A DNA stretch of 64,000 bases from Candidatus Omnitrophota bacterium (GTDB lineage: Bacteria > Omnitrophota > Gorgyraeia > Zapsychrales > Zapsychraceae), in NCBI GenBank assembly GCA_050250375.1, contig JBFWOS010000003.1, positions 273,284 through 337,283 on the forward strand, in the 5' to 3' direction. Positions 1 to 64,000 of the stretch are shown here, piece after piece. The number at the start of each line of letters is the position of its first letter. Position 1 is the stretch's first letter. The position numbers were made by a program, and so were the translations under genes. Under the pieces are notes generated by a model, which did no database searches, had not been told where the DNA came from, and saw only the letters and a list, made by a program, of their open reading frames with translations.

Positions 1-938
1 ATCCCGACTTTTATGGCGCTGATTGCACGCATCAATTTTCTCAAGATTTCTTCCGTCTGTTTAGTCCGGATTAAAATCAGCCGTCTGGCGCAGGTGCAGC
101 GCTGGCCTGAAGTGATAAATGCAGACTGAAGGATCGTGTAACAGGCCGCTTTAATATCGGGAACATCCGAGACGATCAACGGATTGTTTCCTCCCATTTC
201 CAAAGCGAGGATCTTTTCAGGTCTTCCACCGAATGCGTGATGAATCGCCTGCCCCGTTTCAAAACTCCCGGTAAAAAATATTCCGTGAATGTCTTCGTGC
301 CCGCATAAGTCACGGCCGGTCTCTTTCCCTCCCTGGACAAGATTGATCACACCGGACGGGATCCCAGTCTTTTCCCATAACCGCATATACCGCTGTCCGG
401 TTAACGGCGTCAATTCGCTCGGCTTAAAGACACACGTATTCCCGGCTAACAGCGCCGGGACAATATGACCGTTAGGCAAATGCCCCGGCAAATTAAACGG
501 ACCAAGGACTCCAACGACACCATGGGGTTTGAAATAAGTGTGCGTCGTTTCATCTTCCCGGTTGATGTTCAATTCCAGGCACCGGTCACGATAGGCCTGG
601 ATGGATATCGGAACTTTATTCAGCATCGCGTTGATCTCCGTCATGGATTCCCACAACGGTTTGCCAGTCTCCCGGCTGATGGTCTGCGCGAAACTATCTT
701 TTTCTTCTTTCAGGACAATAACAAATTTATTCAGATAAACAATCCTCTGGTCAAGGGACAACATCGCCCAGCCCCGAAACGCTTCTCTCGCCGATAAGAC
801 GGCAGAACCGACCTGATCCGTGTCAGCCGAAGAAAATTGCGCCAGCAATTCATCCGTAGCCGGATTGACCGACATTACCGGACTCCCGTTGCCGCCTATC
901 CATTGGCCGTTAATAAATAGATCGTTTAATTCACTCAT
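1..938 (-). CDS. astD: succinylglutamate-semialdehyde dehydrogenase (AstD-like aldehyde dehydrogenase); N-terminal ~310 codons only, the gene runs off the window start
   Basis: Hand translation of the reverse strand from the ATG at 936-938 gives MSELNDLFINGQWIGGNGSPVMSVNPATDELLAQF..AREAFRGWAMLSLDQR..ISRETGKPLWESMTEINAMLNKVPISIQAY..HGVVGVLGPFNLPGH. This follows the E. coli AstD N-terminus block by block. GAGGGA lies ~8 nt upstream and the gene is immediately downstream of astA. It is absent from the ORF table because it is truncated by the window edge. Confidence 0.8.
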   Translation of the reverse strand, partial: MSELNDLFINGQWIGGNGSPVMSVNPATDELLAQFSSADTDQVGSAVLSAREAFRGWAMLSLDQRIVYLNKFVIVLKEEKDSFAQTISRETGKPLWESMTEINAMLNKVPISIQAYRDRCLELNINREDETTHTYFKPHGVVGVLGPFNLPGHLPNGHIVPALLAGNTCVFKPSELTPLTGQRYMRLWEKTGIPSGVINLVQGGKETGRDLCGHEDIHGIFFTGSFETGQAIHHAFGGRPEKILALEMGGNNPLIVSDVPDIKAACYTILQSAFITSGQRCTCARRLILIRTKQTEEILRKLMRAISAIKVG

Positions 939-949
939 CGTTCAGTCCC

Positions 950-1972
950 TCAGCCGCTGATGCTGGCAAAACGCACCTTGTCCCCTTCTTTAACTTTTAA
1001 CGCCTGCGCGATGTCTCTCTGGATCGTAATGCCTTTTCCATTCTTGATCAGTGTCCCCATGACCGCCCTGAACCGGTCAAGTCCGGTCGCATTGGCAATC
1101 AGATAAACGGATTGCCGGTTAATCGTCTGGACAATTTTAAAAACCTTCATCTCGCGGCTTTTCTTGACGGTACGAATGTTCCTGACTTTTGTTCCGACAA
1201 CCGGACCGGCTTCAAAAATGTCGATTTCATTAATAAACTTAAAATTCTCCTGGTTCAGCAGCCGCAACGCCGACTCGGTATCTTTATGGACCTGGCCGAT
1301 GGCTTTCTGGGCCGATAAAGGAAGGATCGGGATATAGATGGGATGCTCCGGAATCAAATCGGCGATAAAAGATTTATCTTCCATCACCATCAGATCGGCC
1401 TTCTTAAATTCCATTTCGAAAAAATGTTTGCAGACCGCGTTCCAGAACGGAGACCGGTCTTCATCGTCAAGAATACCCCTCATCTCGGCGATAACAAACT
1501 CCTCAAAACATTGCGGGTACTGGGCCATGAACAAAAACCGGCTCAATGATAACAGACGCCCCAGCCCCTTCTGGCGGACATCAGGACTTAAGAATAACGT
1601 TCCGATTTCACTCGGCCCGTTGTATTCTTTTTTCAGAACGAGATACTGAATCTTAATATTAACCCCTAATGTTTTTGATCGGTTTACCGCTGTTTTTAAT
1701 TCATAGGTATAAGAAGGTTCAAACCCGCCGACCTTCGACATGACGGCACAGGTCCCGACAACACGCCCGCTTTCAATATCTTCCATCACAAAAAAATAAT
1801 TTTCCCCGTTCGGTTTGGTAACGGCCTGTGAAAAATCATAAATAGATTTATCAATCCGTCGTCGCAAGAGTTTTTTATTATGTGGAAACGTGGTCAGGCC
1901 AGCCTTTGTGAGGCTGGACAATTTGTAGAGCTGCTCCAAATCCTTTTTCACGACCGGGCGTACGACATACAT
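950..1972 (-). CDS. astA: arginine N-succinyltransferase
   Basis: 340 aa. The N-terminus MYVVRPVVKKDLEQLYKLS..TLFLSPD..GLGRLLSLSRFLFMA..VIAEMRG..SPFW..IGQVH is co-linear with E. coli AstA (MMVIRPVERSDV..). Sits between a class-III aminotransferase and astD, as in astCAD. Confidence 0.85.
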   Translation of the reverse strand: MYVVRPVVKKDLEQLYKLSSLTKAGLTTFPHNKKLLRRRIDKSIYDFSQAVTKPNGENYFFVMEDIESGRVVGTCAVMSKVGGFEPSYTYELKTAVNRSKTLGVNIKIQYLVLKKEYNGPSEIGTLFLSPDVRQKGLGRLLSLSRFLFMAQYPQCFEEFVIAEMRGILDDEDRSPFWNAVCKHFFEMEFKKADLMVMEDKSFIADLIPEHPIYIPILPLSAQKAIGQVHKDTESALRLLNQENFKFINEIDIFEAGPVVGTKVRNIRTVKKSREMKVFKIVQTINRQSVYLIANATGLDRFRAVMGTLIKNGKGITIQRDIAQALKVKEGDKVRFASISG

Positions 1973-1976
1973 TGGT

Positions 1977-3356
1977 TTAGCCCTCCCTCAAGACTTGCCC
2001 GATGATCCGGGAAACATCATCAATATCTTCTTTGGTTACCGCCATCACCGGCATCAGGAATCTGACCCTGGCTGGATTAGCCCCGGCGGAAAACCCCATG
2101 ACGCCGTTGTCATAAAGCCGCATTAAAAATTCTTTGGTTTTCTGCGGACATCCGTCCTTGAACGTCATGCCGACCATGGCCCCTAAACCGAACGGCCCTT
2201 TAATCAGATCGGGGAACTGCCGGGACAGGTTTTCCAGATGGGACCGGAAATGATCAGATAGCTTTGATATCTTGCCCTCATCCCCCAAATAATTTCCGTG
2301 AAGCAGCTCCAGCAGGATGACTTTCCCGGCGTGTAAGGCCGATGTCGATGCCGTAAATGTCTGGCTCAATAATCCGGGCTTCGGGTTAAAGTCCCGGCTG
2401 AACAATGTCGCGCAGACCTGCGTCATCTTTCCGACCGTCACAACATCAACGTACGGATCAAGGCCGAAATACTGAAATGCGAATGCGTCCGTTGTCCGGC
2501 CGAAGGTCTGGATTTCGTCAATCATCACCGCCACGTTATTATTTTTTAAGACATCCATAATTGATTTAAAAAAGTCGGTCTGCCCCGGATAATATCCCCC
2601 TTCCCCCTGGATCAACTCAAAACACATCCCAGCGTATTCATTTCTATTTTTCCCGAGAAGTGAATTCAGCTGTTTTACAGCGGCCGCTGTGCTCTCTTCA
2701 GGATTGTTATGATCAAAAAATGGGATATAATCAACATTGATTGTTTGCGGAATCCCCTGACGGTATTCAGGTTTATCTGTCATTTGCGAAGTAGCGAGGC
2801 TCCTGCCGGTAAAACAATGGTTAAACGCAAGCAGTCGGTGGGCCGGTTCTTTTTTCTGAAATATAATTTTAAATGCATTCTCGTTGGCCATCGCCCCGGA
2901 GCTGGTTAGAAAACAATGCCCAAGACCGGCTCCATTCTTCTGAGCTGTTTTTAAAAGAAGCTCCATCACTTCAATGGAAGTTTGATCACATTGAAGGTTA
3001 CCCTGCATGACGGTGTCTTCAATCGCCGCGTCGATCCCGGCTCCTATTATTTTCGGGTGGCTGTGCCCCATCACGTGGACACCGATCCCGGTGATAAAAT
3101 CATACTTCACGCTCCCGTCCATCAATTCAACAAGCGCGCCCCGGCCGATACCGCTGGAAATATACGGATAAAAAAGCGGCCGTCCGCGCCATTCATTGAC
3201 CTTGTCCAGCCACTGGGCGTAACTCTTTTGCAGATTGATATCGCCTTTGCGGACCCTTTTTATTTTATTCTGATAATCAACCAAAGCATTGTGGATCAGC
3301 CGTTTGGCTTCTTTGATTCTGGGGTCATGGTTAAATTGTTCACCAATCGGTTTCAT
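1977..3356 (-). CDS. class-III (PLP-dependent) aminotransferase, putative succinylornithine transaminase analogue (AstC position) but longer and divergent
   Basis: 459 aa. Class-III motifs are present: GIGVHVMGHSHP, DEIQTFGRT, lysine-containing TVGKM. The position upstream of astA matches astC. It overlaps the upstream M20 gene by 4 nt. Confidence 0.7.
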   Translation of the reverse strand: MKPIGEQFNHDPRIKEAKRLIHNALVDYQNKIKRVRKGDINLQKSYAQWLDKVNEWRGRPLFYPYISSGIGRGALVELMDGSVKYDFITGIGVHVMGHSHPKIIGAGIDAAIEDTVMQGNLQCDQTSIEVMELLLKTAQKNGAGLGHCFLTSSGAMANENAFKIIFQKKEPAHRLLAFNHCFTGRSLATSQMTDKPEYRQGIPQTINVDYIPFFDHNNPEESTAAAVKQLNSLLGKNRNEYAGMCFELIQGEGGYYPGQTDFFKSIMDVLKNNNVAVMIDEIQTFGRTTDAFAFQYFGLDPYVDVVTVGKMTQVCATLFSRDFNPKPGLLSQTFTASTSALHAGKVILLELLHGNYLGDEGKISKLSDHFRSHLENLSRQFPDLIKGPFGLGAMVGMTFKDGCPQKTKEFLMRLYDNGVMGFSAGANPARVRFLMPVMAVTKEDIDDVSRIIGQVLREG

Positions 3357-4591
3357 AATCGTTTATCCTTATTGATCCAGCGCGAAAGAAACAGGGCCGT
3401 TAACTTGGCCCGTTGAGTAAAACTGTCTGTTAGAACGTATTCATCGTTGCTATGGATATTCCCTCCCTGGACTCCCAGGGTATCGATGGTCGGCAGGGCG
3501 GCTGCGGCCAAACGGTTTCCGTCGCACACCCCCCCGCTTTTAGTCCAGTTTAAATCAAACTGCAATTCCCTGGCGCATTCTTTGACCAGGCCGAATAATC
3601 CTTCAGTATTCTTATCAAACGGTTTTGGCGGGGCACTGAACTTTCCATAAATGTCAATTTGCACATCCCGTTCGCTTTCCACGGCCCCGGTAATTTTATC
3701 AATCTCCCGATCAAACAACGTTTGCATGTCCGGGCTGTTATAACGGACATTCAGATGCGCCATCGCAAAATCCGCCACGACATTCGCGGCTGTTCCTCCA
3801 TGCATTTTTCCGACATTGACGGTAAAATCATCTTTATTCGAAAAGATATCTTTAACTCGGGTAATCCAGAGGGCCAGGGCTTCAATGGCGTTTCTCCCTT
3901 CCTGCGGATTCCGTCCGGCGTGGGCTGATTTACCTTTAACCACCACCGTAAAGTTTCCTGAACCTTTCCGCTGCGATACAAGATCCCCGTTCGGCAGGGA
4001 AGGTTCAAAGACCAGCCCCAGATCAAACTGGGCCGCTTCTTTCATCAACATGCCGCCGGATGAGGGTGAACCGATTTCTTCATCAGTGTTAATAATCACT
4101 TTCCATCCGAATTTTTCACGGAACGCACATTGTTCAACCGCTTCCAGGGCCTTAAGCATGACGACTATACCACCCTTGGCATCTGTTATTCCCGGCCCCT
4201 TGATGGTATATTCATCCATCGTCTGGCAGGTCTGAAACGGTCCATCCGGCATATGTACAGTATCCATGTGACAGACAAAAAGGACCTGTTTCGGGGCGAC
4301 CGGACGCTTGGTCAGCGTCAATGCAGGTACAACCCCAAACGATTCGGCTTCCCCTTTTTCATTAATCATTTCGTAGGAAGGTAATTCAACCGGCCTGACC
4401 TCTTCGCCAAAAACGGAAAATGATCGTGTGATTTCTTTGGACAATTGACTAATTCCGGCCGGATTGGACCCATGTGTATTAATATCAGACCATTTCCGGG
4501 CCAACTCCACCATGGCCGTTTTTTGTCCGTCCAGCCACTTTAGGATATCCGTCATTTTTTCCATACTCACCGGCCTGTCGTTGTCTTTCAA
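3353..4591 (-). CDS. M20-family metallopeptidase (ArgE/DapE/CPG2-like amidohydrolase), first gene of the AST-like operon
   Basis: 412 aa. M20 metal-binding signature pieces: CHMDTV (H-x-D), GITDAKGG, TDEEIGS (EE), GGNIHSNDEY. The table start at 4591 is a TTG sitting inside a terminator T-run. The first ATG (MEKMTDIL..., ~4564) is the more likely start. Confidence 0.75.
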   Translation of the reverse strand: MKDNDRPVSMEKMTDILKWLDGQKTAMVELARKWSDINTHGSNPAGISQLSKEITRSFSVFGEEVRPVELPSYEMINEKGEAESFGVVPALTLTKRPVAPKQVLFVCHMDTVHMPDGPFQTCQTMDEYTIKGPGITDAKGGIVVMLKALEAVEQCAFREKFGWKVIINTDEEIGSPSSGGMLMKEAAQFDLGLVFEPSLPNGDLVSQRKGSGNFTVVVKGKSAHAGRNPQEGRNAIEALALWITRVKDIFSNKDDFTVNVGKMHGGTAANVVADFAMAHLNVRYNSPDMQTLFDREIDKITGAVESERDVQIDIYGKFSAPPKPFDKNTEGLFGLVKECARELQFDLNWTKSGGVCDGNRLAAAALPTIDTLGVQGGNIHSNDEYVLTDSFTQRAKLTALFLSRWINKDKRL

Positions 4592-4631
4592 AAAAAAGGG
4601 TGACTGTCATACATTGTTATGATCGTCACCC
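4590..4631 (-). terminator. rho-independent terminator (GGGTGAC..GTCACCC stem plus T8 on the minus strand) ending the small upstream gene
   Basis: Plus strand has A8 at 4590-4597 followed by GGGTGAC (4598-4604) ..20 nt.. GTCACCC (4625-4631). Read on the minus strand this is a hairpin then a U-tract, ~50 nt after the stop of ORF 4679-4966. Confidence 0.5.
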
Positions 4632-4678
4632 GAATGCCTTGTCAAGACACCTAAGATAGTTGTGTGTGATGAATGACT

Positions 4679-4966
4679 TTACCAAACTTCATCTTCTGGT
4701 TTATCTAAAATTTCCTTCACTAAAACAGGATTCTTTTTAATCGCAAAATAGCAGCCCGCGCAGATAGGCTTCAAGGTTTTATACGTCATAATCATAAGGT
4801 CATCCAGGTCAATGTCTTCAAATTCCTTGGTCGGATTCTTCATATATTCAAAATATTCCGCACGGATTTGGTCTGGACTTTTACAGCAAAACCAGCAGCG
4901 ATCTTCCTGTGGGTCGTTAATCTTATTCAAGTATGCTCTTAAACGATCTGAGGAACTCTCACTCAT
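4679..4966 (-). CDS. small Cys-rich hypothetical protein (CWFCC ... CAGC, possible zinc-binding)
   Basis: 95-aa ORF with its own downstream hairpin/T-run terminator. Two Cys clusters. No family recognised. Confidence 0.45.
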   Translation of the reverse strand: MSESSSDRLRAYLNKINDPQEDRCWFCCKSPDQIRAEYFEYMKNPTKEFEDIDLDDLMIMTYKTLKPICAGCYFAIKKNPVLVKEILDKPEDEVW

Positions 4967-5149
4967 GGCATGGCCCCCCTAAACCTTTAATATTAGTATA
5001 ACACTAAAAGATACGTATAATTTATAGGTCTGAACGAAAATAGAAAGGGCTTTCTGATTGATGATGTATTGTTAACGGTTAGAACAAAGCGGGTTATGCG
5101 CAGCAGGACTAATATAACAATCTATAAAACCGGCTTTCAAGAAAACGGT

Positions 5150-5875
5150 TTAAAGCCCCCCGTATTGCTGACTCCAATCATAAACTTCACTTTCCGGCTT
5201 TGCGATGATGGTGAGGACTTTGGGCCGATAATTACGCTCAACAAACAGCTTATATTCATCATCCGCTCTGAATTTGAATTGTGTATCCCGGTAATCATAT
5301 TGTGTACGAATATTGACTGAACCGATTTTCTCACCAGATACGGCTTTCAATATATCTCCGGGTAAAATCCCAGCCTTTTCAGCTGGCGACCCTTTAACCA
5401 CAAACTCAATCCTGATCCCTTCAATACCAGAGATCGAATTGTTATACCAAAAACCCAAATGTCCATATTTTTCCTTATCTAAATAAACGATCAATTCAGA
5501 CTCAATCCACATAACAGGATCTTCTTCGCGACCGGTTCCACCAGAATTTACATCACTGGAACGCATGTTAATTAGCGCATCGGCCCCATGCTTGATAGAA
5601 AATTCAGCCGTCACGTCTTGCAACATTTTCCATGTCACCCCTGCACGGGCATCACCACGGACGATCAATTTTCCCAATACAAATATTGGACGCTGATGGA
5701 TTTTTAGATCGTGGTCTTCGAGAATATTAAAATATTTTCCTTTTGGCGGGTAGGCTTGGTCCGTAAAACTCGTAAACTCTGTCCCTATTGCCCCGGTTTC
5801 TTGAGCGGACAAGCCCCCAGGGAAAAGGAAAAAACTGACCATTACTAATAACCTATAACTCAATAACTTGTTCAT
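5150..5875 (-). CDS. secreted PDZ-domain protein (hypothetical)
   Basis: 241 aa. N-terminal signal-like segment LLVMVSFFLFPGGLSAQE. C-terminal PDZ-like GSPAEKAGILPGDILKAVSGEKIGS. Confidence 0.6.
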   Translation of the reverse strand: MNKLLSYRLLVMVSFFLFPGGLSAQETGAIGTEFTSFTDQAYPPKGKYFNILEDHDLKIHQRPIFVLGKLIVRGDARAGVTWKMLQDVTAEFSIKHGADALINMRSSDVNSGGTGREEDPVMWIESELIVYLDKEKYGHLGFWYNNSISGIEGIRIEFVVKGSPAEKAGILPGDILKAVSGEKIGSVNIRTQYDYRDTQFKFRADDEYKLFVERNYRPKVLTIIAKPESEVYDWSQQYGGL

Positions 5876-5981
5876 TGAATTGAGTATACTGAATAATCAA
5901 TCAACATTCCATGACAAAACTTACGGATAAAAATCATTCATCAATTCTTGTTTTTAAAATTTCCGGTCTTAAAATAGGTAT

Positions 5982-6494
5982 ATGGGCCGATATGAAAATA
6001 TTACCAATGAGCAACTTCTTGAGTTCTCCGGTGAGCATTTATACTATGAGATCAGCATGTTGTACGGTGTCGTGGACCTGCTGAATACTAAGGAAAAAAT
6101 TGCTGACCCGTATATCATCAATGCCTTGATTGAATCTTTTGTCATCCATACACAAGTGATCCTTGATTTCTTTTACATGCCGCAGATGAAGGCTGATGAC
6201 GCCAAGGCCATCCATTACATTGATGACATAAAATTGTGGAAATCGAATCTGCCCTCTTATGACCGTTATTTCCGCAAATTTAACAGACGCCGGTCAAGGG
6301 AAGTTGTACATCTGAGTTACAGCCGTTTAGATGTAAAGGGAGAAGAAAAAACCTGGCATTTAGTTAAGACAACGGAGCATATAAAACTGGTCGTCAATGC
6401 TTTTCTTGAACATGCGAATAAGGGGCTTCTTCATCCGAAAATGTATGAATTAAAAAAAAATATTTCTGAGGATATCCTGCAGAACGACGAATAA
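5982..6494 (+). CDS. hypothetical protein (no recognisable domain)
   Basis: 170-aa ORF, the only plus-strand gene in a run of minus-strand genes, convergent with pilT. No motif recognised. Confidence 0.45.
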   Translation: MGRYENITNEQLLEFSGEHLYYEISMLYGVVDLLNTKEKIADPYIINALIESFVIHTQVILDFFYMPQMKADDAKAIHYIDDIKLWKSNLPSYDRYFRKFNRRRSREVVHLSYSRLDVKGEEKTWHLVKTTEHIKLVVNAFLEHANKGLLHPKMYELKKNISEDILQNDE

Positions 6495-6497
6495 TAA

Positions 6498-7952
6498 TTA
6501 TGTCTTAGTTTCTTCCGTAGAGAGTTTATTAATGGCTCCGGTCAGCAATTGATAATCCTGCGTTTTGACAACAAAATCATCCGCACCGGCGTTGGAAGCG
6601 TCGACGGAATAACTGGGCTGGTAGCTAGCACTGATCATGATCAGCTTAGCTTTCACATCTTTAATGCCTTTTATCTTTTTGCACGCTTCAAATCCGCTCA
6701 TATCTTTCAAGTGGGTGCTCAGAACCACCACATCCGGCTGTTCCTGCTGAATCAGGAGTTGCCCTTCTTTCAAGGTTTCTGAAAACAAGACTTCCCCTTT
6801 ATAGGTCTTCATCAAAGCATTACCCATCAGTTTGATCTCGTTGACGTTCTGGTCCAGAATGACAAACTTAAGTTTTTTATTTTTCGAGTTAAGGGCTTCT
6901 TTCAATTTCTGGCAATGCTGGTAATTGGCGTTTTCGCTGGCGGTTTCATAACTGATCAGATCGTCCTTGTACAAATTCGCCAGGCAGATTTCAAGAGAAT
7001 ACATCCCTTCCGTTTCACCGGCATCCAGCAATCCGCGTATTTCCTTAAAATCATTGCGCCGGATCAGATTTTGGACGGCCATCGTTCCAAGCATAATTTC
7101 CGTGGCCAGAATACGTTTGTTATCATCCTTGCGCGGCAGTAATGTCTGATAAATTATGGCAACGACATTCGAGGCCAATTGCGCGAGAATCTCTTCACGA
7201 AAACCCATCGGAAAAACAGAAACAATCCGGTTAAGCGTACCGATTGAGTCAGAGGCATGGATGGTCGTGATAACCAAGTGACCTGTTTCAGCCGTGGTCA
7301 ACGCGATACGCATGGACTCAAGGTCTCGCAACTCACCGATACAAACCACATCCGGGTCCTGACGCAGGGCATATTTCAGCGCGTTGGTAAAACTCTCCGT
7401 ATCTTTACCGACTTCCCGCTGGATAAAATAACTTTGTTTGGATTTATGATGATATTCAATCGGGTCTTCAATGGTGATAATCTTGCATTTCCGTTCCTGG
7501 TTGATCATGTCAATAATGCAGTTCATCGTCGTACTCTTTCCGCTGCCGGCCGTGCCGGACAAAAAGATGATACCTTTGCGCGTCTGTGCCAGTTTTTTGA
7601 CAATGGGATGCAGATTAAGCTCCTGATAAGGACGGATAAAGGCCGGCGTGATCCGAATGGCAGCGGCCATATTGCCTTCACTATAATGGATATTGACCCT
7701 TAACTGATACTTGTCCTGAAACGCATATGAAAAATCCAGTTCCTTGGTCTTGAAAAATATTCCTTTTTGTTCTTCCGAAAGCATATTCATCAGAAGATTC
7801 TGCAAAACTTCCGGGGTATAATGATCGCCCTCCATCTGGGTGAGATCCCCATGGATACGGAATATAGGCGCTTGATGCGCCAATAAATGGACGTCCGAGG
7901 CTTCCTTTTCTGTCGCGTATTCTAAGACTGAAGTAATTTCTGATATATTCAT
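6498..7952 (-). CDS. pilT: type IV pilus retraction ATPase PilT fused to a C-terminal degenerate receiver (REC-like) domain
   Basis: 484 aa. Residues ~1-350 contain the PilT/T2SSE core: Walker A GTAGSGKST, DPIEY, Asp box, TGHLV..T.H. The last ~120 aa (KLKFVILDQN..PDVVVLSTHLKDMSGFE..KLIMISAS..GADDFVVKT) follow the CheY-like fold order but have Ser at the phospho-acceptor position. Confidence 0.85.
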   Translation of the reverse strand: MNISEITSVLEYATEKEASDVHLLAHQAPIFRIHGDLTQMEGDHYTPEVLQNLLMNMLSEEQKGIFFKTKELDFSYAFQDKYQLRVNIHYSEGNMAAAIRITPAFIRPYQELNLHPIVKKLAQTRKGIIFLSGTAGSGKSTTMNCIIDMINQERKCKIITIEDPIEYHHKSKQSYFIQREVGKDTESFTNALKYALRQDPDVVCIGELRDLESMRIALTTAETGHLVITTIHASDSIGTLNRIVSVFPMGFREEILAQLASNVVAIIYQTLLPRKDDNKRILATEIMLGTMAVQNLIRRNDFKEIRGLLDAGETEGMYSLEICLANLYKDDLISYETASENANYQHCQKLKEALNSKNKKLKFVILDQNVNEIKLMGNALMKTYKGEVLFSETLKEGQLLIQQEQPDVVVLSTHLKDMSGFEACKKIKGIKDVKAKLIMISASYQPSYSVDASNAGADDFVVKTQDYQLLTGAINKLSTEETKT

Positions 7953-8033
7953 TTGTCTAACATTCCTGTTTCTTATTTTATGGGCTAATCCCGATTCCGT
8001 ACAGCATCCTTTTCAGATTTAATGACCGGGCTA

Positions 8034-8453
8034 TTATTCACTTTCTTCATGATCCAGATGATACGATTCCAGTAAAAAAGCCAGTGCCCTGCATGCGTCA
8101 ACGGTCGTAAAAATCCCGACCAACTGATCGCCTTTGACAATCATGGCGCTTCCGTAATGGTGTTTGGCCATTTCTTTGGCGACTTCATCCAAGGGAGTAT
8201 TCGGGTCGACCGAATAAGGCTGTTCGTGATAAATATATTTTACCTGAAGAGTCAATGGAGAGGCTTTGACGCTTCCCGCAGATTTTAAATCCCGGTCCGA
8301 TACTATCCCTACCACTTTATTGTTAATAACCACCGGCAAATGGCGGATATTATACTTCTTCATGATTTGCTGGGCCTCGGCAATTGATGTATGTTCATCA
8401 ATCGTGTAAGGCTGCTTGGTCATGAAATCCTTAACTCTGGGGATCATCCTCAT
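8034..8453 (-). CDS. CBS-domain pair protein
   Basis: 139 aa. Two CBS motifs (IRHLPVV..GIVSDRDL ; GSAMIV..LVGIFTTVDACRAL). A paralog lies at 22566-22979. Confidence 0.8.
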   Translation of the reverse strand: MRMIPRVKDFMTKQPYTIDEHTSIAEAQQIMKKYNIRHLPVVINNKVVGIVSDRDLKSAGSVKASPLTLQVKYIYHEQPYSVDPNTPLDEVAKEMAKHHYGSAMIVKGDQLVGIFTTVDACRALAFLLESYHLDHEESE

Positions 8454-8583
8454 ATCTCAACCTTTTCCAAACAATTGCTTTGTGGATCACAGACAACCTA
8501 CTAAGTATAAAATTAAATTTCTTAATATTCAACTGCCTTGAAAAATCTATCCGGTTGATTTCTTTTATATATGTTGACCGGGA

Positions 8584-8850
8584 TTACCCAAACAAATGCA
8601 ATAAAATGGCTATAATTGCTAATATAAATCCGTTAATGATCAGACATGTCGGGATAAAGACATCCCAATGGCGTATGGCCTGTGACATTTGTTGGGATAA
8701 TGTTAGGTTTCGAGGCCGATTAAGATCACGCTGAAGAATTTTTTCGTTGCAGTTTCCTCTCACCCACCAGATCAGGCCGATCATGATCATAAAAATACTC
8801 AAGAAAAAAACGGTATAAACAATAATCTGAACAGTTCTATGATCACCCAT
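8584..8850 (-). CDS. small hypothetical membrane protein (weak call)
   Basis: 88-aa ORF with two hydrophobic helices, same orientation as flanking genes. The competing plus-strand ORF 8480-8734 makes it ambiguous. Confidence 0.25.
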   Translation of the reverse strand: MGDHRTVQIIVYTVFFLSIFMIMIGLIWWVRGNCNEKILQRDLNRPRNLTLSQQMSQAIRHWDVFIPTCLIINGFILAIIAILLHLFG

Positions 8851-8909
8851 AACTTAAACCCCTCAGAGATACCGATAAGAACCTTTGGCGTTAAACAGGC
8901 AAAACGGGG

Positions 8910-9923
8910 TCAACGTTCTTCATAATCAAATTGATCATCAAAATCTTCTGTACCAATATCCGCGATTCTTTCACGTTCAAATGTGGCCACATGAAATATA
9001 GCGTCTCCCCGGTTGACCAGCGGTAATTGTGTGCGTCCGATAATAAGACCTTTTTTGGAAGCCCGGATTTCAATATTTTTATTCCCCAGAGGATCCGAAA
9101 TAACCCCTAAAAGGTCCCCCTGCTGAATAATCTTTCCCAATGCTTTTTTGATAATCAATATCCCGCTATGTTCGGCCCTGACCCAAAACCGCCCGTTGGC
9201 TGTCAGGGATTCCGCTTTTTTTTCTTTTTTCAAGGCAGATATCATCCCGAGAGCGCCCATGACCGACAATATCCCTGATATACCGCAGCGGATCACGTCT
9301 TCGTCATACCTCAAGGCCTCTCCGCCTTCAAACACAAGAAAAGGAAGATTTTTGCTCGCCGCCACTTTCCGCAACGAACCTTCAATGATCGTCGCATTGA
9401 TGACAACCGGTACGCCAAACTCATGCGCCAACCGGTTTGTGACCTTGTCGTTCAAACACGCTCTGACTTGTGGAAGGTTTGTCCGATGGCAGGAACCGGT
9501 ATGAATATCAATCCCATGGGTGGAATTTTCCAATATTTCCGTCACGAATAGATGGGCGAGCCGGGCGGCCAGAGAACCATTTTTTGATCCGGGAAAACAC
9601 CTGTTTAAATCCCTGCGATCCGGCAAATAACGGGTTAAACTGTTAAAACCGAAAACATTGACGATCGGGACGGCAATCAGTGTCCCTTTTAATTTTTTCA
9701 GAGCCCTGTGGCTAATCAACCTTTTGATGATCTCAACACCGTTAACTTCGTCCCCGTGAACCGCCGCGCAGACAAATAACCGCGGGCCGTCTTCTTTTCC
9801 CCGGATAACCTTGACCGGTATGCTGATTTCCGTGAAATCAAAAAGTTTGGCGACAAAAAGATTGATGTCTTTGGTTTCACCGGGCCGAATGGTTGTATCA
9901 CCGATAATAATGTCGTTGTTCAT
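8910..9923 (-). CDS. succinylglutamate desuccinylase/aspartoacylase (AstE/AspA) family zinc hydrolase, RimK partner
   Basis: 337 aa. Zn-carboxypeptidase-like motif AAVHGDEVNG, later HTGS..E. Overlaps the upstream rimK stop by 4 nt. Confidence 0.75.
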   Translation of the reverse strand: MNNDIIIGDTTIRPGETKDINLFVAKLFDFTEISIPVKVIRGKEDGPRLFVCAAVHGDEVNGVEIIKRLISHRALKKLKGTLIAVPIVNVFGFNSLTRYLPDRRDLNRCFPGSKNGSLAARLAHLFVTEILENSTHGIDIHTGSCHRTNLPQVRACLNDKVTNRLAHEFGVPVVINATIIEGSLRKVAASKNLPFLVFEGGEALRYDEDVIRCGISGILSVMGALGMISALKKEKKAESLTANGRFWVRAEHSGILIIKKALGKIIQQGDLLGVISDPLGNKNIEIRASKKGLIIGRTQLPLVNRGDAIFHVATFERERIADIGTEDFDDQFDYEER

Positions 9924-11092
9924 GCTTTTTTTAAAGACGACTTTCTTTTTTCATGTCTGTTCATGGAAACAATCGACTTCATGTTCTCCAGTTTTCCAAA
10001 ACACAGGAGTGTGTCGTTTTCCATAATTTCCCGGGTTGCTTTCGGGTTGGATATCGTCAGGTGATCCCGTTTAATACTCATAACAACAATATCTTTTTCC
10101 CTGAACCCCGCCTGATCCAAAATCTTTCCCTTGATATCAGAATTTCTTTTGATCTGAATCTCGGCGACCCCGTACCCTTTATCCAGGGTTAATCTCTGGC
10201 GTAAATCGATTTCCGGAAAATGGCTCTGTTCTTCCAGAAATTCGACCATAGCCCCGGCGACATCCTTGCCCGTTGCCCGTTCAATGCCTTCCAGGCCGGG
10301 TGAAGAATTGATCTCGACAATCTGCGGGCCGTCTTTACCTTCAAGCATATCCACCCCCGAAACATTCAGTCCCATGATCTGTGTGGCACGGATGGCCATC
10401 CGTTCATATTTTTCATCCAGCTTGACCGCTTCAACCTTTCCACCGCGGTGCACGTTGCTGCGGTATTCGCCTTTTTGAGCAATACGCCGCATGGCGGCAA
10501 TGACTTTACCTCCGGCGACAATAGCGCGAATATCCCGCCCCTTGCTCTCCTTCACAAATTTCTGGATCAGGACGTTCTGCCGCGTGCTGTGCAGGGTCTC
10601 AATAATCGCTTCGGCCACTTTATTCGTCTCCGCCAGGATCACACCGACCCCTTGAGTCCCTTCCAGCAGCTTAATGACGACCGGGGCTCCCCCTAGCTCT
10701 TCAATGGCTTTTAGAATGGATGACGGCTGTTTAACAAAAACGGTCTGCGGAAACCCGATATTGTGCCGCGCCAGCAGTTGCAAGGCCCTGAGTTTGTCCC
10801 TAGCCGTTAGGATACCCAATGAAGAGTTCAGGCAAAAAGTCCCCATCTGTTCAAACTGACGAACCACCGCTGTTCCGAAAAAAGTGATGGAAGCCCCGAT
10901 GCGGGGAATAACAGCGTCGTAATGTTTCAAATGTTTGTTATGATAACTGAGGTCGGGTTTGCCCTGTTGAACATTGATGGAAAAGTGCATCGTATCCAGC
11001 ACACGAACATCATGTCCTCTTTGCTTGCAGGCTTCAATAAGCCTTCGGGTGCTAAATAACTTCGCCCCGTGCGATAAAATAGCGATCTTCAT
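9920..11092 (-). CDS. rimK: RimK-family ATP-grasp alpha-L-glutamate ligase with a C-terminal TrkA-C (RCK_C)-like extension
   Basis: 390 aa. The first ~300 aa are co-linear with E. coli RimK (MKIAILS..AVIPRIG..LRQFE..KLVEGTQG.GV.LAE..EINSSPGLEGIE). The extra ~85 aa YGVAEIQIKRNSDIKGKILDQAGFREKDIVVMSIKRDHLTISNPKATREIMENDTLLCFG match the TrkA-C pattern. Confidence 0.85.
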   Translation of the reverse strand: MKIAILSHGAKLFSTRRLIEACKQRGHDVRVLDTMHFSINVQQGKPDLSYHNKHLKHYDAVIPRIGASITFFGTAVVRQFEQMGTFCLNSSLGILTARDKLRALQLLARHNIGFPQTVFVKQPSSILKAIEELGGAPVVIKLLEGTQGVGVILAETNKVAEAIIETLHSTRQNVLIQKFVKESKGRDIRAIVAGGKVIAAMRRIAQKGEYRSNVHRGGKVEAVKLDEKYERMAIRATQIMGLNVSGVDMLEGKDGPQIVEINSSPGLEGIERATGKDVAGAMVEFLEEQSHFPEIDLRQRLTLDKGYGVAEIQIKRNSDIKGKILDQAGFREKDIVVMSIKRDHLTISNPKATREIMENDTLLCFGKLENMKSIVSMNRHEKRKSSLKKA

Positions 11093-11163
11093 TTCAACTC
11101 CAAAAATTTTTCATGGTAAAATTGATAAAGAGGTTACGGACCGGTTCTGTTTCTGACCTGACG

Positions 11164-12231
11164 CTAAAACCAGTTCTGTTTTTTAAAATAAGCAATCATG
11201 CCTCCACCCAGACATACCATGACGCCAAGCACGGCAAAATAGGCGTAAGGCCATTTTAATTCAGGCATGATCTCAAAATTCATCCCGTAAATTCCCGCAA
11301 TAAAGGTTAACGGGATAAAGATGGCGGAAAAAATCGTGAGCACCTTCATGATTTCATTCATCTTGTTGCTCATAACCGATAGATAAATATCATGCATGCT
11401 GGATAAAATATCCCGGTAAGATTCAATGGTATCCATAACCTGGACAACGTGGTCATAAATGTCTCTCAGAAAAATATCAATCTTCTTGCTGACGAGTTTT
11501 GATTCGTTGCGCAACAACGAATTAATCACTTCCCGTACGGGCCAAATTTGTTTTCTTAAATAAACCATACTGCGTTTCAGATAGTGAATCTGATGGACCA
11601 TATCGGGCTTTATATCTTTTGTCAAATCGTCTTCCAGAGCTTCAATATTACTCCCCAGGTCTTCCAGGACAATATAATAGTTGTCAACGATCGCGTCCAT
11701 CAGCGCGTAGGCCAGGTAATCCGAGCCCATGGTCCTGATGCGGCCTTTTCCGTTTCGGATACGCTCCCGGACAGGATCAAAGACATCTCCCGTATCTTCA
11801 AGATATGAAATGACATAATTTTTCCCCAGGATCAAACTGATCTGCTCCGAAACAATTTCGTTCTTCTGCTCTTTGTCCCGGTAAAGCATCTTGAGGGTGA
11901 TAAACAGATACTCGTCATGTTCTTCCAGTTTGGGCCTATGCCCGGTATTGGCTATATCTTCCGACACAAGCACATGAACCCCGTAATAATCGTTAATCGT
12001 CTTGAGTAATTCTGTGTCATGCACCCCGTCTACATTGATCCAGGTCACGGAACTCTTATCACGGAACTCAAAACACTCTTCCACGCGATTCACTTCTTTT
12101 TCTTCAAAACCCTTCGGGCTGTAGTCGATAACATTTATTTTAACGGGATGATCTGTCTTTTTACCGACATGCGTCAATGTCCCGGGTGCAGAACCTGGAG
12201 TTTTTGAACCCAGTTTAATAAATTTTGGCAC
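11164..12231 (-). CDS. corA: CorA magnesium/cobalt transporter
   Basis: 355 aa. Two C-terminal TM helices with the signature YGMNFE..MPEL. Confidence 0.85.
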   Translation of the reverse strand: MPKFIKLGSKTPGSAPGTLTHVGKKTDHPVKINVIDYSPKGFEEKEVNRVEECFEFRDKSSVTWINVDGVHDTELLKTINDYYGVHVLVSEDIANTGHRPKLEEHDEYLFITLKMLYRDKEQKNEIVSEQISLILGKNYVISYLEDTGDVFDPVRERIRNGKGRIRTMGSDYLAYALMDAIVDNYYIVLEDLGSNIEALEDDLTKDIKPDMVHQIHYLKRSMVYLRKQIWPVREVINSLLRNESKLVSKKIDIFLRDIYDHVVQVMDTIESYRDILSSMHDIYLSVMSNKMNEIMKVLTIFSAIFIPLTFIAGIYGMNFEIMPELKWPYAYFAVLGVMVCLGGGMIAYFKKQNWF

Positions 12232-12247
12232 TATCTACCCCTTTACT

Positions 12248-12442
12248 TTATGATCTCCAATATTTACGGCCGAAAAAATAACCGGCGGCGAATCCGACCG
12301 CCAGCACTATGGCGAAGAAAATAATACATGACATACTGATCTTCCAGAAAAGAACATGAAAGGTCACGACCTGTGTATTCTGCAGCAGGATAATCCCGGC
12401 CAAAATCGCTAATATACCGATGAATACAACTTTAGGCTTCAC
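12248..12442 (-). CDS. small hypothetical membrane protein (two TM helices)
   Basis: 64 aa. Overlaps the mscS stop region by a few nt. Low confidence. Confidence 0.35.
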   Translation of the reverse strand: MKPKVVFIGILAILAGIILLQNTQVVTFHVLFWKISMSCIIFFAIVLAVGFAAGYFFGRKYWRS

Positions 12443-13313
12443 TGTTTTTCCCTTTGATTAATTTTTCAATAGCCGGGGTCATCTTCACATGAATATCTCT
12501 TTGCGGGAACGGTATCTGGACATCTTCTTTACGGAAGGCTTCATCAACCATAAAATTGATCTGGCTTTGCATTAAAAATTGCTTTTTGGGCTCATCCGTC
12601 CAGACCAGAAGTTTAAAATTTAGGGAGGAATCACCGAATTCCAGAAACCGGACTTCCGGCGGCGGATCCTTTAAAACATCCGGGTGATCATTCGCCACCT
12701 TTAGAAGCGTTTCTTTAACCTTGCGGACATCCGAACCATATGCCACTCCAACCGGACAGTGCAAACGCACCCGCGGATCATCAATGGACCAGTTAATGAC
12801 GGGATTTTCAACAAATTTTGAATTTGGCACGATAATAATAATATTGTCTAACGTCTTGATTTTTGTCGCCCGCATATTAATGCTGATGACCTGCCCCACC
12901 TGTCCGTCCACATTCACAAAATCGGCTACCGCCACGGGCCGTTCAATCAGCAATATCAGTCCGGCCGTAAAATTGGACGTAATATTCTGCAAACCCAATC
13001 CGATCCCAACCCCCAAAAAACCGAAAGCGACGGCCAGCGTACCGAAATTGAAACCGATCGTCTGCGCCGCCATAACCACCCCAAACAAAATAATCAAATA
13101 ATGCAGAATCCTATTGATGGCATAAATAACCGGAGTGGAAAATTTCGAATTTTTAGATAACCGCGCTGAAATCAACCTTTGAACGAAAGACGAAAGCACT
13201 GCGGAACCAAAAAAAATGATAACTGCCGCGCCGATCCCGCCAAACGTCACCGGTGTTGTGCCAATATGAACAATCGGTTTATTAACCAGTTCAATAATGT
13301 ATTGTAAGTCCAT
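12432..13313 (-). CDS. mscS: small-conductance mechanosensitive channel, MscS family
   Basis: 293 aa. N-terminal TM helices, pore-lining helix with GLGLQNITSNFTAGLILL, followed by the beta/alpha-beta cytoplasmic domain. Confidence 0.8.
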   Translation of the reverse strand: MDLQYIIELVNKPIVHIGTTPVTFGGIGAAVIIFFGSAVLSSFVQRLISARLSKNSKFSTPVIYAINRILHYLIILFGVVMAAQTIGFNFGTLAVAFGFLGVGIGLGLQNITSNFTAGLILLIERPVAVADFVNVDGQVGQVISINMRATKIKTLDNIIIIVPNSKFVENPVINWSIDDPRVRLHCPVGVAYGSDVRKVKETLLKVANDHPDVLKDPPPEVRFLEFGDSSLNFKLLVWTDEPKKQFLMQSQINFMVDEAFRKEDVQIPFPQRDIHVKMTPAIEKLIKGKNSEA

Positions 13314-13374
13314 GTTATTCCTTTTTTTGTCAAATGATCAGAAGATTAGTCAAACTTTTTCGTTTAAAAGAAGG

Positions 13375-13776
13375 TTATCCTCTGTATTCATCTGAAATTT
13401 CCTGAATATCCTGCATTTTATTCGGATCATATTCCATCTGGTCAAACAATTCCTGCACCGGAAGTCTTTTCAGGATTGTAAGGGCTGTTCTTTGTCCATT
13501 GACTTCGGTATACTCAACCTCGATGACATCATATTCCAGGATCTCCCCCATAGATTGAAAATTCTTAAATACGGTTTTATCATTAATCCGATAGGTAATT
13601 TCCGTTGATGCCTTTTCTGATTCATTATACTCTTTAATGACCAGCTGATTATCCGTTTTTTTAAAAACAAATCCCTGCCCCTTTTTGATTTCCTGGGCCG
13701 AAGAATGAATCATATTAAAGTTGAGAAATACACAGCCTATGGTCATAACCGTTAATAATGCCTTCAATTTTATCAT
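13375..13776 (-). CDS. secreted hypothetical protein
   Basis: 133 aa. Signal-like N-terminus MIKLKALLTVMTIGCVFLNFNMIHSSAQE. No domain recognised. Confidence 0.5.
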   Translation of the reverse strand: MIKLKALLTVMTIGCVFLNFNMIHSSAQEIKKGQGFVFKKTDNQLVIKEYNESEKASTEITYRINDKTVFKNFQSMGEILEYDVIEVEYTEVNGQRTALTILKRLPVQELFDQMEYDPNKMQDIQEISDEYRG

Positions 13777-13925
13777 CCGCTGTCCCTTACCATAAGATTT
13801 CCCGTCATGAATTCAGTGAAATTTTTTAACTTAATCATATCTATTTTAAAGAAATATACAACATATTTCTTAGGTCGAATGGCGCTTTATCCCCCCGAAA
13901 TTTACCCGTAAAGTCAGTATTTTCG

Positions 13926-15458
13926 GTGTTAACCGGGAATAGTTTTGGTATAATTGGTTCATACTCCATGAGAATAACAACTCTAAAGCAAAAAATCAGT
14001 CTATTTTTTCTTGGTATCTTCCTGAGCATTATTCTAATAGAATCACTGCTTACCTTGGGAGGGATAATTTTTCTATCACTCCAGGAAATACGCAACTGGT
14101 CCTCAGTCAGACACGGAGACTCCTTCCGAATCCTTTGTCTGGGTGAATCAACCACCGCGATTGATGACGGACACTCATATCCCCGCCAAATGGAAACGAT
14201 ACTTAATCAGAGAAATATTGGAATTACGTTCAGCGTGATTAATAAAGGCATTCCTGGAATCTACACAGAAGGTATCCTCGCCCGACTAAATGAAAACCTT
14301 GAAAAATATAAACCCGACCTGGTAATAACCATGATCGGAATAAACGATCCGCTTACGGAAGAAAAAAATCATTTCTTACATTTAAGACGCTTCAAAATCT
14401 ATAATCTGGCCGTTTATCTGCTTAACACCATGACCAACAAAAAAAAATCCTTTGGTTCAGGTACAATAGCGGCGGGAGAACTCATGATTGACCCTGAAGA
14501 AGGCAACCCAACCTTTCTTGGGGTCGCTCCGGAAAGCTTTGAATACTATTCCTCCGGAGAAAAGTTCGTATCGCAGGGAGATTTTGAACAAGCGAAAAAA
14601 ATGTATGAATTATCCATTCAGGCTGACCCCCGCAATCATGAAGCCTACTCGGCATTGGCCGGCTGTTATATCTATAGCCAAAATTATGTTAAAGCAGAAG
14701 AAATATATGAAATAAACAAAAGGAACAACCCCGAAAATATTGATGTCTACGATGATCTGGCTGAAATATACTTTTTACAAAACAGGTATGAAGATATGGA
14801 AAGAATTCTCCGGGCCGCCCTCGATCTCAACCCCTTTTATGTAAAAGCATATTTACAGCTCGGACATTTTAACCGTCTTCGGGGAGAATTCGGACGGGCT
14901 GAAAAAATCCTGAATGAGGCGTTATTAAAAATGCCTTCCATATTCCATGGAGATATCTATACAGAAATGTCTCTTCTGTATCTGAGTATGGGAAAATTCC
15001 AGGAAGTTGAATATATTCACAAAAAGGCACTGAAAGTCAACCCAGACAATGACCATCTGTACGGAATGATAGGCGTATATCATCTAGAGTCTGGAGATGA
15101 TAAAACAGCGGATAAATATTTCACTTTGGCCAACCGGATCAGGGAACGGCATTATAACCCGCAGACAGCCTTAAATTATCAAAAAATAAGGTCTATTCTC
15201 GCCCAAAAAGGAATCAAACACGTGGCCATGCAGTATGCCATGCGTGATGTTGAACTTCTTAAGAAAATTCTGGGGAATCACCACGATATCTTGTTTGTCG
15301 ATAACCGGCCGGCCTTCCTTCAGGGCATAAAAACTGAAGGGTATAACCAGTATTTTACCGACAGATTCGGAGGAGACTTCGGACATTGCACTGAGAAAGG
15401 TGACCGGTTGATTGCTGAAAACGCAGCGAACGCGATTATTGAACGGTATTTTAAATAA
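13926..15458 (+). CDS. membrane-anchored SGNH/GDSL-like hydrolase fused to TPR repeats
   Basis: 510 aa. N-terminal TM, then ILCLGESTT (GDS(L)-like block) and GINDPL (block III-like), then at least four TPR-like repeats (AKKMYELSIQADPRN.., NPFYVKAYLQLGH..). The start may instead be the internal MRITTLKQ.. Met. Confidence 0.6.
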   Translation: MLTGNSFGIIGSYSMRITTLKQKISLFFLGIFLSIILIESLLTLGGIIFLSLQEIRNWSSVRHGDSFRILCLGESTTAIDDGHSYPRQMETILNQRNIGITFSVINKGIPGIYTEGILARLNENLEKYKPDLVITMIGINDPLTEEKNHFLHLRRFKIYNLAVYLLNTMTNKKKSFGSGTIAAGELMIDPEEGNPTFLGVAPESFEYYSSGEKFVSQGDFEQAKKMYELSIQADPRNHEAYSALAGCYIYSQNYVKAEEIYEINKRNNPENIDVYDDLAEIYFLQNRYEDMERILRAALDLNPFYVKAYLQLGHFNRLRGEFGRAEKILNEALLKMPSIFHGDIYTEMSLLYLSMGKFQEVEYIHKKALKVNPDNDHLYGMIGVYHLESGDDKTADKYFTLANRIRERHYNPQTALNYQKIRSILAQKGIKHVAMQYAMRDVELLKKILGNHHDILFVDNRPAFLQGIKTEGYNQYFTDRFGGDFGHCTEKGDRLIAENAANAIIERYFK

Positions 15459-15479
15459 TGAAAATTCACCAGAGAAGGA

Positions 15480-16448
15480 TCAGGAATTTTTCCGCGGATT
15501 CTTTCGTTTGATAATTTTCTGCCGGTTAACCTGTTTGACCAGCAGGATCCAGGTCAGCAGACCCAAACCAATCATGCCGACAAGAAACAGACTGTAAGCC
15601 AGCCTCCAGTCAACGACCCCTTCTGTCACACGGGTATATTCCGACATCCCGCCGATGCCGGCGATAAGATTGAGAGGAAGGAACACCACATTGATCAGTG
15701 TCAAATTCTTCAGGAAGATATTCATGTTATTGTTGATGATATTCCCGCGCGCGTCCATGAGCCCTGAAAGAACCGATGAATATATCTGCGTCTGTTTGCT
15801 GCATTGCTGATGTTCAATCATAATGTCATCCAGCATCTCCTGCTCTTCTTTCGAGAAACCAATCCTTTCCGCATTGGCCCTGAGCTTGACCAGCGCCGAT
15901 GCGTTGGCCTCAAGCGCGTTAAGATAATAAATCAGACTTTCGCTCAAATTAAACATCTGCAGTAAATACTGATTCTCCATCGACAAATTCAGTTTCGCTT
16001 GCAGTTCGGCATTAATCTGCCGGATCCCTTTCAGATGCCCCAGGAAATGATGGATCGTCTGCAGTAAAAACCTTAAGACAAACCCATTAAGAGAAGTCAT
16101 CCCGTGGAATTCTTTTGACGCAAACGGAATGGTGTTTTCCCCGAGGATTAAAGTCACTTTATCTTTATTCAGGAAGATCCCCAGCGAGGAAACTTCAAAC
16201 GATAACTGTTCTTTAAAAGCGAACGTATTTGGACGCTTCCAGATGATTGAAAGGTAATGTGTCAGGAATTCAACCCGCGAGATTTCATCCGGGTCCAGCG
16301 CCGATTCAAGGGTATGCTGGTCAATCTTCAGGGTTTCCAGCAATTCTTTTTTCTCAGACTCGTTGGGCAATGCATAAACGATGATCTTGCCCGCCTCTAG
16401 TGTACTTGGAACAATACACCCGCCACTGAGTTCAAAATATTCCTTCAC
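15480..16448 (-). CDS. divergent CorA/ZntB-family divalent-cation transporter (GMS variant of the GMN motif)
   Basis: 322 aa. CorA-like architecture with two C-terminal TM helices. The loop reads IAGIGGMSEY instead of YGMNFE. Confidence 0.7.
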   Translation of the reverse strand: MKEYFELSGGCIVPSTLEAGKIIVYALPNESEKKELLETLKIDQHTLESALDPDEISRVEFLTHYLSIIWKRPNTFAFKEQLSFEVSSLGIFLNKDKVTLILGENTIPFASKEFHGMTSLNGFVLRFLLQTIHHFLGHLKGIRQINAELQAKLNLSMENQYLLQMFNLSESLIYYLNALEANASALVKLRANAERIGFSKEEQEMLDDIMIEHQQCSKQTQIYSSVLSGLMDARGNIINNNMNIFLKNLTLINVVFLPLNLIAGIGGMSEYTRVTEGVVDWRLAYSLFLVGMIGLGLLTWILLVKQVNRQKIIKRKNPRKNS

Positions 16449-16463
16449 CCGCTTTTCTTCCTT

Positions 16464-18122
16464 TTAATGGTTGAGCAGATAACGAGCCCGGTTAAGGGCG
16501 TCTTCAATATCTTTACAAATATTTTCCTGGCCGATCTTCCCGTCCAACCTGGCCTTTTTGAATACATCCAGCGGCTGGTTTCTGACTCCGGACAGGACGA
16601 TGCCCCCCTTATTCTTAATAATTTTATCAATGATGTCTTCGAAAGCCCTCAACCCTGTCGCGTCAATGATCGGGACATCATCCATTTTAAGAATCAATAT
16701 TTTCTTTCCTTTATGAATATCCTTCAGAACGGTCGTAAATTTATTCGCGGCTCCAAAGAAAAACGGTCCGTTGATTTCAAAGATCGCAACATCCGATGGT
16801 ATATTCTTCGCCATGTCTTCCTTGGTTTCTTCGGAATCACTCATTCTGATCGTGGAAGTAATATGCTCGACTTCCGTAATCTCAACCATACGTTTCATAA
16901 ACAAAAAGGCCGCCATGACAAATCCGACCTGAATCGCCACAGTCAGATCAACAAATACAGTCAACAAAAATGTCGTTAACAAAACAAGGACATCACTCTT
17001 TGGGGTATTAAAAAGTTTAAGGAACATCCTCCATTCGCTCATATTGTAAGCGACAATGATCAGGATGGCGGCCAGGGTCGGTATCGGAATCAACGCCGCC
17101 CATTTTCCAAAGACCAGCAGAATAAACAATAACGTAACCGCGTGGACCAGCCCGGCCACAGGACTGCGGCCGCCATTTTTGATATTCGTCGCCGTGCGGG
17201 CGATAGCCCCCGTGGCCGGAATCCCGCCAAAAAGCACCGAGCCGATATTGGCCGCGCCCTGCGCGATCAGTTCCATATTGGACCGGTGCCGGAACCCGGT
17301 CATCCCGTCGGCAACAACGGCAGACAATAAAGATTCCAGTCCTGCTAATAATGCAATTGTCGTGGCCGGCATGATCATCTCTTTAACCACATGCCATTCA
17401 AACACAGGGATACGCGGCGCTGGAAGTGTATTTGGAATATCCCCGAAACGCATATAAATTGTTTCCACCGGGATATGAAAGACAGCCACCGCAATCGTTG
17501 TCGCTATAATCGCCACGATCGACCCGGGTATTCTTTTGATAAACCGAGGCGTCTGAAGAATAATCACAATGGTCATGACGCCCACTAGAACCGACCAAAA
17601 ATTGATCAAGGATAGATGACTAAAGACAGTATGCATCTTGTGCAGAAAATCCGGAGATGAATCCGCCAACTGCATACCCAGAAAATTCTGAAGTTGGGCC
17701 GTAAAAATAATCACCGCGATCCCGCTGGTGAAACCGACGGTTATCGGGTACGGGATAAACTCGATCAAACGGCCGAAGCGGGCCAAGCCCATAATAATCA
17801 AAATAACCCCGGCCATGAATGTCGCAATGACCAGGCCATCATACCCGTATTTCTGAACAATACTGTAGACAATGACGACAAACGCGCCGGTCGGACCGCC
17901 GATCTGAACCCGGCTCCCGCTGAGCGCTGAAATAATAAAACCGGCGACAATCGCCGTGTACAACCCCTGCTCCGGTTTAACCCCGGAAGCAATCGCAAAG
18001 GCAATCGACAACGGCAAGGCCACGATGCCAACAACGACCCCCGCCATACAGTCTCGGATCAGGTCGGAAAGAGTATATTTTTCTTTAAACAGAGTAATCA
18101 GTTTGGGAAGAAGTATATCCAT
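16464..18122 (-). CDS. SulP-family anion (sulfate/bicarbonate) permease with C-terminal STAS domain
   Basis: 552 aa. SulP N-terminal signature (..GVVVGIVALPLSIAFAIASGV..GLYTAIVAGF..SGS), multi-TM core, C-terminal STAS-like region. Confidence 0.85.
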   Translation of the reverse strand: MDILLPKLITLFKEKYTLSDLIRDCMAGVVVGIVALPLSIAFAIASGVKPEQGLYTAIVAGFIISALSGSRVQIGGPTGAFVVIVYSIVQKYGYDGLVIATFMAGVILIIMGLARFGRLIEFIPYPITVGFTSGIAVIIFTAQLQNFLGMQLADSSPDFLHKMHTVFSHLSLINFWSVLVGVMTIVIILQTPRFIKRIPGSIVAIIATTIAVAVFHIPVETIYMRFGDIPNTLPAPRIPVFEWHVVKEMIMPATTIALLAGLESLLSAVVADGMTGFRHRSNMELIAQGAANIGSVLFGGIPATGAIARTATNIKNGGRSPVAGLVHAVTLLFILLVFGKWAALIPIPTLAAILIIVAYNMSEWRMFLKLFNTPKSDVLVLLTTFLLTVFVDLTVAIQVGFVMAAFLFMKRMVEITEVEHITSTIRMSDSEETKEDMAKNIPSDVAIFEINGPFFFGAANKFTTVLKDIHKGKKILILKMDDVPIIDATGLRAFEDIIDKIIKNKGGIVLSGVRNQPLDVFKKARLDGKIGQENICKDIEDALNRARYLLNH

Positions 18123-18167
18123 CGAATTATAATTTTATCACATCCTAATTGATTGTTTTCGGCAGAA

Positions 18168-18887
18168 TCAACTATTTTTCCCCGGTATAAGTACCGGAAA
18201 CCTCTTGTAAATTCCCGGTGGAAACTTTAATTTTTTATTTTTTGATAGGGGGATTATGAACGATATGACCGACATTGCTTCATATAAGGCGTCGGGAAAA
18301 GGTTGTAAACGGGCTTCCGTTTCCGTGGCCGCGTGGTGAATCCCGTTACGGTAGCCATTAACAGAAGGAATCGGCAGGTCTTTATTGATATCTTGGGAAA
18401 TCCGGACGTATTCCATGCCCAGTTTATTCTTCAACGGACTGCATAACAACCATTGTTTCCCGGCAAATTTGTTTCTCTTGGCGGAAAACCCGAACAGCCG
18501 GCACATCAAAGGACGAAACGCATAAATCCGGCAGCGTCCCTGTCCGGGTGAAAATTTCTGGTAGAACACACATTGCCCCTGGGATGGAAGCGTCCTTAGT
18601 TTCTTCAGCCAGAGTTCTTTCTTCGGCCGGTTCCAGAGAATATACGCCAGCGGCAGCAATTCAATGACAGACGTATCAATATAGACATTCTCACAGCATT
18701 TGCCGCAGCCCTTAATACAGGTCACTTTGGATTTTTGGCGAAAAACCTTGATTTCCGTGTCAAGCTTTTCATAGAGCCAAGCCAGACGGACGATTTTTTT
18801 CAACCGTTCCCATCCCAGCCTGCGAGCCGACCACACAAGTTGTAAGTTGCGCAGTACACTGGCCAACATAAATGATTCCTTTACCAA
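18168..18887 (-). CDS. YkgJ/UPF0153-family putative zinc/iron-chelating protein (CxxCGxCC)
   Basis: 239 aa. Motif CIKGCGKCCE plus downstream Cys residues typical of PF03692-like proteins. Confidence 0.6.
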   Translation of the reverse strand: MVKESFMLASVLRNLQLVWSARRLGWERLKKIVRLAWLYEKLDTEIKVFRQKSKVTCIKGCGKCCENVYIDTSVIELLPLAYILWNRPKKELWLKKLRTLPSQGQCVFYQKFSPGQGRCRIYAFRPLMCRLFGFSAKRNKFAGKQWLLCSPLKNKLGMEYVRISQDINKDLPIPSVNGYRNGIHHAATETEARLQPFPDALYEAMSVISFIIPLSKNKKLKFPPGIYKRFPVLIPGKNS

Positions 18888-18939
18888 GAATAAACATTCA
18901 ATGATAACAAAACCGGGTGATTTGTCAATGGGCGGGATG

Positions 18940-19812
18940 TTAAATAAGAATAATGCTGTCGTCGGTAATTTCGAATTGAATAAAACTCCGTTTCAGGAAT
19001 TCTCCCGGCGGTCCGTGGGGTTTCGGGTCCAGACAGTCGTCCGTCCGGCAGGACAACGGGGCGTCTGAAGGAATCCAGCGCGGGTCGGTGGATTCAATCT
19101 GATCGGTCGTTCCGAGCACCCCGTCAAACTGTCCATAAATAGATTCGTGAACCGTTTGACCCTGCCCTTCATCAAAAGTCCAGTACGCGACCAGGCCCGT
19201 CTCGTTTCCCAGAAGCCGTTTATACATGGTTGATCTGATCTCTTCTTCCGTTCGCGATACGTTCCAGACCCGCAGTTCATCCAATTCTCCCTGAAAAAAT
19301 GATTGAAATCCGTTATAAAACTGAAGTCCTCCCAGAGTGGACCAATCCCCGGAATCAAATGACATCCCGCTCATCGTCTTGACCCGCTGGCCATTGATAA
19401 ATAGATTTGCGGTATTGCCGTCATAAGTACCGGCAAAATGAGTCCACTGTCCGGTCAGATCAGCCGTATAACAGACTTCTCCATCCGTCCCGCACTTCGC
19501 CGGATTTAAGTCATAACAGAGTTCTGCATCGCTTATTCTTAAAATTATCCCTTGAGTACATGTCGCCGTTGGCCCCCCTCCATTGGCAAAAATCGTCCCC
19601 TTTTCTTTTCCAGTCGACTTGATCCAACCTTCAATTGTATTGGCATACAAAGCCGTGAAAGGCCCGACCGTGACAACGTCGTCTATCCCGTCAAACTCAA
19701 GCGCCGTCCCGGCCTTTCTCTGAACATCAAGAATCCCCTCTCGATTTTCAATTTGGGCGAAAGCGGGGAGAGTCATCGTTAGAAAAATTACTATTAGGGA
19801 CAATTTTTTCAT
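18940..19812 (-). CDS. secreted LamG/concanavalin-A-like (pentraxin-like) domain protein
   Basis: 290 aa. Signal peptide MKKLSLIVIFLTMTLPAFAQ. LamG_3-like blocks ALEFDGIDDVVTV, EGWIK, GTIF, ELRVWN. Overlaps the upstream glycosyltransferase-like gene by 4 nt. Confidence 0.6.
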   Translation of the reverse strand: MKKLSLIVIFLTMTLPAFAQIENREGILDVQRKAGTALEFDGIDDVVTVGPFTALYANTIEGWIKSTGKEKGTIFANGGGPTATCTQGIILRISDAELCYDLNPAKCGTDGEVCYTADLTGQWTHFAGTYDGNTANLFINGQRVKTMSGMSFDSGDWSTLGGLQFYNGFQSFFQGELDELRVWNVSRTEEEIRSTMYKRLLGNETGLVAYWTFDEGQGQTVHESIYGQFDGVLGTTDQIESTDPRWIPSDAPLSCRTDDCLDPKPHGPPGEFLKRSFIQFEITDDSIILI

Positions 19813-21011
19813 GTGAACGTTAAATTCCGTTTATTGACATATAAAATAATCAAATACCATCCATGCGCGGAAATGATGGCCAGGAAAGGCATCATGGGGA
19901 TACGAAAACGTCCCATGGCCGAAGAAAGTGTCGAGAAAACGGTCACCAGCAAGAAATACATGGCCACGACCAGCAGGAATATCAAATAGGGATTATGCCG
20001 GGATTTACAAAATCCCACGATAAACCCTGTCATCCAGAAAACCACCCAAGGGTATGCAATAACCTTTCCCCAAAACTTAAGCCGCTGGGAACCGAAATAT
20101 TTCAGCGTGCCCGGATAGGTCATCAGATTAATAATGCTGCGTGCCGTTACATTTGTATAATACAATATCGGAGATGTTCCTGCCTTGAGGGTATTTTTAT
20201 TCCGTGCGTAGCTTTTATATAATCCATCCGTGTCCATGGTGATATCCCTGATCGTACTAAAATTGAACTGGCCGGTGTATTGATGATTACGGATCTGCCA
20301 GGGAAAAAGACATGCATAAATAATCAAACAGAAAAGCAGAGCATGCGCGCCCCCCCTTTTTAAATTGGTCCTTGCAAAGAATGTTATTATGAACAATGCA
20401 ACCGCGACAGGAAGATAATAGATTAACGGCCGGACAAAGGTGGCGAAAACCAGGAGGATCGAAGCAAAAATAAGATGCCTGAATTTTTGTTCCTTCAAAT
20501 AAATAACCATATTCAGCATAAACAAGGTAAGAAAGACAACAAATAACGATTCCGTCAAAAGCATTAGCGAGCAGACTGTCGTTGGCAAATCATAAAGGAC
20601 AATAACTGCGGTTAAAAATCCGTAGCGTGGATTTATTAAGACAGCTGTTTTATAAGTAACCCACGCCGAAAACAGTGTGAACCCTATTTGGATCAAAATT
20701 ATTCCTGTCAGCGGGATATTGAACAAATTATGAAAGACGGCGATAAAAAGAGAATAACCGGGTGTCCGCACGGTGACGGGCGATAATGTCCCGTCCTTTT
20801 GATGGGCCGCAAAAACCCCCTTTTCCGCGATCATTTTTCCGGCGTCCAAATAAAGGCGCGAATCAATTTGTATTTGTGTTGAAGGGGCGTTGGTATTAGC
20901 CAGGATAAATAAAGAAAATTTAATTACAAGGGCCAGGCTGACAATGAGAAAAGGTAATACATGCGGTGATTTTATTTTCTTGAGCATTAATTTATTGTAA
21001 TCGCTATACAC
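19809..21011 (-). CDS. multi-pass membrane protein, putative GT-C fold glycosyltransferase (ArnT/PMT_2-like)
   Basis: 400 aa, ~10 predicted TM helices. The N-terminal region resembles PMT_2/ArnT-type transferases. A start at the internal MLKKIK.. Met is possible. Family assignment is tentative. Confidence 0.5.
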   Translation of the reverse strand: MYSDYNKLMLKKIKSPHVLPFLIVSLALVIKFSLFILANTNAPSTQIQIDSRLYLDAGKMIAEKGVFAAHQKDGTLSPVTVRTPGYSLFIAVFHNLFNIPLTGIILIQIGFTLFSAWVTYKTAVLINPRYGFLTAVIVLYDLPTTVCSLMLLTESLFVVFLTLFMLNMVIYLKEQKFRHLIFASILLVFATFVRPLIYYLPVAVALFIITFFARTNLKRGGAHALLFCLIIYACLFPWQIRNHQYTGQFNFSTIRDITMDTDGLYKSYARNKNTLKAGTSPILYYTNVTARSIINLMTYPGTLKYFGSQRLKFWGKVIAYPWVVFWMTGFIVGFCKSRHNPYLIFLLVVAMYFLLVTVFSTLSSAMGRFRIPMMPFLAIISAHGWYLIILYVNKRNLTFT

Positions 21012-21181
21012 TTCAGATCAACTAGAATATTAGATTCCGTGGGCAAGTCCGCGCAGGCCCGACCCTTAACTAATGCGGGTTACAAAATGTGACTCAAAAT
21101 CAATTTTAGCTTAAGGTGTTTTTGTCAGTGATGGGCGGCTTGGGCACTCAGGCATTAATGAAATAGTAGTATAGCCATAAG

Positions 21182-21424
21182 TCAAATAAAATACTTTTTA
21201 AGGAAGGTGTGACCAGAACCCTTTTTCAGATAACGTTCAAACTCCCGGGCCGGATGTTCATCTTTAAATACCAGATAACATTTAATATGCCATGGCGCAT
21301 ATTTGCGTGAAAATGTCGACTTCCTGGCATTATGGGCTGAAAGCCGTTTCTCTAAATTTTTTGTGAAGCCAACGTAATGTTTGGAAGGATTAAGATTACT
21401 TTGCGGGATGTAAACTGTAAACAT
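21182..21424 (-). CDS. GIY-YIG nuclease superfamily protein (UPF0213/YhbQ-like)
   Basis: 80 aa. YVGFTKNLEKRLSAHN is a textbook GIY-YIG motif. Confidence 0.7.
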   Translation of the reverse strand: MFTVYIPQSNLNPSKHYVGFTKNLEKRLSAHNARKSTFSRKYAPWHIKCYLVFKDEHPAREFERYLKKGSGHTFLKKYFI

Positions 21425-21562
21425 AGATTCCCCTTTTGTTGGTTTAATTAAGGGGAATCAATAACGGGGGTAATTTTTGGTGTTCTACTTCGCTAAATAC
21501 TTGGTCGCTGCGCTCCTTCGTGTTTAGCTTCGTAGAACATTCTTCGGAGTCAAACACGGAGT

Positions 21563-21579
21563 CCCGGTCAATGACCGGG
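21563..21579 (-). terminator. short GC hairpin (CCCGGT..ACCGGG) ~25 nt downstream of the ssrA 3' end, possible terminator
   Basis: Palindrome cccggtca|atgaccggg at 21563-21579, with a weak U-rich tail (GUGUUUG) on the minus strand. Confidence 0.3.
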
Positions 21580-21603
21580 ACGGAGTATTTTGACGCAGAA
21601 GAA

Positions 21604-21988
21604 TGGAGGTGCCGGGAATCGAACCCGGGTCCTTAATGAGCCTGCCTTAAGCCTCTACATGCGTAGTACGTCTTTTAATCTTACTGGTTTCACTCCAACG
21701 CACAGGATTTAAACCAGCCAGCCTATTGGTTTCGCTCCATCCCCCTAGGCCTGGGAGAAGCTAGCCTGTCCGTGTCCTTTTATAAATCAACAGGCCTGAT
21801 TTATAATAGGGCTTAGTTTATTCTTAAACTAAGGCTGGTGTCGCTTCAGCCAGAATTGCTTCTGCTTCAGCTACAGCGTCGTAATTATCGCCGTTTATTG
21901 TGTGCCTGGATTTTTAACGAGGCCAACCAGACATCCCCGGCATGCCACCTAAAGCATAAACATCTTAAGTCGAGACCAAATCACCCCC
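21604..21988 (-). ncRNA. ssrA: tmRNA (SsrA), ~385 nt, CCA not encoded
   Basis: The reverse complement starts GGGGGUGAUUUGGUCUCGAC.. and contains ..GGUGGCAUGCCGGGG..GGUUGGCCUCGUUAAAAAUCC.. (compare E. coli GGUGCAUGCCGAGGG..GGUUGGCCUCGUAAAAAGCC). It ends ..GGACCCGGGUUCGAUUCCCGGCACCUCCA: a tRNA-like T-arm plus a 7-bp acceptor stem pairing with the 5' GGGGGUG. The predicted tag frame is ..GGC GAU AAU UAC GAC GCU GUA GCU GAA GCA GAA GCA AUU CUG GCU GAA GCG ACA CCA GCC UUA GUU UAA. Confidence 0.85.
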
Positions 21989-22175
21989 GAATTTTTAAAG
22001 AACGAATGTGTAAACTTAATTCTTAATCTGTGGATAGTATACATAATTTTCACGCCCATATCAATCTTTTGTCATGTCCCCGCGTCAGAATAAGTACAAA
22101 TACGTATCCCCATGCGTAACTATCCGCATGTTCAAAATGCCTGTATGTTTTATAATTGACTACGGAGATTAAATT

Positions 22176-22553
22176 ATGAAAAATGATCAGCCATTTACCT
22201 CTGGAGCTATACAAGGTCATGACGTGAACGTTTATATTCGAATACTTCCGTACTCAAGGCCGGTCGATGCCAAAGGGACATTCTTAGTCACGTCGATTGA
22301 CATCAAGCTCAATGAAAACCAGACAGAATACTGGGTGACTTTACTCGGCGATCAAACCGATAAAATTAACGGTTTGAAATTTTGTGAAATGATCCAGGAA
22401 CTGCATAAGCAGGGGATCGCTAAAAGGTGCAAAAAAATCGTTTCATTTATCGAACGAGACATGGTTGAACCAAAATCGATTCATCTTTCCGACCACCGGC
22501 CCTTTAACCGCAAATGCAGAAAAACAATCAAAGAAAGATATAACAACCATTGA
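22176..22553 (+). CDS. hypothetical protein
   Basis: 125-aa ORF starting ~190 nt beyond the ssrA 5' end. AGGAG-like GGAGAT lies before the ATG. No domain recognised. Confidence 0.45.
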   Translation: MKNDQPFTSGAIQGHDVNVYIRILPYSRPVDAKGTFLVTSIDIKLNENQTEYWVTLLGDQTDKINGLKFCEMIQELHKQGIAKRCKKIVSFIERDMVEPKSIHLSDHRPFNRKCRKTIKERYNNH

Positions 22554-22565
22554 ATCGAAAGGCGC

Positions 22566-22979
22566 TTGATGAGTAAAGAAATCCCACCTATTCAGAAATA
22601 TATGACCTGTAATCCGCATTTTATTACCGCTGAAAAAACAATTATTGATGCGCAGGACTTGATGAAAAAATATTCGATCCGTCACCTCCCGGTTTTGCAT
22701 GAAGGGAATATCATTGGAATCATTTCTGACAGAGATTTGAAACTGGCTATGAGCCTGATACAGGCCGATTCATTGGTCAAAGTAGGATATATCAGTCATG
22801 ACCATGTCTATCAGGTTGAACCTGACTCCCCCATCGACAGAGTTGCCCAAGCGATGGCGGAAAAACATTACGGTTGCGCCGTAGTCGTCCAAAATAACAA
22901 ACTCGTCGGAATTTTTACAACCGTCGATGCCTGCCGCGCATTATCGGACATCAGCCGCCAAAAATTCCACCACAATTAA
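22566..22979 (+). CDS. CBS-domain pair protein (paralog of 8034-8453)
   Basis: 137 aa. IRHLPVL..GIISDRDL and LVGIFTTVDACRAL blocks are shared with the other copy. Confidence 0.8.
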   Translation: MMSKEIPPIQKYMTCNPHFITAEKTIIDAQDLMKKYSIRHLPVLHEGNIIGIISDRDLKLAMSLIQADSLVKVGYISHDHVYQVEPDSPIDRVAQAMAEKHYGCAVVVQNNKLVGIFTTVDACRALSDISRQKFHHN

Positions 22980-23040
22980 AAAGACGGCCGGTAAACCCGA
23001 TCCCGGCCGTCTTTCTTTGTCTCTTCAACTCATTTATATT

Positions 23041-23682
23041 TTATTGCTTGGCCATCATGGCTTCGCCGTAAAACTTGTGGACCTTCTGATAAAAGTCTTT
23101 CGTTCTTAGACTTTCACGCCATTTTACAACGTTCGGATATTGATTGATATCCACTTCAATGGCTTCCAACGGATCAATATGGGCCAACAAGGTAAAATCA
23201 GCCAGACTGAGTTTTTCACCGGCAAGATACTTGGATTTACCCAATTGCTGATTAACAATCGGCAAATATCGGCTCAAAAATTCATACCCGCATTTCATGG
23301 AGTTTTCATCGACTTCTTTGCCTAATTTCGGCGCGAAAATTTTATTCCATAACACACGGCCCACCCCGTTCTGGATATGCAGGGAAACAAAATCGATCCA
23401 CTGATCGATGACCGCTTGCTGTTTCGGGTCTTCGGGATAAAGGTCTGATTTTTTTGTTCTCGCTAAATATTTGATGATGGCATTGCTTTCAAACAGTTTA
23501 AAATCACCGTCCACAATGGCTGGAACTTTTCCGGCCGGATGAATGGCCAGGTATTCAGGTTTCTGCCCTTCACCTTCACCTAAATTAACACCTTTCTTTT
23601 CATACTTCAGCCCAAGCGCGTTAGCCACATATAAAACTTTCAACGCGGGTGAGGATAAATCTAAAGCGTAAATCGTTAACAT
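23041..23682 (-). CDS. glutathione S-transferase
   Basis: 213 aa. Thioredoxin-like N-domain (..AIHPAGKVPAIVDGDFKLFESNAIIKYL) followed by the helical GST C-domain. Confidence 0.8.
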   Translation of the reverse strand: MLTIYALDLSSPALKVLYVANALGLKYEKKGVNLGEGEGQKPEYLAIHPAGKVPAIVDGDFKLFESNAIIKYLARTKKSDLYPEDPKQQAVIDQWIDFVSLHIQNGVGRVLWNKIFAPKLGKEVDENSMKCGYEFLSRYLPIVNQQLGKSKYLAGEKLSLADFTLLAHIDPLEAIEVDINQYPNVVKWRESLRTKDFYQKVHKFYGEAMMAKQ

Positions 23683-23773
23683 ATCTTCCTCCTGTGAATA
23701 AATGTATACGGTTATTGAATTTTTTAAATTGTACCATTTAGTACAACAATGTCAAGCGAAATGTCTGTGACAA

Positions 23774-24373
23774 CTAAACCCGCAAGGTGTGTATATACAA
23801 AATGGCATGCCGGACGGAATTCTCAAAGGCCTTGGTATGCCGGTTGACTTTAGATAAAACCATCCCCCCCTGCATAACGGATAAACAATAGTCCGCCAGA
23901 GCATCCGGATCAACGTCCTGTTTTAGCTCTCCTTTTGCTTTCATCTTATGAAAAAAGGTGGAAATCCCCCCTTTAATATGATCAAAAAGCATTTTGACGT
24001 CCTGACGGATCAGCTCATCATTTGTGGTGAGTTCATTGGCAATGGTAGCAATAGGACATCCCCGCTGACAACCGGTAGACTCCTGGGCTCCGATAAAAAA
24101 ATTAAACCATCGTTCCAAATCCTTCCATGTTTCCAGGTCTGGCTTGACCGGAGCCTGTCCGCTTTGCAGCAGACTGAGAAATGACTGCAGACAGGCATGG
24201 ACCAACCCTTCCTTATTTTTGAAATAATGGGAAAACTGGCTCTTGCCGGTTCCGGATTTCTCAAGGATCTGGTCCACGCTGGTAGCATTGACACCTTGTT
24301 GATGAAACAGATCAAACGCCACCTGCATCATCTTGGTACGTGTATCCATTTTTTGGTTTAATATTTTACCCAT
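23774..24373 (-). CDS. TetR/AcrR-family transcriptional regulator
   Basis: 199 aa. N-terminal HTH TRTKMMQVAFDLFHQQGVNATSVDQILEKSGTGKSQFSHYF. Confidence 0.8.
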   Translation of the reverse strand: MGKILNQKMDTRTKMMQVAFDLFHQQGVNATSVDQILEKSGTGKSQFSHYFKNKEGLVHACLQSFLSLLQSGQAPVKPDLETWKDLERWFNFFIGAQESTGCQRGCPIATIANELTTNDELIRQDVKMLFDHIKGGISTFFHKMKAKGELKQDVDPDALADYCLSVMQGGMVLSKVNRHTKAFENSVRHAILYIHTLRV

Positions 24374-24399
24374 GCCTCAATTGTACCACGTAGTACATA

Positions 24400-25842
24400 T
24401 TATGCAACCTTTGCCGCTTTGCCTTCCCGAGGCCTCTTCATTAAAAGCCGATTTAGACATACAGCCAAAATAGTCAAATAAAACGGTTCCACCACAAAAC
24501 GGTATCGATTACTGCCTATCCAGGCAAAAAAATTATTCCCGACTGAAATGTAAAATATATTCATCAGCATAAAAAGCAAGGTTAAAATAAAGGCATCATC
24601 TTTATCTCCCTTTCTCAAGGCCAGATAAATCAGCATAAAACCGGTCAGAAACAAACCGACATAAAACAAAACAACCACCGAATATAAATTCAAACTCAAA
24701 TCATCCCATTTGATAGAATCAAACTTATACCACAATAGAAGCTTCTCTGAATACAACGAATAATTATTAACAGCGTTCAAATGCCAGAACATAAAATTAT
24801 ATATATTCTCATACAATTCAATTTTTGCACGGTTTAAGAATGTCACATCGGTTGGCCCCGGAAAGAAATACATTTTATAAGCCCTGACCACTGATTCCTT
24901 GTAAGATTGCGGGTAGGTCTTTATTAAAAACCTGGCGTTGTGGATATCAATATCCGAATTGATCAGCGCTTGTTTACTGTGCCAGTTTAATTCTCCGGTG
25001 GATGGTTTGATTATTTGATCTAGGAGCGGAATCCCCGTTTTTTCATTATAAAACGGATCGTATGTTTTAAATTTCCCTTCCCGGTAAAGCCGTTCAATCG
25101 TTTCAGGAGGGATATTTTTCGCGCTCATTTCAAGAAGATTAAAGGCCATCCAGGCCTTGCTGGTCGTGAAAGACCCGAACAATAAAAAATTTTTAAGATA
25201 TAACGCCGTTATTAATACCAACGGAACAGCCGCCAGCATAAAGATCTGTTTTCTTTTTTTCTTAACGAACAAAAGAAGGACTCCCAACAAAAAAACAAAC
25301 CAGACCAGGTGAAACGTACTGTATGTCAAGACGAGACATGCCGTTAAAACAAAAAACACCAGGATATCCCGGCCGGCGTAATGACTCAGATACCGATGCA
25401 AAAACACAGCCGACCAGCACATCACGACCAAAATAAAATATGAATATAATAGCCAGTTTTCATAAAGGATACAGGCCGGGTTTAGGGTGAAAAAACACGT
25501 AAGTCCTGCCGCGAGTCCTTCCTTTACTTTAAACTGCCGTAACAGTGTGTAAAAACCTATCATGATGAAATATCCCGCCAGCATGAATAAACCGTGAAAA
25601 ATAACCGTATAATTTTCAGGAAATAGTTTTAAGATACATCCCACAAACAGGTTAAACAATGGCGGCTGACCGTGCAGATAAAACAGACTTTGAAGCAGAT
25701 TTTCTTTCAAAAGGACCGGATCAATAAACTGAATGCTATTCAAAGGGGTCATGTCAAACCGGACGCCGGCCAGATAAAAAATGACCCTTGAAACAACAAA
25801 AACTAAGGTGATGATCATGACTGGTGTTGGTTTAGTCTTCAT
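24400..25842 (-). CDS. large multi-pass integral membrane protein, unknown function
   Basis: 480 aa. ~8 N-terminal TM helices, then a ~150-aa hydrophilic region and further TM helices at the C-terminus. No family recognised. Confidence 0.55.
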   Translation of the reverse strand: MKTKPTPVMIITLVFVVSRVIFYLAGVRFDMTPLNSIQFIDPVLLKENLLQSLFYLHGQPPLFNLFVGCILKLFPENYTVIFHGLFMLAGYFIMIGFYTLLRQFKVKEGLAAGLTCFFTLNPACILYENWLLYSYFILVVMCWSAVFLHRYLSHYAGRDILVFFVLTACLVLTYSTFHLVWFVFLLGVLLLFVKKKRKQIFMLAAVPLVLITALYLKNFLLFGSFTTSKAWMAFNLLEMSAKNIPPETIERLYREGKFKTYDPFYNEKTGIPLLDQIIKPSTGELNWHSKQALINSDIDIHNARFLIKTYPQSYKESVVRAYKMYFFPGPTDVTFLNRAKIELYENIYNFMFWHLNAVNNYSLYSEKLLLWYKFDSIKWDDLSLNLYSVVVLFYVGLFLTGFMLIYLALRKGDKDDAFILTLLFMLMNIFYISVGNNFFAWIGSNRYRFVVEPFYLTILAVCLNRLLMKRPREGKAAKVA

Positions 25843-25847
25843 GACCG

Positions 25848-26306
25848 CTACCGTTTCGTCCCCCGTTGGACAGCCCGTTTCAGATCTTTGGCCATCTGAC
25901 GTTTCTTGATAACTTCCCGTTTATCATAAAATTTCTTGCCTTTGGCCAGGGCCAGCTCGACTTTTACAAAACCCCGGTTATTGTAGTACAATTTGGTCGG
26001 AATAAGCGTCAATTTTTTTATGACCGATTCATTCTCCATCTTGCGCACTTCCCTTTTATGGATCAGAAGCTTGCGCACCCTGTCCGGAACCGCATTATTA
26101 AAGCTGGCCTCTTTATAAGGATCAATATGCAGGTTATAGAGGTAAAGTTGTCCCTTTTCAAACCGGGCAAACGTGTCCTTAAAGCTGACATGACCGGCGC
26201 GGATGGACTTGACTTCGGCTCCGATCAGTTCAATTCCGCATTCCCAGCGGTCGGTTAAAAAGTAATCCCGAAAGGCTTTCCGATTTGTTATAATAGCTTC
26301 GCTCAT
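25848..26306 (-). CDS. smpB: SsrA-binding protein SmpB
   Basis: 152 aa. IITNRKAFRDYFL..GIELIGAEVKSIRAGHVSFKDTFARFEKGQLYLYNLHIDPY..RVRKLLIHKREVRKM matches the SmpB consensus. Basic C-terminal tail. Confidence 0.9.
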   Translation of the reverse strand: MSEAIITNRKAFRDYFLTDRWECGIELIGAEVKSIRAGHVSFKDTFARFEKGQLYLYNLHIDPYKEASFNNAVPDRVRKLLIHKREVRKMENESVIKKLTLIPTKLYYNNRGFVKVELALAKGKKFYDKREVIKKRQMAKDLKRAVQRGTKR

Positions 26307-26566
26307 AAATCACTTTTCTTGGCTGTTAAGCCAAAAACGGGCGGCTAACCCATTTTCCGTATGGTTTTTCTGCGGTCACGGTCACTCGCAAAATTTTCCG
26401 GTTCCTTGGAAACAAAGTTTTGAGGATTATACCACACAAAATATCGATTTCGTAAAGCAAAATATACTTGCACAATATGTCAAAGCATAATACAATACCC
26501 CGATTATTTAGGATCCCTCCTGTAATATAACTATATATTAGGTATAAATATAAAAAAGGGTAACAC

Positions 26567-29248
26567 ATGACTCCAGATAATGTTAATCACAACACCTCTG
26601 AAATTGAAGGTATCGAAATACAGGAATGGCTGAGTTCGCTTGATTATGTCCTTAAACACGGATCGTTAGACCAGGCCCAGAAAATTCTTCATCAACTGCA
26701 GATCCGTGCCCAGGAATCCGGGGTGACGCTCCCCTTTACGGTCAATACACCTTATGTCAATACCATCCACTTCTCGACACAACCGGCCATGCCCGGAAGC
26801 CGGGAGATTGAACGCCGGATTAAAAGCATCGTCCGCTGGAACGCGATGGCCATGGTCGTCCGCGGAAACCGCGCGGAAGCCGGTATCGGCGGTCATATTT
26901 CTACATTTGCCTCTTCGGCCACATTGGCGGAGGTCGGATTTAACCATTTCTTCAGAGCACGCACCGAGAATTTCTGCGGAGACTTTGTTTATTTTCAGGG
27001 GCACGCTTCCCCCGGGGTTTATTCCCGTGCGTTTATAGAAGGCCGCCTTTCCGAAGAAAACCTCAACAATTTCCGGCGTGAACTGCAGCCGGTCAGCGGA
27101 CTTTCCAGTTACCCGCATCCCTGGCTGATGCCGAATTTCTGGCAATTCCCGACAGTCTCCATGGGACTCGGACCGATCTGCGGGATTTACCAGGCCCGAT
27201 TCATGCGTTACCTTGAAGACCGGGGATTAAAACCGAAAGATGATGCCAAAGTTTGGGTCTTTATTGGTGACGGCGAATGCGACGAACCTGAATCTCTTGG
27301 AGCTATTACCGTAGCTTCCCGTGAAAAACTGGACAATCTGGTGTTTGTCATCAACTGCAACCTTCAGCGTCTGGATGGTCCGGTCCGTGGAAACGGTAAG
27401 ATTATTCAAGAACTGGAAGCGATCTTCCGCGGCGCACAGTGGAACGTAATTAAAGTTATCTGGGGCAGTGATTGGGACAAGATATTGGAAGATGACACCG
27501 AAGGTTTGCTGGCCAAACGGATGGGTGAATGTGTCGACGGCCAGTTTCAAAAATATTCGGTCGAGTCAGGAGATTTTATCCGTAAAGATTTCTTCGGGGC
27601 CGACCCCAAACTGGCCAAACTGGTGGAACATTTGTCCGATGAACAGATCGAAAACCTCAAACGCGGCGGTCATGACCCGGTCAAAGTCTACGCTGCTTAC
27701 AAGGCGGCCTCGGAATTCAAAGGGGCCCCGACCGTTATCCTGGCGAAAACGATCAAAGGTTACGGCCTTGGCGAAAGCGGTGAAGGAAAAAATATCAGCC
27801 ATCAACAGAAAAAAATGAACGAAGACGAATTAAAACAATTCCGGACACGGTTCAGTATTCCCATTTCCGATGAAGATGTGGCTGAAGCCCCCTTTTATAA
27901 ACCGGAAGCCGACTCAGAAGAAATGAAATACATGCATGAACGCCGTAAGGCCTTAGGCGGTTACATGCCGGCCCGCCGCGAAACAAGCGCACCGCTAAAG
28001 ACACCTTCCGATGAGCTGTTCCAGGAATTTTATCAGGGAACCGATGGCCGTGAAGTCTCAACGACCATGGCTTATGTCCGTATCCTGACCAAATTGCTTA
28101 AAGACAATGACATTGGAAAATTGATCGTACCAATCATTCCCGACGAAGCACGAACATTCGGGATGGAAGCCCTTTTCCGACAATGCGGAATCTATTCGCA
28201 TGTCGGGCAACTCTATGAACCGGTTGATGCCGACAGCCTTCTCTATTATAAAGAAGCCAAAGACGGACAGATCCTCGAAGAAGGTATTAATGAAGCCGGT
28301 GCCATCTCTTCTTTTATCGCGGCAGGAACCGCCTATTCTACCCAAGGGATCAACACAATACCCTTCTATATTTATTATTCCATGTTCGGACCCCAGCGGA
28401 TCGGTGATTTGATCTGGCTGGCCGCTGACTCACGCTGCCGCGGGTTTCTTATCGGCGGGACATCCGGACGGACAACTTTAAACGGGGAAGGGTTGCAGCA
28501 CCAGGATGGTCACAGCCACCTCCTGCTCTCATCCGTTCCCAATTGCGTCACCTATGATCCTTCCTTCGCTTATGAAATTGCTATTATCATCCGTGAAGGA
28601 ATTCACCGCATGTATGAAAAACAGGAAAGCGTCTTTTATTATTTGAGTGTCGGCAATGAAAATTATGCTATGCCCGCCATGCCGGAAGGTTCAAAAGAAG
28701 GCATCCTCAAAGGAATGTATAAGTTCAAGGAGTCAACTAAATCCGGAGCTTCACTGAAAGCGCAATTATTCGGAAGCGGGTCTATCACCAATCAGGTACT
28801 GTCCGCCCAGAGAATCCTGGAAGAAAAATATAATGTCGCTACCGATGTTTGGAGCGTAACCAGCTACAACGAGCTTCGCCGTGACGGGTTGCACGCCGAA
28901 CGGCATAACATGTTAAACCCCATGGAAACACCCAGGACTCCGTACGTCACCGAAGTTCTCAAAAATGAAGGCGATGTCTTTGTCTTTGCCTCGGACAACA
29001 TGAAGGTCATGTCCGACGGGATCGGCAAATGGGTGCCGGGACCGTACATCTCTCTTGGAACAGATGGTTTCGGACGAAGCGAATCACGCCAGGCCTTACG
29101 GAATTTCTTTGAGGTTGATGACCGTCATATTGTATATGCGACTCTTGGAATGCTTTTTAAACAGGGGAAAATTTATGAAAACATCCTCAAACAAGCCGCC
29201 AAAGATTTAAAGATCAACCCGGAAAAACTTAATCCAATGATCAGCTAG
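26567..29248 (+). CDS. aceE: pyruvate dehydrogenase E1 component (homodimeric AceE type)
   Basis: 893 aa, co-linear with E. coli AceE (..SREIERRIKSIVRWNAMAMVVRGN..GGHISTFASSATL.. ThDP-binding region). Followed by the E2 and E3 genes. Confidence 0.9.
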   Translation: MTPDNVNHNTSEIEGIEIQEWLSSLDYVLKHGSLDQAQKILHQLQIRAQESGVTLPFTVNTPYVNTIHFSTQPAMPGSREIERRIKSIVRWNAMAMVVRGNRAEAGIGGHISTFASSATLAEVGFNHFFRARTENFCGDFVYFQGHASPGVYSRAFIEGRLSEENLNNFRRELQPVSGLSSYPHPWLMPNFWQFPTVSMGLGPICGIYQARFMRYLEDRGLKPKDDAKVWVFIGDGECDEPESLGAITVASREKLDNLVFVINCNLQRLDGPVRGNGKIIQELEAIFRGAQWNVIKVIWGSDWDKILEDDTEGLLAKRMGECVDGQFQKYSVESGDFIRKDFFGADPKLAKLVEHLSDEQIENLKRGGHDPVKVYAAYKAASEFKGAPTVILAKTIKGYGLGESGEGKNISHQQKKMNEDELKQFRTRFSIPISDEDVAEAPFYKPEADSEEMKYMHERRKALGGYMPARRETSAPLKTPSDELFQEFYQGTDGREVSTTMAYVRILTKLLKDNDIGKLIVPIIPDEARTFGMEALFRQCGIYSHVGQLYEPVDADSLLYYKEAKDGQILEEGINEAGAISSFIAAGTAYSTQGINTIPFYIYYSMFGPQRIGDLIWLAADSRCRGFLIGGTSGRTTLNGEGLQHQDGHSHLLLSSVPNCVTYDPSFAYEIAIIIREGIHRMYEKQESVFYYLSVGNENYAMPAMPEGSKEGILKGMYKFKESTKSGASLKAQLFGSGSITNQVLSAQRILEEKYNVATDVWSVTSYNELRRDGLHAERHNMLNPMETPRTPYVTEVLKNEGDVFVFASDNMKVMSDGIGKWVPGPYISLGTDGFGRSESRQALRNFFEVDDRHIVYATLGMLFKQGKIYENILKQAAKDLKINPEKLNPMIS

Positions 29249-29266
29249 AAATTAGGAAACTCGACC

Positions 29267-29500
29267 ATGTTAGAATTCAAACTGCCAGAAGTGGGCGAAA
29301 ATATATCTTCGGGAAATGTCGTATCCATTTTCGTTTCCGTTGGTGACACCGTAAAAAAAGACCAGGATCTCCTGGAACTGGAAACGGACAAGGCTTCTTT
29401 GCCGGTCCCCTCGCCTGTGAACGGGGTCATAAAAGAAATCCTGATCGAAACCGGCCAGGATGTTGAAATCGGCCAAGTGGTGATGCGCATTGAAGAAGGC
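29267..29500. repeat. lipoyl-domain coding repeat, copy 1 (E2 N-terminus); copy 2 at 30550-30783 (E3 N-terminus)
   Basis: The two ~78-aa lipoyl domains are ~54/78 identical by eye (..LPEVGENI.SG.VV.IFV.VGD.V.K.DL.ELETDKASLPVPSP..GVIKEILI..G.DVEIG.V.M). Confidence 0.7.
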
Positions 29501-30532
29501 ACTAAATCCTCACAAAAAACCGCTTCTTCAGATAACACGCCGAAGGGCGAATCAAAACCCCAGCCGAAAGAACCGCCTAAAACGATCCAGCCTGCGGTTA
29601 AACCGGTTGCGGCAACGGCCGCACCAAAAGCAGTTATTCCGGCACAAAAAGAAATCGCGGCTGCGCCATCAGTCCGCCGTTTCTCCCGAGAAATCGGTAT
29701 TGATATTTCTAAAGTCCCCGGAACAGGCCCGGGCGGCAGAATTTCAGAAAAAGATGTTAAAGCGTACGCAAAACAATTAAATCAAGGCGGCGGAATAAGC
29801 AGCGGCATCGCCCATAAATCTCTGCCTGACTTTTCTAAATGGGGTGAAATTGAACGGTCCCCGATGAGCAAAATCCGTCAAGTCACAGCCGACCATCTTT
29901 CGTATTGCTGGCAGACGATCCCGCATGTCACCCAATTTGGTAAAGCGGACATCACAGAACTTGAGAAACTGCGCAAAAAATATTCAACCAATGACCGTAA
30001 ATTAACGGTCACACCGTTTCTGCTGAAAGTCATGGCTTCGGCCTTAAAAGTGTTTCCACAATTTAATTCCTCTGTGGACATGGCGACGCACCAGATCATA
30101 TACAAAAAATTTGTCAACATGGGTGTCGCGGTCGACACGGACAACGGACTGCTGGTGCCGGTTATCCGTGATATCGATAAAAAAACCATTCTCGAAATTA
30201 ATGATGAAGTCGTCCAAGTCGCCCAGAAAGCCCGTGACCGGAAAATCATGCCGGACGATCTTAAAGGCGGGTCAATGACATTGACGAACCTGGGCGGGAT
30301 CGGCGGAACCAGTTTTACTCCGATTGTCAATTGGCCTGAAGTGGCCATTCTAGGTGTTTCACGAGGAGGATGGGAACCTGTCTTTGAAAACAGCCAGTTC
30401 GTTCCCCGCTTCATGCTGCCGCTCTCTCTTTCCTATGATCATCGTGTCATTGACGGAGCTGATGGCGCGCGTTTTTTGAAATGGGTCTGTGACGCCATTG
30501 AACAGCCGTTTATGATGGAACTGTCTAAATAA
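29267..30532 (+). CDS. aceF: dihydrolipoamide acetyltransferase E2 (single lipoyl domain, PSBD, catalytic domain)
   Basis: 421 aa. Lipoyl motif LETDKASLPVPSP, Ala/Pro linker, PSBD (SVRRFSREIGIDISKV.GTGPGGRI), catalytic DHRVIDGA. Confidence 0.9.
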   Translation: MLEFKLPEVGENISSGNVVSIFVSVGDTVKKDQDLLELETDKASLPVPSPVNGVIKEILIETGQDVEIGQVVMRIEEGTKSSQKTASSDNTPKGESKPQPKEPPKTIQPAVKPVAATAAPKAVIPAQKEIAAAPSVRRFSREIGIDISKVPGTGPGGRISEKDVKAYAKQLNQGGGISSGIAHKSLPDFSKWGEIERSPMSKIRQVTADHLSYCWQTIPHVTQFGKADITELEKLRKKYSTNDRKLTVTPFLLKVMASALKVFPQFNSSVDMATHQIIYKKFVNMGVAVDTDNGLLVPVIRDIDKKTILEINDEVVQVAQKARDRKIMPDDLKGGSMTLTNLGGIGGTSFTPIVNWPEVAILGVSRGGWEPVFENSQFVPRFMLPLSLSYDHRVIDGADGARFLKWVCDAIEQPFMMELSK

Positions 30533-30549
30533 TATAAGGTGGGATTCCT

Positions 30550-32367
30550 ATGCAAGACATTCGATTACCCGAAGTCGGGGAGAATATCAAATCAGGCACA
30601 GTCGTCAACATATTTGTCAAAGTAGGCGACCGGGTTTCCAAGGGGGATGATCTGATCGAACTGGAAACAGATAAGGCCTCTTTGCCTGTCCCTTCTCCGG
30701 CCGATGGAGTCATTAAAGAAATCCTGATTAAAGCGGGAGCGGACGTTGAGATCGGATCTGTCATTATGAAAATGGAAGCGGCAGCTGGGCAGGCATCTCC
30801 ATCTCCTAAAGAAACTAAACCGGCGGCCGCAGTAAAAACGGAAACTGCCCCTCAACCCAAAATATCGTCATCCGCTGAAAAACCGCAATCACCGCAACCG
30901 TCCACTCCTGTCACCCGGCACTCTTTAAGTTCTCTGCCGTCGAAAGAAGAAGCTGGCAAAGATACCCAGTTGGTTGTTATCGGCGGCGGACCCGGCGGTT
31001 ACGCAGCCGCTTTCCTGGCCGCTGACCTGGGAATGGACGTTACGATCGTCGATCCTGAAAAAAACCCGGGCGGTGTATGTTTGTACCGCGGATGTATCCC
31101 CTCAAAGGCGTTACTCCATGCGGCGAAAGTTATTTCCGAAGCACGGGAAGCCAAACATTTCGGGCTTGATTTCGGCCAGCCCAAGATTGATCTCGATAAA
31201 TTACGCAATTGGAAAAATGATGTCGTGGCCAAACTGACCGGCGGGACCGGACAACTGGCCAAACAGCGTAAGATCAATATGATCCAAGGTACGGCCACTT
31301 TTGTTGATTCCAACACGATTAAAATCGAAAAAGTCGGCGGTGGAAATCAAACACTGACGTTTATCAAAGCTATTTTGGCGACCGGTTCGCGGCCGATTGA
31401 ACTCCCGTTTGCTCCGAAATCAAAACGTGTCCTGAACTCAACGACTGCCCTCGATATTGAAAATATTCCTAAAACCATGCTACTCATCGGCGGTGGATAT
31501 ATCGGACTGGAACTGGGTCAGGTATATGCCGAATTGGGTACAAAGGTCTCTGTTGTGGAACTGCTCCCTCAAATCATGACCGGGTCCGACCGCGATCTCT
31601 CCAGCATCCTCGAAAAACGGTTAAAAACCATCATGGATAAAATCATGGTTTCGACCAAGGTCAAAAGTCTGGAAGAAACAGCCGCTGGAATCAATGTCAC
31701 CTTTGAAGATACGGATGGAAAGACATTCAAAGAAACCTATGAAAAAGTACTGGTTGCCATCGGGCGAAAACCGAACACAGATAATATCGGCCTCGAAAAG
31801 ACATCTGTCACCATCAATAACCGCGGGTTTGTGGAGGTTAACGCGCAACTTCAAACACACGATCCTTCCATCTACGCGATTGGCGATATCGTCGGAAACC
31901 CTATGCTCGCCCATAAAGCTTCGCATGAAGGCCGGACAGCGGCCGAACACATTGCCGGACACAAAGTCGCTTTCGAGCCCAACGCAATCCCGGCGGTTGT
32001 CTTTACCGACCCGGAAATGGCCTGGGCCGGTTTGACTGAAACCGAAGCCAAAGCGCAGGGACGCAATTACGCTGTCGCTAAATTTCCATGGGGCGCATCC
32101 GGACGTGCCATCACACTTGACCGTGTCGACGGTTTAACTAAATTGCTGATTGATCCCGAAACGGAACGGATTCTGGGCATATCCATTGTCGGACCGAACG
32201 CGGGAGAAATGATCGCAGAAGGAGTCCTGGCCATTGAAATGGGCGCGGTCGTAACCGATCTTAAACTCAGCATACACGCCCACCCCACTCTAACCGAAAC
32301 CGTAATGGAGGCCGCCGAGAGTTTCTTCGGACAAGCCACGCATATTTACAAACCAATCAAAAAATAA
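30550..32367 (+). CDS. lpdA: dihydrolipoamide dehydrogenase E3 with N-terminal lipoyl domain
   Basis: 605 aa. N-terminal lipoyl domain plus linker, then FAD-binding VVIGGGPGGY, redox-active GGVCLYRGCIPSK, NAD-binding LLIGGGYIGLE, C-terminal HAHPTLTE. Confidence 0.9.
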   Translation: MQDIRLPEVGENIKSGTVVNIFVKVGDRVSKGDDLIELETDKASLPVPSPADGVIKEILIKAGADVEIGSVIMKMEAAAGQASPSPKETKPAAAVKTETAPQPKISSSAEKPQSPQPSTPVTRHSLSSLPSKEEAGKDTQLVVIGGGPGGYAAAFLAADLGMDVTIVDPEKNPGGVCLYRGCIPSKALLHAAKVISEAREAKHFGLDFGQPKIDLDKLRNWKNDVVAKLTGGTGQLAKQRKINMIQGTATFVDSNTIKIEKVGGGNQTLTFIKAILATGSRPIELPFAPKSKRVLNSTTALDIENIPKTMLLIGGGYIGLELGQVYAELGTKVSVVELLPQIMTGSDRDLSSILEKRLKTIMDKIMVSTKVKSLEETAAGINVTFEDTDGKTFKETYEKVLVAIGRKPNTDNIGLEKTSVTINNRGFVEVNAQLQTHDPSIYAIGDIVGNPMLAHKASHEGRTAAEHIAGHKVAFEPNAIPAVVFTDPEMAWAGLTETEAKAQGRNYAVAKFPWGASGRAITLDRVDGLTKLLIDPETERILGISIVGPNAGEMIAEGVLAIEMGAVVTDLKLSIHAHPTLTETVMEAAESFFGQATHIYKPIKK

Positions 32368-32388
32368 AGAATGGCCTAAGACCCTCCG

Positions 32389-32790
32389 TCAGCGTCTGGA
32401 CGGATCGAATGAATTTCTGGTCTGTTCATCAAAAATCATGTAATAAAGGCTAATTCCGTGGAGGATCGTACCGATGGGAAATCCGATAAGAAAAACAGCC
32501 GAAACCATCATTTGAAAAATCCGGGCGGATTCTTTCAAGGCCGACAAACCTTTATTTATAAAATATAACAAAACGATCGGGACAGCGCCGACAGCCAGAA
32601 TCAAAAAAATCATTCCGGTGATATCCAGCCAGGTGATTTCTCCGGCGGCAGACAACCGTCCTTCCTCAATCAGATCCGGCAGGATCATCCCCAAAGCCAG
32701 TACAATCACAATGACAGCCACGCCCATCTGTAAACGATTAATAACGATGGAATACTTAACACCAAAAGGTAATCGGGGATCTAACGTCAT
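32389..32790 (-). CDS. small multi-pass membrane protein, translationally coupled to the giant ORF
   Basis: 133 aa, 3-4 hydrophobic helices. Its ATG overlaps the giant ORF's stop (ATGA, 4-nt overlap). Confidence 0.5.
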   Translation of the reverse strand: MTLDPRLPFGVKYSIVINRLQMGVAVIVIVLALGMILPDLIEEGRLSAAGEITWLDITGMIFLILAVGAVPIVLLYFINKGLSALKESARIFQMMVSAVFLIGFPIGTILHGISLYYMIFDEQTRNSFDPSRR

Positions 32791-35700
32791 TTCTTAACCA
32801 TTAAATCCTTATCCGTCTCTGAATAACCCATAAGGAACAACCCGGGGTTGATCATCGGTGTAAACTGGATGATATTGAATTCCATTCCCTGAAAATTAAT
32901 CAGTGGTACGGCCGGGACCGTGAGCGGCGATGTGTCTATTGTGTTACTCTGTATCGTCATGACTTTGCTTTCAGTATTCCTTAAATCAATCCCACCTTTT
33001 TTAGCGGAGGACTGTTGCAGATCTTCGGCTGTTTCTTTCTCAAAATCAGAATAACGCAGTACCCCGTCTGAATTTGTATTGGCCAGAACAGCCATGTCGC
33101 CAAAAACATACCCGAATTTCTCCTGGGTCAAAAGATCTGTTTCCATGGTCAATTCTTCAATCAACTCTTTCCCAAAATGGGCCAGATGCGGTTGTTGTTC
33201 ATCGATTAATTTTTCCAAGGCCCCCAGGTTTTTGACCGGGATAATGAACCGCCAGTCAAGGATACTATCATTGTGTTGGTCGACTTCAAAATCATGGGCC
33301 CCCAATTGTTCAAGTCTCTTGCGGTCGCCTTCATTCAACTCGAGTCCTCCGCCGATGGTATTATACTGGACCGGTTTTCCTGTTTTAACAGGGCCGTGCC
33401 GCATCAGGAGCAGCTTTCCATCAACCATGAATCTAACCCGGCTTTTAACCGTCACGCGGACCTCACCAAATCTTTCCAGCGCATCGCCTCGGTCGTCATA
33501 AACCGTTTTGTGGGGTACCGCAGAAAACAAACGATAACGTTCGGCCATACCCAGCTGGTCAAATTGTTTGAGGACCGGCGGGACATTGCGTGTGATGACG
33601 GCTTCTACAGGTTCGCCTCCGATGGTCGTTTCAAAACGCCCGTTCAAGATTTCTTCATCCGTAGCCAGAATGAACTTCCCGTCGCTACCGCTGGCAGCTT
33701 CACGAAAAATGTCCTCCCCTTCGGGGCTCAATTGCGCGTCATAAACCTTCATGTACGTCACGGAAGGTTTTTTATTGCTCTCGGAATAAAACTGACGCTG
33801 ACCTTCGTAAGATATCGTAACGTGAGGCCCCGTATAAATCGTCTGGCTCAACGGATTAATAAGCCGGTTCGACTTAACGCTGACCTTATCATGAAATTGT
33901 GTTTTCTTGAGAGTTTCATCTTCCATCGCTTTTGTCATCCGCTCGCGTCTTATTTTCCTTAAGGCAAATTTCACTTCAAGGCTCAAGAATATGACGGGAA
34001 TTGTAGCCGGAAAGAGCAACCCTGATAATAAAATTGGGATGCTGAACATCTTCCGGTTTTTGGTCAGATAATTTTTCATTTTTTCGTCAAGTTTGTTTCG
34101 TTCCTCTTCACTTATGTTTTTGTCATTTCTGAAGCGTTCAATGATATTTTCAAAGAAACTGAACTCTTCATCCGGTTCCATATAGGCTAAGTAAGGAAGA
34201 ATTCTTGAAATCACGATGAAATAAACAATCGACAATGAGGCCAAAGACAGGCCGAATACTTCGGGGGTGGTAAATACTTCCGTTATCGTAATATCAGGGA
34301 AACTGGGGAGCCCTAGTTTTTCAAGCACTAAATCTAGAGTTGGGACTATGACAAAGACAGAACTGATGAAAAACAATACTGTATAAATAAATTTCATCGC
34401 CATGCTGAAATTTCTCTGATGCAGGTCGCTGCCGGTGGCAAGGCTGTGCTGAGGCAGGTATTGATAAGAACTATCAATGCTGTCATGTTCATCTCTTAGA
34501 TTTTTTAATTTACGTTCATATAAAGCCGCCCGGAAAATCGGCGGCTGGGAAGAACTGATGATTTTGGCCTGTGCGATCTCCAGGTCTTTAAGCGTATCAG
34601 ACATTTCATCGATGGTAACGAGCACGTCATTGCTGGACCACTCATACAGCGATGTGACCCCGAAGAAATCTCTTAATTTGGCCGCAAGAGTAATCCCGAA
34701 CGGTTTCCATAAAAATCTGCTTTTCGCCTCCTGAAATTGACTTTTCAAGACATAGAGTCCGGTAAAACTGGCCATCAGCAGTCTTACTTGATTAGCGTAT
34801 TGGGCCAGCGTCAGAAAATATTCCTGATATTTCAACAGGTCCGGACTGTTCGCCCGGGTCAGAACCATGTAGCTGTCCAAGGCATATTCCCGGATTTCAT
34901 TATAGTATCCGGCATTCTTCTTAAAATCTCCGATCTTAAGATCCGAGGAATCCATAAACTGCTGGATCCGGGTTACCAGGCGGTTTAGCGGTTCAAGATC
35001 AAGACGCTCGGGATTTTCCTTAAACTGGTCCCATTCGTTCATCAAATCAATGAATCCGTCTTTGCTTACCGCGATTTCAACCGTTTTCTGATCCTGCCCT
35101 TGCGGCTGGAACCCTATCCCCAGGGCTTCAACACCGGCAGGGACATCCTGTACGTTTATGCGGATACCCGTTGGATGATGGTCGACGGAAACCCTGTCCG
35201 GCTCGACTTCTACCCGCCGGCCCTCTTCAATCAAATATAATTTCAACCGAGGATCATCCCCCCCGGCCGCAGTCCCTTGACTATTATTCACAAAAGCCGT
35301 TTGAATATTCTGAAGCATACTCCTTTTATTCCTGAAGAAACTTTCAGCGAATATACGCAATTCGACATGCCCGTTGACCCGGACCGTTTTAACATCATAA
35401 AAACGCGATGATTTCAGACGAAATAACGGCGTCCACCCCTTGGATTTTGGCATGAAATGTCGAGAAAAATAATTCAAAAACTCCCCCTTAACGGAAATTT
35501 TCGATGACTCTGCTTTAATCCCGTTAATATCCGCCCGTGGATCCATGGACTTTAACTTATTCAGTTTCTTTTGATATTCCCTTTCGGTCGCAAAAATAAA
35601 ACTGTTCGGGACAATAAGCCGGGTCAACCCGAAGCTTCCGACTGCCAGCAAAAATGGAATAAATAAATTAATCAAGAACCCCAGATTCCAGAGCACCAGA

Positions 35701-38700
35701 AGGACCGAAACGACATAGGCCCTCCTCCTCCAGATGTCATGGCCGGTAATGCTGTCCGGAAAAGGTTTTTCAAGCCCATCGGTGAACGTATAAAATTCCC
35801 GCTGTAAATTTTCCAATGAGTAAGACTTCCCCGCGACATAATTTTCTTCTCCAAGGATTTCCTCCTCCAACCGGTCCAGACTTCGACGGGAATTGTAATA
35901 ATCAGTAATCGCCGTTAAGGCCTTTCGTTTGGCCCGGCCGAAGGCCAGCTCCGACAGGGAAATCATCCTCGACCACTTGTCCAACGGATAATGGAACAAT
36001 CGGAAACTCAGGTCGTCGCGTGTGGGGAGAAATAAACTCTGATTGGTGTCCAGGGTCGCATTGTGTCCTTTTAACCGCGCAATGACGGTATACTGTAAGG
36101 CGGTTTCCCGAAAGTATTGTTTGAATATTTCTGAAACGTTGTTTTCTTTCTTCATCCTTTCCAACATACCGATGGACAACTCCTGAAGATAAAAATTTGT
36201 TTCAACCGATTTTCCCCTGACGTCTTTAAAAACAACCGGATTCTCCTCACGAAAACGCCTCATCTTTAAAACCCATTCCTCCAGACTCATGATCTCTTTC
36301 AGGCGTTTTGACTGGTCTTTGGCCAGTTCATGCGCGCGTTGGGCCCGTCTCAATTCGCCTTCCAGCATCGAAACCTTCAGGCTTTCCCGTTTTTCCTGAT
36401 CCAGCAGGGATTTACGTTCTTTTTTTAATTCATGCAGCCGTTTTTTGGTCAGGTCTTTTTGTTGTCTGGCTTTACTGCGGTCCAACTCCAATTCTTGTTG
36501 ATGTTCATATAGTTTGTCAGCCGCCAAGGTGGCCCGGAACTGATCCAGAAACTCCTGTAATCTTTCTTCGACAAGCGGTATTTCAAACGCGTCGAACTTT
36601 TCTCCTCTTATTCTGAAACTGACGGACAGGGGATCTCCAGATTTAAACCGGACTCCTTTTTTCCAATCTTTCCGGGAAAGAACCAAATGCAACTTTATGC
36701 TGGTTGTTTTGACTTCCACGTTTGATAGTTTAAGTTCGGTCGGTTTGCCGCGGTTCGCCAGAATTCGGATATCTTTGGATTTAAAAGCCGAAGCAACCGC
36801 ATCCGCCGTTTCCTGTTTGGAATGTTTCCGTCCATTGAGGGCATTCTTGGCTCTTAAAGTCACGATAACCTCCTCTCCCTTAAGCTCAGCAGATATCTGT
36901 TCAAACGCCGTCCTTTTCGACATCAACGCCTCTTTAAGAAAGAGCGTAAAATGATTTTTTTGCCCGCCTTTTAAATAGTCTGAAAATGTTCTGAGAAACG
37001 ATTCCTTGGATGTTTCTGAACGTTCTTTTCCTTTACGGTTCTGGAAAAACACAAATAAAAAAGAAACCATGGCCAGGACGGAAAACACAATCTCGAAGAA
37101 TCTTTGGAAAAAACCTTGTTTGGGTGTTTCCGGTGTCCGATCCGTCACTGGCTCTCTTTCATCCATGATTGGCGAAGTCCTTTCTTGGACCTCTGGCTCA
37201 ACGGATAGATCGTGTTCCGGAATAATTGGTGGTATGTCCGTACGGGGTAGTGGTTGCATCTGTCTTTCCCCTTCAGCCCGTTCCGGCGAGGCTCCACCTG
37301 AAAGATCGGGTAATGCCTGCAGCAACGGTAACGGCTGTCCGGTCAACCGTTGCTGGACCAATTCCGGTAAAATCCCACGGGCCATCTTAAATGTTTGATT
37401 GGTTAATATGAGATCCGGGTTATCAGGGTTGGGAACAATTGTATTGGTTAAGTAATCAACCGCGCCGCCCTCGACCCAGAACGGTTTGGAGAATTCAGAC
37501 TGCCTAAAATTCGCCCGGTCATGTTTCCGGTATGACCGCCGTATATCCTGCAGGATCTCCCCCATGGTGTCCCCCTGTTCAACCTGGATCACCAGGTTTC
37601 CCTGTTGATCGTTCGTATACGTTGCCGCGCTCGCTTGTGAGAGTAACGCCAGATTGCTTAAGGTCAAAAAAACCAGCATGCCGGTTAAGGCGATCGGTTT
37701 TTTAAAATGTGCAGGTAACCCTGAAAAAAGCTTAAACCGCCAGGGGAATTGATAATCGGAGGATGTTCCAGGTTCGGAATTTTCCTTGGACTGGTAGGAA
37801 CGGATCAGTTCACTCGCGCTGACACCAATCGGCTTGAGCTGAATTTTTGTTAATGTCAATTTTTTCTTAAGTTTGTCTAATAAATTGATAACACTGCCGC
37901 CGTACTGCGAAACGGAACGGAAACTCAGCCACTGGGAGGGATTTTTAAAACTGAACCCTCCGCTGAAATACTTGCGCGGGATCACCGACTGGTTTTCATC
38001 CAGGTCTTCTTTGACATAGTTATAAACACCCATTTTGAGGGCCTGGATGTATTGTTCATAGACCTCCTCTTTAATTTCAACGCGGCCGGAATCAATGCCT
38101 TTAATTTTATTCTGGTCTCCATAAAGTTCCGTAATGATATTCCGTTTTAAGTGGCTTTTATACCACAAGGCCAGAATGAGTGAATAATAGACCTGCCGCA
38201 ATGAGGCGAAATGCTCCCCTTCATTGACTTCCTTCTTTAATTCAGGGAGGATGATTTCTTTGATAATCTGGGCAGCAATCTGATTGGATTTGTCCTGATG
38301 TTCCGCATCGTCGGCCGGAACATCCGGTGATAGCCCTGTGCGGAATTCTTGCCGGTGTTCATTGTACCGTGACTGGGCCAGGTAATCTTCCTCAAGCATA
38401 ACATCCAGGCTTGTTTCACTGACAAAGGCCATATTGTCTTTTTCATAAACAACCGCCCTCTCGGGAACGATCCAGATCTTATTGAAATTGTGGATGGGAA
38501 TATCCGTTAAACCGTATCTATCTTCAATCTGTTTATACACACGGCTCCAGAACTCCTGTCCCAATTTTGTTTCCGGATAAGTCATTGACGCAGACAATTG
38601 TTTTAACAGATAATCCTGCAAAAGAAGTTCCCGTCCCAGCTCGGTCTTGACCAGTTGATCGGGAATAATCCGGGACGGCTCATAAGGCGATAAATTAACC

Positions 38701-39041
38701 CACAGTTCATCGACCGGAACGGTTAATGTCGTAAGAAAATATTTAATGAGCGTGTCCGCATCCTGCCGGCTGATTGTTTCCTGATCACCGGAATCGATCA
38801 TAAAATCAATCTCAAAGGGGTTCTGGGGATAAACCCTGATCGCCCTTAAAACAGGATATTGCACCGCGGCCGACGAAGTTATGAGCGTTCCCGGGCTGGT
38901 GAGCATCAACTGGCTGGCCTGAGCCAGGTCGGAAACCAAGACGTTGAATGTAAAACAGTGCAGAAGCACCAGGCAAATAAACTTAAAACCGCGTGAACGG
39001 CGTATATTTCCCAAAGTACCAGGATTATATTTACTTAACAT
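32787..39041 (-). CDS. giant (2084 aa) membrane-associated protein of unknown function
   Basis: Uninterrupted 6.25-kb ORF. N-terminal signal/TM (FKFICLVLLHCFTFNVLVSDLAQASQ). At least seven further dispersed hydrophobic helices (e.g. IALTGMLVFLTLSNLALL; FFEIVFSVLAMVSFLFVFF; YVVSVLLVLWNLGFLINLFIPFLLAVGSFGL; FIYTVLFFISSVFVIVP; MFSIPILLSGLLFPATIPVIFLSL). A Pro/Glu-rich linker (..PLPRTDIPPIIPEHDLSVEPEVQERTSP..) and a long coiled-coil stretch (ELELDRSKARQQKDLTKKRLHELKKERKSLLDQEKRESLK..). No catalytic motif recognised. Confidence 0.7.
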   Translation of the reverse strand: MLSKYNPGTLGNIRRSRGFKFICLVLLHCFTFNVLVSDLAQASQLMLTSPGTLITSSAAVQYPVLRAIRVYPQNPFEIDFMIDSGDQETISRQDADTLIKYFLTTLTVPVDELWVNLSPYEPSRIIPDQLVKTELGRELLLQDYLLKQLSASMTYPETKLGQEFWSRVYKQIEDRYGLTDIPIHNFNKIWIVPERAVVYEKDNMAFVSETSLDVMLEEDYLAQSRYNEHRQEFRTGLSPDVPADDAEHQDKSNQIAAQIIKEIILPELKKEVNEGEHFASLRQVYYSLILALWYKSHLKRNIITELYGDQNKIKGIDSGRVEIKEEVYEQYIQALKMGVYNYVKEDLDENQSVIPRKYFSGGFSFKNPSQWLSFRSVSQYGGSVINLLDKLKKKLTLTKIQLKPIGVSASELIRSYQSKENSEPGTSSDYQFPWRFKLFSGLPAHFKKPIALTGMLVFLTLSNLALLSQASAATYTNDQQGNLVIQVEQGDTMGEILQDIRRSYRKHDRANFRQSEFSKPFWVEGGAVDYLTNTIVPNPDNPDLILTNQTFKMARGILPELVQQRLTGQPLPLLQALPDLSGGASPERAEGERQMQPLPRTDIPPIIPEHDLSVEPEVQERTSPIMDEREPVTDRTPETPKQGFFQRFFEIVFSVLAMVSFLFVFFQNRKGKERSETSKESFLRTFSDYLKGGQKNHFTLFLKEALMSKRTAFEQISAELKGEEVIVTLRAKNALNGRKHSKQETADAVASAFKSKDIRILANRGKPTELKLSNVEVKTTSIKLHLVLSRKDWKKGVRFKSGDPLSVSFRIRGEKFDAFEIPLVEERLQEFLDQFRATLAADKLYEHQQELELDRSKARQQKDLTKKRLHELKKERKSLLDQEKRESLKVSMLEGELRRAQRAHELAKDQSKRLKEIMSLEEWVLKMRRFREENPVVFKDVRGKSVETNFYLQELSIGMLERMKKENNVSEIFKQYFRETALQYTVIARLKGHNATLDTNQSLFLPTRDDLSFRLFHYPLDKWSRMISLSELAFGRAKRKALTAITDYYNSRRSLDRLEEEILGEENYVAGKSYSLENLQREFYTFTDGLEKPFPDSITGHDIWRRRAYVVSVLLVLWNLGFLINLFIPFLLAVGSFGLTRLIVPNSFIFATEREYQKKLNKLKSMDPRADINGIKAESSKISVKGEFLNYFSRHFMPKSKGWTPLFRLKSSRFYDVKTVRVNGHVELRIFAESFFRNKRSMLQNIQTAFVNNSQGTAAGGDDPRLKLYLIEEGRRVEVEPDRVSVDHHPTGIRINVQDVPAGVEALGIGFQPQGQDQKTVEIAVSKDGFIDLMNEWDQFKENPERLDLEPLNRLVTRIQQFMDSSDLKIGDFKKNAGYYNEIREYALDSYMVLTRANSPDLLKYQEYFLTLAQYANQVRLLMASFTGLYVLKSQFQEAKSRFLWKPFGITLAAKLRDFFGVTSLYEWSSNDVLVTIDEMSDTLKDLEIAQAKIISSSQPPIFRAALYERKLKNLRDEHDSIDSSYQYLPQHSLATGSDLHQRNFSMAMKFIYTVLFFISSVFVIVPTLDLVLEKLGLPSFPDITITEVFTTPEVFGLSLASLSIVYFIVISRILPYLAYMEPDEEFSFFENIIERFRNDKNISEEERNKLDEKMKNYLTKNRKMFSIPILLSGLLFPATIPVIFLSLEVKFALRKIRRERMTKAMEDETLKKTQFHDKVSVKSNRLINPLSQTIYTGPHVTISYEGQRQFYSESNKKPSVTYMKVYDAQLSPEGEDIFREAASGSDGKFILATDEEILNGRFETTIGGEPVEAVITRNVPPVLKQFDQLGMAERYRLFSAVPHKTVYDDRGDALERFGEVRVTVKSRVRFMVDGKLLLMRHGPVKTGKPVQYNTIGGGLELNEGDRKRLEQLGAHDFEVDQHNDSILDWRFIIPVKNLGALEKLIDEQQPHLAHFGKELIEELTMETDLLTQEKFGYVFGDMAVLANTNSDGVLRYSDFEKETAEDLQQSSAKKGGIDLRNTESKVMTIQSNTIDTSPLTVPAVPLINFQGMEFNIIQFTPMINPGLFLMGYSETDKDLMVKK

Positions 39042-39074
39042 TTATCAGAACTCTTTCATAAGTTATTTAAGCTA

Positions 39075-39098
39075 AACAAATATTAATATATGTTTGTT
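39075..39098. promoter_or_regulatory. imperfect palindrome AACAAATAT-TAAT-ATATGTTTGTT ~35 nt upstream of the giant ORF start, candidate operator
   Basis: Arms aacaaatat / atatgtttgtt are near reverse complements. It sits in the AT-rich promoter region of the minus-strand giant gene. Confidence 0.3.
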
Positions 39099-39184
39099 AA
39101 ATACTTATGAATGGAAGGTGAACTTCTGGGAAAAATCCTGTGACATTTTTCGTCGGCGGGAATACGATAAGTGCATCCATCATT

Positions 39185-39586
39185 CTATGACGGGGAATCG
39201 GTTTTATCCGTTAGCGGTTTCAGTATTTTGACGATTTCCCTGTCTTCATCAATAAACGAAAATTCGTGCATACGTCCGGGGTCAATCCAACTGATTTCCG
39301 AATGCACACGAAGTTCCGGAAGGCCTTCGGCCCATTGGGCCTGAAAGGCATACAAGACCATATTTCGGCCTCTAAAATATCCTTCTATCTTGCCCAAAAG
39401 TTTCTCGACCTTAACAATGATATTTAATTCCTCTTTCATTTCACGGACAAGACATTGTTCCGGCGTTTCCCCGGATTCGATGTGTCCTCCGGGAAACTCC
39501 CAAAACTGGTCTTTGCTGCGTTTGGCGATGAGGATATGCCCTTCTTTCCAGATAACTCCAGCGGTGGCTATTTTCAGCATATTCAT
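39185..39586 (-). CDS. NUDIX hydrolase (MutT-like)
   Basis: 133 aa. Nudix box GGHIESGETPEQCLVREMKEELNI (GX5EX7REUXEEXGU). Confidence 0.8.
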   Translation of the reverse strand: MNMLKIATAGVIWKEGHILIAKRSKDQFWEFPGGHIESGETPEQCLVREMKEELNIIVKVEKLLGKIEGYFRGRNMVLYAFQAQWAEGLPELRVHSEISWIDPGRMHEFSFIDEDREIVKILKPLTDKTDSPS

Positions 39587-39676
39587 ATCTTAGCTCGCTT
39601 TCAGAGTGCTGCCCACTCATAATATTTTTTCGAAAACCTTTGAAACGTCTTTTTTAAATCGAATACCTGATGCACT

Positions 39677-40603
39677 TCACCCGTTAAGAAAGGCCCGATC
39701 GAACGACCGGGCCAGGGTCCGCAAAATTTTTCTTTTTTCCTGATACGTATACCCTACAAAACGGATCGTTGGAGTATTATTGGCATCAACAATATAAATC
39801 CTTTGATCAGACCTGTCCCGGACAATATCCAGTTCCCCGCAATCAAACCCCATCCTCTTGCAAAAAAGAATAATTTTACTGACTTCATCGGAACTGAATA
39901 TCTGGCCGGATTCCGTCAAACCCGCTTTGACCGACATACCGAAACGGTCAGTGATCGATTTATATTTCAGAAAAACCAGCGGAATATCTTTATCAAAAAA
40001 AGGAACCCTGAAATCAACAACATAATTCTCATCATCACGGTTATCAATCAGACGCTGGTAGACCTTTCCTTCTACTTTTTCAATCATCGGGCTCAGAATA
40101 ATTCTTCCATCGTGTTTTCCATTCAAGTTCGATTTTTCCACATACGGACCTTGGAAATCCGACGGATTGATCATCAACCGGTACCCGAATACTTCGTTAA
40201 AGACTTCATCGACGCGATTTTTACTTATATCACGGCAGTTATAATTGAGCATTCTATTTTTTTGGGCCAACCGGTTTAGCCGGTCATCATATTGCCCGAA
40301 TGTTCGGTCCTGCCAATTAATACAGAGATCAATCACCCCGTCCTCAGATGGATTCATGTTCAAACCCAATTCACGACACAACCGAATGATCGTATAATCC
40401 CATGGCATCCGGCAAGGGTGGTCGGGATAAAAAAGAATATTTACTGGTTTTCCGGATAGAATTCTTTGAAATCTTCTAGAAACTTTCGGTTGCCGGAGGA
40501 AGAATCGTTTGGCGGCAGCAGGTAAATTCAGGCTGAATCGCAGTGCTTGTTTAACCGGTTGAGGAAGAATTTTCCTTAAGAAATTCAAGAAAAATTCTTT
40601 CAT
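39677..40603 (-). CDS. ATP-grasp-like protein (possibly TupA-type), unknown substrate
   Basis: 308 aa. The C-terminal ELDIVRDRSDQRIYIVDANNTP resembles the ATP-grasp Mg-binding E/D-x-N strand. Overlaps the upstream OCD-family gene by 4 nt. Assignment by eye only. Confidence 0.45.
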   Translation of the reverse strand: MKEFFLNFLRKILPQPVKQALRFSLNLPAAAKRFFLRQPKVSRRFQRILSGKPVNILFYPDHPCRMPWDYTIIRLCRELGLNMNPSEDGVIDLCINWQDRTFGQYDDRLNRLAQKNRMLNYNCRDISKNRVDEVFNEVFGYRLMINPSDFQGPYVEKSNLNGKHDGRIILSPMIEKVEGKVYQRLIDNRDDENYVVDFRVPFFDKDIPLVFLKYKSITDRFGMSVKAGLTESGQIFSSDEVSKIILFCKRMGFDCGELDIVRDRSDQRIYIVDANNTPTIRFVGYTYQEKRKILRTLARSFDRAFLNG

Positions 40604-41589
40604 TGATTAGCCTTCTTTAATCGATGAAACAGGAAATGACAGATCAGGGCGTCCTGCACGGCCGTTCCTGTTGAAATGAAAAGCACTTTCTCACGCTTTT
40701 TTTTCGTGGATGTTACAATTTTACGAAGTTCAACAATGTCGGTCTTGTCCATCAACCCATCGTCATGCCATCTTTTCATATCCCCAAAATGAATATTCTG
40801 ACGAGATTCACTCACGATAGTCCACTTCCCAGCAAATCCCGGATCAATCTCTGATAAATTATCCGCATCCGCTCCGACACTGGAAATAAAATTGATATCC
40901 CCGGCATCAGAAATTTTCAGTACGGGTTTCCGGGACGTGGTTGACAAAAACAAGGCCGTACTTTGCCGGCAGATCACTTTCATGGTCACCGGCTTGATTT
41001 CCATACTCCTGTCCAACAACTTTTTAAATTCCGAAACTCGTTTTTGATGGTGATCATACACATATATGGTGTCTAACCCGCACCAGCGGGATAAAATAAA
41101 AGCCGTATAATATCCTATTCGGCCCGCTCCCACTACCCCCACCGTTTCCTTCTCTAAAGTACCGGCATGTTTAAAAGCCAGCACACTCAAGGCGGCTGTC
41201 CTGAACGACGAGAGGGCGCAGACATCAAATAAGGCTTCAACAAAATTGTCAGTCGCATTGATCAACATGGCTTTACCAACACAAATTTTATCTGGAACCA
41301 CCCGTTCCTCTTCATTGGTCCCGATCACTTTGACCGCCTTGATGGTCTGTCCTTCAAATGGATGGATGACACAGGGCATGACCCTAAAGTCTCCTTTAAA
41401 GCACCCATTGGTAAAAACTTCCTTTTTCGGCTGGTGAACGAGCTTGGAGTTAATCCGCCACTCCCGATAAAATTTCTCCAGGGTATCCATAAACTCAGGT
41501 GTGTGTTTGACTAAGGCCTCATGAATCTGTCGTTCTCTAAAATATTGGCATGGTTCATCATGCAGACGTAAATGTTTAAAACTGTTCAT
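40600..41589 (-). CDS. ornithine cyclodeaminase/mu-crystallin (OCD) family NAD-dependent enzyme
   Basis: 329 aa. OCD-family blocks ..ALSSFRTAALSVLAFKH.. (compare ..TALRTAA.SALA.K.L) and Rossmann GVVGAGRIGYYTAF. Confidence 0.7.
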   Translation of the reverse strand: MNSFKHLRLHDEPCQYFRERQIHEALVKHTPEFMDTLEKFYREWRINSKLVHQPKKEVFTNGCFKGDFRVMPCVIHPFEGQTIKAVKVIGTNEEERVVPDKICVGKAMLINATDNFVEALFDVCALSSFRTAALSVLAFKHAGTLEKETVGVVGAGRIGYYTAFILSRWCGLDTIYVYDHHQKRVSEFKKLLDRSMEIKPVTMKVICRQSTALFLSTTSRKPVLKISDAGDINFISSVGADADNLSEIDPGFAGKWTIVSESRQNIHFGDMKRWHDDGLMDKTDIVELRKIVTSTKKKREKVLFISTGTAVQDALICHFLFHRLKKANQ

Positions 41590-41612
41590 GGCATAAAGTA
41601 TATCACCCCCTT

Positions 41613-42017
41613 TTGGAAATTCCCAAAATTATGTTAGACTTAATTTCTATGCAAATACACACTCAGAAAAATATTCCACCAAGGCTTAAATTTGGAATTT
41701 TGTTGCTTGCAGTCCAAATAATTTTGATCGTGCTGGCCAGGTTCACTGAAGCTAGGTATTTTTGCTGGGCCCCGCATGATTCACAGAATGACTATGTGCT
41801 TCATGTCACAGTGAACGAACAGCCATTAAGTGCTGATGCCATCTATACCCGTTACCGCCTGTACAAAAATGGACGCGACCCGCGTTCAATCCAGCATGTG
41901 AAAGATGTCTTGTCTCGGTATGAGAAAACCCTCGGGAAAGACCAGCCCGCACAGATCACTTTAACTTACACAACCAACGGCATTAAACAACCAGTATGGA
42001 AATGGCCCATCCCGTAA
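41613..42017 (+). CDS. hypothetical membrane-anchored protein
   Basis: 134 aa, one N-terminal TM (KFGILLLAVQIILIVLARF). Overlaps the next ORF by 22 nt in another frame. Confidence 0.4.
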   Translation: MEIPKIMLDLISMQIHTQKNIPPRLKFGILLLAVQIILIVLARFTEARYFCWAPHDSQNDYVLHVTVNEQPLSADAIYTRYRLYKNGRDPRSIQHVKDVLSRYEKTLGKDQPAQITLTYTTNGIKQPVWKWPIP

Positions 42018-43084
42018 AGAATCCCTTTTCGCTGAATAGTGATGAATTGCCGCCTTCGGTAATTCTAATGGTCAAGGTTATTGCCCTGAGTCTATTGTTA
42101 AAAGGGTATTTGTTCCAGATGTCCGATCACTTTGTCCCACTCGTCCCCATTTTTGATTACTTTGGCCCGCCAGCCCTGTTCCGGTTAATTTTACAAGCAG
42201 TCTTTTTGTTCTCCACCATCTCCATACTCTTCACATATAAAATCCGGTTAAACTGCCTTTTGCTGGGATCTGTCTTCTTAATTGTCCCAATGTCTTCTAT
42301 TGTCAGTTATCTGAACGCAAAAGTTTTTTGCGGATTTATATTTTTAATGGCCGGTCTGCACAGAAAAGGGGAAAATCCCTGGCTTATCCGTTTACAGGTG
42401 TCGTTGGTGTATTTCGGTTCGGGTTTAAATAAGCTGCTTGATCCGGACTGGCTTTCTGGACAATACTTTGAATACTGGATGCATGAAATTATCATTAATA
42501 AAAAATATATTATGGCCGCCTCTTACTTACCTCCTATGTTATTATCCAAACTCATGGGCTGGTTAACCATAATAGGAGAATTTGTGATTTCAGTCTTCTT
42601 AACATCTAAGCGATATTATTCATTAGCGATTTGGATGGGTATATGTTTTCACACGACAGCATTGGTCATGACATGGATGGATTATGGAATTTTTACGATC
42701 GCGATACTAATGTCGTATCTGTGTTTTATCCGTTGGCCGGAAATGATTGAGATTACAGTCAATCCCGACAGGAGTCTTCATATTCTCCTAAAAAATATTC
42801 TTTCTAGAATGGATTGTGACAAAAGGATCATCTGGCGGGAAGCAACCGATCCGACATTATCCGTTACAGTGAATAAAATCATCTTCCGAGGGTTTATCGG
42901 GTTTAAAAAAATTGTTCTTTATTCTCCGGTATTTTATTTTTTGATGGCCATTCTCTTGAGTGGAACACAGGGGTATGTCAATTCGTTTCAAATCAGGATG
43001 GTTGAACTGATATTTTTATTTTTTCTTCCGGTTCCTGAAATGATTAGTTTATCTCAAAAATATAAACGAACTGTTTTCACTTAA
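41996..43084 (+). CDS. multi-pass membrane protein, HTTM-like N-terminal region with a DUF393/DCC-like C-terminal tail lacking the CxxC
   Basis: 362 aa. ~7 TM helices, then a soluble segment (..RMDCDKRIIWREATDP..KIIFRGFIGFKKIVLYSP..) reminiscent of the DCC thiol-disulfide oxidoreductase fold but without its CxxC. Tentative. Confidence 0.4.
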   Translation: MEMAHPVKNPFSLNSDELPPSVILMVKVIALSLLLKGYLFQMSDHFVPLVPIFDYFGPPALFRLILQAVFLFSTISILFTYKIRLNCLLLGSVFLIVPMSSIVSYLNAKVFCGFIFLMAGLHRKGENPWLIRLQVSLVYFGSGLNKLLDPDWLSGQYFEYWMHEIIINKKYIMAASYLPPMLLSKLMGWLTIIGEFVISVFLTSKRYYSLAIWMGICFHTTALVMTWMDYGIFTIAILMSYLCFIRWPEMIEITVNPDRSLHILLKNILSRMDCDKRIIWREATDPTLSVTVNKIIFRGFIGFKKIVLYSPVFYFLMAILLSGTQGYVNSFQIRMVELIFLFFLPVPEMISLSQKYKRTVFT

Positions 43085-43698
43085 ACTTCTTTCTTTAAAT
43101 CAAAAATCTTCTCAAGCCAAATAAAACCCAGATAAAAAATGCCGGCCATATATCCGGCAGCATGAGAACCGGGAACGGCCCGGACAGAAAGGTCGGTAAA
43201 GATTGTTTCATGGGTTGACAGTTCAAAAAATATCTTGGCCACCGTTGCCAATAAAATACCCAGACACATCTTTTCTCCGGTCCGTTTATATTGCGTAACG
43301 GCCGCCAAAACCAACATTCCATTTAATGCACCGGACAAACCGCAATAACTGCTGAACTTAGTTTCAATAAAAAACATCCAGCCGCTGACGGCCAGACAGC
43401 TGACAAAGAGGCAGGGCAGGAAATGACGGGGATTATTGAGTTCAATCACCGAACCGATGACGAGAAAAGCCAACAGATCCCACAATAGATGTTGAAAATT
43501 ACAATGCACGAAATGCGCGGTAAACAACCGCCAGAATTCACCCTGCGCGATCAGCGTTTTATCAAACAAAAGACTGTTGAACAAAATTTGTCCGGACAGA
43601 TATAAGCCGATCATGCCCAGGGTTAACATCACAGTCAGCCACGGCACCTTGAGGGTGCCGCGGCTTTTTTCTTTTTGGAATAGATGGATGTTCATCAT
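43081..43698 (-). CDS. short rhomboid-family intramembrane serine protease, rhombosortase-like
   Basis: 205 aa. EFWRLFTAHFVHCNFQHLLWDL (rhomboid helix 2), catalytic GLSGALNG (GxSG) and HAAGYMAG (His). The size and position directly after a GlyGly-CTERM protein fit rhombosortase. Confidence 0.8.
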   Translation of the reverse strand: MMNIHLFQKEKSRGTLKVPWLTVMLTLGMIGLYLSGQILFNSLLFDKTLIAQGEFWRLFTAHFVHCNFQHLLWDLLAFLVIGSVIELNNPRHFLPCLFVSCLAVSGWMFFIETKFSSYCGLSGALNGMLVLAAVTQYKRTGEKMCLGILLATVAKIFFELSTHETIFTDLSVRAVPGSHAAGYMAGIFYLGFIWLEKIFDLKKEV

Positions 43699-43700
43699 AA

Positions 43701-45803
43701 TTAAACCTTATCTTCTTTTCGTTTCCTTAATCCCCATAATAACGGAGAAAACAAGAGCACTGCGCCGGGACCAAACGCCCCGCCGCCACCGGCATACGTA
43801 GGCTGATTTCCACTGAACATCGGTTGCTGCGTATCCACGCGATAAGATTGGGCCGGTTGAGCGGAACGAACCTGACGGGCCTGGTATTCCGTTTTTAATC
43901 GCTGCTGATTACGCCGGTCAATCCCCAATTCCTGATACACCTCTTCTTTTAAAACAATCATGGACGTGTAATCGGTGACCAGTGAATACTCTACACCGAG
44001 ATCCACCACACTTTGTTTCTTGTCGGCAGTCTCGCCAAAATCATCCATTTGCTGGATCAGTTCTTCAATGGACGCGTAAGCCCATAATCGTTCGATCTCC
44101 GGGTTCGTGGTTGCCGCTTCCGGAAAATTAAATCGTGTGGAATAAGATTTATCCAGACCGGAAATCTTCCCCTGCAACGTCACCTCGGCCGGTCCAGATC
44201 CAAAATAGTGGCCGAAAACAATCAACTGTTGTCCTCGGTAAACACTGCCGATGGAGGACGGGTTTATATCCGCGGTTTTAACCCCGTTGATCTTAACCTG
44301 TGCGCCGTGTAACGCCTGAAAATTGACCTTGCTCTGGGCCTCGAGGATTTTTCCGATAATATCATCGGAATTGGAAACATTGATCGCGAAGCCGTTCGTC
44401 TCCCGGGTTAACGCATTCAATAACGGTTCATTCGCGCTATTGCCCATAATGTAAGTAAACAAACGAATGTCGTATTTCTTGATCATTTCAATAAAGCCCT
44501 TTTGTTCCGTCACCCCGACATTGGCAACTCCGTCGGTCACCAGCAAAATGCTGGAGGTGCGGTCAGAGTCTAGGCTTTTTAGTCCAAGTTGAAGGCCCCC
44601 ATAAAGATTGGTCCCGTTATTCGGACTTACGGTAGAAACGGCATTGATGTAATGATTCACATTCTGCGCCGTAGCCGTGACAAAACCGTTCGTCAACTCT
44701 CTCGCCGTATCATTAAACAGGACAATGCGAAACCGGTCTTCGGGTTTCATGGTTTTCAAAGCCCGGGATACCCCCTCGGCCAATGTCGCGTACTTCCCTT
44801 GCATTGAACCGGAAATATCCAGGACAAAAACCCAGTCGCGTCCTTCCACAATCGGCTGTAAATCCATGCCCGGGGTAATTGTCAGCATAAACGTTCCGCG
44901 CTGTGATGTTGCTTCTTTAAAGGCCACGAGGTCAACGCTTCCGGGAAGATTTTCAGCGTGACGATAATAGATGGCGATATCCGTGTCCAGCCTGAAATTC
45001 GGATCAGCCTGGACTGTCGGTAAAGGCGTGTCGTCACCGCTATTACTCTGGTTAATGGTCAGCGTTGAAGGATCCGCTTGAGCACTGCTTGAACGGATAA
45101 GATGGTTGTCCAGGTGGATCATCCATTCACCATTATTGTTTGTTATCTGCGCCTGCGGGTGGTTCGGCAGCCGCACGTCGGCAACCGGGTAGGCAGACTT
45201 TAAAACAAGGTCAAAACTGAATGTCCCGCTGACCTTATCATTGGTCTTCCAAAAGGCCAGGGCCGCGTCATCCACGCCTCCCTCTTCAAGCGGATACAAA
45301 TAACGGCCAATGCCGGTGTCGACATGGGCCGGCTGGATGTAACTGATCCTGACCTTGGTCTGCTGATTGGCCCTGACGGGTGAGACACTCATCTCAAATG
45401 TCTTGTAATCATTTTTTTCGGTTAGCCCGGCATCATTATTTTTTGATTTCTGCTCTTCATAGACTTCGCGGGCTTTTTTCTTTTCGAGGACTTCACCGCT
45501 GATCGGCTTTCCATCAATCCACATCGTAAATTCTGAAACCGCCCCTTTTTTCGGAACAGGGAACGAATAAATGGCCTCAAGATCCTGTCCGTTCGGGTTA
45601 TAAAAAGTCTGGTCAACCGTCGTGATCGCGTAACCGTCTTCAACAACCACATGAACCTGATGATCTTTGATCTGCAATTCGGGCAGACCGGAATCCTTGG
45701 GCGTCAAAAGTCCGGCGGCCTGCGCGGAACCGGTGAGGATCAAGAACATGATACCGGCAGCCAGCCCGCCTCCTCTCCTGAGTTTTGTTTGTTGAGTTTT
45801 CAT
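43701..45803 (-). CDS. secreted VIT-domain + von Willebrand factor A protein with C-terminal GlyGly-CTERM sorting signal
   Basis: 700 aa. Signal peptide. VIT-like N-domain (..VVEDGYAITTVDQTFYNPNGQDLEAIYSFPVPKKGAVSEFTMWIDGK..). vWA with MIDAS DISGSM..T. C-terminus GGGGAFGPGAVLLFSPLLWGLRKRKEDKV (Gly-Gly, hydrophobic helix, basic tail). Stop is 2 nt from the rhombosortase start. Confidence 0.85.
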   Translation of the reverse strand: MKTQQTKLRRGGGLAAGIMFLILTGSAQAAGLLTPKDSGLPELQIKDHQVHVVVEDGYAITTVDQTFYNPNGQDLEAIYSFPVPKKGAVSEFTMWIDGKPISGEVLEKKKAREVYEEQKSKNNDAGLTEKNDYKTFEMSVSPVRANQQTKVRISYIQPAHVDTGIGRYLYPLEEGGVDDAALAFWKTNDKVSGTFSFDLVLKSAYPVADVRLPNHPQAQITNNNGEWMIHLDNHLIRSSSAQADPSTLTINQSNSGDDTPLPTVQADPNFRLDTDIAIYYRHAENLPGSVDLVAFKEATSQRGTFMLTITPGMDLQPIVEGRDWVFVLDISGSMQGKYATLAEGVSRALKTMKPEDRFRIVLFNDTARELTNGFVTATAQNVNHYINAVSTVSPNNGTNLYGGLQLGLKSLDSDRTSSILLVTDGVANVGVTEQKGFIEMIKKYDIRLFTYIMGNSANEPLLNALTRETNGFAINVSNSDDIIGKILEAQSKVNFQALHGAQVKINGVKTADINPSSIGSVYRGQQLIVFGHYFGSGPAEVTLQGKISGLDKSYSTRFNFPEAATTNPEIERLWAYASIEELIQQMDDFGETADKKQSVVDLGVEYSLVTDYTSMIVLKEEVYQELGIDRRNQQRLKTEYQARQVRSAQPAQSYRVDTQQPMFSGNQPTYAGGGGAFGPGAVLLFSPLLWGLRKRKEDKV

Positions 45804-45836
45804 TTTCTGCTCCTCCTTTAAATTAACTGATTAATT

Positions 45837-45853
45837 GTTTACCATTCAACTAT
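45837..45853. promoter_or_regulatory. candidate MarR operator copy 1 (GTTTACCATTCAACTAT) in the promoter region of the VIT-vWA/rhombosortase operon
   Basis: The same 17-mer is found in the marR promoter at 46365-46381. Here it lies between the marR stop (45875) and the vWA gene start (45803). Confidence 0.5.
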
Positions 45854-45874
45854 TTAACCAAAAAAAATGACCGG

Positions 45875-46339
45875 TTATTTCTTTTCAAACCATTCAGTTA
45901 ATAACCCGGCTAACTGCTTTTGTTTATCCTGGTTTAAACCACTAACGGCCTGTTTCAACTGGACCAGATATTTATCCCAGATCCGGGTCAGCAGATCAGC
46001 CCCCTTTTTAGTGATCTTGATCAAATTTACCCTGCGGTCTCCTTCCAATTCCAACCGCATGACCAATCCATCACTTTCCAGTTTATCCAGCATCTTGGTC
46101 ATATTGGACGGAGTAACGATCAAATGTTCGCTGATCTCCACCTGCCGGATACCTTCATCCCCCCCATGGTGCTGAATGGCGATCAGGATATTCAACTTTC
46201 CAATGGAAAGACCATAACTCTTCAGGAAATTGGTGATATCCGTACTAATGACATTATAGAGAAGGGCCAGGGAATATATAATTTCTTCCGGGTATTTCCC
46301 CTCACCTTTTGGTACTCCGAATTTCTTAATATCTGCCAT
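45875..46339 (-). CDS. MarR-family transcriptional regulator
   Basis: 154 aa. Winged-HTH core ..LNILIAIQHHGGDEGIRQVEISEHLIVTPSNMTKMLDKLESDGLVMR..DRRVNLIKITKKG. Confidence 0.8.
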   Translation of the reverse strand: MADIKKFGVPKGEGKYPEEIIYSLALLYNVISTDITNFLKSYGLSIGKLNILIAIQHHGGDEGIRQVEISEHLIVTPSNMTKMLDKLESDGLVMRLELEGDRRVNLIKITKKGADLLTRIWDKYLVQLKQAVSGLNQDKQKQLAGLLTEWFEKK

Positions 46340-46361
46340 TACAATTTCCTTTCACTTGTTG

Positions 46362-46381
46362 ATAGTTTACCATTCAACTAT
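46362..46381. promoter_or_regulatory. candidate MarR operator copy 2: inverted repeat ATAGTT-TACCATTC-AACTAT immediately upstream of marR
   Basis: 6-bp arms are perfect reverse complements. It shares 17 nt with the site at 45837-45853. Confidence 0.5.
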
Positions 46382-46428
46382 TAACTTGTCAATAGCTAAC
46401 TTCTGCTTTTCTTCAAAATTATCTATTT

Positions 46429-47853
46429 TCAAATCTCTTCCGCCAAATCATCCGGGCGGATTACTTTTAAATTGAGATTTTTCCGGCGGTTGACGTATCC
46501 GTATAATATTCGAAAAACATCCAGGTCAAACCGGCCGTTGCATGGAAACAAATTCTCTTTCTGGTCCATATCATACCGGAAGGCGTTCTGAATGATCCAG
46601 CTATCTATAATAATGACTTCCCCTTTTGTCTTATCCTCATTGTGCTCTTCGATCATGAGCGCCCCATCAAAGGGCCATTCCAATCTCTGTTTTTCCAGGA
46701 ACGCCTCTTTCAGCCGTAAATTATATTTCAAGGAACTTTCCTTTTGTATGCAGGCCCCTTTGCACTGATTAATCTGATAATAAAAGCAGGAATCGTCTGA
46801 TTTTGACTTTTCAAGATTCAGCAAGGTCTTGCACAATTTGTATTCCCTGGCCAGATTTTCCAAATAACGCTGGGTATCGCGTTTGGTCCTAAAAACGGCC
46901 AGAATATTCTTGAGGTCTTCTTTACAGATTTCTTCACGCCCTTCAAAATAAATTTTATGGTATTCCTCTGAATCGTCTAATTTCACAACGGTCAATTGCA
47001 AGTTGCGCCGGGATCGTTTGTTATAAAGCGGAAATTGCGTCTTGATATAATAAGATTCCAATAATAATGCCGCCAATTCACCCTGCGTCTGAACAATGGT
47101 GATCCCGGTCACGTTTCTTGATAAATCAATTTCCTGGTTGGAGTGAAGTGTGTTATTAAAATGAGCCATAATCCGGGTGCGTAAATTTTTGGCCTTGCCG
47201 ATGTAAAGCGGAACTCCTGCCTCATTCAGGAAAAAATATACCCCCGGCAGTTCCGGAATATCATCAATATCTGTTTTTAAGTGCGGCGGAAGGGCTGGTT
47301 GACGGATGATTTCTTCGATGGCCAGCGATTGTTTTTCAAGAGAGGTTTTTTCCTGCACAACCTGAAGGAAACCCCAGACGACTCTGGCATCATCCAGGGC
47401 CCGGTGCCTGTTTTCGACTTCAATCCCGTAGCGCTGCATGATCGATGAAACATCATGCCGTTTGAATTTCGGAAATAATTTCCGTGAAAGTTTAAGGCTG
47501 CAGAGGATCTTAGATTTATACCGGATTCCCAGCCTCTCAAATTCCTGCCGGATAAACCCGTAATCAAAACGGGCGTTATGCGCGACAAAGACAGATCCTT
47601 CCAGAAATTCATAAATTGATTCATGCAGGACGCTGAATGTCGGCGCTTTACCGACCATTTCATTGGTTATCCCCGTCAAGGTTGTAATATTGGCCGGGAT
47701 TTGGCATTGCGGGTCAATCAGGGACTGAAACTCTTCCACCTTTCGGCCGTTGACAACTTTGATCATCCCTATTTCAATGATCCGGTGATTATGATACCGG
47801 CCGCCCGTCGTTTCGATATCCGTAATAACGAGTGGAATTTCATTTAGAGTCAT
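46429..47853 (-). CDS. DnaQ-like 3'-5' exonuclease (DEDDh) fused to a GIY-YIG (UvrC/Cho-like) nuclease domain
   Basis: 474 aa. Exo I VITDIETTG, Exo II FVAHNARFDYGF, Exo III HRALDDAR. Mid-protein GIY-YIG PGVYFFLNEAGVPLYIGKAKNLRTRIMAHF. Architecture as in mycobacterial Cho-like proteins. Confidence 0.8.
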   Translation of the reverse strand: MTLNEIPLVITDIETTGGRYHNHRIIEIGMIKVVNGRKVEEFQSLIDPQCQIPANITTLTGITNEMVGKAPTFSVLHESIYEFLEGSVFVAHNARFDYGFIRQEFERLGIRYKSKILCSLKLSRKLFPKFKRHDVSSIMQRYGIEVENRHRALDDARVVWGFLQVVQEKTSLEKQSLAIEEIIRQPALPPHLKTDIDDIPELPGVYFFLNEAGVPLYIGKAKNLRTRIMAHFNNTLHSNQEIDLSRNVTGITIVQTQGELAALLLESYYIKTQFPLYNKRSRRNLQLTVVKLDDSEEYHKIYFEGREEICKEDLKNILAVFRTKRDTQRYLENLAREYKLCKTLLNLEKSKSDDSCFYYQINQCKGACIQKESSLKYNLRLKEAFLEKQRLEWPFDGALMIEEHNEDKTKGEVIIIDSWIIQNAFRYDMDQKENLFPCNGRFDLDVFRILYGYVNRRKNLNLKVIRPDDLAEEI

Positions 47854-47963
47854 ATACTTCCGTTTGTTTCCTTCAATGATAATAATTAACTTTATTTCAC
47901 GTCAGATAGGCAGGATGAACATACGCGTAGTTATTTAATCAACTGATATTCGCCCTCTTAAAA

Positions 47964-48338
47964 CTATTCCCTGCGGATCGTGTGTTTTTGTCCGTTCTGA
48001 TCGACGTTAACAAACACGATATTTGTCTCAAACAAAACATTGCGGTCGGCCCTTTTTTCCCGGTCATTAAAAACAGTCACCGAATATTTGACCGATGAAT
48101 TCCCCAGCCGGACTTCCCGGACTTCAAAACATAAAATATCTCCGGTCTTAATGGGTTTTCGAAATTCCACATTGTCAAGCGAGACGGTCACAAACCGGTT
48201 ATGCGGATAATCCAGGCAGGCGGTTATATAAGCGAACTCATCAATCCATTTCAATAAATACCCGCCGAATAAAATCCCGTGTTCATTCATAAACTCCGGT
48301 AAAACCAGTATGTGGTGGGTCATCATGTCTGCCGGCAT
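47964..48338 (-). CDS. acyl-CoA thioesterase (hotdog fold, YciA-like)
   Basis: 124 aa. ..MNEHGILFGGYLLKWIDEFAYITA.. is typical of YciA/4HBT-type thioesterases. Confidence 0.75.
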   Translation of the reverse strand: MPADMMTHHILVLPEFMNEHGILFGGYLLKWIDEFAYITACLDYPHNRFVTVSLDNVEFRKPIKTGDILCFEVREVRLGNSSVKYSVTVFNDREKRADRNVLFETNIVFVNVDQNGQKHTIRRE

Positions 48339-48340
48339 AA

Positions 48341-49045
48341 TTAACTCCTTAATGATTGATCAAGTTCAACGGCCATATGGATCTTGGCCTTCAGTTTAAA
48401 ATAAATATAGATTAACAGCGGGATGACAAAAGCCGCGTATAAAGATCCGAATAACGGTGAAATAAGAATCAAAAAATTGTACAACCCATGAATGAATATC
48501 GCCTGCCAGAGTCCGATATTGATCAGCCGTTGTTCTTCCTTTTTATCGATAGAAAATTTGGCCAAGCCGATATAATAGCCCATTGTTCCTGAAGCGACCG
48601 CGTGCAGGGGAACCGCCGTGATCCCGCGGACCACTGCCGTCTCAAAAGAATTCTGAATAACATACATGATATTTTCTATACACGCGAAACCCAGTGACGC
48701 GACGATGGTAAAGATAATCCCGTCGATTATTTTCTGAAAACGGGGACTGTTATAGACAAATATCTTGATAATCGCCAGTTTTATATACTCTTCACATAAT
48801 CCTGCTACGATAAACGCTTCAAAGAAATAAAAATAGAATTTTGACCAATTATAATAAAGATTCAGCCGGCTGATAATTATCTCCAGCGTACATACAGGGA
48901 CGATCGACAAAATTCCGATAAGAAATATCTTTATGATAAGGGCCTTTGACTCAGTCTTGTTCTTAGCCAGCCGGCAAAAATACCAGACCAGAAATATGGC
49001 CGGAATAACGGCCATCAAAAAAGAAACCCAGGTCGACATATACAT
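48341..49045 (-). CDS. PrsW-family intramembrane metalloprotease
   Basis: 234 aa, multi-TM. Contains EEYIK (EExxK), FACIENIMY (FxxxENxxY) and HAVASG (His). Confidence 0.7.
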   Translation of the reverse strand: MYMSTWVSFLMAVIPAIFLVWYFCRLAKNKTESKALIIKIFLIGILSIVPVCTLEIIISRLNLYYNWSKFYFYFFEAFIVAGLCEEYIKLAIIKIFVYNSPRFQKIIDGIIFTIVASLGFACIENIMYVIQNSFETAVVRGITAVPLHAVASGTMGYYIGLAKFSIDKKEEQRLINIGLWQAIFIHGLYNFLILISPLFGSLYAAFVIPLLIYIYFKLKAKIHMAVELDQSLRS

Positions 49046-49205
49046 AAGACGATTAATCTCCTCACCAACTTACGTTGAGATACAGTCTAAAATTTGCCCT
49101 ATTTTAACACAATATTTCAAACGGGATTGAACTATTTATCTGGTGGGTGTATGGCTATTTCTGTGCCGCCGGCAGGGGATCTGCGGGCAACTCTTATCAA
49201 AATCT

Positions 49206-49703
49206 TTATTTCTTCTTCCCCATGTCGGAATCGATGTTTGAAGCCTTCTTGAGCCTGTTTTTCATCTGATAGTCTGAAGTAACGACCGTCTTGCGGCCTT
49301 TGAGGGAGTTGCTTTCTTTTTGCAGACGCCAATTATCCTGGCGATAAGATTCAAGGAGTCTCTCTTTTTTTCTCTTAAATTCTTTTTCAAGCCTGATCTT
49401 GCCGGCCATCATGTCCTCTCCGCCCGTTTGTTCCAGGGCCTCGAGGGCCTCCTCATATTTCTGTTTCAATTCGTCCTTATCCGTCCGGTATTGATCAAAA
49501 ATTTTCGCCTGTTCCTGTTCGATTTCGCTGATTCGCAACCACTTCTTATTCCCGGCTGATGAAGCACTTCCGGGGTCACCTTGGGCAAAAGCGGGGATCA
49601 CTAACGAAAAATAAAGACTGAAAATTAAGACATTAAACCGTTTCATGGCTAAAATTATACTACGATTACGCGTAACCCCAAAGGAAAGATTTTCCCGCGT
49701 CAT
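49206..49703 (-). CDS. secreted coiled-coil/charged hypothetical protein
   Basis: A signal peptide MKRFNVLIFSLYFSLVIPAFAQG starts at the internal Met (~49646), which is the likelier start. The rest is a Lys/Glu-rich helical sequence. Confidence 0.45.
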   Translation of the reverse strand: MTRENLSFGVTRNRSIILAMKRFNVLIFSLYFSLVIPAFAQGDPGSASSAGNKKWLRISEIEQEQAKIFDQYRTDKDELKQKYEEALEALEQTGGEDMMAGKIRLEKEFKRKKERLLESYRQDNWRLQKESNSLKGRKTVVTSDYQMKNRLKKASNIDSDMGKKK

Positions 49704-50581
49704 GGAATGAGGCTATTAATATATATATCTTTTCCAAGCCCTTTTGCCTTTTTAAAATAAGCTCCGGCTTCCGGCTCCCGGCCTTCATCCCTGGCGATAC
49801 AGCCAAGGTAATAATAAGCCACGGCCTGAGCCAAACGGCTTGAATGGGGCTTCAGACTTTCCTCAAGTAGATATCGCGCGACCTGAAGTTCTCCCTTTAA
49901 ATATTTAAAAATGCCGAGATTGGACTGCAAGGCATGAAAAACGGCCCGGTTGTGCCGGGTGGGCTGAAAGGACTTCTCATTAGACTCTATCCATTTCTGG
50001 GCTTCATTCATACGTTTTGCACCCAGCAAATTGGCCAAGTAATTATTGACATAAAGCGCCCGGAAAAGTTTAGGAAGCTTATCGGGATTAATGACCTCGA
50101 GTAATTTAATCGCCTCCTCAAAACGCCCCAGGTAATATAAACCGGCCGTCCGGTTAATCTGATAACAGCGATTCCATGCGCCGCCGGTATAGTTAATCTC
50201 TTTTTCCGTCTCTTCAAGAAATTTTCTAACATCGCCCCGGTCCAGGTAAGCCCTGATTTGATACGACTTCCGGATCATGAAAAACAATTCCAGGCCGCAG
50301 ACCACAATGATAAAAAAGACGCTTGAAAATAAGAAAGCTCCCGGATTAATCCGGCATATCGGCCGTTGGGGGATTAGAAAGATCCCCAGCCCGAAAATCA
50401 AATAAAATACGTATCTTAAGCGTAATTTTGGCATGATGAAATTATTATACAATTCTTCCTCTTTACTTAAAAGAAAGATATGTTGGGTATATTTATGATG
50501 ATAAAATAAATTATTCGGAGCTAACGTGTATGCAAAAAATGATTCCAAAATTAAATGATTCCTTTTTGCACCGGATCCCAT
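49700..50581 (-). CDS. membrane-anchored TPR-repeat protein
   Basis: Two N-terminal TM helices then TPR-like repeats (..AGLYYLGRFEEAIKLLE.., ..AVAYYYLGCIARDEGREPEAGAYFKKA..). The likely true start is the internal MPKLRLRYVFYL.. (~50434), which removes the overlap with the divergent gene. Confidence 0.5.
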   Translation of the reverse strand: MGSGAKRNHLILESFFAYTLAPNNLFYHHKYTQHIFLLSKEEELYNNFIMPKLRLRYVFYLIFGLGIFLIPQRPICRINPGAFLFSSVFFIIVVCGLELFFMIRKSYQIRAYLDRGDVRKFLEETEKEINYTGGAWNRCYQINRTAGLYYLGRFEEAIKLLEVINPDKLPKLFRALYVNNYLANLLGAKRMNEAQKWIESNEKSFQPTRHNRAVFHALQSNLGIFKYLKGELQVARYLLEESLKPHSSRLAQAVAYYYLGCIARDEGREPEAGAYFKKAKGLGKDIYINSLIP

Positions 50582-51429
50582 TGATTGTCTTACTAGTCCT
50601 TTCGGTATCCGGATTTAAATGGGGACATCGTGCGCCCGTCTTTGATTCAATCGTTCCGGTTATCGTCTACGCCAGGGAAATTCCCCGGGCCGATGGCCTG
50701 GTGATTGATTCCGGAAACAATCTTTACATCGCATCCGAAAAATCCCACGGTTATGTATTACGGATCTCCCCTGACGGGCAGCGAAAAACGATCATTAAAA
50801 AACTAGACCGCGCTGACGGGATAACAATTGACGGACAAAAGAATATTTATATTTCCGCGGAAACGACGGACGGCTATATAACCCGGTTAACTCCGGAAGG
50901 AAAATCGACGAAACTGATCACCGGCATCACGAATCCTGAAGGGATTGTCTTTGACTCCCAGCAACGCTTGTACATCGCTGAAGACAGCAAAGAAGGCCGT
51001 ATCCTGCGCTATGAAAACGGCCAGCTTTCGATCCTGGCTGAAGGGTTAAAGCGCCCCGAAGGAATCACGATCGATCGCAAAGACAATCTTTATATCAATG
51101 AAACATTAACCAACAAAATTCTAATCCTTCGCTCCGGTCAAAACATAGAAACATATCTCGAATCTGAAATAATTAAAGAACCGGACGGTATTACCTACTG
51201 TCCTGCGTATGACGGCCTATTCGTGACGGAAGACCAGCACTCCGGCCGTTTATTTTTTATCGACCGTTACAAAAATATCACAACGATCTCAAAGAAGTTA
51301 TCCAGCCCGCAGGGCTTAGCTTGTGACCGGGACGGCAATCTCTTTATCTCCGAACAAGGCAAGAACCGCATTCTAAAGATTTCCGCCATTCACCTTCGTC
51401 CACTTTTAGTGATAAACAACCGCAACTGA
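50530..51429 (+). CDS. SMP-30/gluconolactonase/NHL-type six-bladed beta-propeller protein, secreted or membrane-anchored
   Basis: 299 aa. N-terminal hydrophobic segment, then repeated blades of the pattern ..P.GI..D....LYI.E.. (ADGLVIDSGNNLYIAS; ADGITIDGQKNIYISA; PEGIVFDSQQRLYIAE; PEGITIDRKDNLYINE; PQGLACDRDGNLFISE). Confidence 0.65.
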   Translation: MQKMIPKLNDSFLHRIPLIVLLVLSVSGFKWGHRAPVFDSIVPVIVYAREIPRADGLVIDSGNNLYIASEKSHGYVLRISPDGQRKTIIKKLDRADGITIDGQKNIYISAETTDGYITRLTPEGKSTKLITGITNPEGIVFDSQQRLYIAEDSKEGRILRYENGQLSILAEGLKRPEGITIDRKDNLYINETLTNKILILRSGQNIETYLESEIIKEPDGITYCPAYDGLFVTEDQHSGRLFFIDRYKNITTISKKLSSPQGLACDRDGNLFISEQGKNRILKISAIHLRPLLVINNRN

Positions 51430-51438
51430 TCTACCTGC

Positions 51439-52947
51439 TTATTTCAAATATACCGCGGGGAGGTACGTCTTCCAGAAAGTCCGTTTCCACCACTGGCCGG
51501 TTTCTCTCTTCTCGTCTGGCGAAGTAAATTCATAATAATATAATTTGGCCCGCAGGTATTTGGGAGGAGTCTCTTCGAAAGGATTGTGGGCCAGAAGTTT
51601 AATGACCGTTGGTTCATTCTTGGCCAAACGTTCCAGCATATTCAAAAACCACGGGCTGTGTTGCACATTCCCGCTGAGCGCGGCAAACCACATCTGCCAG
51701 TCGATCCGCGGCTGGAATGGCGCGACCTGCGGCGGACGCCGGTTCAAATCACCGGGTTTGTATTTAAATTCATACGCGTCCCAAAATCTTCCGTCGTGGC
51801 TGCCTTCAATAATGATCTCGGGACGTTTGGTGGTCATCACGGCAAAAAGGCCATATCCGTTGGATAATAAAAACGGGTCGGCCTCCTTTTCAATGCGTTT
51901 TAAAATATCCGGCACCGCTTTGCTCCCCCCCATCATCCGGACCATAATATTCACATTCAGAACACAGACGATCACGGCCACAGAGAAACAGATCCACGTC
52001 TTGATTAAATCAGACCATCGGGGAGGATAAAGGCCGGTCCGTTCCGGCTTGAGACGGGCCATAACCTGGACCGACCAGATCTTCGCAAAAGACTTGTCAT
52101 CGATCAGAAGCACGCACAGGACGATCATGAGCAGATTAAAAAAGCAATAATTCCCCGTGGCCAGGATCAGCCCCTGAAGCCCGACCAGAGGAAAGATGGC
52201 GGCCAGCCGCATGCGCCGGCCCATAAAAATCCAGAACGGGACAAAAATTTCAATCACAAACATCATAAAACACGAAAATTTGTGAAGCCATAACGGTAAA
52301 TGATGAACGTACCAGCTCACCGGATTCGGGATCGGCTGTGTCCAGTAATGATACGTTAACGCCGTTAAATCCCTCCAGGTTTTGTCGTGGCTCATCCATT
52401 TGACGAAACCGGACTGCACCATTACCTTAAACAGAACAATATACAACAACAGCAGGATCACCCGGGGCAGTTTGGATTTAGCCGAACTGAGCCGTAACCC
52501 CCAGGGGCTGAAAAAAATACTTAAGAACCCGATTTCAACCAGCAGGATGTCCCATTGAAAACTCATGAACGCCTGCCCGATATAAATAAAGGAGAGATAA
52601 AGTCCCCAAAGAAAAAAACAGCACACGGCCGGAAGAAAACCGGCCATCAATACAACCGAAAAGGCCATCCCCAGATAACAGGCAAAAATCAAAAATGAAT
52701 CCGACGAATTCAGCCAGAATATCGTCAGCTGTTTTAAATAACAGTCCGGACCAAAATATTCCTGTACCGCCTTGAGATAGTCTTGAACCGGGAGGATCCC
52801 CTCACGGCCCCACAGTCCCTGGGCCTGGAGCAGGAGAGAAAAAAACGCGAGGAAATAAATGCCGCCTAAAAGGCGCAGGAACAGATTGCGGGCGACATAA
52901 AACTGCCTTTTCTCATCATCTTTTTTTTGAACAAAAGTTTCGTCCAT
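51439..52947 (-). CDS. lipase maturation factor (LMF/DUF1222) family membrane protein
   Basis: 502 aa. Multi-TM N-terminal half and a conserved C-terminal domain with ..RIDWQMWFAAL..SPWFLNMLERL.. and ..KLYYYEFT..WWKR.., characteristic of LMF-family proteins. Confidence 0.65.
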   Translation of the reverse strand: MDETFVQKKDDEKRQFYVARNLFLRLLGGIYFLAFFSLLLQAQGLWGREGILPVQDYLKAVQEYFGPDCYLKQLTIFWLNSSDSFLIFACYLGMAFSVVLMAGFLPAVCCFFLWGLYLSFIYIGQAFMSFQWDILLVEIGFLSIFFSPWGLRLSSAKSKLPRVILLLLYIVLFKVMVQSGFVKWMSHDKTWRDLTALTYHYWTQPIPNPVSWYVHHLPLWLHKFSCFMMFVIEIFVPFWIFMGRRMRLAAIFPLVGLQGLILATGNYCFFNLLMIVLCVLLIDDKSFAKIWSVQVMARLKPERTGLYPPRWSDLIKTWICFSVAVIVCVLNVNIMVRMMGGSKAVPDILKRIEKEADPFLLSNGYGLFAVMTTKRPEIIIEGSHDGRFWDAYEFKYKPGDLNRRPPQVAPFQPRIDWQMWFAALSGNVQHSPWFLNMLERLAKNEPTVIKLLAHNPFEETPPKYLRAKLYYYEFTSPDEKRETGQWWKRTFWKTYLPAVYLK

Positions 52948-53053
52948 GAATCTTAACCGTGAGCGGTATCATTATTTTTTAGAAGACATTATAACACACT
53001 CCGCTCGGTTTATTCACCGGGAATCATATTCATACGCATACTCTACTCTGCAC

Positions 53054-53239
53054 CTATTCCTGATCAATGCGTTCAATTCCCCGGACAATTCTCCGGCACA
53101 CCTGTCCTACGGCGTTGATGTCATCATCAACGGAAAGTTTCATCTCTTTCTCAATGGATTGGATGGTTTTCATGGTTGATGCAGAAACGATCTTTGTCGT
53201 GCGCATAACTTCGCGCAAAAAATTGCGGCGTTCAATCAC
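53054..53239 (-). CDS. small hypothetical protein (weak call)
   Basis: 61-aa charged ORF. Competing overlapping plus-strand ORFs (52946-53179, 53067-53267) leave the coding strand unresolved. Confidence 0.25.
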   Translation of the reverse strand: MIERRNFLREVMRTTKIVSASTMKTIQSIEKEMKLSVDDDINAVGQVCRRIVRGIERIDQE

Positions 53240-53327
53240 GACACATACCTCCTTCCGGCAGTTTTGAATTTATTTTCCCAGTTGAATATGAAATACGAAA
53301 GAAATCACGGGAAGTTTTTAATGACGT

Positions 53328-53369
53328 AACGGGCCGACAGAAATCTGACCGATTTCCGGTCGGCCCGTT
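53328..53369 (-). terminator. long perfect hairpin (AACGGGCCGAC ..20 nt.. GTCGGCCCGTT) downstream of gene 53387-53740; putative terminator or attenuator
   Basis: 11-bp perfect GC-rich arms. Lies 18 nt after the stop of the minus-strand gene 53387-53740. No strong U-tract. Confidence 0.4.
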
Positions 53370-53386
53370 GGGTAAGATTGGCGGAA

Positions 53387-53740
53387 TTAAATGCTCAAAG
53401 AAGCTCTTTGTTCATAAGCCCGATCAACCGTAATTTTTGTAATACTGGTGGCCACATGTTCCGTATCCTTTTCTTTATACTTGACCTCAATCCGGTCACC
53501 TTCGGCCAGATCGCTAAAAGCATCCATTTCTCTAAGATCCGTATCTTCGTTCACAACAAAGGTCATTTCCTGGTGACTTGTGCCTTCTTCCGGCTCATGG
53601 ATGATCACGAGTTGGTTGACACCAACGCTTTTAACCATGCCGGCGGCCACCTTATCTGCGGACAAAATCGTCCAGCCCAATAAAACAAGAAAAGCCGCTG
53701 CAATCAAAACAGAAATGGTCATCTTGGATTTTTTCATCAT
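53387..53740 (-). CDS. secreted hypothetical protein
   Basis: 117 aa. Signal peptide MMKKSKMTISVLIAAAFLVLLGWTILSA. No domain recognised. Confidence 0.5.
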   Translation of the reverse strand: MMKKSKMTISVLIAAAFLVLLGWTILSADKVAAGMVKSVGVNQLVIIHEPEEGTSHQEMTFVVNEDTDLREMDAFSDLAEGDRIEVKYKEKDTEHVATSITKITVDRAYEQRASLSI

Positions 53741-53846
53741 TGACCTCCTCTTATTTTCTCATTCCCTTAGTTGAAGGAAATGACAAGACTCGCCATAAAA
53801 AACGGCGGACTTTTTGAAAGACGATTCATGGGCAACCACCCGGAAA

Positions 53847-54059
53847 TTAAAAAATTGAATCTATCGCTTTTCCGGTGAGACGAAACGGAAACGAAATGAC
53901 GTCGCCGACAAAATGAAAAAGACTTCCGACAATGCTGGAACGCTCATCCTCCGGCGGTTGATTGCTGCCTTCCCCGGCACGGGTCACCCCGACAAAAAAT
54001 ACATGAAAGAACAAAACCAGCACAACAAAAAATACCGCTACTCTACATAACTTGTCCAT
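53847..54059 (-). CDS. small hypothetical membrane protein
   Basis: 70 aa, one N-terminal TM helix. Weak call. Confidence 0.3.
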   Translation of the reverse strand: MDKLCRVAVFFVVLVLFFHVFFVGVTRAGEGSNQPPEDERSSIVGSLFHFVGDVISFPFRLTGKAIDSIF

Positions 54060-54215
54060 AATGCCCCCCCTTTCTTACTTCTGGTTTGGCACATCATGCC
54101 ACCGTTATCTAGCCGCATGGTTTCATTATAATTTCTGGAAGGTTAAGAGAAGATTAAAACAATGTTAAATTTTCATCCAAGAGGAATACGCGGGGGGGAA
54201 CTCAAAAAAAGCATG

Positions 54216-54893
54216 TCATTGTCCGGAAGGCCGGATGAGTTTGCCCTGATTATTGTATTTCTGGGTGGAAATGCAAACTCCTTCGACGAATTCCTGTTCA
54301 AGATAAACCTTTCCGTTGGGGTAATAACATTTGCGCGGGCCGTGACGTTTGCCGCGCAGCCAATTCAGCTCTTCAAGCACTTCTCCGGTGCGGTAATAAT
54401 ATTTTCTGAGCCCTTCCATCTTGCCCTGAATGACGTTGACTTCGCTCAGCAGTTCTCCGGTGGTATAAAATTGCCTGAAGACCCCTTCGGTTGAAATGTC
54501 ATCCGATTGACCGGGATCATTATCCTTTGTTCCCGATGGGGTAAACGTCCGGATAAAATCCGTCAGCTTTTCTTCTTCGTCAGTGTTAAGCTCCGTGAAT
54601 TTAATCCCGGTATCAAAACAGCTCATGAAATTCGACGGCCGCTGCCAGACAACTTCACCTTTAGCCTCGATGGGAGTATCATGGCCGAAATGATGGATCC
54701 ACAACCGCAATGTAGTTTGGGGAGGAAGCTGATCGTGCAGATAAATGCAGACACCGCCCAGACTCAGGTCTTTCATAAACGCGACCGTCCTTACCGGATC
54801 GGTCTGGACATACGAATATTCAATAACCGAACCGGAAATACGGTGATGCTGGCGTTGGTCCCGGCTGCTTTTTTCTGGGTTATCAGATGTCAT
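54216..54893 (-). CDS. PilZ-domain protein fused to MORN/YwqK-like repeats
   Basis: 225 aa. PilZ signatures RQHHR (RxxxR) and DLSLGG (DxSxxG). The C-terminal repeats YYTTGELLSEVN.. / YYYRTGEVLEELNW.. / YYPNGKVYLEQEF.. are MORN-type. Confidence 0.65.
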   Translation of the reverse strand: MTSDNPEKSSRDQRQHHRISGSVIEYSYVQTDPVRTVAFMKDLSLGGVCIYLHDQLPPQTTLRLWIHHFGHDTPIEAKGEVVWQRPSNFMSCFDTGIKFTELNTDEEEKLTDFIRTFTPSGTKDNDPGQSDDISTEGVFRQFYTTGELLSEVNVIQGKMEGLRKYYYRTGEVLEELNWLRGKRHGPRKCYYPNGKVYLEQEFVEGVCISTQKYNNQGKLIRPSGQ

Positions 54894-54937
54894 GAATTGA
54901 TTCTAACAAACAGGTTTATAAAGTCAACGCTTTGCGG

Positions 54938-55387
54938 TTAAAGTTCGATCTTCACATCCGTCCTGACCGAATTCGCGATAAAACAATGCGCATGGGCGGA
55001 ATGATGCAGGCGCTCAAGATCCTCTTGCGTCGGAATCTTCTCACCGGAAAAAACAATCTTCGGTTTCAGGACAGCGCGCGCAAGGCTGATCGTTCCGTCC
55101 CCGTCTTTTTCCAGGAAACCGACGGCATCATCGCTGTATTTCTCAACGACCATCCCTTTTTTGGAGGCAATGGCCAGAAACGTCAGCATATGGCAGGATG
55201 AAATCGCCGCGACCAGGGCCTGTTCGGGATCAACACAATCCTCTTTGCCCTTGTATTCAACAGCGGCTGAGGCGTTTATCTTGATCCCGTTTAGAAAATC
55301 CCACTGGTGTTCGCGGTTATAAGAATCGGAATTCATACCTCCGCTGGTGTTGGTCCAACGGATATTGGCTTGGTGTTCAGACATCAT
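54938..55387 (-). CDS. OsmC/Ohr-family peroxiredoxin-like protein
   Basis: 149 aa. The two conserved Cys lie in ..AISSCHMLTF.. and ..HAHCFIANS. Confidence 0.8.
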   Translation of the reverse strand: MMSEHQANIRWTNTSGGMNSDSYNREHQWDFLNGIKINASAAVEYKGKEDCVDPEQALVAAISSCHMLTFLAIASKKGMVVEKYSDDAVGFLEKDGDGTISLARAVLKPKIVFSGEKIPTQEDLERLHHSAHAHCFIANSVRTDVKIEL

Positions 55388-55484
55388 TGATTCCTTTCGA
55401 AAGGTTGTAATGGAAAACTAATATGATTGAAAACGTTTGGTTAAATGTTTGGTGGCCGAAAGCGGTCTGCACACACTTTTACAT

Positions 55485-55874
55485 CTAACAGAACCTGAAT
55501 CCCTCCATATATTTTACTTCATCGGGATATTGCGGATTCAGGCCGTCCACTTTATCCTGGCAACCCTTGTCAAAATACCAGGCGACATTCAGTCCGTCCG
55601 CGTAGCCGGATTGGTATTTCTTACTGACAAAAAACATTACTTCGTTTTTGACTTCTTCTGAACCGTCCTGGTAACCCATACTGTAAAATGAATCCCCGGA
55701 CGTTGACACCTTAACGATCAGGAAAAAAACAAGACCGGTCAAGATGATCGTCCCCCAGATCCCTCCGGTGGTAAAAGAACGCGCGTACACATCCTTGGTG
55801 AGGATTTGTTCACAATGCGGACAATAAACCAGGTTCCCGGCAATCTCTTTGCGGCAATGCGGGCAAAGGCCCAT
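55485..55874 (-). CDS. zinc-ribbon (CxxC..CxxC) membrane-anchored hypothetical protein
   Basis: 129 aa. N-terminal CPHCRKE..CPHCEQ zinc ribbon, one TM helix, extracytoplasmic tail. Confidence 0.45.
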   Translation of the reverse strand: MGLCPHCRKEIAGNLVYCPHCEQILTKDVYARSFTTGGIWGTIILTGLVFFLIVKVSTSGDSFYSMGYQDGSEEVKNEVMFFVSKKYQSGYADGLNVAWYFDKGCQDKVDGLNPQYPDEVKYMEGFRFC

Positions 55875-55886
55875 CCACTTGGCTCC

Positions 55887-56867
55887 TTATAATTTTTTCC
55901 CAAAATCCTTTCTCACCGGCTTATCCGAGAAAATCGTTTTAAGGATCATATCCCCCACCTCCCGGCGGTAATGGGAAGATTCATAATATAAATGATTGTC
56001 TGTTGTCACGGAATTGTACCCTGAAAAATCCCAGAGATCACCGGCGATCAGCTTGACCTGCCTTAGCCAGTCCTGGTACTCTTCCTGATCAAATGTTTTG
56101 TAAATAATTTGATGATACGGTGAATTAAAAATAAATGTTGGGATCCCGTTTTCCCGGATCAGGGCCATCAAACGTTTGAACCGCTCCAGGTTAATCTTGA
56201 CCCGCCCCTGGCCCGGTTCACAAGCCAGATCCTCTACAATCCTGGTCTTCGCATATCCATCCGGATCTTCTTCAATCAGCCGGTCACTTTCCGGATAAGA
56301 CCATTGTCCTGTCGTGAGATCGGCCTGGTAATAAACCGGTTCATTCCGCTTTTTAACCGTCCTTCTCCATTCTTTTAAATTAAACTTAAATAAATACGGA
56401 AAATAAAAATCGATCCAACTAGAGCCGGATACTTCGGGATGTTCCTTCGCGAACAGGGAATCATCCGGGACATCCTCGCATAAGAACATGACATCGTACT
56501 CAAGCCCGATGATCAGCTGGTTGACCCGCTCCTGGGTCTTGATCAGCCAGCGCAGTTTCTTTTCCATACCGTTGATCGATTCCGATCCGACGGCCAGATT
56601 GTAATAAAACTGGCCGGAACGCTGGTTGGCCATATCCACATCAATCATATTTGTCCTCGAAGAACCCAGAATAAAAGCATTAAACCCCGGATGTTCCTTT
56701 ATATACTGAATCTTGCGGAACCGGCCATTGTCATGGATATTCCTGGTATTGATCTCAGTCAGACCAAAGACCCGGTGTATATCCGTAACCACATTGCTGA
56801 CCACCGTGATCATAAACATCATCAGGACAAGACTGAAAAAAATAATGTTGTAACGTTTCATATCCAT
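55887..56867 (-). CDS. DltD/AlgJ-like periplasmic partner of the MBOAT acyltransferase (SGNH-like)
   Basis: 326 aa. N-terminal TM anchor. ILGSSRT resembles the DltD catalytic GSSE block. The start is 2 nt after the MBOAT stop. Confidence 0.55.
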   Translation of the reverse strand: MDMKRYNIIFFSLVLMMFMITVVSNVVTDIHRVFGLTEINTRNIHDNGRFRKIQYIKEHPGFNAFILGSSRTNMIDVDMANQRSGQFYYNLAVGSESINGMEKKLRWLIKTQERVNQLIIGLEYDVMFLCEDVPDDSLFAKEHPEVSGSSWIDFYFPYLFKFNLKEWRRTVKKRNEPVYYQADLTTGQWSYPESDRLIEEDPDGYAKTRIVEDLACEPGQGRVKINLERFKRLMALIRENGIPTFIFNSPYHQIIYKTFDQEEYQDWLRQVKLIAGDLWDFSGYNSVTTDNHLYYESSHYRREVGDMILKTIFSDKPVRKDFGKKL

Positions 56868-56869
56868 AT

Positions 56870-58363
56870 TTAAAAATTGAAATAAATAAATTCGCTGGCC
56901 TTGACCATGTTAACGACACTAATCAGGAAAGTAACCGTAACAAACAAACCCCATACAACGGTCGGTTTCCAGTTTAACAGTTTGTGAAGCCGGGTGACCG
57001 GTCCCATTTTAGCTGGGTCAAAATCAACCGTCGGTTCGTAATCCCGCATGATTTCCTGGGTATTCGGAAAGAACTTCACGAGGAGAAGCGAAACAACAAC
57101 GGCCATGATCTGGTTCACTTCGATCTCATAGGGAGAATATCCGTCATGATTCAGAAAAAACATCCCCCTGAAAACCGCAGACGCGGCCGGAAACGATTCC
57201 GCCCGGAACAAAACCCACGCGAAGACAACGCCCAGAAATGTCAGACAATTTCCGGCCTGCCGCATCACAGCGGCCTGAGCCCATGCCCATTTGTTGGACA
57301 GGATATCAAACACATAATTAACGGTTAAATAAATCCCGTGCAGTATCCCCCACAGGACAAACGTCCAGTTCGCGCCGTGCCACAATCCGCCCAGAACCAT
57401 AACAATCGCCATGTTCAGACACTGCCTGAAAGCGCCGTAGCGGTTTCCTCCCAGCGGGAAATATAAATAATCCCGGAGAAACCTTGAAAGTGTCATGTGC
57501 CATCGCCGCCAGAAGTCAATGATGTTGACAGCCTTGTAGGGCGAATTAAAATTCAGCGGAAGCCTGATCGCGAACATCCGGCCCAGGCCGATGGCCATGT
57601 CGGAATAACCGCTGAAATCAAAATAAATCTGAAACGTGTAACAAAGCGTTCCGATCCAGGCGGCCCCGGCCGACAAGGCCTTTCCTTCCAGGGCGGCATT
57701 AAAGACCGGCGTCGCGTAAACCGCCAGATTATCGGCCAGCATCACTTTTTTAAACAGCCCGACCGTGAAAATGGTTAACCCGACGGCCAGGTTGGCATGG
57801 TCAAACCAGTATGTCTTCTTTTCTGAATATTGGGGAATAATTTCCTGATGATGCACGATCGGTCCCGCAATGAGCTGAGGAAAAAACGTGACAAAAAGGC
57901 TGTATTTGAGAAAATTATATTCTTTAGTCTTGCCTGTGTAGGCATCCGCCAGGTAAGCGATCTGCTGAAACGTAAAAAAAGATATGGCCAGCGGCAGGAC
58001 AATATGCCGCGCCGGAAGGTCAAATCCGAAAAGATTATTCAGGTTGGCGATGATAAACCCGGTATATTTGAAATACCCCAAAAGGCCCAGATTGAAAATA
58101 ATACCGAGGGCCAGGACACTTTTGGACCGTTTCCGGGATTGCCCGGCGTGTTTTCCCAGATAATACCCGGCTGAATAATTTCCCGCCATGGAAACCGCGA
58201 TGAGGAACAAATAAACGGGATTCCACCAGCCGTAAAAAAACAGCGACGACACCAGCAACCAGGCCAGTGCCGACCGGCGATGGCTTCTGTCCCCCAGCCA
58301 ATAATAACCGATAAAAACGACCGGTAAAAAAACAAAGATAAATTCGTAGGAATTAAACAGCAT
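56870..58363 (-). CDS. membrane-bound O-acyltransferase (MBOAT; AlgI/DltB family)
   Basis: 497 aa. Multi-TM, with the conserved MBOAT His region ..GGLWHGANWTFVLWGILHG.. and an N-terminus typical of AlgI/DltB. Confidence 0.85.
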   Translation of the reverse strand: MLFNSYEFIFVFLPVVFIGYYWLGDRSHRRSALAWLLVSSLFFYGWWNPVYLFLIAVSMAGNYSAGYYLGKHAGQSRKRSKSVLALGIIFNLGLLGYFKYTGFIIANLNNLFGFDLPARHIVLPLAISFFTFQQIAYLADAYTGKTKEYNFLKYSLFVTFFPQLIAGPIVHHQEIIPQYSEKKTYWFDHANLAVGLTIFTVGLFKKVMLADNLAVYATPVFNAALEGKALSAGAAWIGTLCYTFQIYFDFSGYSDMAIGLGRMFAIRLPLNFNSPYKAVNIIDFWRRWHMTLSRFLRDYLYFPLGGNRYGAFRQCLNMAIVMVLGGLWHGANWTFVLWGILHGIYLTVNYVFDILSNKWAWAQAAVMRQAGNCLTFLGVVFAWVLFRAESFPAASAVFRGMFFLNHDGYSPYEIEVNQIMAVVVSLLLVKFFPNTQEIMRDYEPTVDFDPAKMGPVTRLHKLLNWKPTVVWGLFVTVTFLISVVNMVKASEFIYFNF

Positions 58364-58545
58364 AATGGGTTTTATGGATTAAATATTTCTGACCACGCCT
58401 ATTATAGTGAGAAGTCCCGGGAGTGACAAGCCGCTTCTGCTAATTCCGGGACTCCGCTCTCAGGCCGTTCCAGGAAAATATTTTCCATGGACAGGTTTCC
58501 TTGATTCATTTAGGATAAGATAACCATCCAAAGACTGGCAGGAGT

Positions 58546-59526
58546 GTGGTTGTGAACCATCCGAACACTGAAAAAAACATAACACCTTTCAATCCTTCCG
58601 GCATCAGCCGCCGGCAATTTCTGAAATACGCCTTTTATCTGACCGCGACGGGAATCGTGTGTCCTTTTCTTCCGGACCTGGGCTGGACGGATACCGATGA
58701 TCTTCTGACAAAAATAATTCCGCGAACCAACGAACGGATTCCGGTGATTGGGATGGGGACATGGCAAACCTTTCATGTCGGCAAAGATGAAACCCTGAGA
58801 AACGCCCGCACCGAAGTGCTGCGCACTTTCTTCGACATGGGCGGCACAGTCATTGATTCCTCCCCCATGTACGGCACCTCGGAAGAAGTCATCGGCTACG
58901 CCCTGGGGCGCCTCGACCATAAAAAATCCCTGTTCTCGGCCACCAAGATCTGGACGCCGTTTAAAGCCCAGGGCCTTTACCAGCTTCGCGGTTCTCATTC
59001 CCTCTGGGGACTGAACCGGTTTGATCTGGTGCAAATCCACAACTTAGTGGCCTGGCAGGATCATCTCGAATTATTACTGGAATGGAAAAAACAGGGCCTG
59101 GTGCGTTACATCGGAATAACCACTTCTCACGGCCGGCTTCATGAACAGTTTGAAAAAGTCATGACATCCGCGCCGATCGATTTTGTCCAGTTCACGTACA
59201 ATGTCCTGGACCGTGAGGCTGAACAACGCCTCCTGCCGATAGCCGCCGAACGCAAACTCGGTGTCATCATCAACCGCCCGTTCCAGGGAGGACAATTATT
59301 TCCCCTGTTCGCCAAACATCCTCTGCCTGAATGGGCCGGTGAGTTCGGCGCCCGGACCTGGTCGCAGTTTTTCCTGAAGTTTATCGTTTCGCATCCGGCT
59401 GTAACCTGTACGATTCCGGCGACCTCGCGTATCGATCACATGAAAGAAAATATGGCCGCGTTAGCCGGACGATTACCGACTGAACCGGAGCGAAAAAAGA
59501 TGGCCGAATATATCACCCAACTATAA
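58546..59526 (+). CDS. aldo/keto reductase with twin-arginine (TAT) signal peptide
   Basis: 326 aa. SRRQFLKYAFYLTATGIV is a TAT motif plus h-region. The AKR core follows (IGMGTW.., ..LVRYIGITTS). Confidence 0.8.
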   Translation: MVVNHPNTEKNITPFNPSGISRRQFLKYAFYLTATGIVCPFLPDLGWTDTDDLLTKIIPRTNERIPVIGMGTWQTFHVGKDETLRNARTEVLRTFFDMGGTVIDSSPMYGTSEEVIGYALGRLDHKKSLFSATKIWTPFKAQGLYQLRGSHSLWGLNRFDLVQIHNLVAWQDHLELLLEWKKQGLVRYIGITTSHGRLHEQFEKVMTSAPIDFVQFTYNVLDREAEQRLLPIAAERKLGVIINRPFQGGQLFPLFAKHPLPEWAGEFGARTWSQFFLKFIVSHPAVTCTIPATSRIDHMKENMAALAGRLPTEPERKKMAEYITQL

Positions 59527-59540
59527 AAGACCTGCCCCCG

Positions 59541-59951
59541 TCACCCGATCGAACAGGCCGAAACAAATCCGTTCTCCAGTATGAGATTCTTTAACCGGTT
59601 TTCCAGTTCATCAAAAACAACCCCGGCTAATGTTTGTCCGTTACACGATTTCTTCCACATAACGCTTCCCCAGGCCTGAAAACTTTTTTCCGGAGAAAGA
59701 AACATCTTTACCTCCAACCGCTGGTTCACTTCAATACTTTTGTCGGCATAAAGGCAGACTCCGGCCGGAGTCAGGTCCCGCATCTGTGTCCTCACAAGCA
59801 GATGATGGATATTGTCGCGGTAAAACGCCCGGCTTGTAATTTCCCAGCGGGGCATATAACGCCGGTCATAAATATAAACATGATCAAAAATATCATACGA
59901 ATAATTGTGTACGGGTTTAACCGTAAGGTGTCTGACGGCGGTTCCATTCAT
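59541..59951 (-). CDS. PilZ-like domain protein (tentative)
   Basis: 136 aa. RRYMPR (RxxxR-like) and DLTPAGVCLYA (D-x-S/T-x-x-G) are in PilZ order. Weaker match than 54216-54893. Confidence 0.4.
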   Translation of the reverse strand: MNGTAVRHLTVKPVHNYSYDIFDHVYIYDRRYMPRWEITSRAFYRDNIHHLLVRTQMRDLTPAGVCLYADKSIEVNQRLEVKMFLSPEKSFQAWGSVMWKKSCNGQTLAGVVFDELENRLKNLILENGFVSACSIG

Positions 59952-59966
59952 GATTTCCTCCTCCTT

Positions 59967-60356
59967 TTAATGGGCCAATGGTTCGAAGGTGTTCAGAACG
60001 ATCGTCCGGGTTACCCTTTCCATCAAGTGGTGCAGTCCTTCTGCCTTGTGGTAATACCCCGACGCAAACGGGATCAATTGCCGCTGTCTTACCAAAGGAT
60101 AAATGCTGGCGACAATCACTTTCATGTCCGGATTATACTCTTTGATAATATCAAACATCCTGAGCCCGTCTACATCAGGCAGGTTGATCTCCATGATGAC
60201 AAGGTCCACCCTGTTTCTGATGATATAGTTGGTGGCTTCTTTCGCGGTTTTCGCTTCAACGACCTCATAAAGCGTATTGCTCAGGGAGTAAATAGATCTT
60301 TTGTATATTAAACGGGCCACTTCCTCTTCATCAATAATTAAAATCCTGTACTTCAT
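59967..60356 (-). CDS. single-domain CheY-like receiver with Glu at the phospho-acceptor position
   Basis: 129 aa. ILIIDEEE (acidic pocket), DLVIMEINLPDVDG (Glu where Asp57 is expected), VIVASIY (T/S position), K later. Stand-alone REC. Confidence 0.75.
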   Translation of the reverse strand: MKYRILIIDEEEVARLIYKRSIYSLSNTLYEVVEAKTAKEATNYIIRNRVDLVIMEINLPDVDGLRMFDIIKEYNPDMKVIVASIYPLVRQRQLIPFASGYYHKAEGLHHLMERVTRTIVLNTFEPLAH

Positions 60357-60562
60357 GTCTGCCTCCTTATTAATTTGTTTATCCCTGGTTCAATTTACCG
60401 GTCATAATAATCGAAGGAATCAGTAACGGAGTACTTGCATAACTGCACTATACAAAAAACGACATTAAAGGAAGATTAAATTAAAATTAATTTCTTATAA
60501 GAAATAAACCGGCGAGAAAATAAGCGAAGAAAAAATGCGCGGGCACCACCGCAGCGCAGGGA

Positions 60563-61792
60563 TTATGGCGCTGACAAAAATTGATTATCGACCAGGTATC
60601 CGGCAATTTCCCGGGCGACCACACGATTGGCCGCCGGGGTCATATGCCCGTCCCAATTAAAATAAAATGCTTCCTGGCTTGTCCGTCGGGCTTGAATCAA
60701 TTGAGGCGTGACGTTTACAAAAGGAATATTCTTGTCTCGGGCATAGTCTCCGACGAGTTCAAAAGGCCGGTGGTCGGTGTAAAGCCTGTCTTTTTCAAAA
60801 CCCCAGGTGAACCGCCCTTCGTTCCACTCATCCGCCCCCACATAAATGCCGTAAGGATACACGACCAAGACCATCGGTATGCCAAGTTCGTCCAGACGGG
60901 CCTTAATTTTATCGAGATACCGGGCCGTGCGTTCAAATTGCTTGCGGATCAGCCGTTCACGCATCTTCCCCCGCATAAACAAAAGGCCGTCAAAACGCAA
61001 AATTACGTCATCCGGGTAATGACCGTCCGGCGTGTTCACAATGTACGCCTTGGAGCGCATGTTTTTATCTTTGATCTTTGAATATTCCCCGCGGCCGATG
61101 AGTTTTTTCTTTTCAAAATGCCGCAGGACTTTCTTGTCAAACTGCGCCCAGCTGGATGAATAAAACGTGAGCCATTTCCACCAGGACCTTTTGCCGTCCA
61201 CATACGTCTGGTCAAAATATTTGATCTCTCCATTTCCGTCGAATACAGCCTGGCCTTCATGCCGCCAGTCATCCTGGATATCGGTCATATCCAGCATCAG
61301 GATGACCAGGTCAGGTTCGGCTTTTAAAAGAAAATTATCCAGGTTCACATAATGATAAATCGGGGAGGAATGTCCGACTCCGGCATTGATCACTTCGACG
61401 GTATGATCGGATTTCTTCAAATACTCTTCAAGCAGCGCCGGGATCGTTTCCTGATCCTGGGCGCCTACCCCGAACGTAAATGAATCGCCGATCACCATGA
61501 CGCGTTTTTTTCCGGCGGGTTTGGGCACGGCAAATTCCGGCCCCCGGTAACCGCGGCTGTTGATATGCGCGGTATAATTATATTCATTGAACTGGTTGGT
61601 CTGATTTTTCAGGACTGTGTTCGGCGGGAGCAGATGCTCCATCCTGATCTGGGTGATCGCGTTAAGCGGATTCGGAGCCCCCCTGACCAGACGGAAAACG
61701 ATTTCCAGCAGAACAAAGAAAATAATGATCGACAAAAATGCTGTGATAACGCTGAAAATAAATTTTTTAAATCCCGTTACATGACCAGGCAT
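60563..61792 (-). CDS. membrane-anchored SGNH/GDSL hydrolase (AlgX/AlgJ-type O-acetyl-transfer or esterase candidate)
   Basis: 409 aa. N-terminal TM. VMVIGDSFTFGVG (GDS block), GVGHSSP, DLVILMLDMTD, and a C-terminal ..WDGHMTP.. (DxxH-like). Confidence 0.65.
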   Translation of the reverse strand: MPGHVTGFKKFIFSVITAFLSIIIFFVLLEIVFRLVRGAPNPLNAITQIRMEHLLPPNTVLKNQTNQFNEYNYTAHINSRGYRGPEFAVPKPAGKKRVMVIGDSFTFGVGAQDQETIPALLEEYLKKSDHTVEVINAGVGHSSPIYHYVNLDNFLLKAEPDLVILMLDMTDIQDDWRHEGQAVFDGNGEIKYFDQTYVDGKRSWWKWLTFYSSSWAQFDKKVLRHFEKKKLIGRGEYSKIKDKNMRSKAYIVNTPDGHYPDDVILRFDGLLFMRGKMRERLIRKQFERTARYLDKIKARLDELGIPMVLVVYPYGIYVGADEWNEGRFTWGFEKDRLYTDHRPFELVGDYARDKNIPFVNVTPQLIQARRTSQEAFYFNWDGHMTPAANRVVAREIAGYLVDNQFLSAP

Positions 61793-61823
61793 AGAATAAT
61801 ATCCCTAAAGATTAAAACCGGCG

Positions 61824-64000
61824 CTATTTTTCTCTTAGCTGAAATATGGCATCGAAATCTACTTTTTCGGCAGTTAACACCATACCCACGGCAGGAAATC
61901 CTGTCGTATTCTTAATCAGATTCGTGTAATATTCGGTATATTGTTCAACGGTTTCTTCCGGCCCGGGGGATTTCATCCCGATAAAAACGAACCGGGCATC
62001 TTTGGAGGATTCCCGCATTAACGAAAAAATGTCCGGCTGATCTTTAATGACGATCTCAATTTCCGCATCGATATTTTCCTTTTCAACGAAACCCTGAAAA
62101 TGTTTTAACTGCTCGTCTTTCTCTTCCTGGTCCCCCACGATTGTTTTAATGAACAGTTTGGAACCGGCCCATTCCGGGCTTGTCTTTAAAAGATACGCTA
62201 ACGCCAGGATCAGTCCCGAATTTTCTCCGACCCGCCTGAACCACAAATCAATCTGCTGGGTATTCTGCCAGTTCCGCATGCTTTCGCCGGACGTGTCCTC
62301 CCGGACAATGACGAGATTACTGCGGCTTCGGTATATGGTCATGATGAGATTAACATAACGCGTGAAATCATCGGATTCTTCGACGTCACCGAGTAAAACT
62401 GTATTGGGGACAAGTGCACCGAACCCATACGAATTAACCAGCTCCTGCGCCCCGAGATAAACATCATTGGCCTCTATAATCTTGACCATGGCCGGGACCG
62501 ACCGTTCATTCAAATATCCGCGTATCGAATTTTGCAAGGTTACAATCCGCTCGGGTTCCGTCGATGCAGTGGGAAGAACGACTGCGACCGTCAGAAATCC
62601 CTTGCCGTGAGAGATCGCGTCCGCCAGGGCAATCAGATACCATCGCTTTTCAGGGGATCCGCTCAGGACCAGAATATTCGGCCTCCAGGTCTTGGCATGC
62701 GGAGGCCTGGCCTCCAGTTTGTAAAGGGCATGCCGGATCATCATCATCAATATCCCGTAACGCATGTCGCCCCAATAGGCATTGAGCTGACGGCGCTTGA
62801 CCAGATAATAAACTCCCCCTGAAATAAACGTCGCCAAAAATGTGGCTCCCGGGCTGATCATAAACATGACAATCAGACATCCCAGGGCCCCGGCCAGAGG
62901 GAGCGACCAGTGGACGCGGAATTTCGGACGCCAGGACGGGTTGCCGATGATCCCTTCCAAAGCGGCGGATAGATTTAACAATCCGTAAGACGTGAGAAAA
63001 AACATGGTCAATAAAGAAGCGATGGCATTAAAATTTCCGAACAGGATTCCCAATAAAGCGATGCAGAACGAAAACGCGGTCGCAATGCGCGGATCGTTCT
63101 TGCGGCCAAATCCTTTCCCGATCCACCGGGGGATAACGCGGTCTTTGGCCAGGGCCTGCAGTGTGCGCGGAGCTCCCAATAAAGCGCCTAACGCGCTCGA
63201 CAAAGCCGCGCCCCATAATCCATACAAAACTAAATTACCCCATTTCGCCAGATCCTTCATAATAAAAAAATTGGTTAATAACTGTTCGTCGGGAACTTTG
63301 TAGAAATTAAGATATAAAGGAATGGCCAGATACACGAGATAACTGACCATGATGGCGGTTAATGTCCCCCGGGGCAGGGACTTTTCAGGATTTTTCAGGT
63401 CACCCGACATGGATAATCCCGCCTCAATTCCCGTCACCGCCGGAAAAAAAACCGCAAAGACAACCCAGAAGGAATGTTTGACCGGAACGATGGCCTGGAT
63501 CACTTCCTGTGAATTCGGTAAATATCTTCCCGAGAAGAACGAATACAACGACACGAAGATTAACGTTAAAATCAAATATTGAAACTTCAAAGCCACGTCG
63601 GCAGAAAAGTACGCCAGAAGAGTCAGTAAAATAAGCGTCACCGTTCCGGTAAAAACCGGCGGGAATTGCGGAAACACATCCATCAACGATTCGGAAAAAC
63701 CAGCGATATAAAAAGACACGCCCAGGGCCTGCGCAAAAAACAGCGGCAATCCGATCGCCGCCCCGGCCTCCAAACCCAGGGACCTGGAAATAATATAATA
63801 GGCCCCTCCGCCTCCGATTTTCATGTTGGTGGCGAGTTCAGAAACGGAAAGCGCGGTCAAAAGAGTAATGGACGTGGCCAGCGTCACCGTCAAAATGGTC
63901 TCAAACAGGCCCAGGTTGCCTAACACCCAGCCCAGACGCAGATACATAACGACACCTAAAATCGTCAGGATGCTGGGCATAAACACACCCTGGAAGGTGC
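61824..64000 (-). CDS. SLC12-like cation-chloride cotransporter / APC-superfamily permease with large C-terminal cytoplasmic domain; 5' end runs off the window
   Basis: At least 720 aa. ~12 TM helices (..ILGVVMYLRLGWVLGNLG.. is TM1-like) then a ~250-aa soluble domain. The reading frame stays open to the window end, so the start is not visible. Confidence 0.75.
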   Translation of the reverse strand, partial: TFQGVFMPSILTILGVVMYLRLGWVLGNLGLFETILTVTLATSITLLTALSVSELATNMKIGGGGAYYIISRSLGLEAGAAIGLPLFFAQALGVSFYIAGFSESLMDVFPQFPPVFTGTVTLILLTLLAYFSADVALKFQYLILTLIFVSLYSFFSGRYLPNSQEVIQAIVPVKHSFWVVFAVFFPAVTGIEAGLSMSGDLKNPEKSLPRGTLTAIMVSYLVYLAIPLYLNFYKVPDEQLLTNFFIMKDLAKWGNLVLYGLWGAALSSALGALLGAPRTLQALAKDRVIPRWIGKGFGRKNDPRIATAFSFCIALLGILFGNFNAIASLLTMFFLTSYGLLNLSAALEGIIGNPSWRPKFRVHWSLPLAGALGCLIVMFMISPGATFLATFISGGVYYLVKRRQLNAYWGDMRYGILMMMIRHALYKLEARPPHAKTWRPNILVLSGSPEKRWYLIALADAISHGKGFLTVAVVLPTASTEPERIVTLQNSIRGYLNERSVPAMVKIIEANDVYLGAQELVNSYGFGALVPNTVLLGDVEESDDFTRYVNLIMTIYRSRSNLVIVREDTSGESMRNWQNTQQIDLWFRRVGENSGLILALAYLLKTSPEWAGSKLFIKTIVGDQEEKDEQLKHFQGFVEKENIDAEIEIVIKDQPDIFSLMRESSKDARFVFIGMKSPGPEETVEQYTEYYTNLIKNTTGFPAVGMVLTAEKVDFDAIFQLREK

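What the first reader, a model, noticed from the sequence alone, without database searches (positions are those of the whole stretch)
6498..7952. PilT retraction ATPase carrying a C-terminal pseudo-receiver domain (Ser at the phospho-Asp position)
The first ~350 residues are a canonical PilT (Walker A GTAGSGKST, Asp/His boxes). The last ~120 residues have receiver-domain order (..FVILDQN.. / ..VVVLSTHLKDMSGFE.. / ..IMISAS.. / ..GADDFVVKT..). The acidic pocket is DQ instead of DD, and the phospho-acceptor Asp is replaced by Ser. This looks like a phosphorylation-independent regulatory module welded to the pilus motor. It may be an interaction or allosteric domain. PilT is normally a single-domain protein.
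Basis: seen in the sequence. Interest (0 to 1): 0.6.

Follow-up and report, generated by a model that had tools for sequence, protein, structure and literature searches.

The report
Pilus retraction motor with fused pseudo-receiver
A gene in an uncultivated Omnitrophota bacterium encodes an apparently active PilT pilus-retraction ATPase permanently fused to a signalling (receiver) domain that has lost its phosphorylation site; the fusion is real, rare and limited to a small lineage, and suggests built-in control of the pilus motor that does not depend on phosphorylation.

Summary

- **PilT part.** Residues 6-345 score above the curated PilT/PilU cut-off. All ATPase motifs are intact.
- **Receiver part.** Residues 362-478 form a Pfam-significant receiver domain. 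The AlphaFold model has a (βα)5 fold that superposes on solved receivers (TM 0.8-0.89).
- **Active site.** Mapped on CheY: D13→Q368, D57→S412, T87→S441, K109→K463. This is an aspartate-less pseudo-receiver.
- **Not an artefact.** About 27 independent homologues carry the same in-frame architecture. Those with a source name are Omnitrophota; one MAG is labelled Planctomycetales.
- **Evolution.** The sister group keeps the acceptor Asp (15 of 18) and has 34-49-aa variable linkers. The window's clade (bootstrap 100/100) has S, G or N at that position and a fixed 21-aa linker. Its domain is under purifying selection.
- **Rarity.** An exhaustive search of 1.84 billion representatives found only about a dozen such clusters. 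No paper describing the fusion was found.
- **Most likely function.** A phosphorylation-independent module acting in cis on the motor's ATPase cycle or its partner binding, like DrdR or FrzS acting in trans. This step is inferred.

Verdict: a new variant of known kinds, of moderate interest.

The parts
6498..7952 (-). Complete CDS of the PilT-pseudo-receiver fusion protein (484 aa; stop codon 6498-6500)
   Evidence: ORF list and translation. 100% identical to P0001, named 'PilT/PilU family type 4a pilus ATPase [Candidatus Omnitrophota bacterium]', on an 872-kb contig.
6918..7937 (-). PilT-family ATPase module (residues 6-345: N-terminal domain plus RecA-like ATPase domain)
   Evidence: TIGR01420 scores 390.8 bits, above the 319.1 cut-off. 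Best solved relatives are PilT of A. aeolicus 2EWV (E 5.5e-76), 6OJX and 3JVU/3JVV; PilU is weaker at 5e-58.
7530..7556 (-). Walker A, GTAGSGKST (residues 133-141)
   Evidence: G133, A135, G136, G138, K139 and T141 are invariant in the family alignment.
7452..7481 (-). Asp box, IITIEDPIEY (residues 158-167)
   Evidence: E162, D163, P164 and E166 are invariant.
7323..7358 (-). Walker B with catalytic Glu, DPDVVCIGELRD (residues 199-210)
   Evidence: D199, P200, D201, G206, E207, R209 and D210 are invariant.
7257..7286 (-). His box, TGHLVITTIH (residues 223-232)
   Evidence: T223, G224, H225 and H232 are invariant.
7056..7079 (-). AIRNLIRE-like PilT signature helix, AVQNLIRR (residues 292-299)
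   Evidence: It aligns to 'airnlire' of Aquifex PilT. N295, I297, R298 and R299 are invariant.
6870..6917 (-). Short conserved helical linker (residues 346-361, HCQKLKEALNSKNKKL)
   Evidence: AF2 predicts helix 348-356. 'KLKEA' is invariant in the clade. The interdomain segment counted from residue 341 is fixed at 21 aa in this clade, against 34-49 variable residues in the other fusion proteins.
6519..6869 (-). Aspartate-less pseudo-receiver domain (residues 362-478), (βα)5 fold
   Evidence: Pfam PF00072 E 5e-13. AF2 pLDDT 88 with five β-α units. Foldseek PDB top hits are BfmR, KdpE, VicR and CheY receivers, TMt 0.8-0.89, rmsd about 1.9 Å.
6849..6854 (-). Strand-1 acidic pair position: D367-Q368 (CheY D12-D13)
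   Evidence: The D13 position is never Asp in the 26 tabulated family members or in L009.
6717..6719 (-). S412, at the position of the phospho-acceptor Asp (CheY D57)
   Evidence: The position is S, G or N in all 8 clade members and D in 15 of 18 sister proteins.
6630..6632 (-). S441, at the conserved Thr/Ser switch position (CheY T87)
6561..6566 (-). K463-T464, the conserved Lys (CheY K109) followed by Thr instead of Pro
   Evidence: Lys is kept in 22 of 26 members.
8034..8453 (-). Upstream same-strand CBS-pair gene (139 aa), 81 nt from the pilT-REC start; a possible partner, linked only by conserved adjacency
   Evidence: Pfam CBS E 8.4e-30. The same adjacency occurs in L001 and L088 although the outer neighbours differ. 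90% identical to the L088 copy.
5982..6494 (+). Convergent 170-aa ORF with no Pfam match, conserved next to the fusion gene in the closest relatives; role unknown
   Evidence: No Pfam hit. 67% identical to the equivalent ORF in L001. A 161-aa ORF occupies the same place in L088.

Best explanation
The gene encodes a catalytically competent PilT-type hexameric ATPase, the motor that depolymerises type IVa pili. Each subunit carries a receiver-fold domain at its C-terminus, joined by a short conserved helical linker. That domain cannot be phosphorylated on Asp.

The fusion arose once, in a lineage seen so far almost only in Omnitrophota. Sister proteins still have the acceptor Asp and long flexible linkers. 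In the window's clade the Asp was lost and the linker was fixed at 21 residues. The domain most likely became a constitutive module acting in cis. Six copies per hexamer would bias the motor's ATPase or conformational cycle. They could also serve as the docking surface that decides when and where the motor engages the pilus platform or a partner, possibly the adjacent CBS protein.

Shown here: domain identities, intact ATPase motifs, receiver fold, loss of the acceptor, conservation and purifying selection of the fusion, and its clade-specific history. Inferred: hexamer decoration, action in cis on ATPase activity or partner binding, and pilus retraction as the output.
For: Identity of the two modules: PilT; receiver fold.

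Active-site mapping.

The fusion is real and conserved. 14 full-length proteins align end to end. Further clusters were found, and two more loci. Every source name that gives a taxon says Omnitrophota.

The window clade is monophyletic, 100/100 NJ bootstrap on the PilT part alone. All its members have S, G or N at the acceptor position and a 21-aa linker, against D and 34-49 aa in most others.

Purifying selection on the pseudo-receiver. dN is 0.12 between the window and P0002 while synonymous sites are saturated. There are no stops or frameshifts in the 7 full-length clade proteins (6 of the genes read as DNA). The motifs LKDM-x-G (415-420; F or Y at 421) and KLKEA are invariant and β5-α5 is well conserved.

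Link to pili. T4aP genes are common in all Omnitrophota classes (PMC10066038). Prepilin-like or PilB-like genes lie near homologues in L005, L006 and L009.

Precedents. The stand-alone tandem-REC protein DrdR, which contains a pseudo-receiver, binds PilB and PilT and raises their ATPase activity (PMC13507683). The FrzS pseudo-receiver controls T4P polarity (PMC1974792, PMC9811614). ALR domains are enriched on rare output domains and tend to act constitutively (PMC4395418).
Against: - No experiment or multimer model shows where the receiver domain sits on the hexamer. The monomer AF2 model has pTM 0.61 and a low-confidence linker.
- No T4P machinery gene lies in the 64-kb window. Whether this genome also has a plain PilT was not tested.
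- The receiver part evolves about twice as fast as the PilT part.
- The gene neighbourhood is not conserved beyond the closest relatives, so no partner is established.
Confidence: 0.6

Rival explanations
1. The domain is still a signal input, but through something other than Asp phosphorylation: Ser/Thr phosphorylation by a Hanks-type kinase, a small ligand, or regulated binding of the neighbouring CBS-pair (adenine-nucleotide-sensing) protein. Retraction would then be switched on and off rather than constitutively tuned.
For: In L001 a Pkinase and a PP2C gene lie immediately upstream of the CBS-pilT-REC pair. The CBS gene stays adjacent in three genomes despite rearranged outer neighbours and is 90% conserved. 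The ALR and pseudo-receiver literature documents other inputs, for example c-di-GMP binding to the ShkA pseudo-receiver (PMC7010744), and discusses other post-translational modifications (PMC4395418).
Against: Position 412 is S, G or N in the clade, so it is not a conserved phospho-Ser site. No kinase or phosphatase genes flank the gene in the window or in L088. CBS adjacency is absent in P0005, P0006 and P0007 and in the Asp-keeping relatives. The window's receiver domain has no Arg at all, which argues weakly against cyclic-dinucleotide binding.
Confidence: 0.2
2. The protein is a PilT paralogue that does not retract pili. It would be an accessory or regulatory ATPase alongside a canonical PilT, or a motor for another type IV filament-like or predation-related system.
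For: The gene is an orphan with no pil genes within 64 kb. Many bacteria carry several PilT paralogues of unclear role, for example four PilT proteins in Geobacter sulfurreducens and four PilT-like paralogues in Myxococcus xanthus (PMC5065972, PMC13584747).
Against: The score is above the curated PilT/PilU cut-off. The protein is closer to solved PilT than to PilU or DotB. The AIRNLIRE-like helix is kept. pilT genes are usually outside pilus operons (general knowledge). Pilin-like or PilB-like genes lie near three homologues.
Confidence: 0.15
3. The receiver domain is a decaying relic with no function left after the loss of its phosphorylation site.
For: It evolves faster than the PilT part: 40-79% against 70-89% identity within the clade, and dN about twice as high. 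The former acceptor position drifts among S, G and N.
Against: dN is 0.12-0.49 while synonymous sites are saturated. There are no stops, frameshifts or indels in the 7 full-length clade proteins that diverged to 62-70% identity. The linker length is fixed and the motifs are invariant. The AF2 model is confident, pLDDT 88. Independent losses of the Asp (P0106, L009) also kept the domain.
Confidence: 0.05
4. The fusion is an assembly or sequencing artefact: a frameshift or chimeric join of a pilT gene and a separate response-regulator gene.
For: None found.
Against: The identical protein appears in two sources and on two contigs. About 27 homologues from independent samples and assemblers share the same in-frame architecture. 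The linker is conserved in sequence within the clade.
Confidence: 0.01

Closest known systems
PilT retraction ATPases (A. aeolicus 2EWV/2GSZ, the 6OJX series (Geobacter metallireducens PilT, PMC6858323), P. aeruginosa 3JVU/3JVV)
   Same: Residues 6-345 align end to end. E is 5.5e-76 to 2EWV and 3.4e-70 to 3JVU. Walker A, Asp box, Walker B, His box and the AIRNLIRE-like helix are all present. The score is above the TIGR01420 cut-off.
Aspartate-less receiver / pseudo-receiver domains (ALR, PsR; Maule et al. 2015 PMC4395418; Bourret et al. 2025 PMC12632262)
   Same: The domain is recognised by PF00072, has the (βα)5 fold and lacks two of the five active-site residues, including the acceptor Asp. 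It sits on a rare 'output', as ALRs tend to.
   Different: The domain is C-terminal to its partner domain, and that partner is a PilT motor. This combination is not mentioned in either survey.
DrdR of Xanthomonas campestris (tandem-REC orphan regulator; PMC13507683)
   Same: A receiver-fold protein containing a pseudo-receiver physically contacts PilT (and PilB) and changes its ATPase activity. This is the same functional pairing that is proposed here in cis.
   Different: DrdR is a separate protein acting in trans and keeps one functional receiver. It has no detected sequence kinship with this domain beyond the fold; this was not tested directly.
FrzS of Myxococcus xanthus (PMC1974792, PMC9811614)
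   Same: A pseudo-receiver that lacks the Asp, fails to bind Mg2+ or the phosphoryl analogue, and controls type IV pilus function through protein-protein interaction and localisation.
   Different: FrzS is an N-terminal pseudo-receiver plus a coiled coil, not fused to an ATPase. It acts on pilus activation through SgmX rather than on the retraction motor.
TadZ/CpaE atypical receiver domain, and NtrC-type REC-AAA+ regulators (recalled from general knowledge, not tested here)
   Same: Receiver-fold domains covalently attached to an oligomeric NTPase. TadZ works in a pilus system. In the NtrC class the receiver controls ring assembly.
   Different: In both, the receiver domain is N-terminal and the ATPase belongs to a different class (MinD/ParA-like or AAA+). 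NtrC receivers are phosphorylated.

Membership tests
PilT/PilU family type IVa pilus ATPase (TIGR01420) | Full-length match to the family HMM above the curated cut-off | tested here: met
   390.8 bits against a cut-off of 319.1; residues 6-345 cover profile positions 2-341 of 343.
PilT/PilU family type IVa pilus ATPase (TIGR01420) | Walker A, Asp box, Walker B with catalytic Glu, and His box | tested here: met
   GTAGSGKST, IITIEDPIEY, DPDVVCIGELRD and TGHLVITTIH. The key residues are invariant across 14 homologues.
PilT/PilU family type IVa pilus ATPase (TIGR01420) | PilT-specific AIRNLIRE helix | tested here: inconclusive
   AVQNLIRR matches 5 of 8 residues and aligns to 'airnlire' of Aquifex PilT. 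Solved PilT scores higher than PilU, 259 against 200 bits. No curated PilT-versus-PilU test was available.
PilT/PilU family type IVa pilus ATPase (TIGR01420) | Works with a T4aP machine (PilB, PilC, PilM-Q, pilins) in the same genome and retracts pili | not testable with these tools
   Only 64 kb of the genome is available and it holds no pil genes. T4aP genes are common in Omnitrophota (PMC10066038).
Receiver domain (PF00072, CheY-like) | HMM match above the gathering score and a (βα)5 flavodoxin-like fold | tested here: met
   49.6 bits against 30.2. The AF2 model has five β-α units at pLDDT 88. Foldseek PDB hits are receivers, TMt 0.8-0.89.
Receiver domain (PF00072, CheY-like) | Five conserved active-site residues (DD, D, T/S, K) | tested here: not met
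   D367, S441 and K463 are kept. D13 is Q368 and the acceptor D57 is S412. It is therefore not a functional phospho-receiver.
Pseudo-receiver / aspartate-less receiver (definitions of PMC12632262 and PMC4395418) | Computationally a receiver but lacking one or more catalytic residues (PsR); lacking the phosphorylatable Asp (ALR) | tested here: met
Pseudo-receiver / aspartate-less receiver (definitions of PMC12632262 and PMC4395418) | Not phosphorylated in vitro or in vivo | not testable with these tools
   Needs biochemistry.
Two-component response regulator | Phosphorylatable receiver with a cognate histidine kinase controlling an output domain | tested here: not met
   There is no acceptor Asp. 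No other receiver domain was detected among the window's ORFs, and none of the ORFs scanned with Pfam has a histidine-kinase domain (smaller ORFs were not scanned). No conserved kinase neighbour exists in 9 related loci; kinases a few kb away in L002 and L088 are not syntenic.

The most novel reading that the evidence does not exclude
PilT-REC proteins are an undescribed class of response regulator in which the output domain is the pilus retraction motor itself. In the Asp-keeping sister clade a two-component signal would directly gate retraction through a long tether. In the window's clade the switch would have been hard-wired by loss of the Asp and shortening of the linker. If so, the pair of clades is a natural 'switchable versus locked' experiment on how a receiver fold controls a PilT hexamer. 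It would also be direct fusion-based evidence for the long-suspected link between CheY-like proteins and PilT in twitching control.
Probability: 0.3. Interest if true: 0.6.

Novelty: new variant of a known kind. Interest (0 to 1): 0.4.

Why it matters
How bacteria decide between pilus extension and retraction is only partly understood. CheY-like proteins (PilG/PilH, PixG/PixH, DrdR, FrzS) are implicated, but direct contacts with the motors are sparsely documented. A natural covalent fusion of a receiver fold to PilT, kept under selection in a whole lineage, is independent genomic evidence that this fold acts directly on the retraction motor.

It also offers a compact construct for structural work: one polypeptide that needs no kinase. 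The sister clades, with and without the acceptor Asp, give a ready-made comparison for studying how pseudo-receivers become constitutive. [quoted passage not shown]

Omnitrophota are ultra-small and possibly predatory or parasitic. Type IVa pili are thought to matter for their attachment to hosts (PMC10066038). Against this, pseudo-receivers as such are common (about 4-6% of receivers), and the protein is already auto-annotated as a PilT/PilU ATPase with a Pfam REC hit. The advance is modest until the protein is tested.

Tried and rejected
- **AlphaFold-database fold search.** A search with the full-length model, meant to find other PilT-REC architectures, could not run because the library was unavailable.
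- **Genome-collection scan.** The 17-sequence alignment had no conserved stretch to search with. Only L008 and L009 were full-span hits, so the taxonomic range in GTDB genomes is under-sampled.
- **Formal dN/dS.** It could not be computed because synonymous sites are saturated in almost every comparison. Only the qualitative conclusion, dN far below dS, is used.
- **S412 as a phospho-Ser substitute for phospho-Asp.** Rejected because the position is S, G or N among close relatives.
- **CBS homologue upstream of P0005.** The 139-aa gene there is not a CBS homologue (E 0.57), so the CBS link holds only for the window/P0002/P0004 sub-clade.
- **Pilus genes in the window.** phmmer found no further PilT or REC paralogue. 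A regular-expression scan found no prepilin signal. Pfam scans of 30 ORFs found no pilus genes.
- **Promoter and terminator scan around the gene.** No more sites than shuffled sequence gives, so co-transcription with the CBS gene remains undecided.
- **Literature.** Searches for a described PilT-receiver fusion found none. The two pseudo-receiver surveys do not mention it.
- **Tree rooting.** It was redone with the Aquifex PilT sequence taken from tool output.
Full report
**1. What is in the sequence**

The coordinates 6498..7952 hold one uninterrupted ORF of 484 codons. It lies on the minus strand: ATG at 7952, stop at 6498-6500. An AGGA lies about 11 nt upstream of the start. All homologues begin at the same Met. 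The plus-strand reading is full of stops.

Pfam reports two significant domains:
- T2SSE at residues 6-281, E 2.5e-42.
- Response_reg at 365-474, E 5e-13, 49.6 bits against a gathering score of 30.2.

NCBIfam's PilT/PilU model TIGR01420 covers residues 6-345 with 390.8 bits, above its curated cut-off of 319.1.

The best solved relatives are PilT proteins:

| Structure | E-value |
|---|---|
| A. aeolicus PilT, 2EWV | 5.5e-76 |
| PilT, 6OJX series | 1e-75 |
| PilT, 3JVU/3JVV | 3.4e-70 |
| PilU | 5e-58 |
| DotB | 5e-27 |

All catalytic motifs are present, and their key residues are invariant in the family:
- Walker A GTAGSGKST (133-141)
- Asp box IITIEDPIEY
- Walker B DPDVVCIGELRD, with the catalytic Glu207
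- His box TGHLVITTIH
- AVQNLIRR, which aligns to the AIRNLIRE helix

The ATPase part therefore looks fully functional.

**2. The C-terminal domain is a receiver fold without a phospho-acceptor**

The last 134 residues alone hit CheY and OmpR-type receivers in the PDB by sequence (best E 1.9e-08). An AlphaFold2 model of residues 346-484 is confident: pLDDT 88, pTM 0.82. After a short linker helix it has five β-α units. Foldseek against the PDB returns only receiver or response-regulator-type domains among the top 50, including BfmR, KdpE, VicR, CheY and Spo0A. Target-normalised TM-scores for the receiver-only chains among them are about 0.8-0.89 and rmsd is about 1.9 Å.

| CheY residue | Window residue |
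|---|---|
| D12 | D367 |
| D13 | Q368 |
| D57 | S412 |
| T87 | S441 |
| A88 | A442 |
| K109 | K463 |
| P110 | T464 |

HMMER's alignment to T. maritima CheY also places S412 opposite the acceptor Asp, 'pdvvvlS' against 'pdivtmD'. Two of the five catalytic residues are missing, including the acceptor. By the definitions in PMC12632262 and PMC4395418 this is a pseudo-receiver of the aspartate-less (ALR) kind.

**3. The fusion is real, lineage-specific and rare**

The identical protein is in NCBI as 'PilT/PilU family type 4a pilus ATPase [Candidatus Omnitrophota bacterium]', on an 872-kb contig.

The word-indexed search returned 13 further full-length PilT+REC proteins:
- six at 63-86% identity and about 480 aa (P0002-P0007);
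- seven at 46-48% identity and 496-514 aa.

An exhaustive HMMER search of 1.84 billion cluster representatives used residues 280-484, that is, the end of PilT plus the receiver. It added five more full-length clusters, an N-terminally cut 429-aa sequence (P0133) and six shorter fragments. Below those came only ordinary receivers. Every source name that gives a taxon says Omnitrophota or Omnitrophica. A scan of GTDB species genomes found two more full-span copies, one Omnitrophota MAG (L008) and one MAG labelled Planctomycetales (L009).

About 27 independent assemblies share the same in-frame architecture, which excludes a frameshift or chimera. The architecture amounts to about a dozen 50%-identity clusters out of 1.84 billion, so it is rare. 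No paper describing it was found. The two surveys of pseudo-receivers do not mention PilT or pili.

**4. Evolutionary history of the active site**

tabulates the window protein and 25 relatives; L009 was read separately.

| Feature | Window clade (8 sequences incl. fragment P0121) | Other fusion proteins (18 tabulated) |
|---|---|---|
| D13 position | never Asp | never Asp (Glu in P0111 and P0133) |
| Acceptor position | S, G or N | Asp in 15; Ala in P0106; Glu in P0136 |
| Segment between PilT core and strand β1 | exactly 21 aa; 'KLKEA' invariant; AF2 helix 348-356 | 34-49 variable, low-complexity residues |

L009 has Thr at the acceptor position and Ser-Pro in strand 1.

A neighbour-joining tree built from the PilT part alone recovers the seven full-length clade members (window, P0002-P0007) as monophyletic in 100 of 100 bootstraps. 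Rooted with Aquifex PilT, this clade is sister to the rest.

The parsimonious history is one fusion event with an Asp-containing, though already atypical, receiver on a long tether. At the base of the window's clade the Asp was then lost and the tether contracted. P0106 and L009 lost the Asp independently.

Position 412 varies within the clade, so the Ser is not a conserved replacement phospho-site.

**5. The pseudo-receiver is maintained by selection**

Within the clade the receiver part is 40-79% identical to the window's, against 70-89% for the PilT part. Between the window and P0002, dN is 0.122 for the receiver and 0.064 for PilT. Synonymous sites are saturated in almost every pair, so dN/dS is far below 1 although it cannot be given as a number.

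The 7 full-length clade proteins carry no stop, frameshift or indel in the receiver domain (6 of the genes were read as DNA). The segment right after the former acceptor (L415-K-D-M-x-G420, then F or Y at 421) is invariant, and strand β5 and helix α5 (…GADDFVVKTQDYxLL…) are well conserved in the clade. A relic without function is therefore unlikely.

**6. Genomic context**

The window holds no other PilT or receiver paralogue and no ORF with a prepilin-type N-terminus. Pfam scans of 30 ORFs found no pilus machinery. pilT genes commonly lie outside pilus operons (general knowledge).

Directly upstream on the same strand, after an 81-nt gap, is a 139-aa CBS-pair gene. Downstream, convergent, is a 170-aa ORF with no Pfam match. 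This triad is kept in the two closest sequenced relatives, L001/P0004 and L088/P0002, although the outer neighbours differ. The CBS protein is 90% identical between the window and L088. L001 additionally has a Ser/Thr kinase gene and a PP2C gene just upstream of the CBS gene.

In the more distant members the neighbours are unrelated: TPR proteins, Amt plus P-II, Ni-SOD, Ank repeats. No histidine kinase is consistently adjacent. The 139-aa upstream gene of P0005 is not a CBS homologue.

Pilus-related genes do occur close to some homologues:
- a prepilin (N_methyl) gene 4.5 kb downstream in L005;
- an MshEN-T2SSE (PilB-like) gene 7 kb downstream in L006;
- a weak prepilin-like gene (N_methyl just below Pfam's cut-off) and a DUF4900 gene (function unknown) directly upstream in L009.

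Type IVa pilus genes are reported as common in all Omnitrophota classes and are linked to attachment in a possibly predatory or parasitic lifestyle (PMC10066038).

**7. Most likely mechanism**

Shown here:
- an intact PilT-type ATPase;
- a covalently attached receiver fold that cannot accept a phosphoryl group on Asp;
- selection for keeping that fold;
- a short, conserved, probably helical connector in exactly the clade that lost the Asp.

Inferred: PilT works as a hexamer that binds the PilC platform and cycles through open and closed subunit interfaces (PMC6858323). Six receiver domains would therefore decorate the ring. They would be attached about 45 residues after the AIRNLIRE-like helix, a region needed for retraction but not for ATP hydrolysis (general knowledge).

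I propose that the domain acts in cis and without phosphorylation. It would bias the hexamer's conformational or ATPase cycle, or provide the surface through which the motor is recruited to or kept from the pilus base or a partner.

Three precedents support this:
- DrdR, a stand-alone tandem receiver protein with one pseudo-receiver, binds PilT and PilB and increases their ATPase activity (PMC13507683).
- The FrzS pseudo-receiver controls type IV pilus polarity by protein-protein contacts (PMC1974792, PMC9811614).
- ALR domains in general retain post-phosphorylation-like conformations and dimer interfaces and act constitutively or through other inputs (PMC4395418).

I put about 0.9 on the identity statement (PilT motor plus aspartate-less receiver, a genuine conserved fusion) and about 0.45 on the specific mode of action. 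The combined figure is 0.6.

**8. Rival explanations**

| Rival | Assessment | Confidence |
|---|---|---|
| Regulated input other than Asp phosphorylation (CBS partner, Ser/Thr kinase, ligand) | Plausible. Supported only by adjacency in a sub-clade. The domain has no Arg, which argues weakly against cyclic-dinucleotide binding. | 0.2 |
| PilT paralogue with a non-retraction role | Cannot be excluded without the whole genome. | 0.15 |
| Decaying relic | Disfavoured by selection (section 5). | 0.05 |
| Assembly artefact | Refuted (section 3). | 0.01 |

**9. Comparison with what is known, and novelty**

Both parts belong to well-known families. The PilT membership tests are met, except that function and genomic partners could not be tested. 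The true-receiver test fails on the catalytic residues. The pseudo-receiver/ALR definition is met.

Pseudo-receivers are common: about 6% of bacterial receivers, with ALRs about 4% of all receivers. Loss of the Asp is therefore not remarkable in itself.

What I could not find described is the architecture: a receiver fold C-terminal to a PilT motor, its restriction so far almost entirely to Omnitrophota, and the paired clades with and without the acceptor Asp. I rate it a new variant of a known kind.

Interest is moderate (0.4). The fusion would give specialists a useful 'Rosetta-stone' argument and a handy construct for studying receiver-to-PilT coupling. It does not overturn any expectation, and the mechanism is untested.

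**10. Limits**

- Only 64 kb of the genome is visible.
The acceptor assignment was checked independently against T. maritima CheY from PDB output. The tree was repeated with the Aquifex PilT sequence taken from tool output.

Noticed in passing
hits (e.g. P0008-P0062), not in the window: Most of the top-scoring homologues are proteins of about 710-770 aa that match the PilT query at high score with about 70% query coverage. They look like tandem PilT-PilT fusions, though this was not checked, and come from Myxococcota, Lentisphaerae, Oligoflexia and metagenomes. This would be another unusual PilT architecture.
   Followed up: no
window 32787-39041 (-): A 2084-aa ORF whose only Pfam match is a SMODS-associated NUDIX domain at residues 1860-1979 (E 2.7e-09). 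It is a very large, otherwise unannotated protein, possibly related to defence or to the giant proteins reported in Omnitrophota.
   Followed up: no
window 8034-8453 (-) and 5982-6494 (+); L001, L088: The CBS-pair gene upstream and the convergent 170-aa ORF with no Pfam match form a triad with pilT-REC. The triad is conserved in the two closest relatives despite different outer neighbours (CBS 90% identical, 170-aa ORF 67% identical).
   Followed up: partly
L001 8013-9443: In the P0004 genome a Ser/Thr protein kinase gene and a PP2C phosphatase gene are inserted between the AstE-like gene and the CBS-pilT-REC pair. They are absent from the same place in the window and in L088.
   Followed up: partly
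L009 1274-6224: In a MAG labelled Planctomycetales the PilT-REC gene (acceptor Thr, strand 1 'SP') lies directly downstream, on the same strand, of a prepilin-like gene (N_methyl, just below the Pfam cut-off), a 261-aa ORF, a 568-aa DUF4900 protein with a hydrophobic N-terminus, and a 124-aa ORF. This may be a minor-pilin cluster. The taxonomic label of the bin was not verified.
   Followed up: partly
P0171, P0260, P0127, P0128: The closest receivers outside the fusion family share the unusual β5 motif 'KT.D[FY]' (Thr instead of the usual Pro after the conserved Lys). They occur as an extra C-terminal receiver on proteins whose N-terminal part resembles CheB by eye (not scanned) and in tandem-receiver proteins. 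This may be the source of the domain that was fused to PilT.
   Followed up: no
window 950-4591 (-), 8910-11092 (-), 11164-12231 (-), 15480-16448 (-): Neighbouring genes include an arginine succinyltransferase (Ast)-type cluster, assigned by synteny with L001 (AstA, aminotransferase, M20 peptidase). There is also an overlapping RimK-like ATP-grasp gene (with a TrkA_C domain) and AstE/AspA-like gene pair, and two separate CorA-family genes about 3 kb apart.
   Followed up: no
window 6519-6869 (-): The receiver domain of the window protein (and of P0002) contains no arginine at all but 14 lysines. Relatives have 1-8 Arg.
   Followed up: partly

Follow-up and report, generated by a model that had tools for sequence, protein, structure and literature searches.

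The reverse strand of the 64-kb window (the whole stretch of Candidatus Omnitrophota DNA that was analysed) carries a rimK-type gene with a C-terminal extension, followed by a gene for a zinc hydrolase of the AstE/AspA family (Table 1). Four nucleotides (9920-9923) are common to both genes, as had been noticed from the sequence alone, because the TGA stop codon of rimK and the ATG start codon of the hydrolase gene overlap in ...GCATGAAC...; the rimK-hydrolase junctions of relatives are mainly short overlaps or gaps, and several of them, together with the overlap in the window, would fit translational coupling of the two products. Upstream of rimK lie genes encoding a CorA Mg2+ channel and an MscS-type mechanosensitive channel, both of which were recurrent neighbours of rim clusters in the survey of loci. 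The gap between the CorA gene and rimK is just 71 bp, and no match to a RimB-like retropepsin (PF05618) was found by tblastn anywhere in the window. The rpsF gene is absent from the window and from every related locus retrieved. A defence system was considered as well and rejected, PADLOC having returned zero matches.

Table 1. Features of the rimK-hydrolase locus (coordinates are those of the window)
Feature	Coordinates	Strand	Evidence or remarks
AstE/AspA-family zinc hydrolase, RimK-associated subfamily, 337 aa	8910..9923	-	PF24827 AstE_AspA_cat, 122 bits
ATGA overlap, rimK stop / hydrolase start	9920..9923	-	sequence ...GCATGAAC...
rimK-type alpha-L-glutamate ligase with C-terminal extension, 390 aa	9920..11092	-	ORF; NF007764; E. 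coli RimK BLASTP
RimK pre-ATP-grasp domain, residues 1-94	10811..11092	-	Pfam Rimk_N PF18030, 133 bits
RimK ATP-grasp catalytic domain, residues 97-285	10238..10804	-	PF08443, 198.6 bits
Conserved linker FPEIDxRQRLT..GYG, residues 291-308	10169..10222	-	alignment of relatives
TrkA_C / RCK_C domain, residues 309-374	9971..10168	-	PF02080; profile against solved structures; AlphaFold2 and Foldseek
Lysine/arginine-rich disordered tail, residues 375-390	9923..9970	-	composition; pLDDT
CorA Mg2+ channel, directly upstream of rimK	11164..12231	-	PF01544, 267 bits; synteny in L002, L008 and L168
MscS-type mechanosensitive channel, upstream	12432..13313	-	PF00924, PF21082, PF21088

Few bacterial enzymes are known that, like RimK, remodel the ribosome post-translationally; enzymes of its type add alpha-linked glutamates onto a C-terminal glutamate, either that of ribosomal protein S6 or free glutamate, the latter giving poly-alpha-glutamate. 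In Pseudomonas, RimK is under the control of c-di-GMP, RimA and RimB, and this control influences colonisation and virulence. The product of the window gene exceeds the cut-off of the NCBIfam RimK equivalog NF007764 (340.9 bits versus 331) and that of TIGR00768 (267 versus 143), and has a two-domain ATP-grasp core in common with E. coli RimK and with Pseudomonas RimABK (PDB 4IWX, 5ZCT, 7QYR, 7QYS). The sequence-only reading had described this core as co-linear with E. coli RimK, which is borne out by a BLASTP alignment to the K-12 protein of 290 residues with zero gaps at 47% identity; the core is also aligned ungapped to Pseudomonas RimK (7QYR), at 53% identity. The same reading had recognised about 85 further residues as resembling TrkA-C, of which the domain identity stands and the length must be corrected: the extension comprises 100 residues (291-390), namely a linker, a TrkA_C/RCK_C domain and a tail rich in lysine and arginine. 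None of the solved RimK structures contains these approximately 100 C-terminal residues.

The assignment of the RCK_C domain is solid, being made by Pfam, by the family profile and by a structural model with Foldseek. The Pfam TrkA_C model (PF02080) reaches 27.5 bits in the window protein, marginally over its gathering score of 27, and matches all 48 of 48 aligned relatives (E <= 0.001; best 5.4e-13). A profile of the family matches the solved RCK_C domains of KtrC (7.7e-6), KhtT, MthK and KtrA, and an AlphaFold2 model (pLDDT 83) has as its top Foldseek matches, all with probability 1.00, the RCK of MthK, PH0236, KhtT, KtrC and BusR; it superposes best on c-di-AMP-bound KhtT (rmsd 1.4 Å, 24-25% identity) and on KtrC (28% identity). 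The domain thus has its fold in common with the RCK_C domains of KtrA/KtrC, KhtT, BusR, CpaA and MthK, with sequence similarity at the level of profiles, but whereas those domains sit on a channel, a transporter subunit or a transcription factor, this one sits on a soluble ligase. It also differs from the canonical RCK module, in which RCK_N and RCK_C are paired on a K+ channel or transporter: no Pfam match to the RCK_N (TrkA_N/KTN) Rossmann lobe was found in the window RimK, where RCK_C comes after the ATP-grasp core. The RimK-fused RCK_C has invariant residues of its own (E311, S318, D334, N349, R354 and C364).

The linker is the best-conserved segment of the extension, with P293, D296, Q299, G306 and Y307 invariant among relatives and R298 and R300 kept in at least 90% of them. 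It is predicted to be flexible in the full-length AlphaFold monomer model (pLDDT <50 at residues 292-305), in which no docking of RCK_C onto the RimK core was seen. The tail, also with pLDDT <50 in the full-length model, has K or R at 6 of its 16 residues, and in 88 relatives K and R make up, on average, 40% of the first 20 residues of the tail. The idea that a basic tail is an ancestral feature of RimK holds partly: plain RimKs encoded beside the hydrolase have ends resembling KPHKTRTKGKG, and E. coli RimK ends in ...EYCLKTGG. Since binding motifs, like this linker, are often predicted to be disordered although well conserved, RCK_C and linker could be, instead of a ligand sensor, a structural module that mediates oligomerisation or docking, with RimB, the hydrolase, the ribosome or the acidic product as docking partner. 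Such a role, with which the basic tail and the obligate dimerisation of RCK_C domains in solved structures (PMC8517857) would agree, is nevertheless somewhat unlikely, because solved RCK_C proteins bind regulatory ligands, either c-di-AMP (KtrA/KtrC, KhtT, BusR) or Ca2+ (MthK), and because neither RimB nor the hydrolase is encoded nearby in 17 of the 64 genome loci with a fused RimK, so that the fused ligase can occur on its own.

The residues of the pocket do not single out a ligand that such a sensor may bind. RCK_C receptors for c-di-AMP (KtrA/KtrC, KhtT, BusR, CpaA) are characterised by a hydrophobic pocket at the dimer interface, with a conserved Pro and an Arg beside it. R331 and P350 of the window RimK align with R169 and P189 of KtrC in the family-profile alignment, a correspondence that is not diagnostic of the ligand; the two KtrC columns presumably have ligand-contact roles, as in the structure of KtrA and in the pocket listed for BusR (PMC8517857). 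At the position expected for the polar residue of the pocket, Asn in KtrA and Thr in BusR, the window RCK_C has Val, and the hydrophobic pocket pattern of the window domain is found also in Ca2+-gated MthK. Rfam found no riboswitch around the window operon or in nine related loci, and therefore no hint of a ligand comes from riboswitches.

The survey of RimK homologues found the same RimK-RCK_C fusion in 80 of the 80 best genome matches, from about a dozen phyla, and a quick neighbour-joining tree placed 88 fused RimKs in one pure clade with a single change of state. As judged from these sequences, the fusion is ancient and maintained; it is not rare, and defines a whole RimK clade in many phyla that is routinely annotated as plain RimK. 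No other enzyme carrying the linker-RCK_C module was seen when the extension profile was run against a representative library, which yielded mostly RimK fragments and then membrane proteins with multiple TrkA_C domains. The literature searched contained no description of the fusion or of the hydrolase partner; the 2009 amidoligase survey of Iyer et al. may describe links between RimK and peptidases, so an earlier description is possible.

The partner gene encodes a protein with the catalytic domain of the AstE/AspA family (PF24827 cut-off, 25 bits), as first proposed from its HGDE motif, which is present (H56-G57-D58-E59) and invariant in the family. Two sets of homologues, of 120 and 35 sequences, show no variation at H56, E59, H141 and E199, and the NR motif (N107-R108) is likewise invariant; by homology, H56, E59 and H141 are the putative zinc ligands and E199 the putative catalytic glutamate, a pattern in common with AstE, aspartoacylase and DoeB (PDB 3CDX, 3NA6, 6TWL). 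Invariant arginines (R98, R104, R154, R185 and R249) and a further one kept in at least 90% of relatives (R147) would fit a polyanionic substrate. The initial view that this gene does not belong with the AST operon also held: the product scores 18.3 with TIGR03242 (cut-off 305.65) and 21.1 with NF003706 (cut-off 170), and several unrelated genes separate the rimK-hydrolase pair from AstA (950..1972), a class-III aminotransferase and an M20 peptidase at the start of the window. With scores of 29.7 for NF002601 (cut-off 180) and 89.1 for TIGR02994 (cut-off 402.7) in addition, it falls far under every curated equivalog cut-off, whether for AstE proper, aspartoacylase or DoeB. RimK-associated hydrolases form a subfamily apart from these enzymes, with at least 55% identity across phyla, and travel with RimK.

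In metagenome loci from distant lineages, RimK adjoins 35 of the 41 members of the hydrolase subfamily, mostly as plain RimK and usually with RimB; of the 64 genome loci with a fused RimK, 34 have an AstE-like gene no more than 400 bp away from it, and 44 have RimB. The ligase-hydrolase pair that the sequence-only reading had proposed is therefore conserved, but the partner is mostly a RimK lacking the extra domain. The hydrolase partners RimK generally, and therefore pairing and fusion are separate features. That the hydrolase might stand next to rimK by chance and serve an unrelated catabolism of N-acyl-amino acids, as do the characterised members of its family, and as the AST-like cluster within the same window might suggest, is very improbable given this recurrent adjacency, the repeated overlaps of stop and start codons and the scores far under the cut-offs for AstE, aspartoacylase and DoeB.

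RimB, RimK and the hydrolase usually cluster as a trio, from which genes have been lost in a complementary manner among close relatives: the closest relative examined (L168, 88% identity) has RimB and no hydrolase, the window has the hydrolase alone, and L002 and L008 (78-79% identity) have both. RimB is found in relative L169 as well. Pseudomonas RimABK includes RimA and RimB, both of which are missing from the window, whereas relatives of the window RimK have an operon with RimB, like Pseudomonas. The AstE/AspA-family partner is a feature of the window that goes unmentioned in the RimK literature examined.

The reaction common to AstE, aspartoacylase and DoeB is cleavage of an N-acyl bond, by which an amino acid with its alpha-carboxylate free is set loose, and N-succinyl-glutamate is very similar to Glu-Glu. 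Our preferred interpretation, to which we assign a probability of roughly 55%, is that the pair consists of a regulated ligase for poly-alpha-glutamate or S6 and an exo-deglutamylase. Domain identities, conserved catalytic residues, coupling of the genes and neighbourhood counts are its observed basis, whereas substrates, ligand and the sense in which the ligase is regulated are inferred. The fused RimK would add alpha-linked glutamates to the C-terminal glutamate of S6 or to free glutamate; RCK_C may, in the manner of other RCK_C domains, dimerise across the subunits of the RimK oligomer, and may bind a cytoplasmic ligand linked to ion or osmotic status, thereby switching or tuning the ligase. 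The genes for Mg2+ transporters or MscS-type channels near about a third of loci count in favour of this interpretation. For the hydrolase we propose the role of a cytoplasmic zinc N-acyl-amino-acid amidohydrolase working as a carboxypeptidase, which would trim glutamylated tails, or oligo- and poly-glutamate, stepwise from the C-terminus and so release free glutamate. RimB has been shown experimentally to be a retropepsin-like endo-deglutamylase that opposes RimK and requires about five glutamates (PMC11957791), a need that leaves room for an exo-acting enzyme. The hydrolase would thus be a second eraser beside RimB, not the sole one: where RimB is present, it may cut long tails internally and leave the fragments for the hydrolase to finish, and in the window, where RimB is absent, the hydrolase is proposed to be the only local eraser. 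Counting against this interpretation are the fused-RimK loci with neither partner nearby (17 of 64), the undocked RCK_C of the monomer model and the low scores of the hydrolase with the curated models; nor do pocket residues or riboswitches point to a ligand. An analogous arrangement is that of the eukaryotic TTLL tubulin glutamylases, ATP-grasp enzymes opposed by M14 cytosolic carboxypeptidases, in which a ligase likewise faces a hydrolase of zinc carboxypeptidase fold; the lineages and targets differ, and the likeness is analogy only. If the preferred interpretation is true, a RimK clade spanning many phyla has coupled a channel-type sensor, and hence a different regulatory input, to the same modification, and a dedicated zinc hydrolase supplies the exo-acting eraser missing from the writer/eraser scheme.

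Mammalian RimK-like enzymes produce N-acetylaspartylglutamate and beta-citrylglutamate, and aspartoacylase cleaves N-acetylaspartate. With this precedent, the ligase and hydrolase of the window might synthesise and degrade a small glutamyl conjugate (similar to an N-acyl-aspartyl-glutamate or to citryl-glutamate, or a di- or tripeptide osmolyte) instead of protein tails or a polymer, and both the ion and osmotic theme of the neighbourhoods and the fact that, among characterised enzymes, the hydrolase is closest to DoeB, which acts in the breakdown of the osmolyte ectoine, would suit such a pathway. It is unlikely, however, for a ligase whose core scores above the bacterial RimK equivalog threshold and shares 47-53% identity with RimKs of proven S6 and poly-glutamate activity, and most loci also have RimB, an enzyme that requires runs of glutamate.

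Genes for Mg2+ transporters or MscS-type channels, often directly adjacent, are found in 15 of the 45 loci with a fused RimK and in 9 of the 28 with the hydrolase, and a diadenylate cyclase gene is found in the rim neighbourhood of four loci (L004, L015, L025 and L075). Desulfopila sp. IMCC35008 (L087) combines MscS, CorA, RimB, the fused RimK, the hydrolase and MgtE. Free glutamate is the main cytoplasmic counter-ion. A distinctly unlikely possibility is that RimB, RimK and the hydrolase, with RCK_C, act as a device for ion and osmotic homeostasis, instead of or besides modifying the ribosome: the ligase would be gated through RCK_C by c-di-AMP or a cation, in step with CorA, MgtE, CNNM and MscS, and free glutamate would be stored reversibly as poly-alpha-glutamate, which is osmotically inert and binds cations. 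Both gene associations count in its favour, as does the presence of c-di-AMP-binding RCK_C domains among the structures that come closest in identity and rmsd, whereas the pocket residues, being non-diagnostic, count against it, and so does the occurrence of fused RimK in Gammaproteobacteria, which are generally not known to synthesise c-di-AMP. Also counted for it is the reported enrichment of rimK in brackish-water genomes (PMC10219603). That genes for Mg2+ and mechanosensitive channels recur beside rim genes is a testable lead on the role of poly-alpha-glutamate or of S6 glutamylation, and experiments on the fused RimK are made possible by its cultured carriers, which include Desulfopila sp. 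IMCC35008, Aeoliella straminimaris, Pelagicoccus sp. and Rhodopirellula spp.

The window RimK passes the NCBI RimK equivalog cut-off (340.9 versus 331 bits), and its catalytic core is co-linear with E. coli K-12 RimK, as had been read from the sequence (47% identity over 290 residues with zero gaps); identity to the Pseudomonas RimK 7QYR is 53%. All solved RimK structures end by query residue 290, whereas the window protein continues with an extension (residues 291-390) that comprises a linker (FPEIDLRQRLTLDKGYG), a TrkA_C match (residues 309-374) and a K/R-rich tail. The TrkA-C fold proposed for this extension barely passes the Pfam cut-off in the window protein itself (27.5 versus 27 bits). 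The RCK_C assignment is nevertheless firm, because TrkA_C is matched in all 48 aligned relatives (top E 5.4e-13), because a profile built from 46 extension sequences and run against solved structures matches the RCK_C domains of KtrC (7.7e-6), KhtT (6.9e-5), MthK (about 2e-4) and KtrA (2.3e-4), and because Foldseek places the AlphaFold2 model of the extension (pLDDT 83) with MthK RCK, PH0236, KhtT (rmsd 1.4 A over about 71 residues, 24-25% identity), KtrC (28% identity) and BusR, all at probability 1.00. The linker is the best-conserved segment of the extension, with P293, D296, Q299, G306 and Y307 invariant among relatives and R298 and R300 kept in at least 90%, a high conservation despite predicted disorder. 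In the full-length model the linker has pLDDT <50 and the tail is disordered, so that the monomer model gives no seating of the RCK_C domain on the core. Elsewhere in the extension, a cysteine (C364, in LLCFGK) is invariant, as are other polar residues specific to the subfamily (E311, S318, D334, N349 and R354).

Features of the window and of related loci
Feature	Location	Strand	Basis or remark
RimK ORF, 390 aa	9920..11092	-	ORF call
RimK pre-ATP-grasp domain	residues 1-94		domain match
RimK ATP-grasp domain	residues 97-285		domain match
RimK C-terminal extension	9920..10222	-	contains C364
Hydrolase ORF, 337 aa	8910..9923	-	ORF call
Partial AST-like cluster (AstA, class-III aminotransferase, M20 peptidase)	950..4591	-
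PilT/T2SSE-type ATPase with C-terminal receiver domain	6498..7952	-
Stand-alone CBS-pair protein	8034..8453	-
Hydrophobic 88-aa ORF	8584..8850	-	no Pfam match
CorA and MscS region upstream of rimK	11164..13313	-	recurrent rim-cluster neighbours
GDSL-lipase domain/TPR repeat fusion	13926..15458	+
GDSL-lipase/TPR fusion, L168	2139-3632
Second CBS-pair gene	about 22581..22946
Plain RimB-RimK-hydrolase-CorA-MscS cluster, L082 (CP121333.1)	148-4452
Solitary fused RimK, L082 (CP121333.1)	8001-9194
Diadenylate cyclase (c-di-AMP synthase), L004	9253-10461
Diadenylate cyclase, L015	12125-13603
Diadenylate cyclase, L025	2226-3494
Diadenylate cyclase, L075	10760-11959

The best 120 database matches (61-99% identity) all measure about 390 aa and, with one exception, have TrkA_C in their precomputed Pfam annotation; the named entries among them are labelled plain S6-glutamate ligase. 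When one genome per species was scanned, at least 595 relatives of RimK were obtained; the best 80 all possess the extension and are drawn from Omnitrophota, Nitrospirota, Planctomycetota, Myxococcota, Spirochaetota, Gemmatimonadota, Acidobacteriota, Chloroflexota, Verrucomicrobiota and Actinomycetota, as well as from Gammaproteobacteria and Desulfobacterota, cultured strains among them. Neighbour-joining of 136 RimK core sequences separates 88 fused forms, as one pure clade, from 48 plain forms by a single state change, in a sample biased by plain forms taken almost entirely from hydrolase-adjacent loci. An OM182 bacterium (L082) encodes both forms, the fused one 3.5 kb from a plain rim cluster, which indicates that the two are not simply interchangeable. 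The window RimK is a member of a widespread RCK_C-bearing clade of which no description was found; the accessible RimK papers and literature searches, a coverage outside which the 2009 amidoligase survey falls, mention neither the RCK_C fusion nor an AstE-like partner of RimK.

The partner gene shares four nucleotides with rimK at the junction GC-ATGA-AC, the stop/start overlap already read from the sequence alone, and its product (100% identical to an NCBI entry) matches PF24827 (AstE_AspA_cat) at 122 bits, in keeping with the proposed AstE/AspA family, but falls well short of the curated AstE, aspartoacylase and DoeB cut-offs. Its closest solved structures are 3CDX, 3NA6 and DoeB 6TWL/6TWM (E about 1e-18 to 1e-19). 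The HGDE motif (H56, G57, D58, E59), H141, E199, N107-R108 and five arginines (R98, R104, R154, R185 and R249) are invariant in sets of 120 and of 35 homologues, and R147 is kept in at least 90%; no signal-peptide-like hydrophobic stretch was seen by eye at the N-terminus. Homology predicts that zinc is held by the histidines and E59, that E199 serves as general base and that the NR motif binds a free carboxylate, suggesting a carboxypeptidase-type reaction with an acidic substrate. In every known characterised member of the family, hydrolysis of an N-acyl bond frees an amino acid whose alpha-carboxylate is unblocked, and N-succinyl-glutamate, the substrate of AstE, closely resembles Glu-Glu; by analogy, a glutamate carboxypeptidase would be a small step. 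The gene indeed lies outside the AST-like cluster at the start of the window, which includes AstA (arginine N-succinyltransferase, PF04958, 406 bits) and has no AstE-family gene, so that desuccinylation there may fall to its M20 enzyme.

Of the fused-RimK genome loci, 64 have sufficient flanking sequence: 34 carry the hydrolase no more than 400 bp away, and 44 carry a RimB-like gene. Both partners occur in 35 of them, just the hydrolase in 3, just RimB in 9 and neither one in 17. Conversely, of 41 metagenome loci of the hydrolase with sufficient flanking sequence, 35 have RimK next to it, yet just two of those RimKs are fused, and RimB is also present in 32 loci; this hydrolase subfamily is therefore a dedicated partner of RimK generally, and the usual unit is RimB-RimK-hydrolase. 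Conservation of the window pair, on which the sequence-only reading depended, holds insofar as the pair belongs to a conserved ligase/hydrolase cluster, but the hydrolase mostly accompanies plain RimK, usually with RimB; the observation is confirmed and its interpretation partly supported. RimB is absent from the entire window. Close Omnitrophota relatives (L002 and L008, 78-79% identity) have both RimB and the hydrolase, while L168 (88% identity) has only RimB and the window only the hydrolase, a complementary loss that, in very few genomes, fits overlapping roles.

RimK both glutamylates S6 and synthesizes poly-alpha-glutamate, and RimB, a retropepsin-like endopeptidase that takes glutamates off S6 tails, depends on a run of about five glutamates and enhances formation of the polymer (PMC11957791; PMC12239564). 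In the proposed mechanism, the fused ligase would write alpha-glutamate chains, gated by its RCK_C domain on a cytoplasmic signal, and the hydrolase would take off C-terminal glutamates stepwise, complementing the internal cuts of RimB and giving back free glutamate.

The minus-strand gene order in the window is MscS, a small LapA-domain protein, CorA, RimK, hydrolase, a small ORF, a CBS-pair protein and the PilT-like ATPase-receiver fusion, with no terminator-like site on that strand from CorA to the end of the hydrolase gene. Among loci with long flanks, CorA/MgtE/CNNM Mg2+ transporters or MscS-type channels turn up in 15 of 45 for fused RimK and 9 of 28 for the hydrolase, across phyla and in many cases as immediate neighbours in the same orientation, against a rough expectation of a few percent at a random site; kinase and PP2C seeds in the same search gave only two or three loci each. 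This adjacency, for which no paper was found, recurs in the window and in rim clusters L006, L008, L015, L036, L075, L082, L087, L147, L148, L151 and L157, from many phyla and often on one strand with very short gaps, and occurs with or without the RCK_C domain. Diadenylate cyclase genes lie a few kb from fused RimK in four loci of three phyla (two being Spirochaetales MAGs), adjoined by a DHH-domain gene in L004 and L015; they support an ion/osmotic theme and keep c-di-AMP alive as a candidate RCK_C ligand, but the pocket residues do not distinguish c-di-AMP binders from MthK.

In Omnitrophota relatives, synteny with the rim genes extends to the PilT/T2SSE-receiver ATPase gene and the stand-alone CBS-pair gene, and the second CBS-pair gene is 50% identical to the first. 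The position of the hydrophobic ORF is occupied in L002 and L008 by a Ser/Thr kinase and a PP2C phosphatase. The GDSL-lipase/TPR gene is kept near the rim cluster in L168.

Follow-up and report, generated by a model that had tools for sequence, protein, structure and literature searches.

A 2084-residue membrane protein of Candidatus Omnitrophota and its place in a large family of variable-insert 'bookend' proteins

The Omnitrophota are widespread, uncultured and apparently host-dependent nanobacteria, and a recognised puzzle surrounds their long and giant proteins, which carry signal peptides yet contain enzymes of cytoplasmic type. The described examples include the 'Archaeovorins', the dockerin-type giants and the 'multi-enzyme metabolic clusters' (West-Roberts et al. 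2023 preprint; Seymour et al. 2023; bioRxiv 10.64898/2026.06.07.730766). Here we analyse a 2084-amino-acid (aa) protein, hereafter the giant, encoded within a 64,000-nucleotide stretch of Candidatus Omnitrophota DNA (the window). Like the described proteins it comes from a long open reading frame (ORF) of the same phylum, rich in signal-peptide and transmembrane (TM) segments, and their mosaic of PGM, starch synthase, GT1, radical SAM, HATPase, methyltransferase, HEAT and NUDIX domains matches the inserts of its relatives. It differs from them in size, at 2 kAA against more than 10 to 147 kAA, and lacks the dockerin, TSP3, C39, SecA-like and discoidin Pfam domains that would liken it to the Archaeovorin and dockerin-type giants (>30,000 aa). 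Its relatives share an N-terminal domain (N-domain) and a C-terminal motif (C-motif), the two 'bookends', which go unmentioned in the three sources cited above; no description or published name for this family was found in the domain libraries or literature searched.

Proteins of the TpsA, CdiA and Rhs type resemble the family in having a signal peptide, a conserved N-terminal domain of trafficking type, a variable remainder and many paralogues per genome. However, the giant contains neither a TPS/haemagglutination domain nor a beta-helix, no transporter or immunity gene adjoins the bookend genes, and the C-terminus of bookend proteins is conserved rather than a variable toxin tip, with inserts that are metabolic or structural. 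The C-motif recalls the sorting signals of the PEP-CTERM/exosortase, T9SS CTD, LPXTG and GlyGly-CTERM systems in being short, C-terminal and common to thousands of signal-peptide proteins of one phylum, but it is followed by a polar tail and not by a TM helix and basic cluster, invariably accompanies a large N-terminal domain, and occurs as two flavours whose distribution follows the membrane content of the insert; the NCBIfam sorting-signal models matched neither the giant nor four canonical members. With FimV/HubP the likeness lies only in a function-like architecture (signal peptide, wall-binding periplasmic region, anchor and cytoplasmic helical region) and in the position of one orthologue of the giant beside pilM/N/O; no similarity of sequence or fold was detected, the giant has six TM helices and duplicated modules, and a peptidoglycan-binding match is found in orthologues but not in the giant itself. 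Unlike the LapA-like RTX adhesins of type I secretion systems, the giant has a single GGIDL, no repeat array and a Sec-type leader. We give a probability of about one half to the reading that the giant is an envelope-embedded scaffold or signalling protein and its family a sorting or anchoring device not previously described, with the function and topology that we infer below.

The giant is a real, intact gene of Candidatus Omnitrophota. Its frame of 6.25 kb on the minus strand (32787..39041), seen as unbroken in the initial annotation, indeed runs uninterrupted from an ATG start, and its product is identical to AB7S78_06615, a protein of a Candidatus Omnitrophota metagenome-assembled genome (MAG). 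The source of the window being such a genome, the frame might have been an assembly chimera, a fused pseudogene or a chance opening, for which nothing was found in favour and which we consider to have next to no probability: the identical protein is recorded on three contigs from independent NCBI and Logan assemblies; ten orthologues with 26-35% identity are colinear over the core, in an alignment spanning the N-domain, the two central modules (A and B) and the C-motif; and the nearest relative, found in a JGI metagenome with 83% identity, keeps the C-terminal architecture, the ATGA overlap with the downstream ORF, and the neighbouring genes in the same order. Sequence and profile searches against the PDB gave no match to the giant, and no profile of RHS/YD, MCE/PqiB or AsmA-like repeats or domains matched it. 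A word-index search for homologues with the core (aa 638-1716) was also empty, which we attribute to flooding of the index by a K/E-rich coiled coil.

By its sequence, the giant is a member of a very large, paralogous Omnitrophota family with variable inserts, which we name the bookend family. It cannot be called an orphan, because about 17% of it, at the N-terminus, together with its last ~60 residues, is shared with thousands of Omnitrophota proteins at 43-52% identity. What members have in common is a Sec-type signal peptide, an N-terminal domain of ~330-370 aa and a C-terminal motif of ~55 aa, and between these stand inserts of 200 to 5000 aa that are different in each member. The word index returned at least 2539 matches whose similarity to the query was limited to aa ~14-410 and its last ~60 aa, and a phmmer search with the N-domain against 1.84 billion representatives gave 7785 matches (6073 at E<=1e-30), each match being a cluster at 50% identity and taxonomy being seen for the best genome loci. 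These matches were N-terminal without exception, in proteins of 372-5358 aa. A scan of genomes confirmed at least 594 stretches, and the best 80 of these loci lie nearly all in Omnitrophota MAGs, with up to six loci per genome; placeholder names among the 80 are 'uncultured Planctomycetales' and one 'Bacteroidales' bin. The description of the giant as a lineage-specific membrane protein is supported, and the family is nearly confined to Omnitrophota among the best genome matches. Tandem arrays occur at 12 of 79 family loci, and no recurrent neighbouring gene, hence no candidate for a sorting machine, was found across the 79.

The N-domain of the giant (aa ~60-410; 37812..38864, minus strand, as are all features of the protein below) is of a long form, with an extra beta-alpha-beta element at aa ~370-410. 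Over aa 14-410 the giant is 43-52% identical to more than 100 members and has every invariant residue. Characteristic of the domain are the motifs WVNLSPYE, QDYLLKQL, EKEVNEG and PRKYFSGG and about ten invariant polar residues; it has no match in Pfam, in NCBIfam or, among solved structures as distinct from AlphaFold models, to a PDB fold. Both ends are present in 113 of 120 members, the C-motif lying 55-105 aa from the C-terminus with the consensus GG[IV][DN]...G[FM]x[FP]x[IV][IL]..P and preceding a variable polar or acidic tail of 10-50 aa. In the giant the motif (GGIDL...FQGMEFNIIQFTPMINP; aa 2016-2072, 32826..32996) lies 68 aa from the end and is of the 'M' flavour. Among the first 120 matches, all 29 proteins with the 'M' flavour have internal TM helices, while 62 of the 77 with the 'S' flavour have none; in an enlarged set the long-form N-domain accompanies 'M' in 31/31 cases and 'S' in only 13/129.

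The giant begins with a Sec-type signal peptide (aa 1-42; 38916..39041), recognised from its sequence and from family-wide leader statistics, with a K/R-rich n-region, an h-region of 16-18 aa and A-Q-A preceding the predicted cleavage site. Across the family, a hydrophobic core is present in 111 of 118 leaders and is preceded by a mean net charge of +3.5, and [AVSTGC]-x-A|Q ends the leader in 91 of 118. Family inserts include glycolytic enzymes (aldolase, PGK, TIM), kinases, an SNF2 helicase, radical SAM enzymes, HEAT repeats and efflux-type domains (HlyD-like and TolC-like OEP). In the HlyD-like and OEP members no TM helix separates these domains from the N-domain, which argues that the N-domain is on the envelope side, and CBM_4_9 or GH116 domains occur in other members that have the signal peptide only. 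The aldolase, PGK, TIM, SNF2 helicase and radical SAM inserts are typical of the cytoplasm and therefore awkward for export. They and the NUDIX module of the giant would suit a family of cytoplasmic, membrane-tethered proteins, in which the N-terminal segment is an uncleaved anchor or peripheral helix and, in the giant, only the loop between the second and third hydrophobic segments (TM2 and TM3) is periplasmic. Many long Omnitrophota proteins have been read as membrane-anchored with cytoplasmic content (10.64898/2026.06.07.730766), and K/R residues before aa 449-468 of the giant would put the C-terminal end of its N-domain on the cytoplasmic side. Against this stand the cleavable, N-in appearance of the Sec leaders, with their charge and AxA|Q ends, and the HlyD/OEP, CBM_4_9 and GH116 members, and we regard such tethering as improbable.

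A Kyte-Doolittle scan bears out the N-terminal signal or TM segment and seven further hydrophobic helices initially reported, at aa 18-39, 450-468, 648-666, 1110-1128, ~1130-1150, 1555-1573, 1597-1621 and 1670-1693. The second of these is a signal-peptide-like internal segment (aa 449-468; 37638..37697), with AxA after it and, in the giant and its orthologues alike, K/R on its N-terminal side; the hydrophobic run at this place in orthologues is just 13-18 aa. If the segment spans the membrane, then the N-domain and the small domain that follows it (aa 470-569; 37335..37634) are not both periplasmic. This small domain, to which no family is assigned, takes the position of peptidoglycan-binding repeats in orthologues: PG_binding_1 is matched twice there in P0002, the one orthologue with a match (E 1.3e-8; 35 bits, cut-off 23), which suggests that the TM2-TM3 loop is periplasmic. 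In the giant itself, aa 469-580 have no Pfam match at E<=10, hence none to PG_binding_1 or LysM profiles, and a LysM-like look of aa 470-569, noticed by eye, found no Pfam support. A Pro/Glu-rich linker noticed at the outset proves to be a spacer at aa 570-640 (37122..37334) with 41% P+E+D, and it leads to TM3 (aa 646-668; 37038..37106), identified by hydropathy and in an AlphaFold2 model.

The centre of the giant is an internal tandem duplication of a ~500-aa unit. Module A (aa 669-1107; 35721..37037) and module B (aa 1166-1547; 34401..35546) align by hhalign with a probability of 100% (E 1.1e-39, 399 columns), and in the AlphaFold2 model of the core (pLDDT 69.5, pTM 0.65) each unit consists of a small alpha/beta domain, a helical bundle and a TM hairpin, with no fold match to the core module among PDB structures. 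Module A has an additional K/E/R-rich helical hairpin inserted (aa 848-925; 36267-36500), which corresponds to the previously noted Lys/Glu/Arg-rich helix (47% K+E+R over aa 864-933; modelled as a helical hairpin at aa 848-915). The TM hairpins comprise helices 4 and 5 (aa 1108-1150; 35592..35720), with K/R on the outer flanks only, and helices 6 and 7 (aa 1548-1621; 34179..34400), placed by hydropathy, the AlphaFold2 model and K/R counts. Our topology depends on hydropathy and charge counts, and the core alignment (A6) was built from trimmed orthologues. Over 11 orthologues the mean numbers of K/R before and after each helix are 1.9 and 3.9 for TM3, 2.5 and 0.5 for TM4, 0.2 and 2.9 for TM5, 2.4 and 0.3 for TM6, and 0.3 and 2.8 for TM7, a positive-inside pattern that would place modules A and B in the cytoplasm. 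For TM8 (aa 1668-1692; 33966..34040) the balance is ambiguous (3.5 before, 2.9 after), and with it the placement of the NUDIX module and C-motif relative to the membrane.

Giant Omnitrophota ORFs have been proposed to serve in attachment or predation, and are said to adjoin T2SS or pilus genes (PMC10066038; 10.1101/2023.11.21.568195; 10.64898/2026.06.07.730766). The bookends might accordingly be secretion signals that export the family into a host or prey, with TM helices entering the target membrane: the organisms are described as host-dependent, a combination of signal peptides with aldolase, PGK, kinase and helicase inserts would fit a host cytoplasm, and orthologue P0002 directly follows a pseudopilin and PilM/N/O cluster. 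Yet the flanks of TM3-TM7 are those of a resident inner-membrane protein, the peptidoglycan-binding repeats of orthologues suggest the cell's own wall, no secretion gene lies within 10 kb of the giant, the 79 family loci have no neighbour in common, and domain searches found no adhesin, toxin or lytic domain in the giant, which is probably neither a toxin nor an adhesin. We judge a host-directed role unlikely. A surface or effector machine, as first suggested for the giant, is conceivable, but the positive-inside analysis would place both large modules on the cytoplasmic side.

The initial annotation recognised no domain in the giant, which needs a small correction: aa 1860-1979 (33105-33464) score above the gathering cut-off of 25 for Pfam Sa_NUDIX (PF18167), with 37.7 bits when the whole protein is taken and 45 bits (E 1.5e-11) for the sub-region. 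Together with a ~110-aa pre-domain it makes up a NUDIX module (aa ~1745-1985; 33087..33809) that is missing from all ten orthologues in alignment A5 (in which P0013 and P0033 are misplaced) and is thus a lineage-specific insertion, which cannot define the core function of the giant. A homologue search with the module turned up one close fragment, P0215, and so the alignment of four sequences is shallow; in it the Nudix-helix glutamates are invariant, and GG and KELIEEL..E are conserved, corresponding to REUxEE with the Arg replaced by Lys in the giant.

Sa_NUDIX is reportedly the SMODS-associated NUDIX domain of nucleotide-centric conflict systems. The giant could on this basis be a CBASS-like defence effector, in which the domain senses or degrades a SMODS/CD-NTase messenger and the TM helices disrupt the membrane; the score above the Pfam cut-off, the adjoining TM region and the conserved acidic residues of the Nudix helix are in keeping with it. 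Nevertheless, this appears very improbable. The giant departs from Sa_NUDIX proteins in the Lys for Arg, in the ~70 residues between GG and the Nudix helix and in having no SMODS partner or defence context; PADLOC matched neither the giant nor the adjacent small ORF, the flanking 10 kb contain neither a SMODS/CD-NTase gene nor any other defence gene, the same NUDIX module is inserted in the otherwise unrelated family members P0013 and P0033, and the GC content of the gene matches that of the surrounding window, which gives no hint of a mobile island.

The small ORF of 133 aa (32389..32790, minus strand), whose start shares a 4-nt ATGA overlap with the stop codon of the giant, has 3-4 hydrophobic, putative TM helices and is a real gene, as first proposed. 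Its counterpart in the nearest relative is 73% identical with the same overlap (pN 0.155, pS 0.693), and a dN/dS of about 0.09 indicates purifying selection. It is not, however, a constant partner: it is kept only in the nearest relative and absent at all seven distant orthologous loci, which have unrelated small ORFs or, at one locus, none. Homology to the small membrane ORFs that follow P0010 and P0011 was rejected (hhalign probability 1%). The neighbours are as initially described, with pyruvate dehydrogenase genes on one side and MutT-like NUDIX and OCD genes on the other. The palindrome reported upstream of the giant is also present, at 39074-39095 in the 143-nt intergenic region (AAACAAATATTA/TAATATATGTTT, 12 nt, 92% complementary), and is short, AT-rich and not distinctive. 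Rfam identified only a tmRNA in the window and no riboswitch or other RNA element upstream of the giant; promoter-like matches were not in excess of shuffled controls, and terminator-like matches (20, against 9.0 in shuffles, sd 3.2) fell within the coding region, dispersed over both strands.

Taking the giant as an envelope-embedded scaffold or signalling protein, we suggest that its signal peptide would export the N-terminal part of the chain, so that the N-domain, small domain and spacer end up in the periplasm. TM3 would bring the chain back into the cytoplasm, where modules A and B would each be held at the membrane face by one TM hairpin, and TM8 may then carry the NUDIX module and C-motif back to the periplasmic side, alongside the N-domain. 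NUDIX domains would not normally be expected outside the cytoplasm. The giant would in this way tie a wall-side region to two cytoplasmic helical modules, the NUDIX module would enable the protein, in this lineage alone, to bind or hydrolyse nucleotides, and the two bookends would be a targeting, anchoring or processing device common to the whole family. 'Scaffold' here is the default reading of an architecture that has no fold match.

A bolder and rather doubtful proposal is that the N-domain and C-motif are the two halves of a new, phylum-specific system for targeting, anchoring or ligation. If so, thousands of inserts, among them complete glycolytic enzymes, kinases, helicases and efflux-type domains, would be sent across the inner membrane, bound for the envelope or for host cells. 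The N-domain would act on the C-motif, in cis or in trans, by recognising or processing it, proteins could be closed into loops or linked head to tail, and the 2084-aa giant would be a membrane-embedded subtype of the system.

For the giant, an 'orphan' is replaced by a defined architecture, comprising bookends, a wall-side region, two duplicated and putatively cytoplasmic modules, and an inserted NUDIX module. For the Omnitrophota, the bookends are a concrete feature common to at least part of the long-protein puzzle. They frame inserts in at least 7,785 protein clusters, are covered by neither Pfam nor NCBIfam, and make the question testable, as they could serve to catalogue the inserts genome by genome.

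The giant gene (32787-39041, -) is an uninterrupted reading frame of 2084 codons whose stop codon shares an ATGA with the start of a 133-codon ORF (32389-32790, -), as the initial annotation described; its GC content is that of the remaining window. An identical protein is annotated as AB7S78_06615 in a Candidatus Omnitrophota MAG and also occurs in Logan assemblies (three contigs in total), ten orthologues are colinear with the query, and a JGI metagenome contig encodes a relative that is 83% identical in its C-terminal part and followed by the same downstream genes. The gene is therefore neither an assembly artefact nor a chimera. A hydropathy scan found one N-terminal hydrophobic segment and seven further ones (aa 450-468, 648-666, 1110-1128, ~1130-1150, 1555-1573, 1597-1621, and 1670-1693). 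Both compositional features noted earlier are present: a spacer rich in Pro and Glu (41% P+E+D over aa 570-640) and a helix rich in Lys, Glu, and Arg (47% K+E+R over aa 864-933). The upstream palindrome (39074-39095, 12 nt) is there as well, though short, AT-rich, and not distinctive.

The gene had been singled out for its size and the lack of any domain recognised in it. The interest is real and exceeds that of an orphan ORF, though on a different ground: both ends of the protein are common to a large family. A homologue search with the query gave, among the matches listed, more than 2500 proteins, and the sources named are nearly always Omnitrophota. What these proteins have in common with the query is limited to its first ~370-410 residues (43-52% identity) and its last ~60; the sequence between these two conserved ends, here called bookends, is completely different from protein to protein. 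Precomputed Pfam matches place in this insert phosphoglucomutase, glucose-6-phosphate isomerase, triose-phosphate isomerase, phosphoglycerate kinase, hexokinase, class I aldolase, glycogen synthase, HEAT repeats, M48 peptidase with UbiB, radical SAM, SNF2 helicase, CBM_4_9, and GH116 domains, among others. In one member the class I aldolase match scores 263.6 bits, above the NCBIfam equivalog cut-off of 250. Apparently complete central-metabolism enzymes lie between the signal peptide plus N-domain and the C-motif in P0056 (1181 aa), P0095, P0115, and P0018, examples being class I aldolase (at equivalog score) with ACP-like domains, PGK, TIM with isocitrate lyase and malate synthase, and PGI with PGM.

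An exhaustive phmmer search of 1.84 billion representatives with the N-terminal domain as query matched 7785 proteins (6073 at E<=1e-30), always at residues ~30-400 of proteins 372-5358 aa long. Scanning GTDB at one genome per species yielded at least 594 confirmed N-domain stretches; the best 80 of these come almost entirely from Omnitrophota MAGs, some records having placeholder names, with up to six family loci per genome. At 12 of 79 loci a second family member terminates immediately upstream; no neighbouring gene recurs, the largest non-family cluster being found at 4 of the 79. The query is the membrane-embedded subtype of a very large family whose hallmark is its two conserved ends and which, as judged from the best 80 genome stretches, is nearly confined to Omnitrophota.

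At the N-terminus, the leader has a hydrophobic core in 111 of 118 members, a mean net charge of +3.5 in the 15 residues before it (118 members), and [AVSTGC]-x-A followed by Q in 91 of 118, features expected of a cleavable Sec signal peptide. The C-motif, with the consensus GGIDLNpa.L.LQ....G.g.plp...q.i....I.GF.PvIInItPi.NlpllLG., is found in 113 of 120 members at a distance of 55-105 residues from the C-terminus, and proteins bearing it span 640 to 5358 aa. For the query and four canonical members, no Pfam-A or NCBIfam model covers either the N-domain or the C-motif, and one of the two bookends has no match in the PDB. The motif occurs in two flavours: S (G[FL]xP[VI]I; 77 proteins, 62 of them without an internal TM helix) and M (G[FM]x[FY]x[IFV][ILV]; 29 proteins, all with internal TM helices), the latter being that of the query. 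In an enlarged set, a longer N-domain, with similarity extending to query aa 403 or further, accompanies 31/31 M-flavour versus 13/129 S-flavour motifs. The two ends co-vary, a correlation rather than proof of interaction because the S and M groups are not phylogenetically independent. Any function assigned to the query or to the bookends is inferred.

The insert of the query begins with a second signal-peptide-like stretch after the N-domain (aa 449-468), with K/R ahead and AxA behind, and similar in orthologues. The ~100-aa region that follows has no Pfam match in the query; at the equivalent position the orthologue P0002 carries two PG_binding_1 repeats (E 1.3e-8; 35 bits versus a cut-off of 23). 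A LysM-like reading of the region, made by eye, was not supported. The Pro/Glu spacer comes next, then TM3. When the profiles of aa 668-1165 and aa 1166-1715 are aligned (probability 100%, E 1.1e-39, 399 columns), the protein's centre proves to be an internal tandem duplication, with the K/E/R coiled coil as an insertion in the first copy.

After TM8 stands a ~240-aa module that is present in the query and its 83%-identical relative and absent from 10/10 orthologues. Its Pfam match is Sa_NUDIX (45 bits, E 1.5e-11), so the protein is not, as had been thought, devoid of recognisable domains. The module retains GG and the acidic Nudix-helix residues, Lys replacing the usual Arg, and recurs, again as an insert, in P0013 (86 bits) and P0033, two unrelated members of the family. 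The giant gene is preceded on its own strand, at a distance of 143 nt, by a MutT-like NUDIX hydrolase gene (39185-39586, -; 133 aa, PF00293, 69 bits); this pairing may be coincidence or may reflect a functional link. The Sa_NUDIX match also prompts the idea of a role in a defence system; this is a weak reading, since PADLOC is negative, the neighbourhood lacks a cyclase gene, and the insertion of the module is specific to this lineage.

The distribution of positive charge, taken as K+R in the 15 residues flanking each helix (mean over 11 orthologues), bears on how the protein may sit in the membrane. Values before and after the helix are 3.7 and 1.4 for TM1, 1.9 and 3.9 for TM3, 2.5 and 0.5 for TM4, 0.2 and 2.9 for TM5, 2.4 and 0.3 for TM6, and 0.3 and 2.8 for TM7; for TM8 they are 3.5 and 2.9, leaving its orientation ambiguous. 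By the positive-inside rule, these flanks suggest that the two copies of the duplicated core, modules A and B, are cytoplasmic and that TM4/5 and TM6/7 form hairpins. From the PG-binding repeats of orthologues, the TM2-TM3 region would be periplasmic. HlyD-like and TolC-like OEP domains are found in other bookend-family members, and because no TM helix separates these domains from the N-domain, the latter would lie on the envelope side. For both regions to be periplasmic, the aa 449-468 segment must not cross the membrane; in the orthologues its equivalent is a hydrophobic run of only 13-18 residues. The rival topology puts the N-domain and the inserts in the cytoplasm. Throughout the family, export signals clash with inserts of a kind usually found in the cytoplasm, as noted for long Omnitrophota proteins (10.64898/2026.06.07.730766). 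With the N-domain on the envelope side, six spanning helices (TM3-TM8) would return the C-motif to that same side.

The 133-aa ORF, with its 3-4 hydrophobic helices, matches no family. Its counterpart in the nearest relative is 132 aa long, 73% identical (E 2e-72), and likewise overlaps the giant gene by ATGA; with pN 0.155, pS 0.693, and hence dN/dS ~0.09, the ORF is a real gene under purifying selection. It is not a constant partner, being absent from the P0002, P0003, P0004, P0006, P0007, P0010, and P0011 loci. An unrelated DUF4032-like soluble ORF (76-87 aa) takes its place at P0004, P0006, and P0007, a different 3-TM ORF (94-113 aa; hhalign probability 1% versus the window ORF) at P0010 and P0011, and none at P0002 and P0003. 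A small ORF 14-27 nt downstream is therefore recurrent, its identity not conserved. At three orthologous loci (L003 11534-15526, L007 11549-15597, L010 6401-10896), the giant gene is followed by a DUF4032-like ORF (76-87 aa), a second N-domain member (649-713 aa), and a MamF_MmsF (magnetosome-type) gene, with TerC also between these genes in L003 and L007 (2/3 loci). In the P0010/P0011 lineage (L005 11370-12009, L009 10308-10927), the 3-TM ORF is kept with 40% identity between loci and is followed by a ~105-aa ORF holding only sigma-70 region 2.

Elsewhere in the window are genes for a rhomboid protease (43081-43698, -) and a PrsW-like intramembrane protease (~48341-49045, -), 4-10 kb upstream of the giant gene, conceivable candidates for the processing of membrane or C-terminal motifs; the E3 (dihydrolipoyl dehydrogenase) of the pyruvate dehydrogenase cluster (30550-32367, +), 605 aa with a fused N-terminal biotin/lipoyl domain; and tmRNA (21601-21988, -; Rfam 163.8 bits), whose predicted tag, GDNYDAVAEAEAILAEATPALV, ends in PALV versus the usual ALAA type. 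P0003 has an exosortase (EpsH family) gene 2 kb downstream (L011 8227-9065), a single case; the bookend C-motif is unlike PEP-CTERM. Immediately upstream of P0002 (L002 1-5852) is a cluster of pseudopilin and PilM/PilN/PilO genes, reminiscent of the T2SS or pilus genes reported to accompany giant genes of Omnitrophota (10.64898/2026.06.07.730766).

The closest described proteins are the long or giant modular proteins of Omnitrophota, which share the phylum, the bias toward signal peptides and TM helices, and the insert repertoire. Open-access papers on these giant proteins make no mention of a conserved N-terminal domain or C-terminal motif, and the bookend family is apparently undescribed in that literature. 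Although it lacks the defining features of the TpsA/CdiA and C-terminal sorting-signal systems, its layout resembles that of TpsA/CdiA N-terminal domains and C-terminal sorting signals, in which numerous variable proteins carry a conserved trafficking element.
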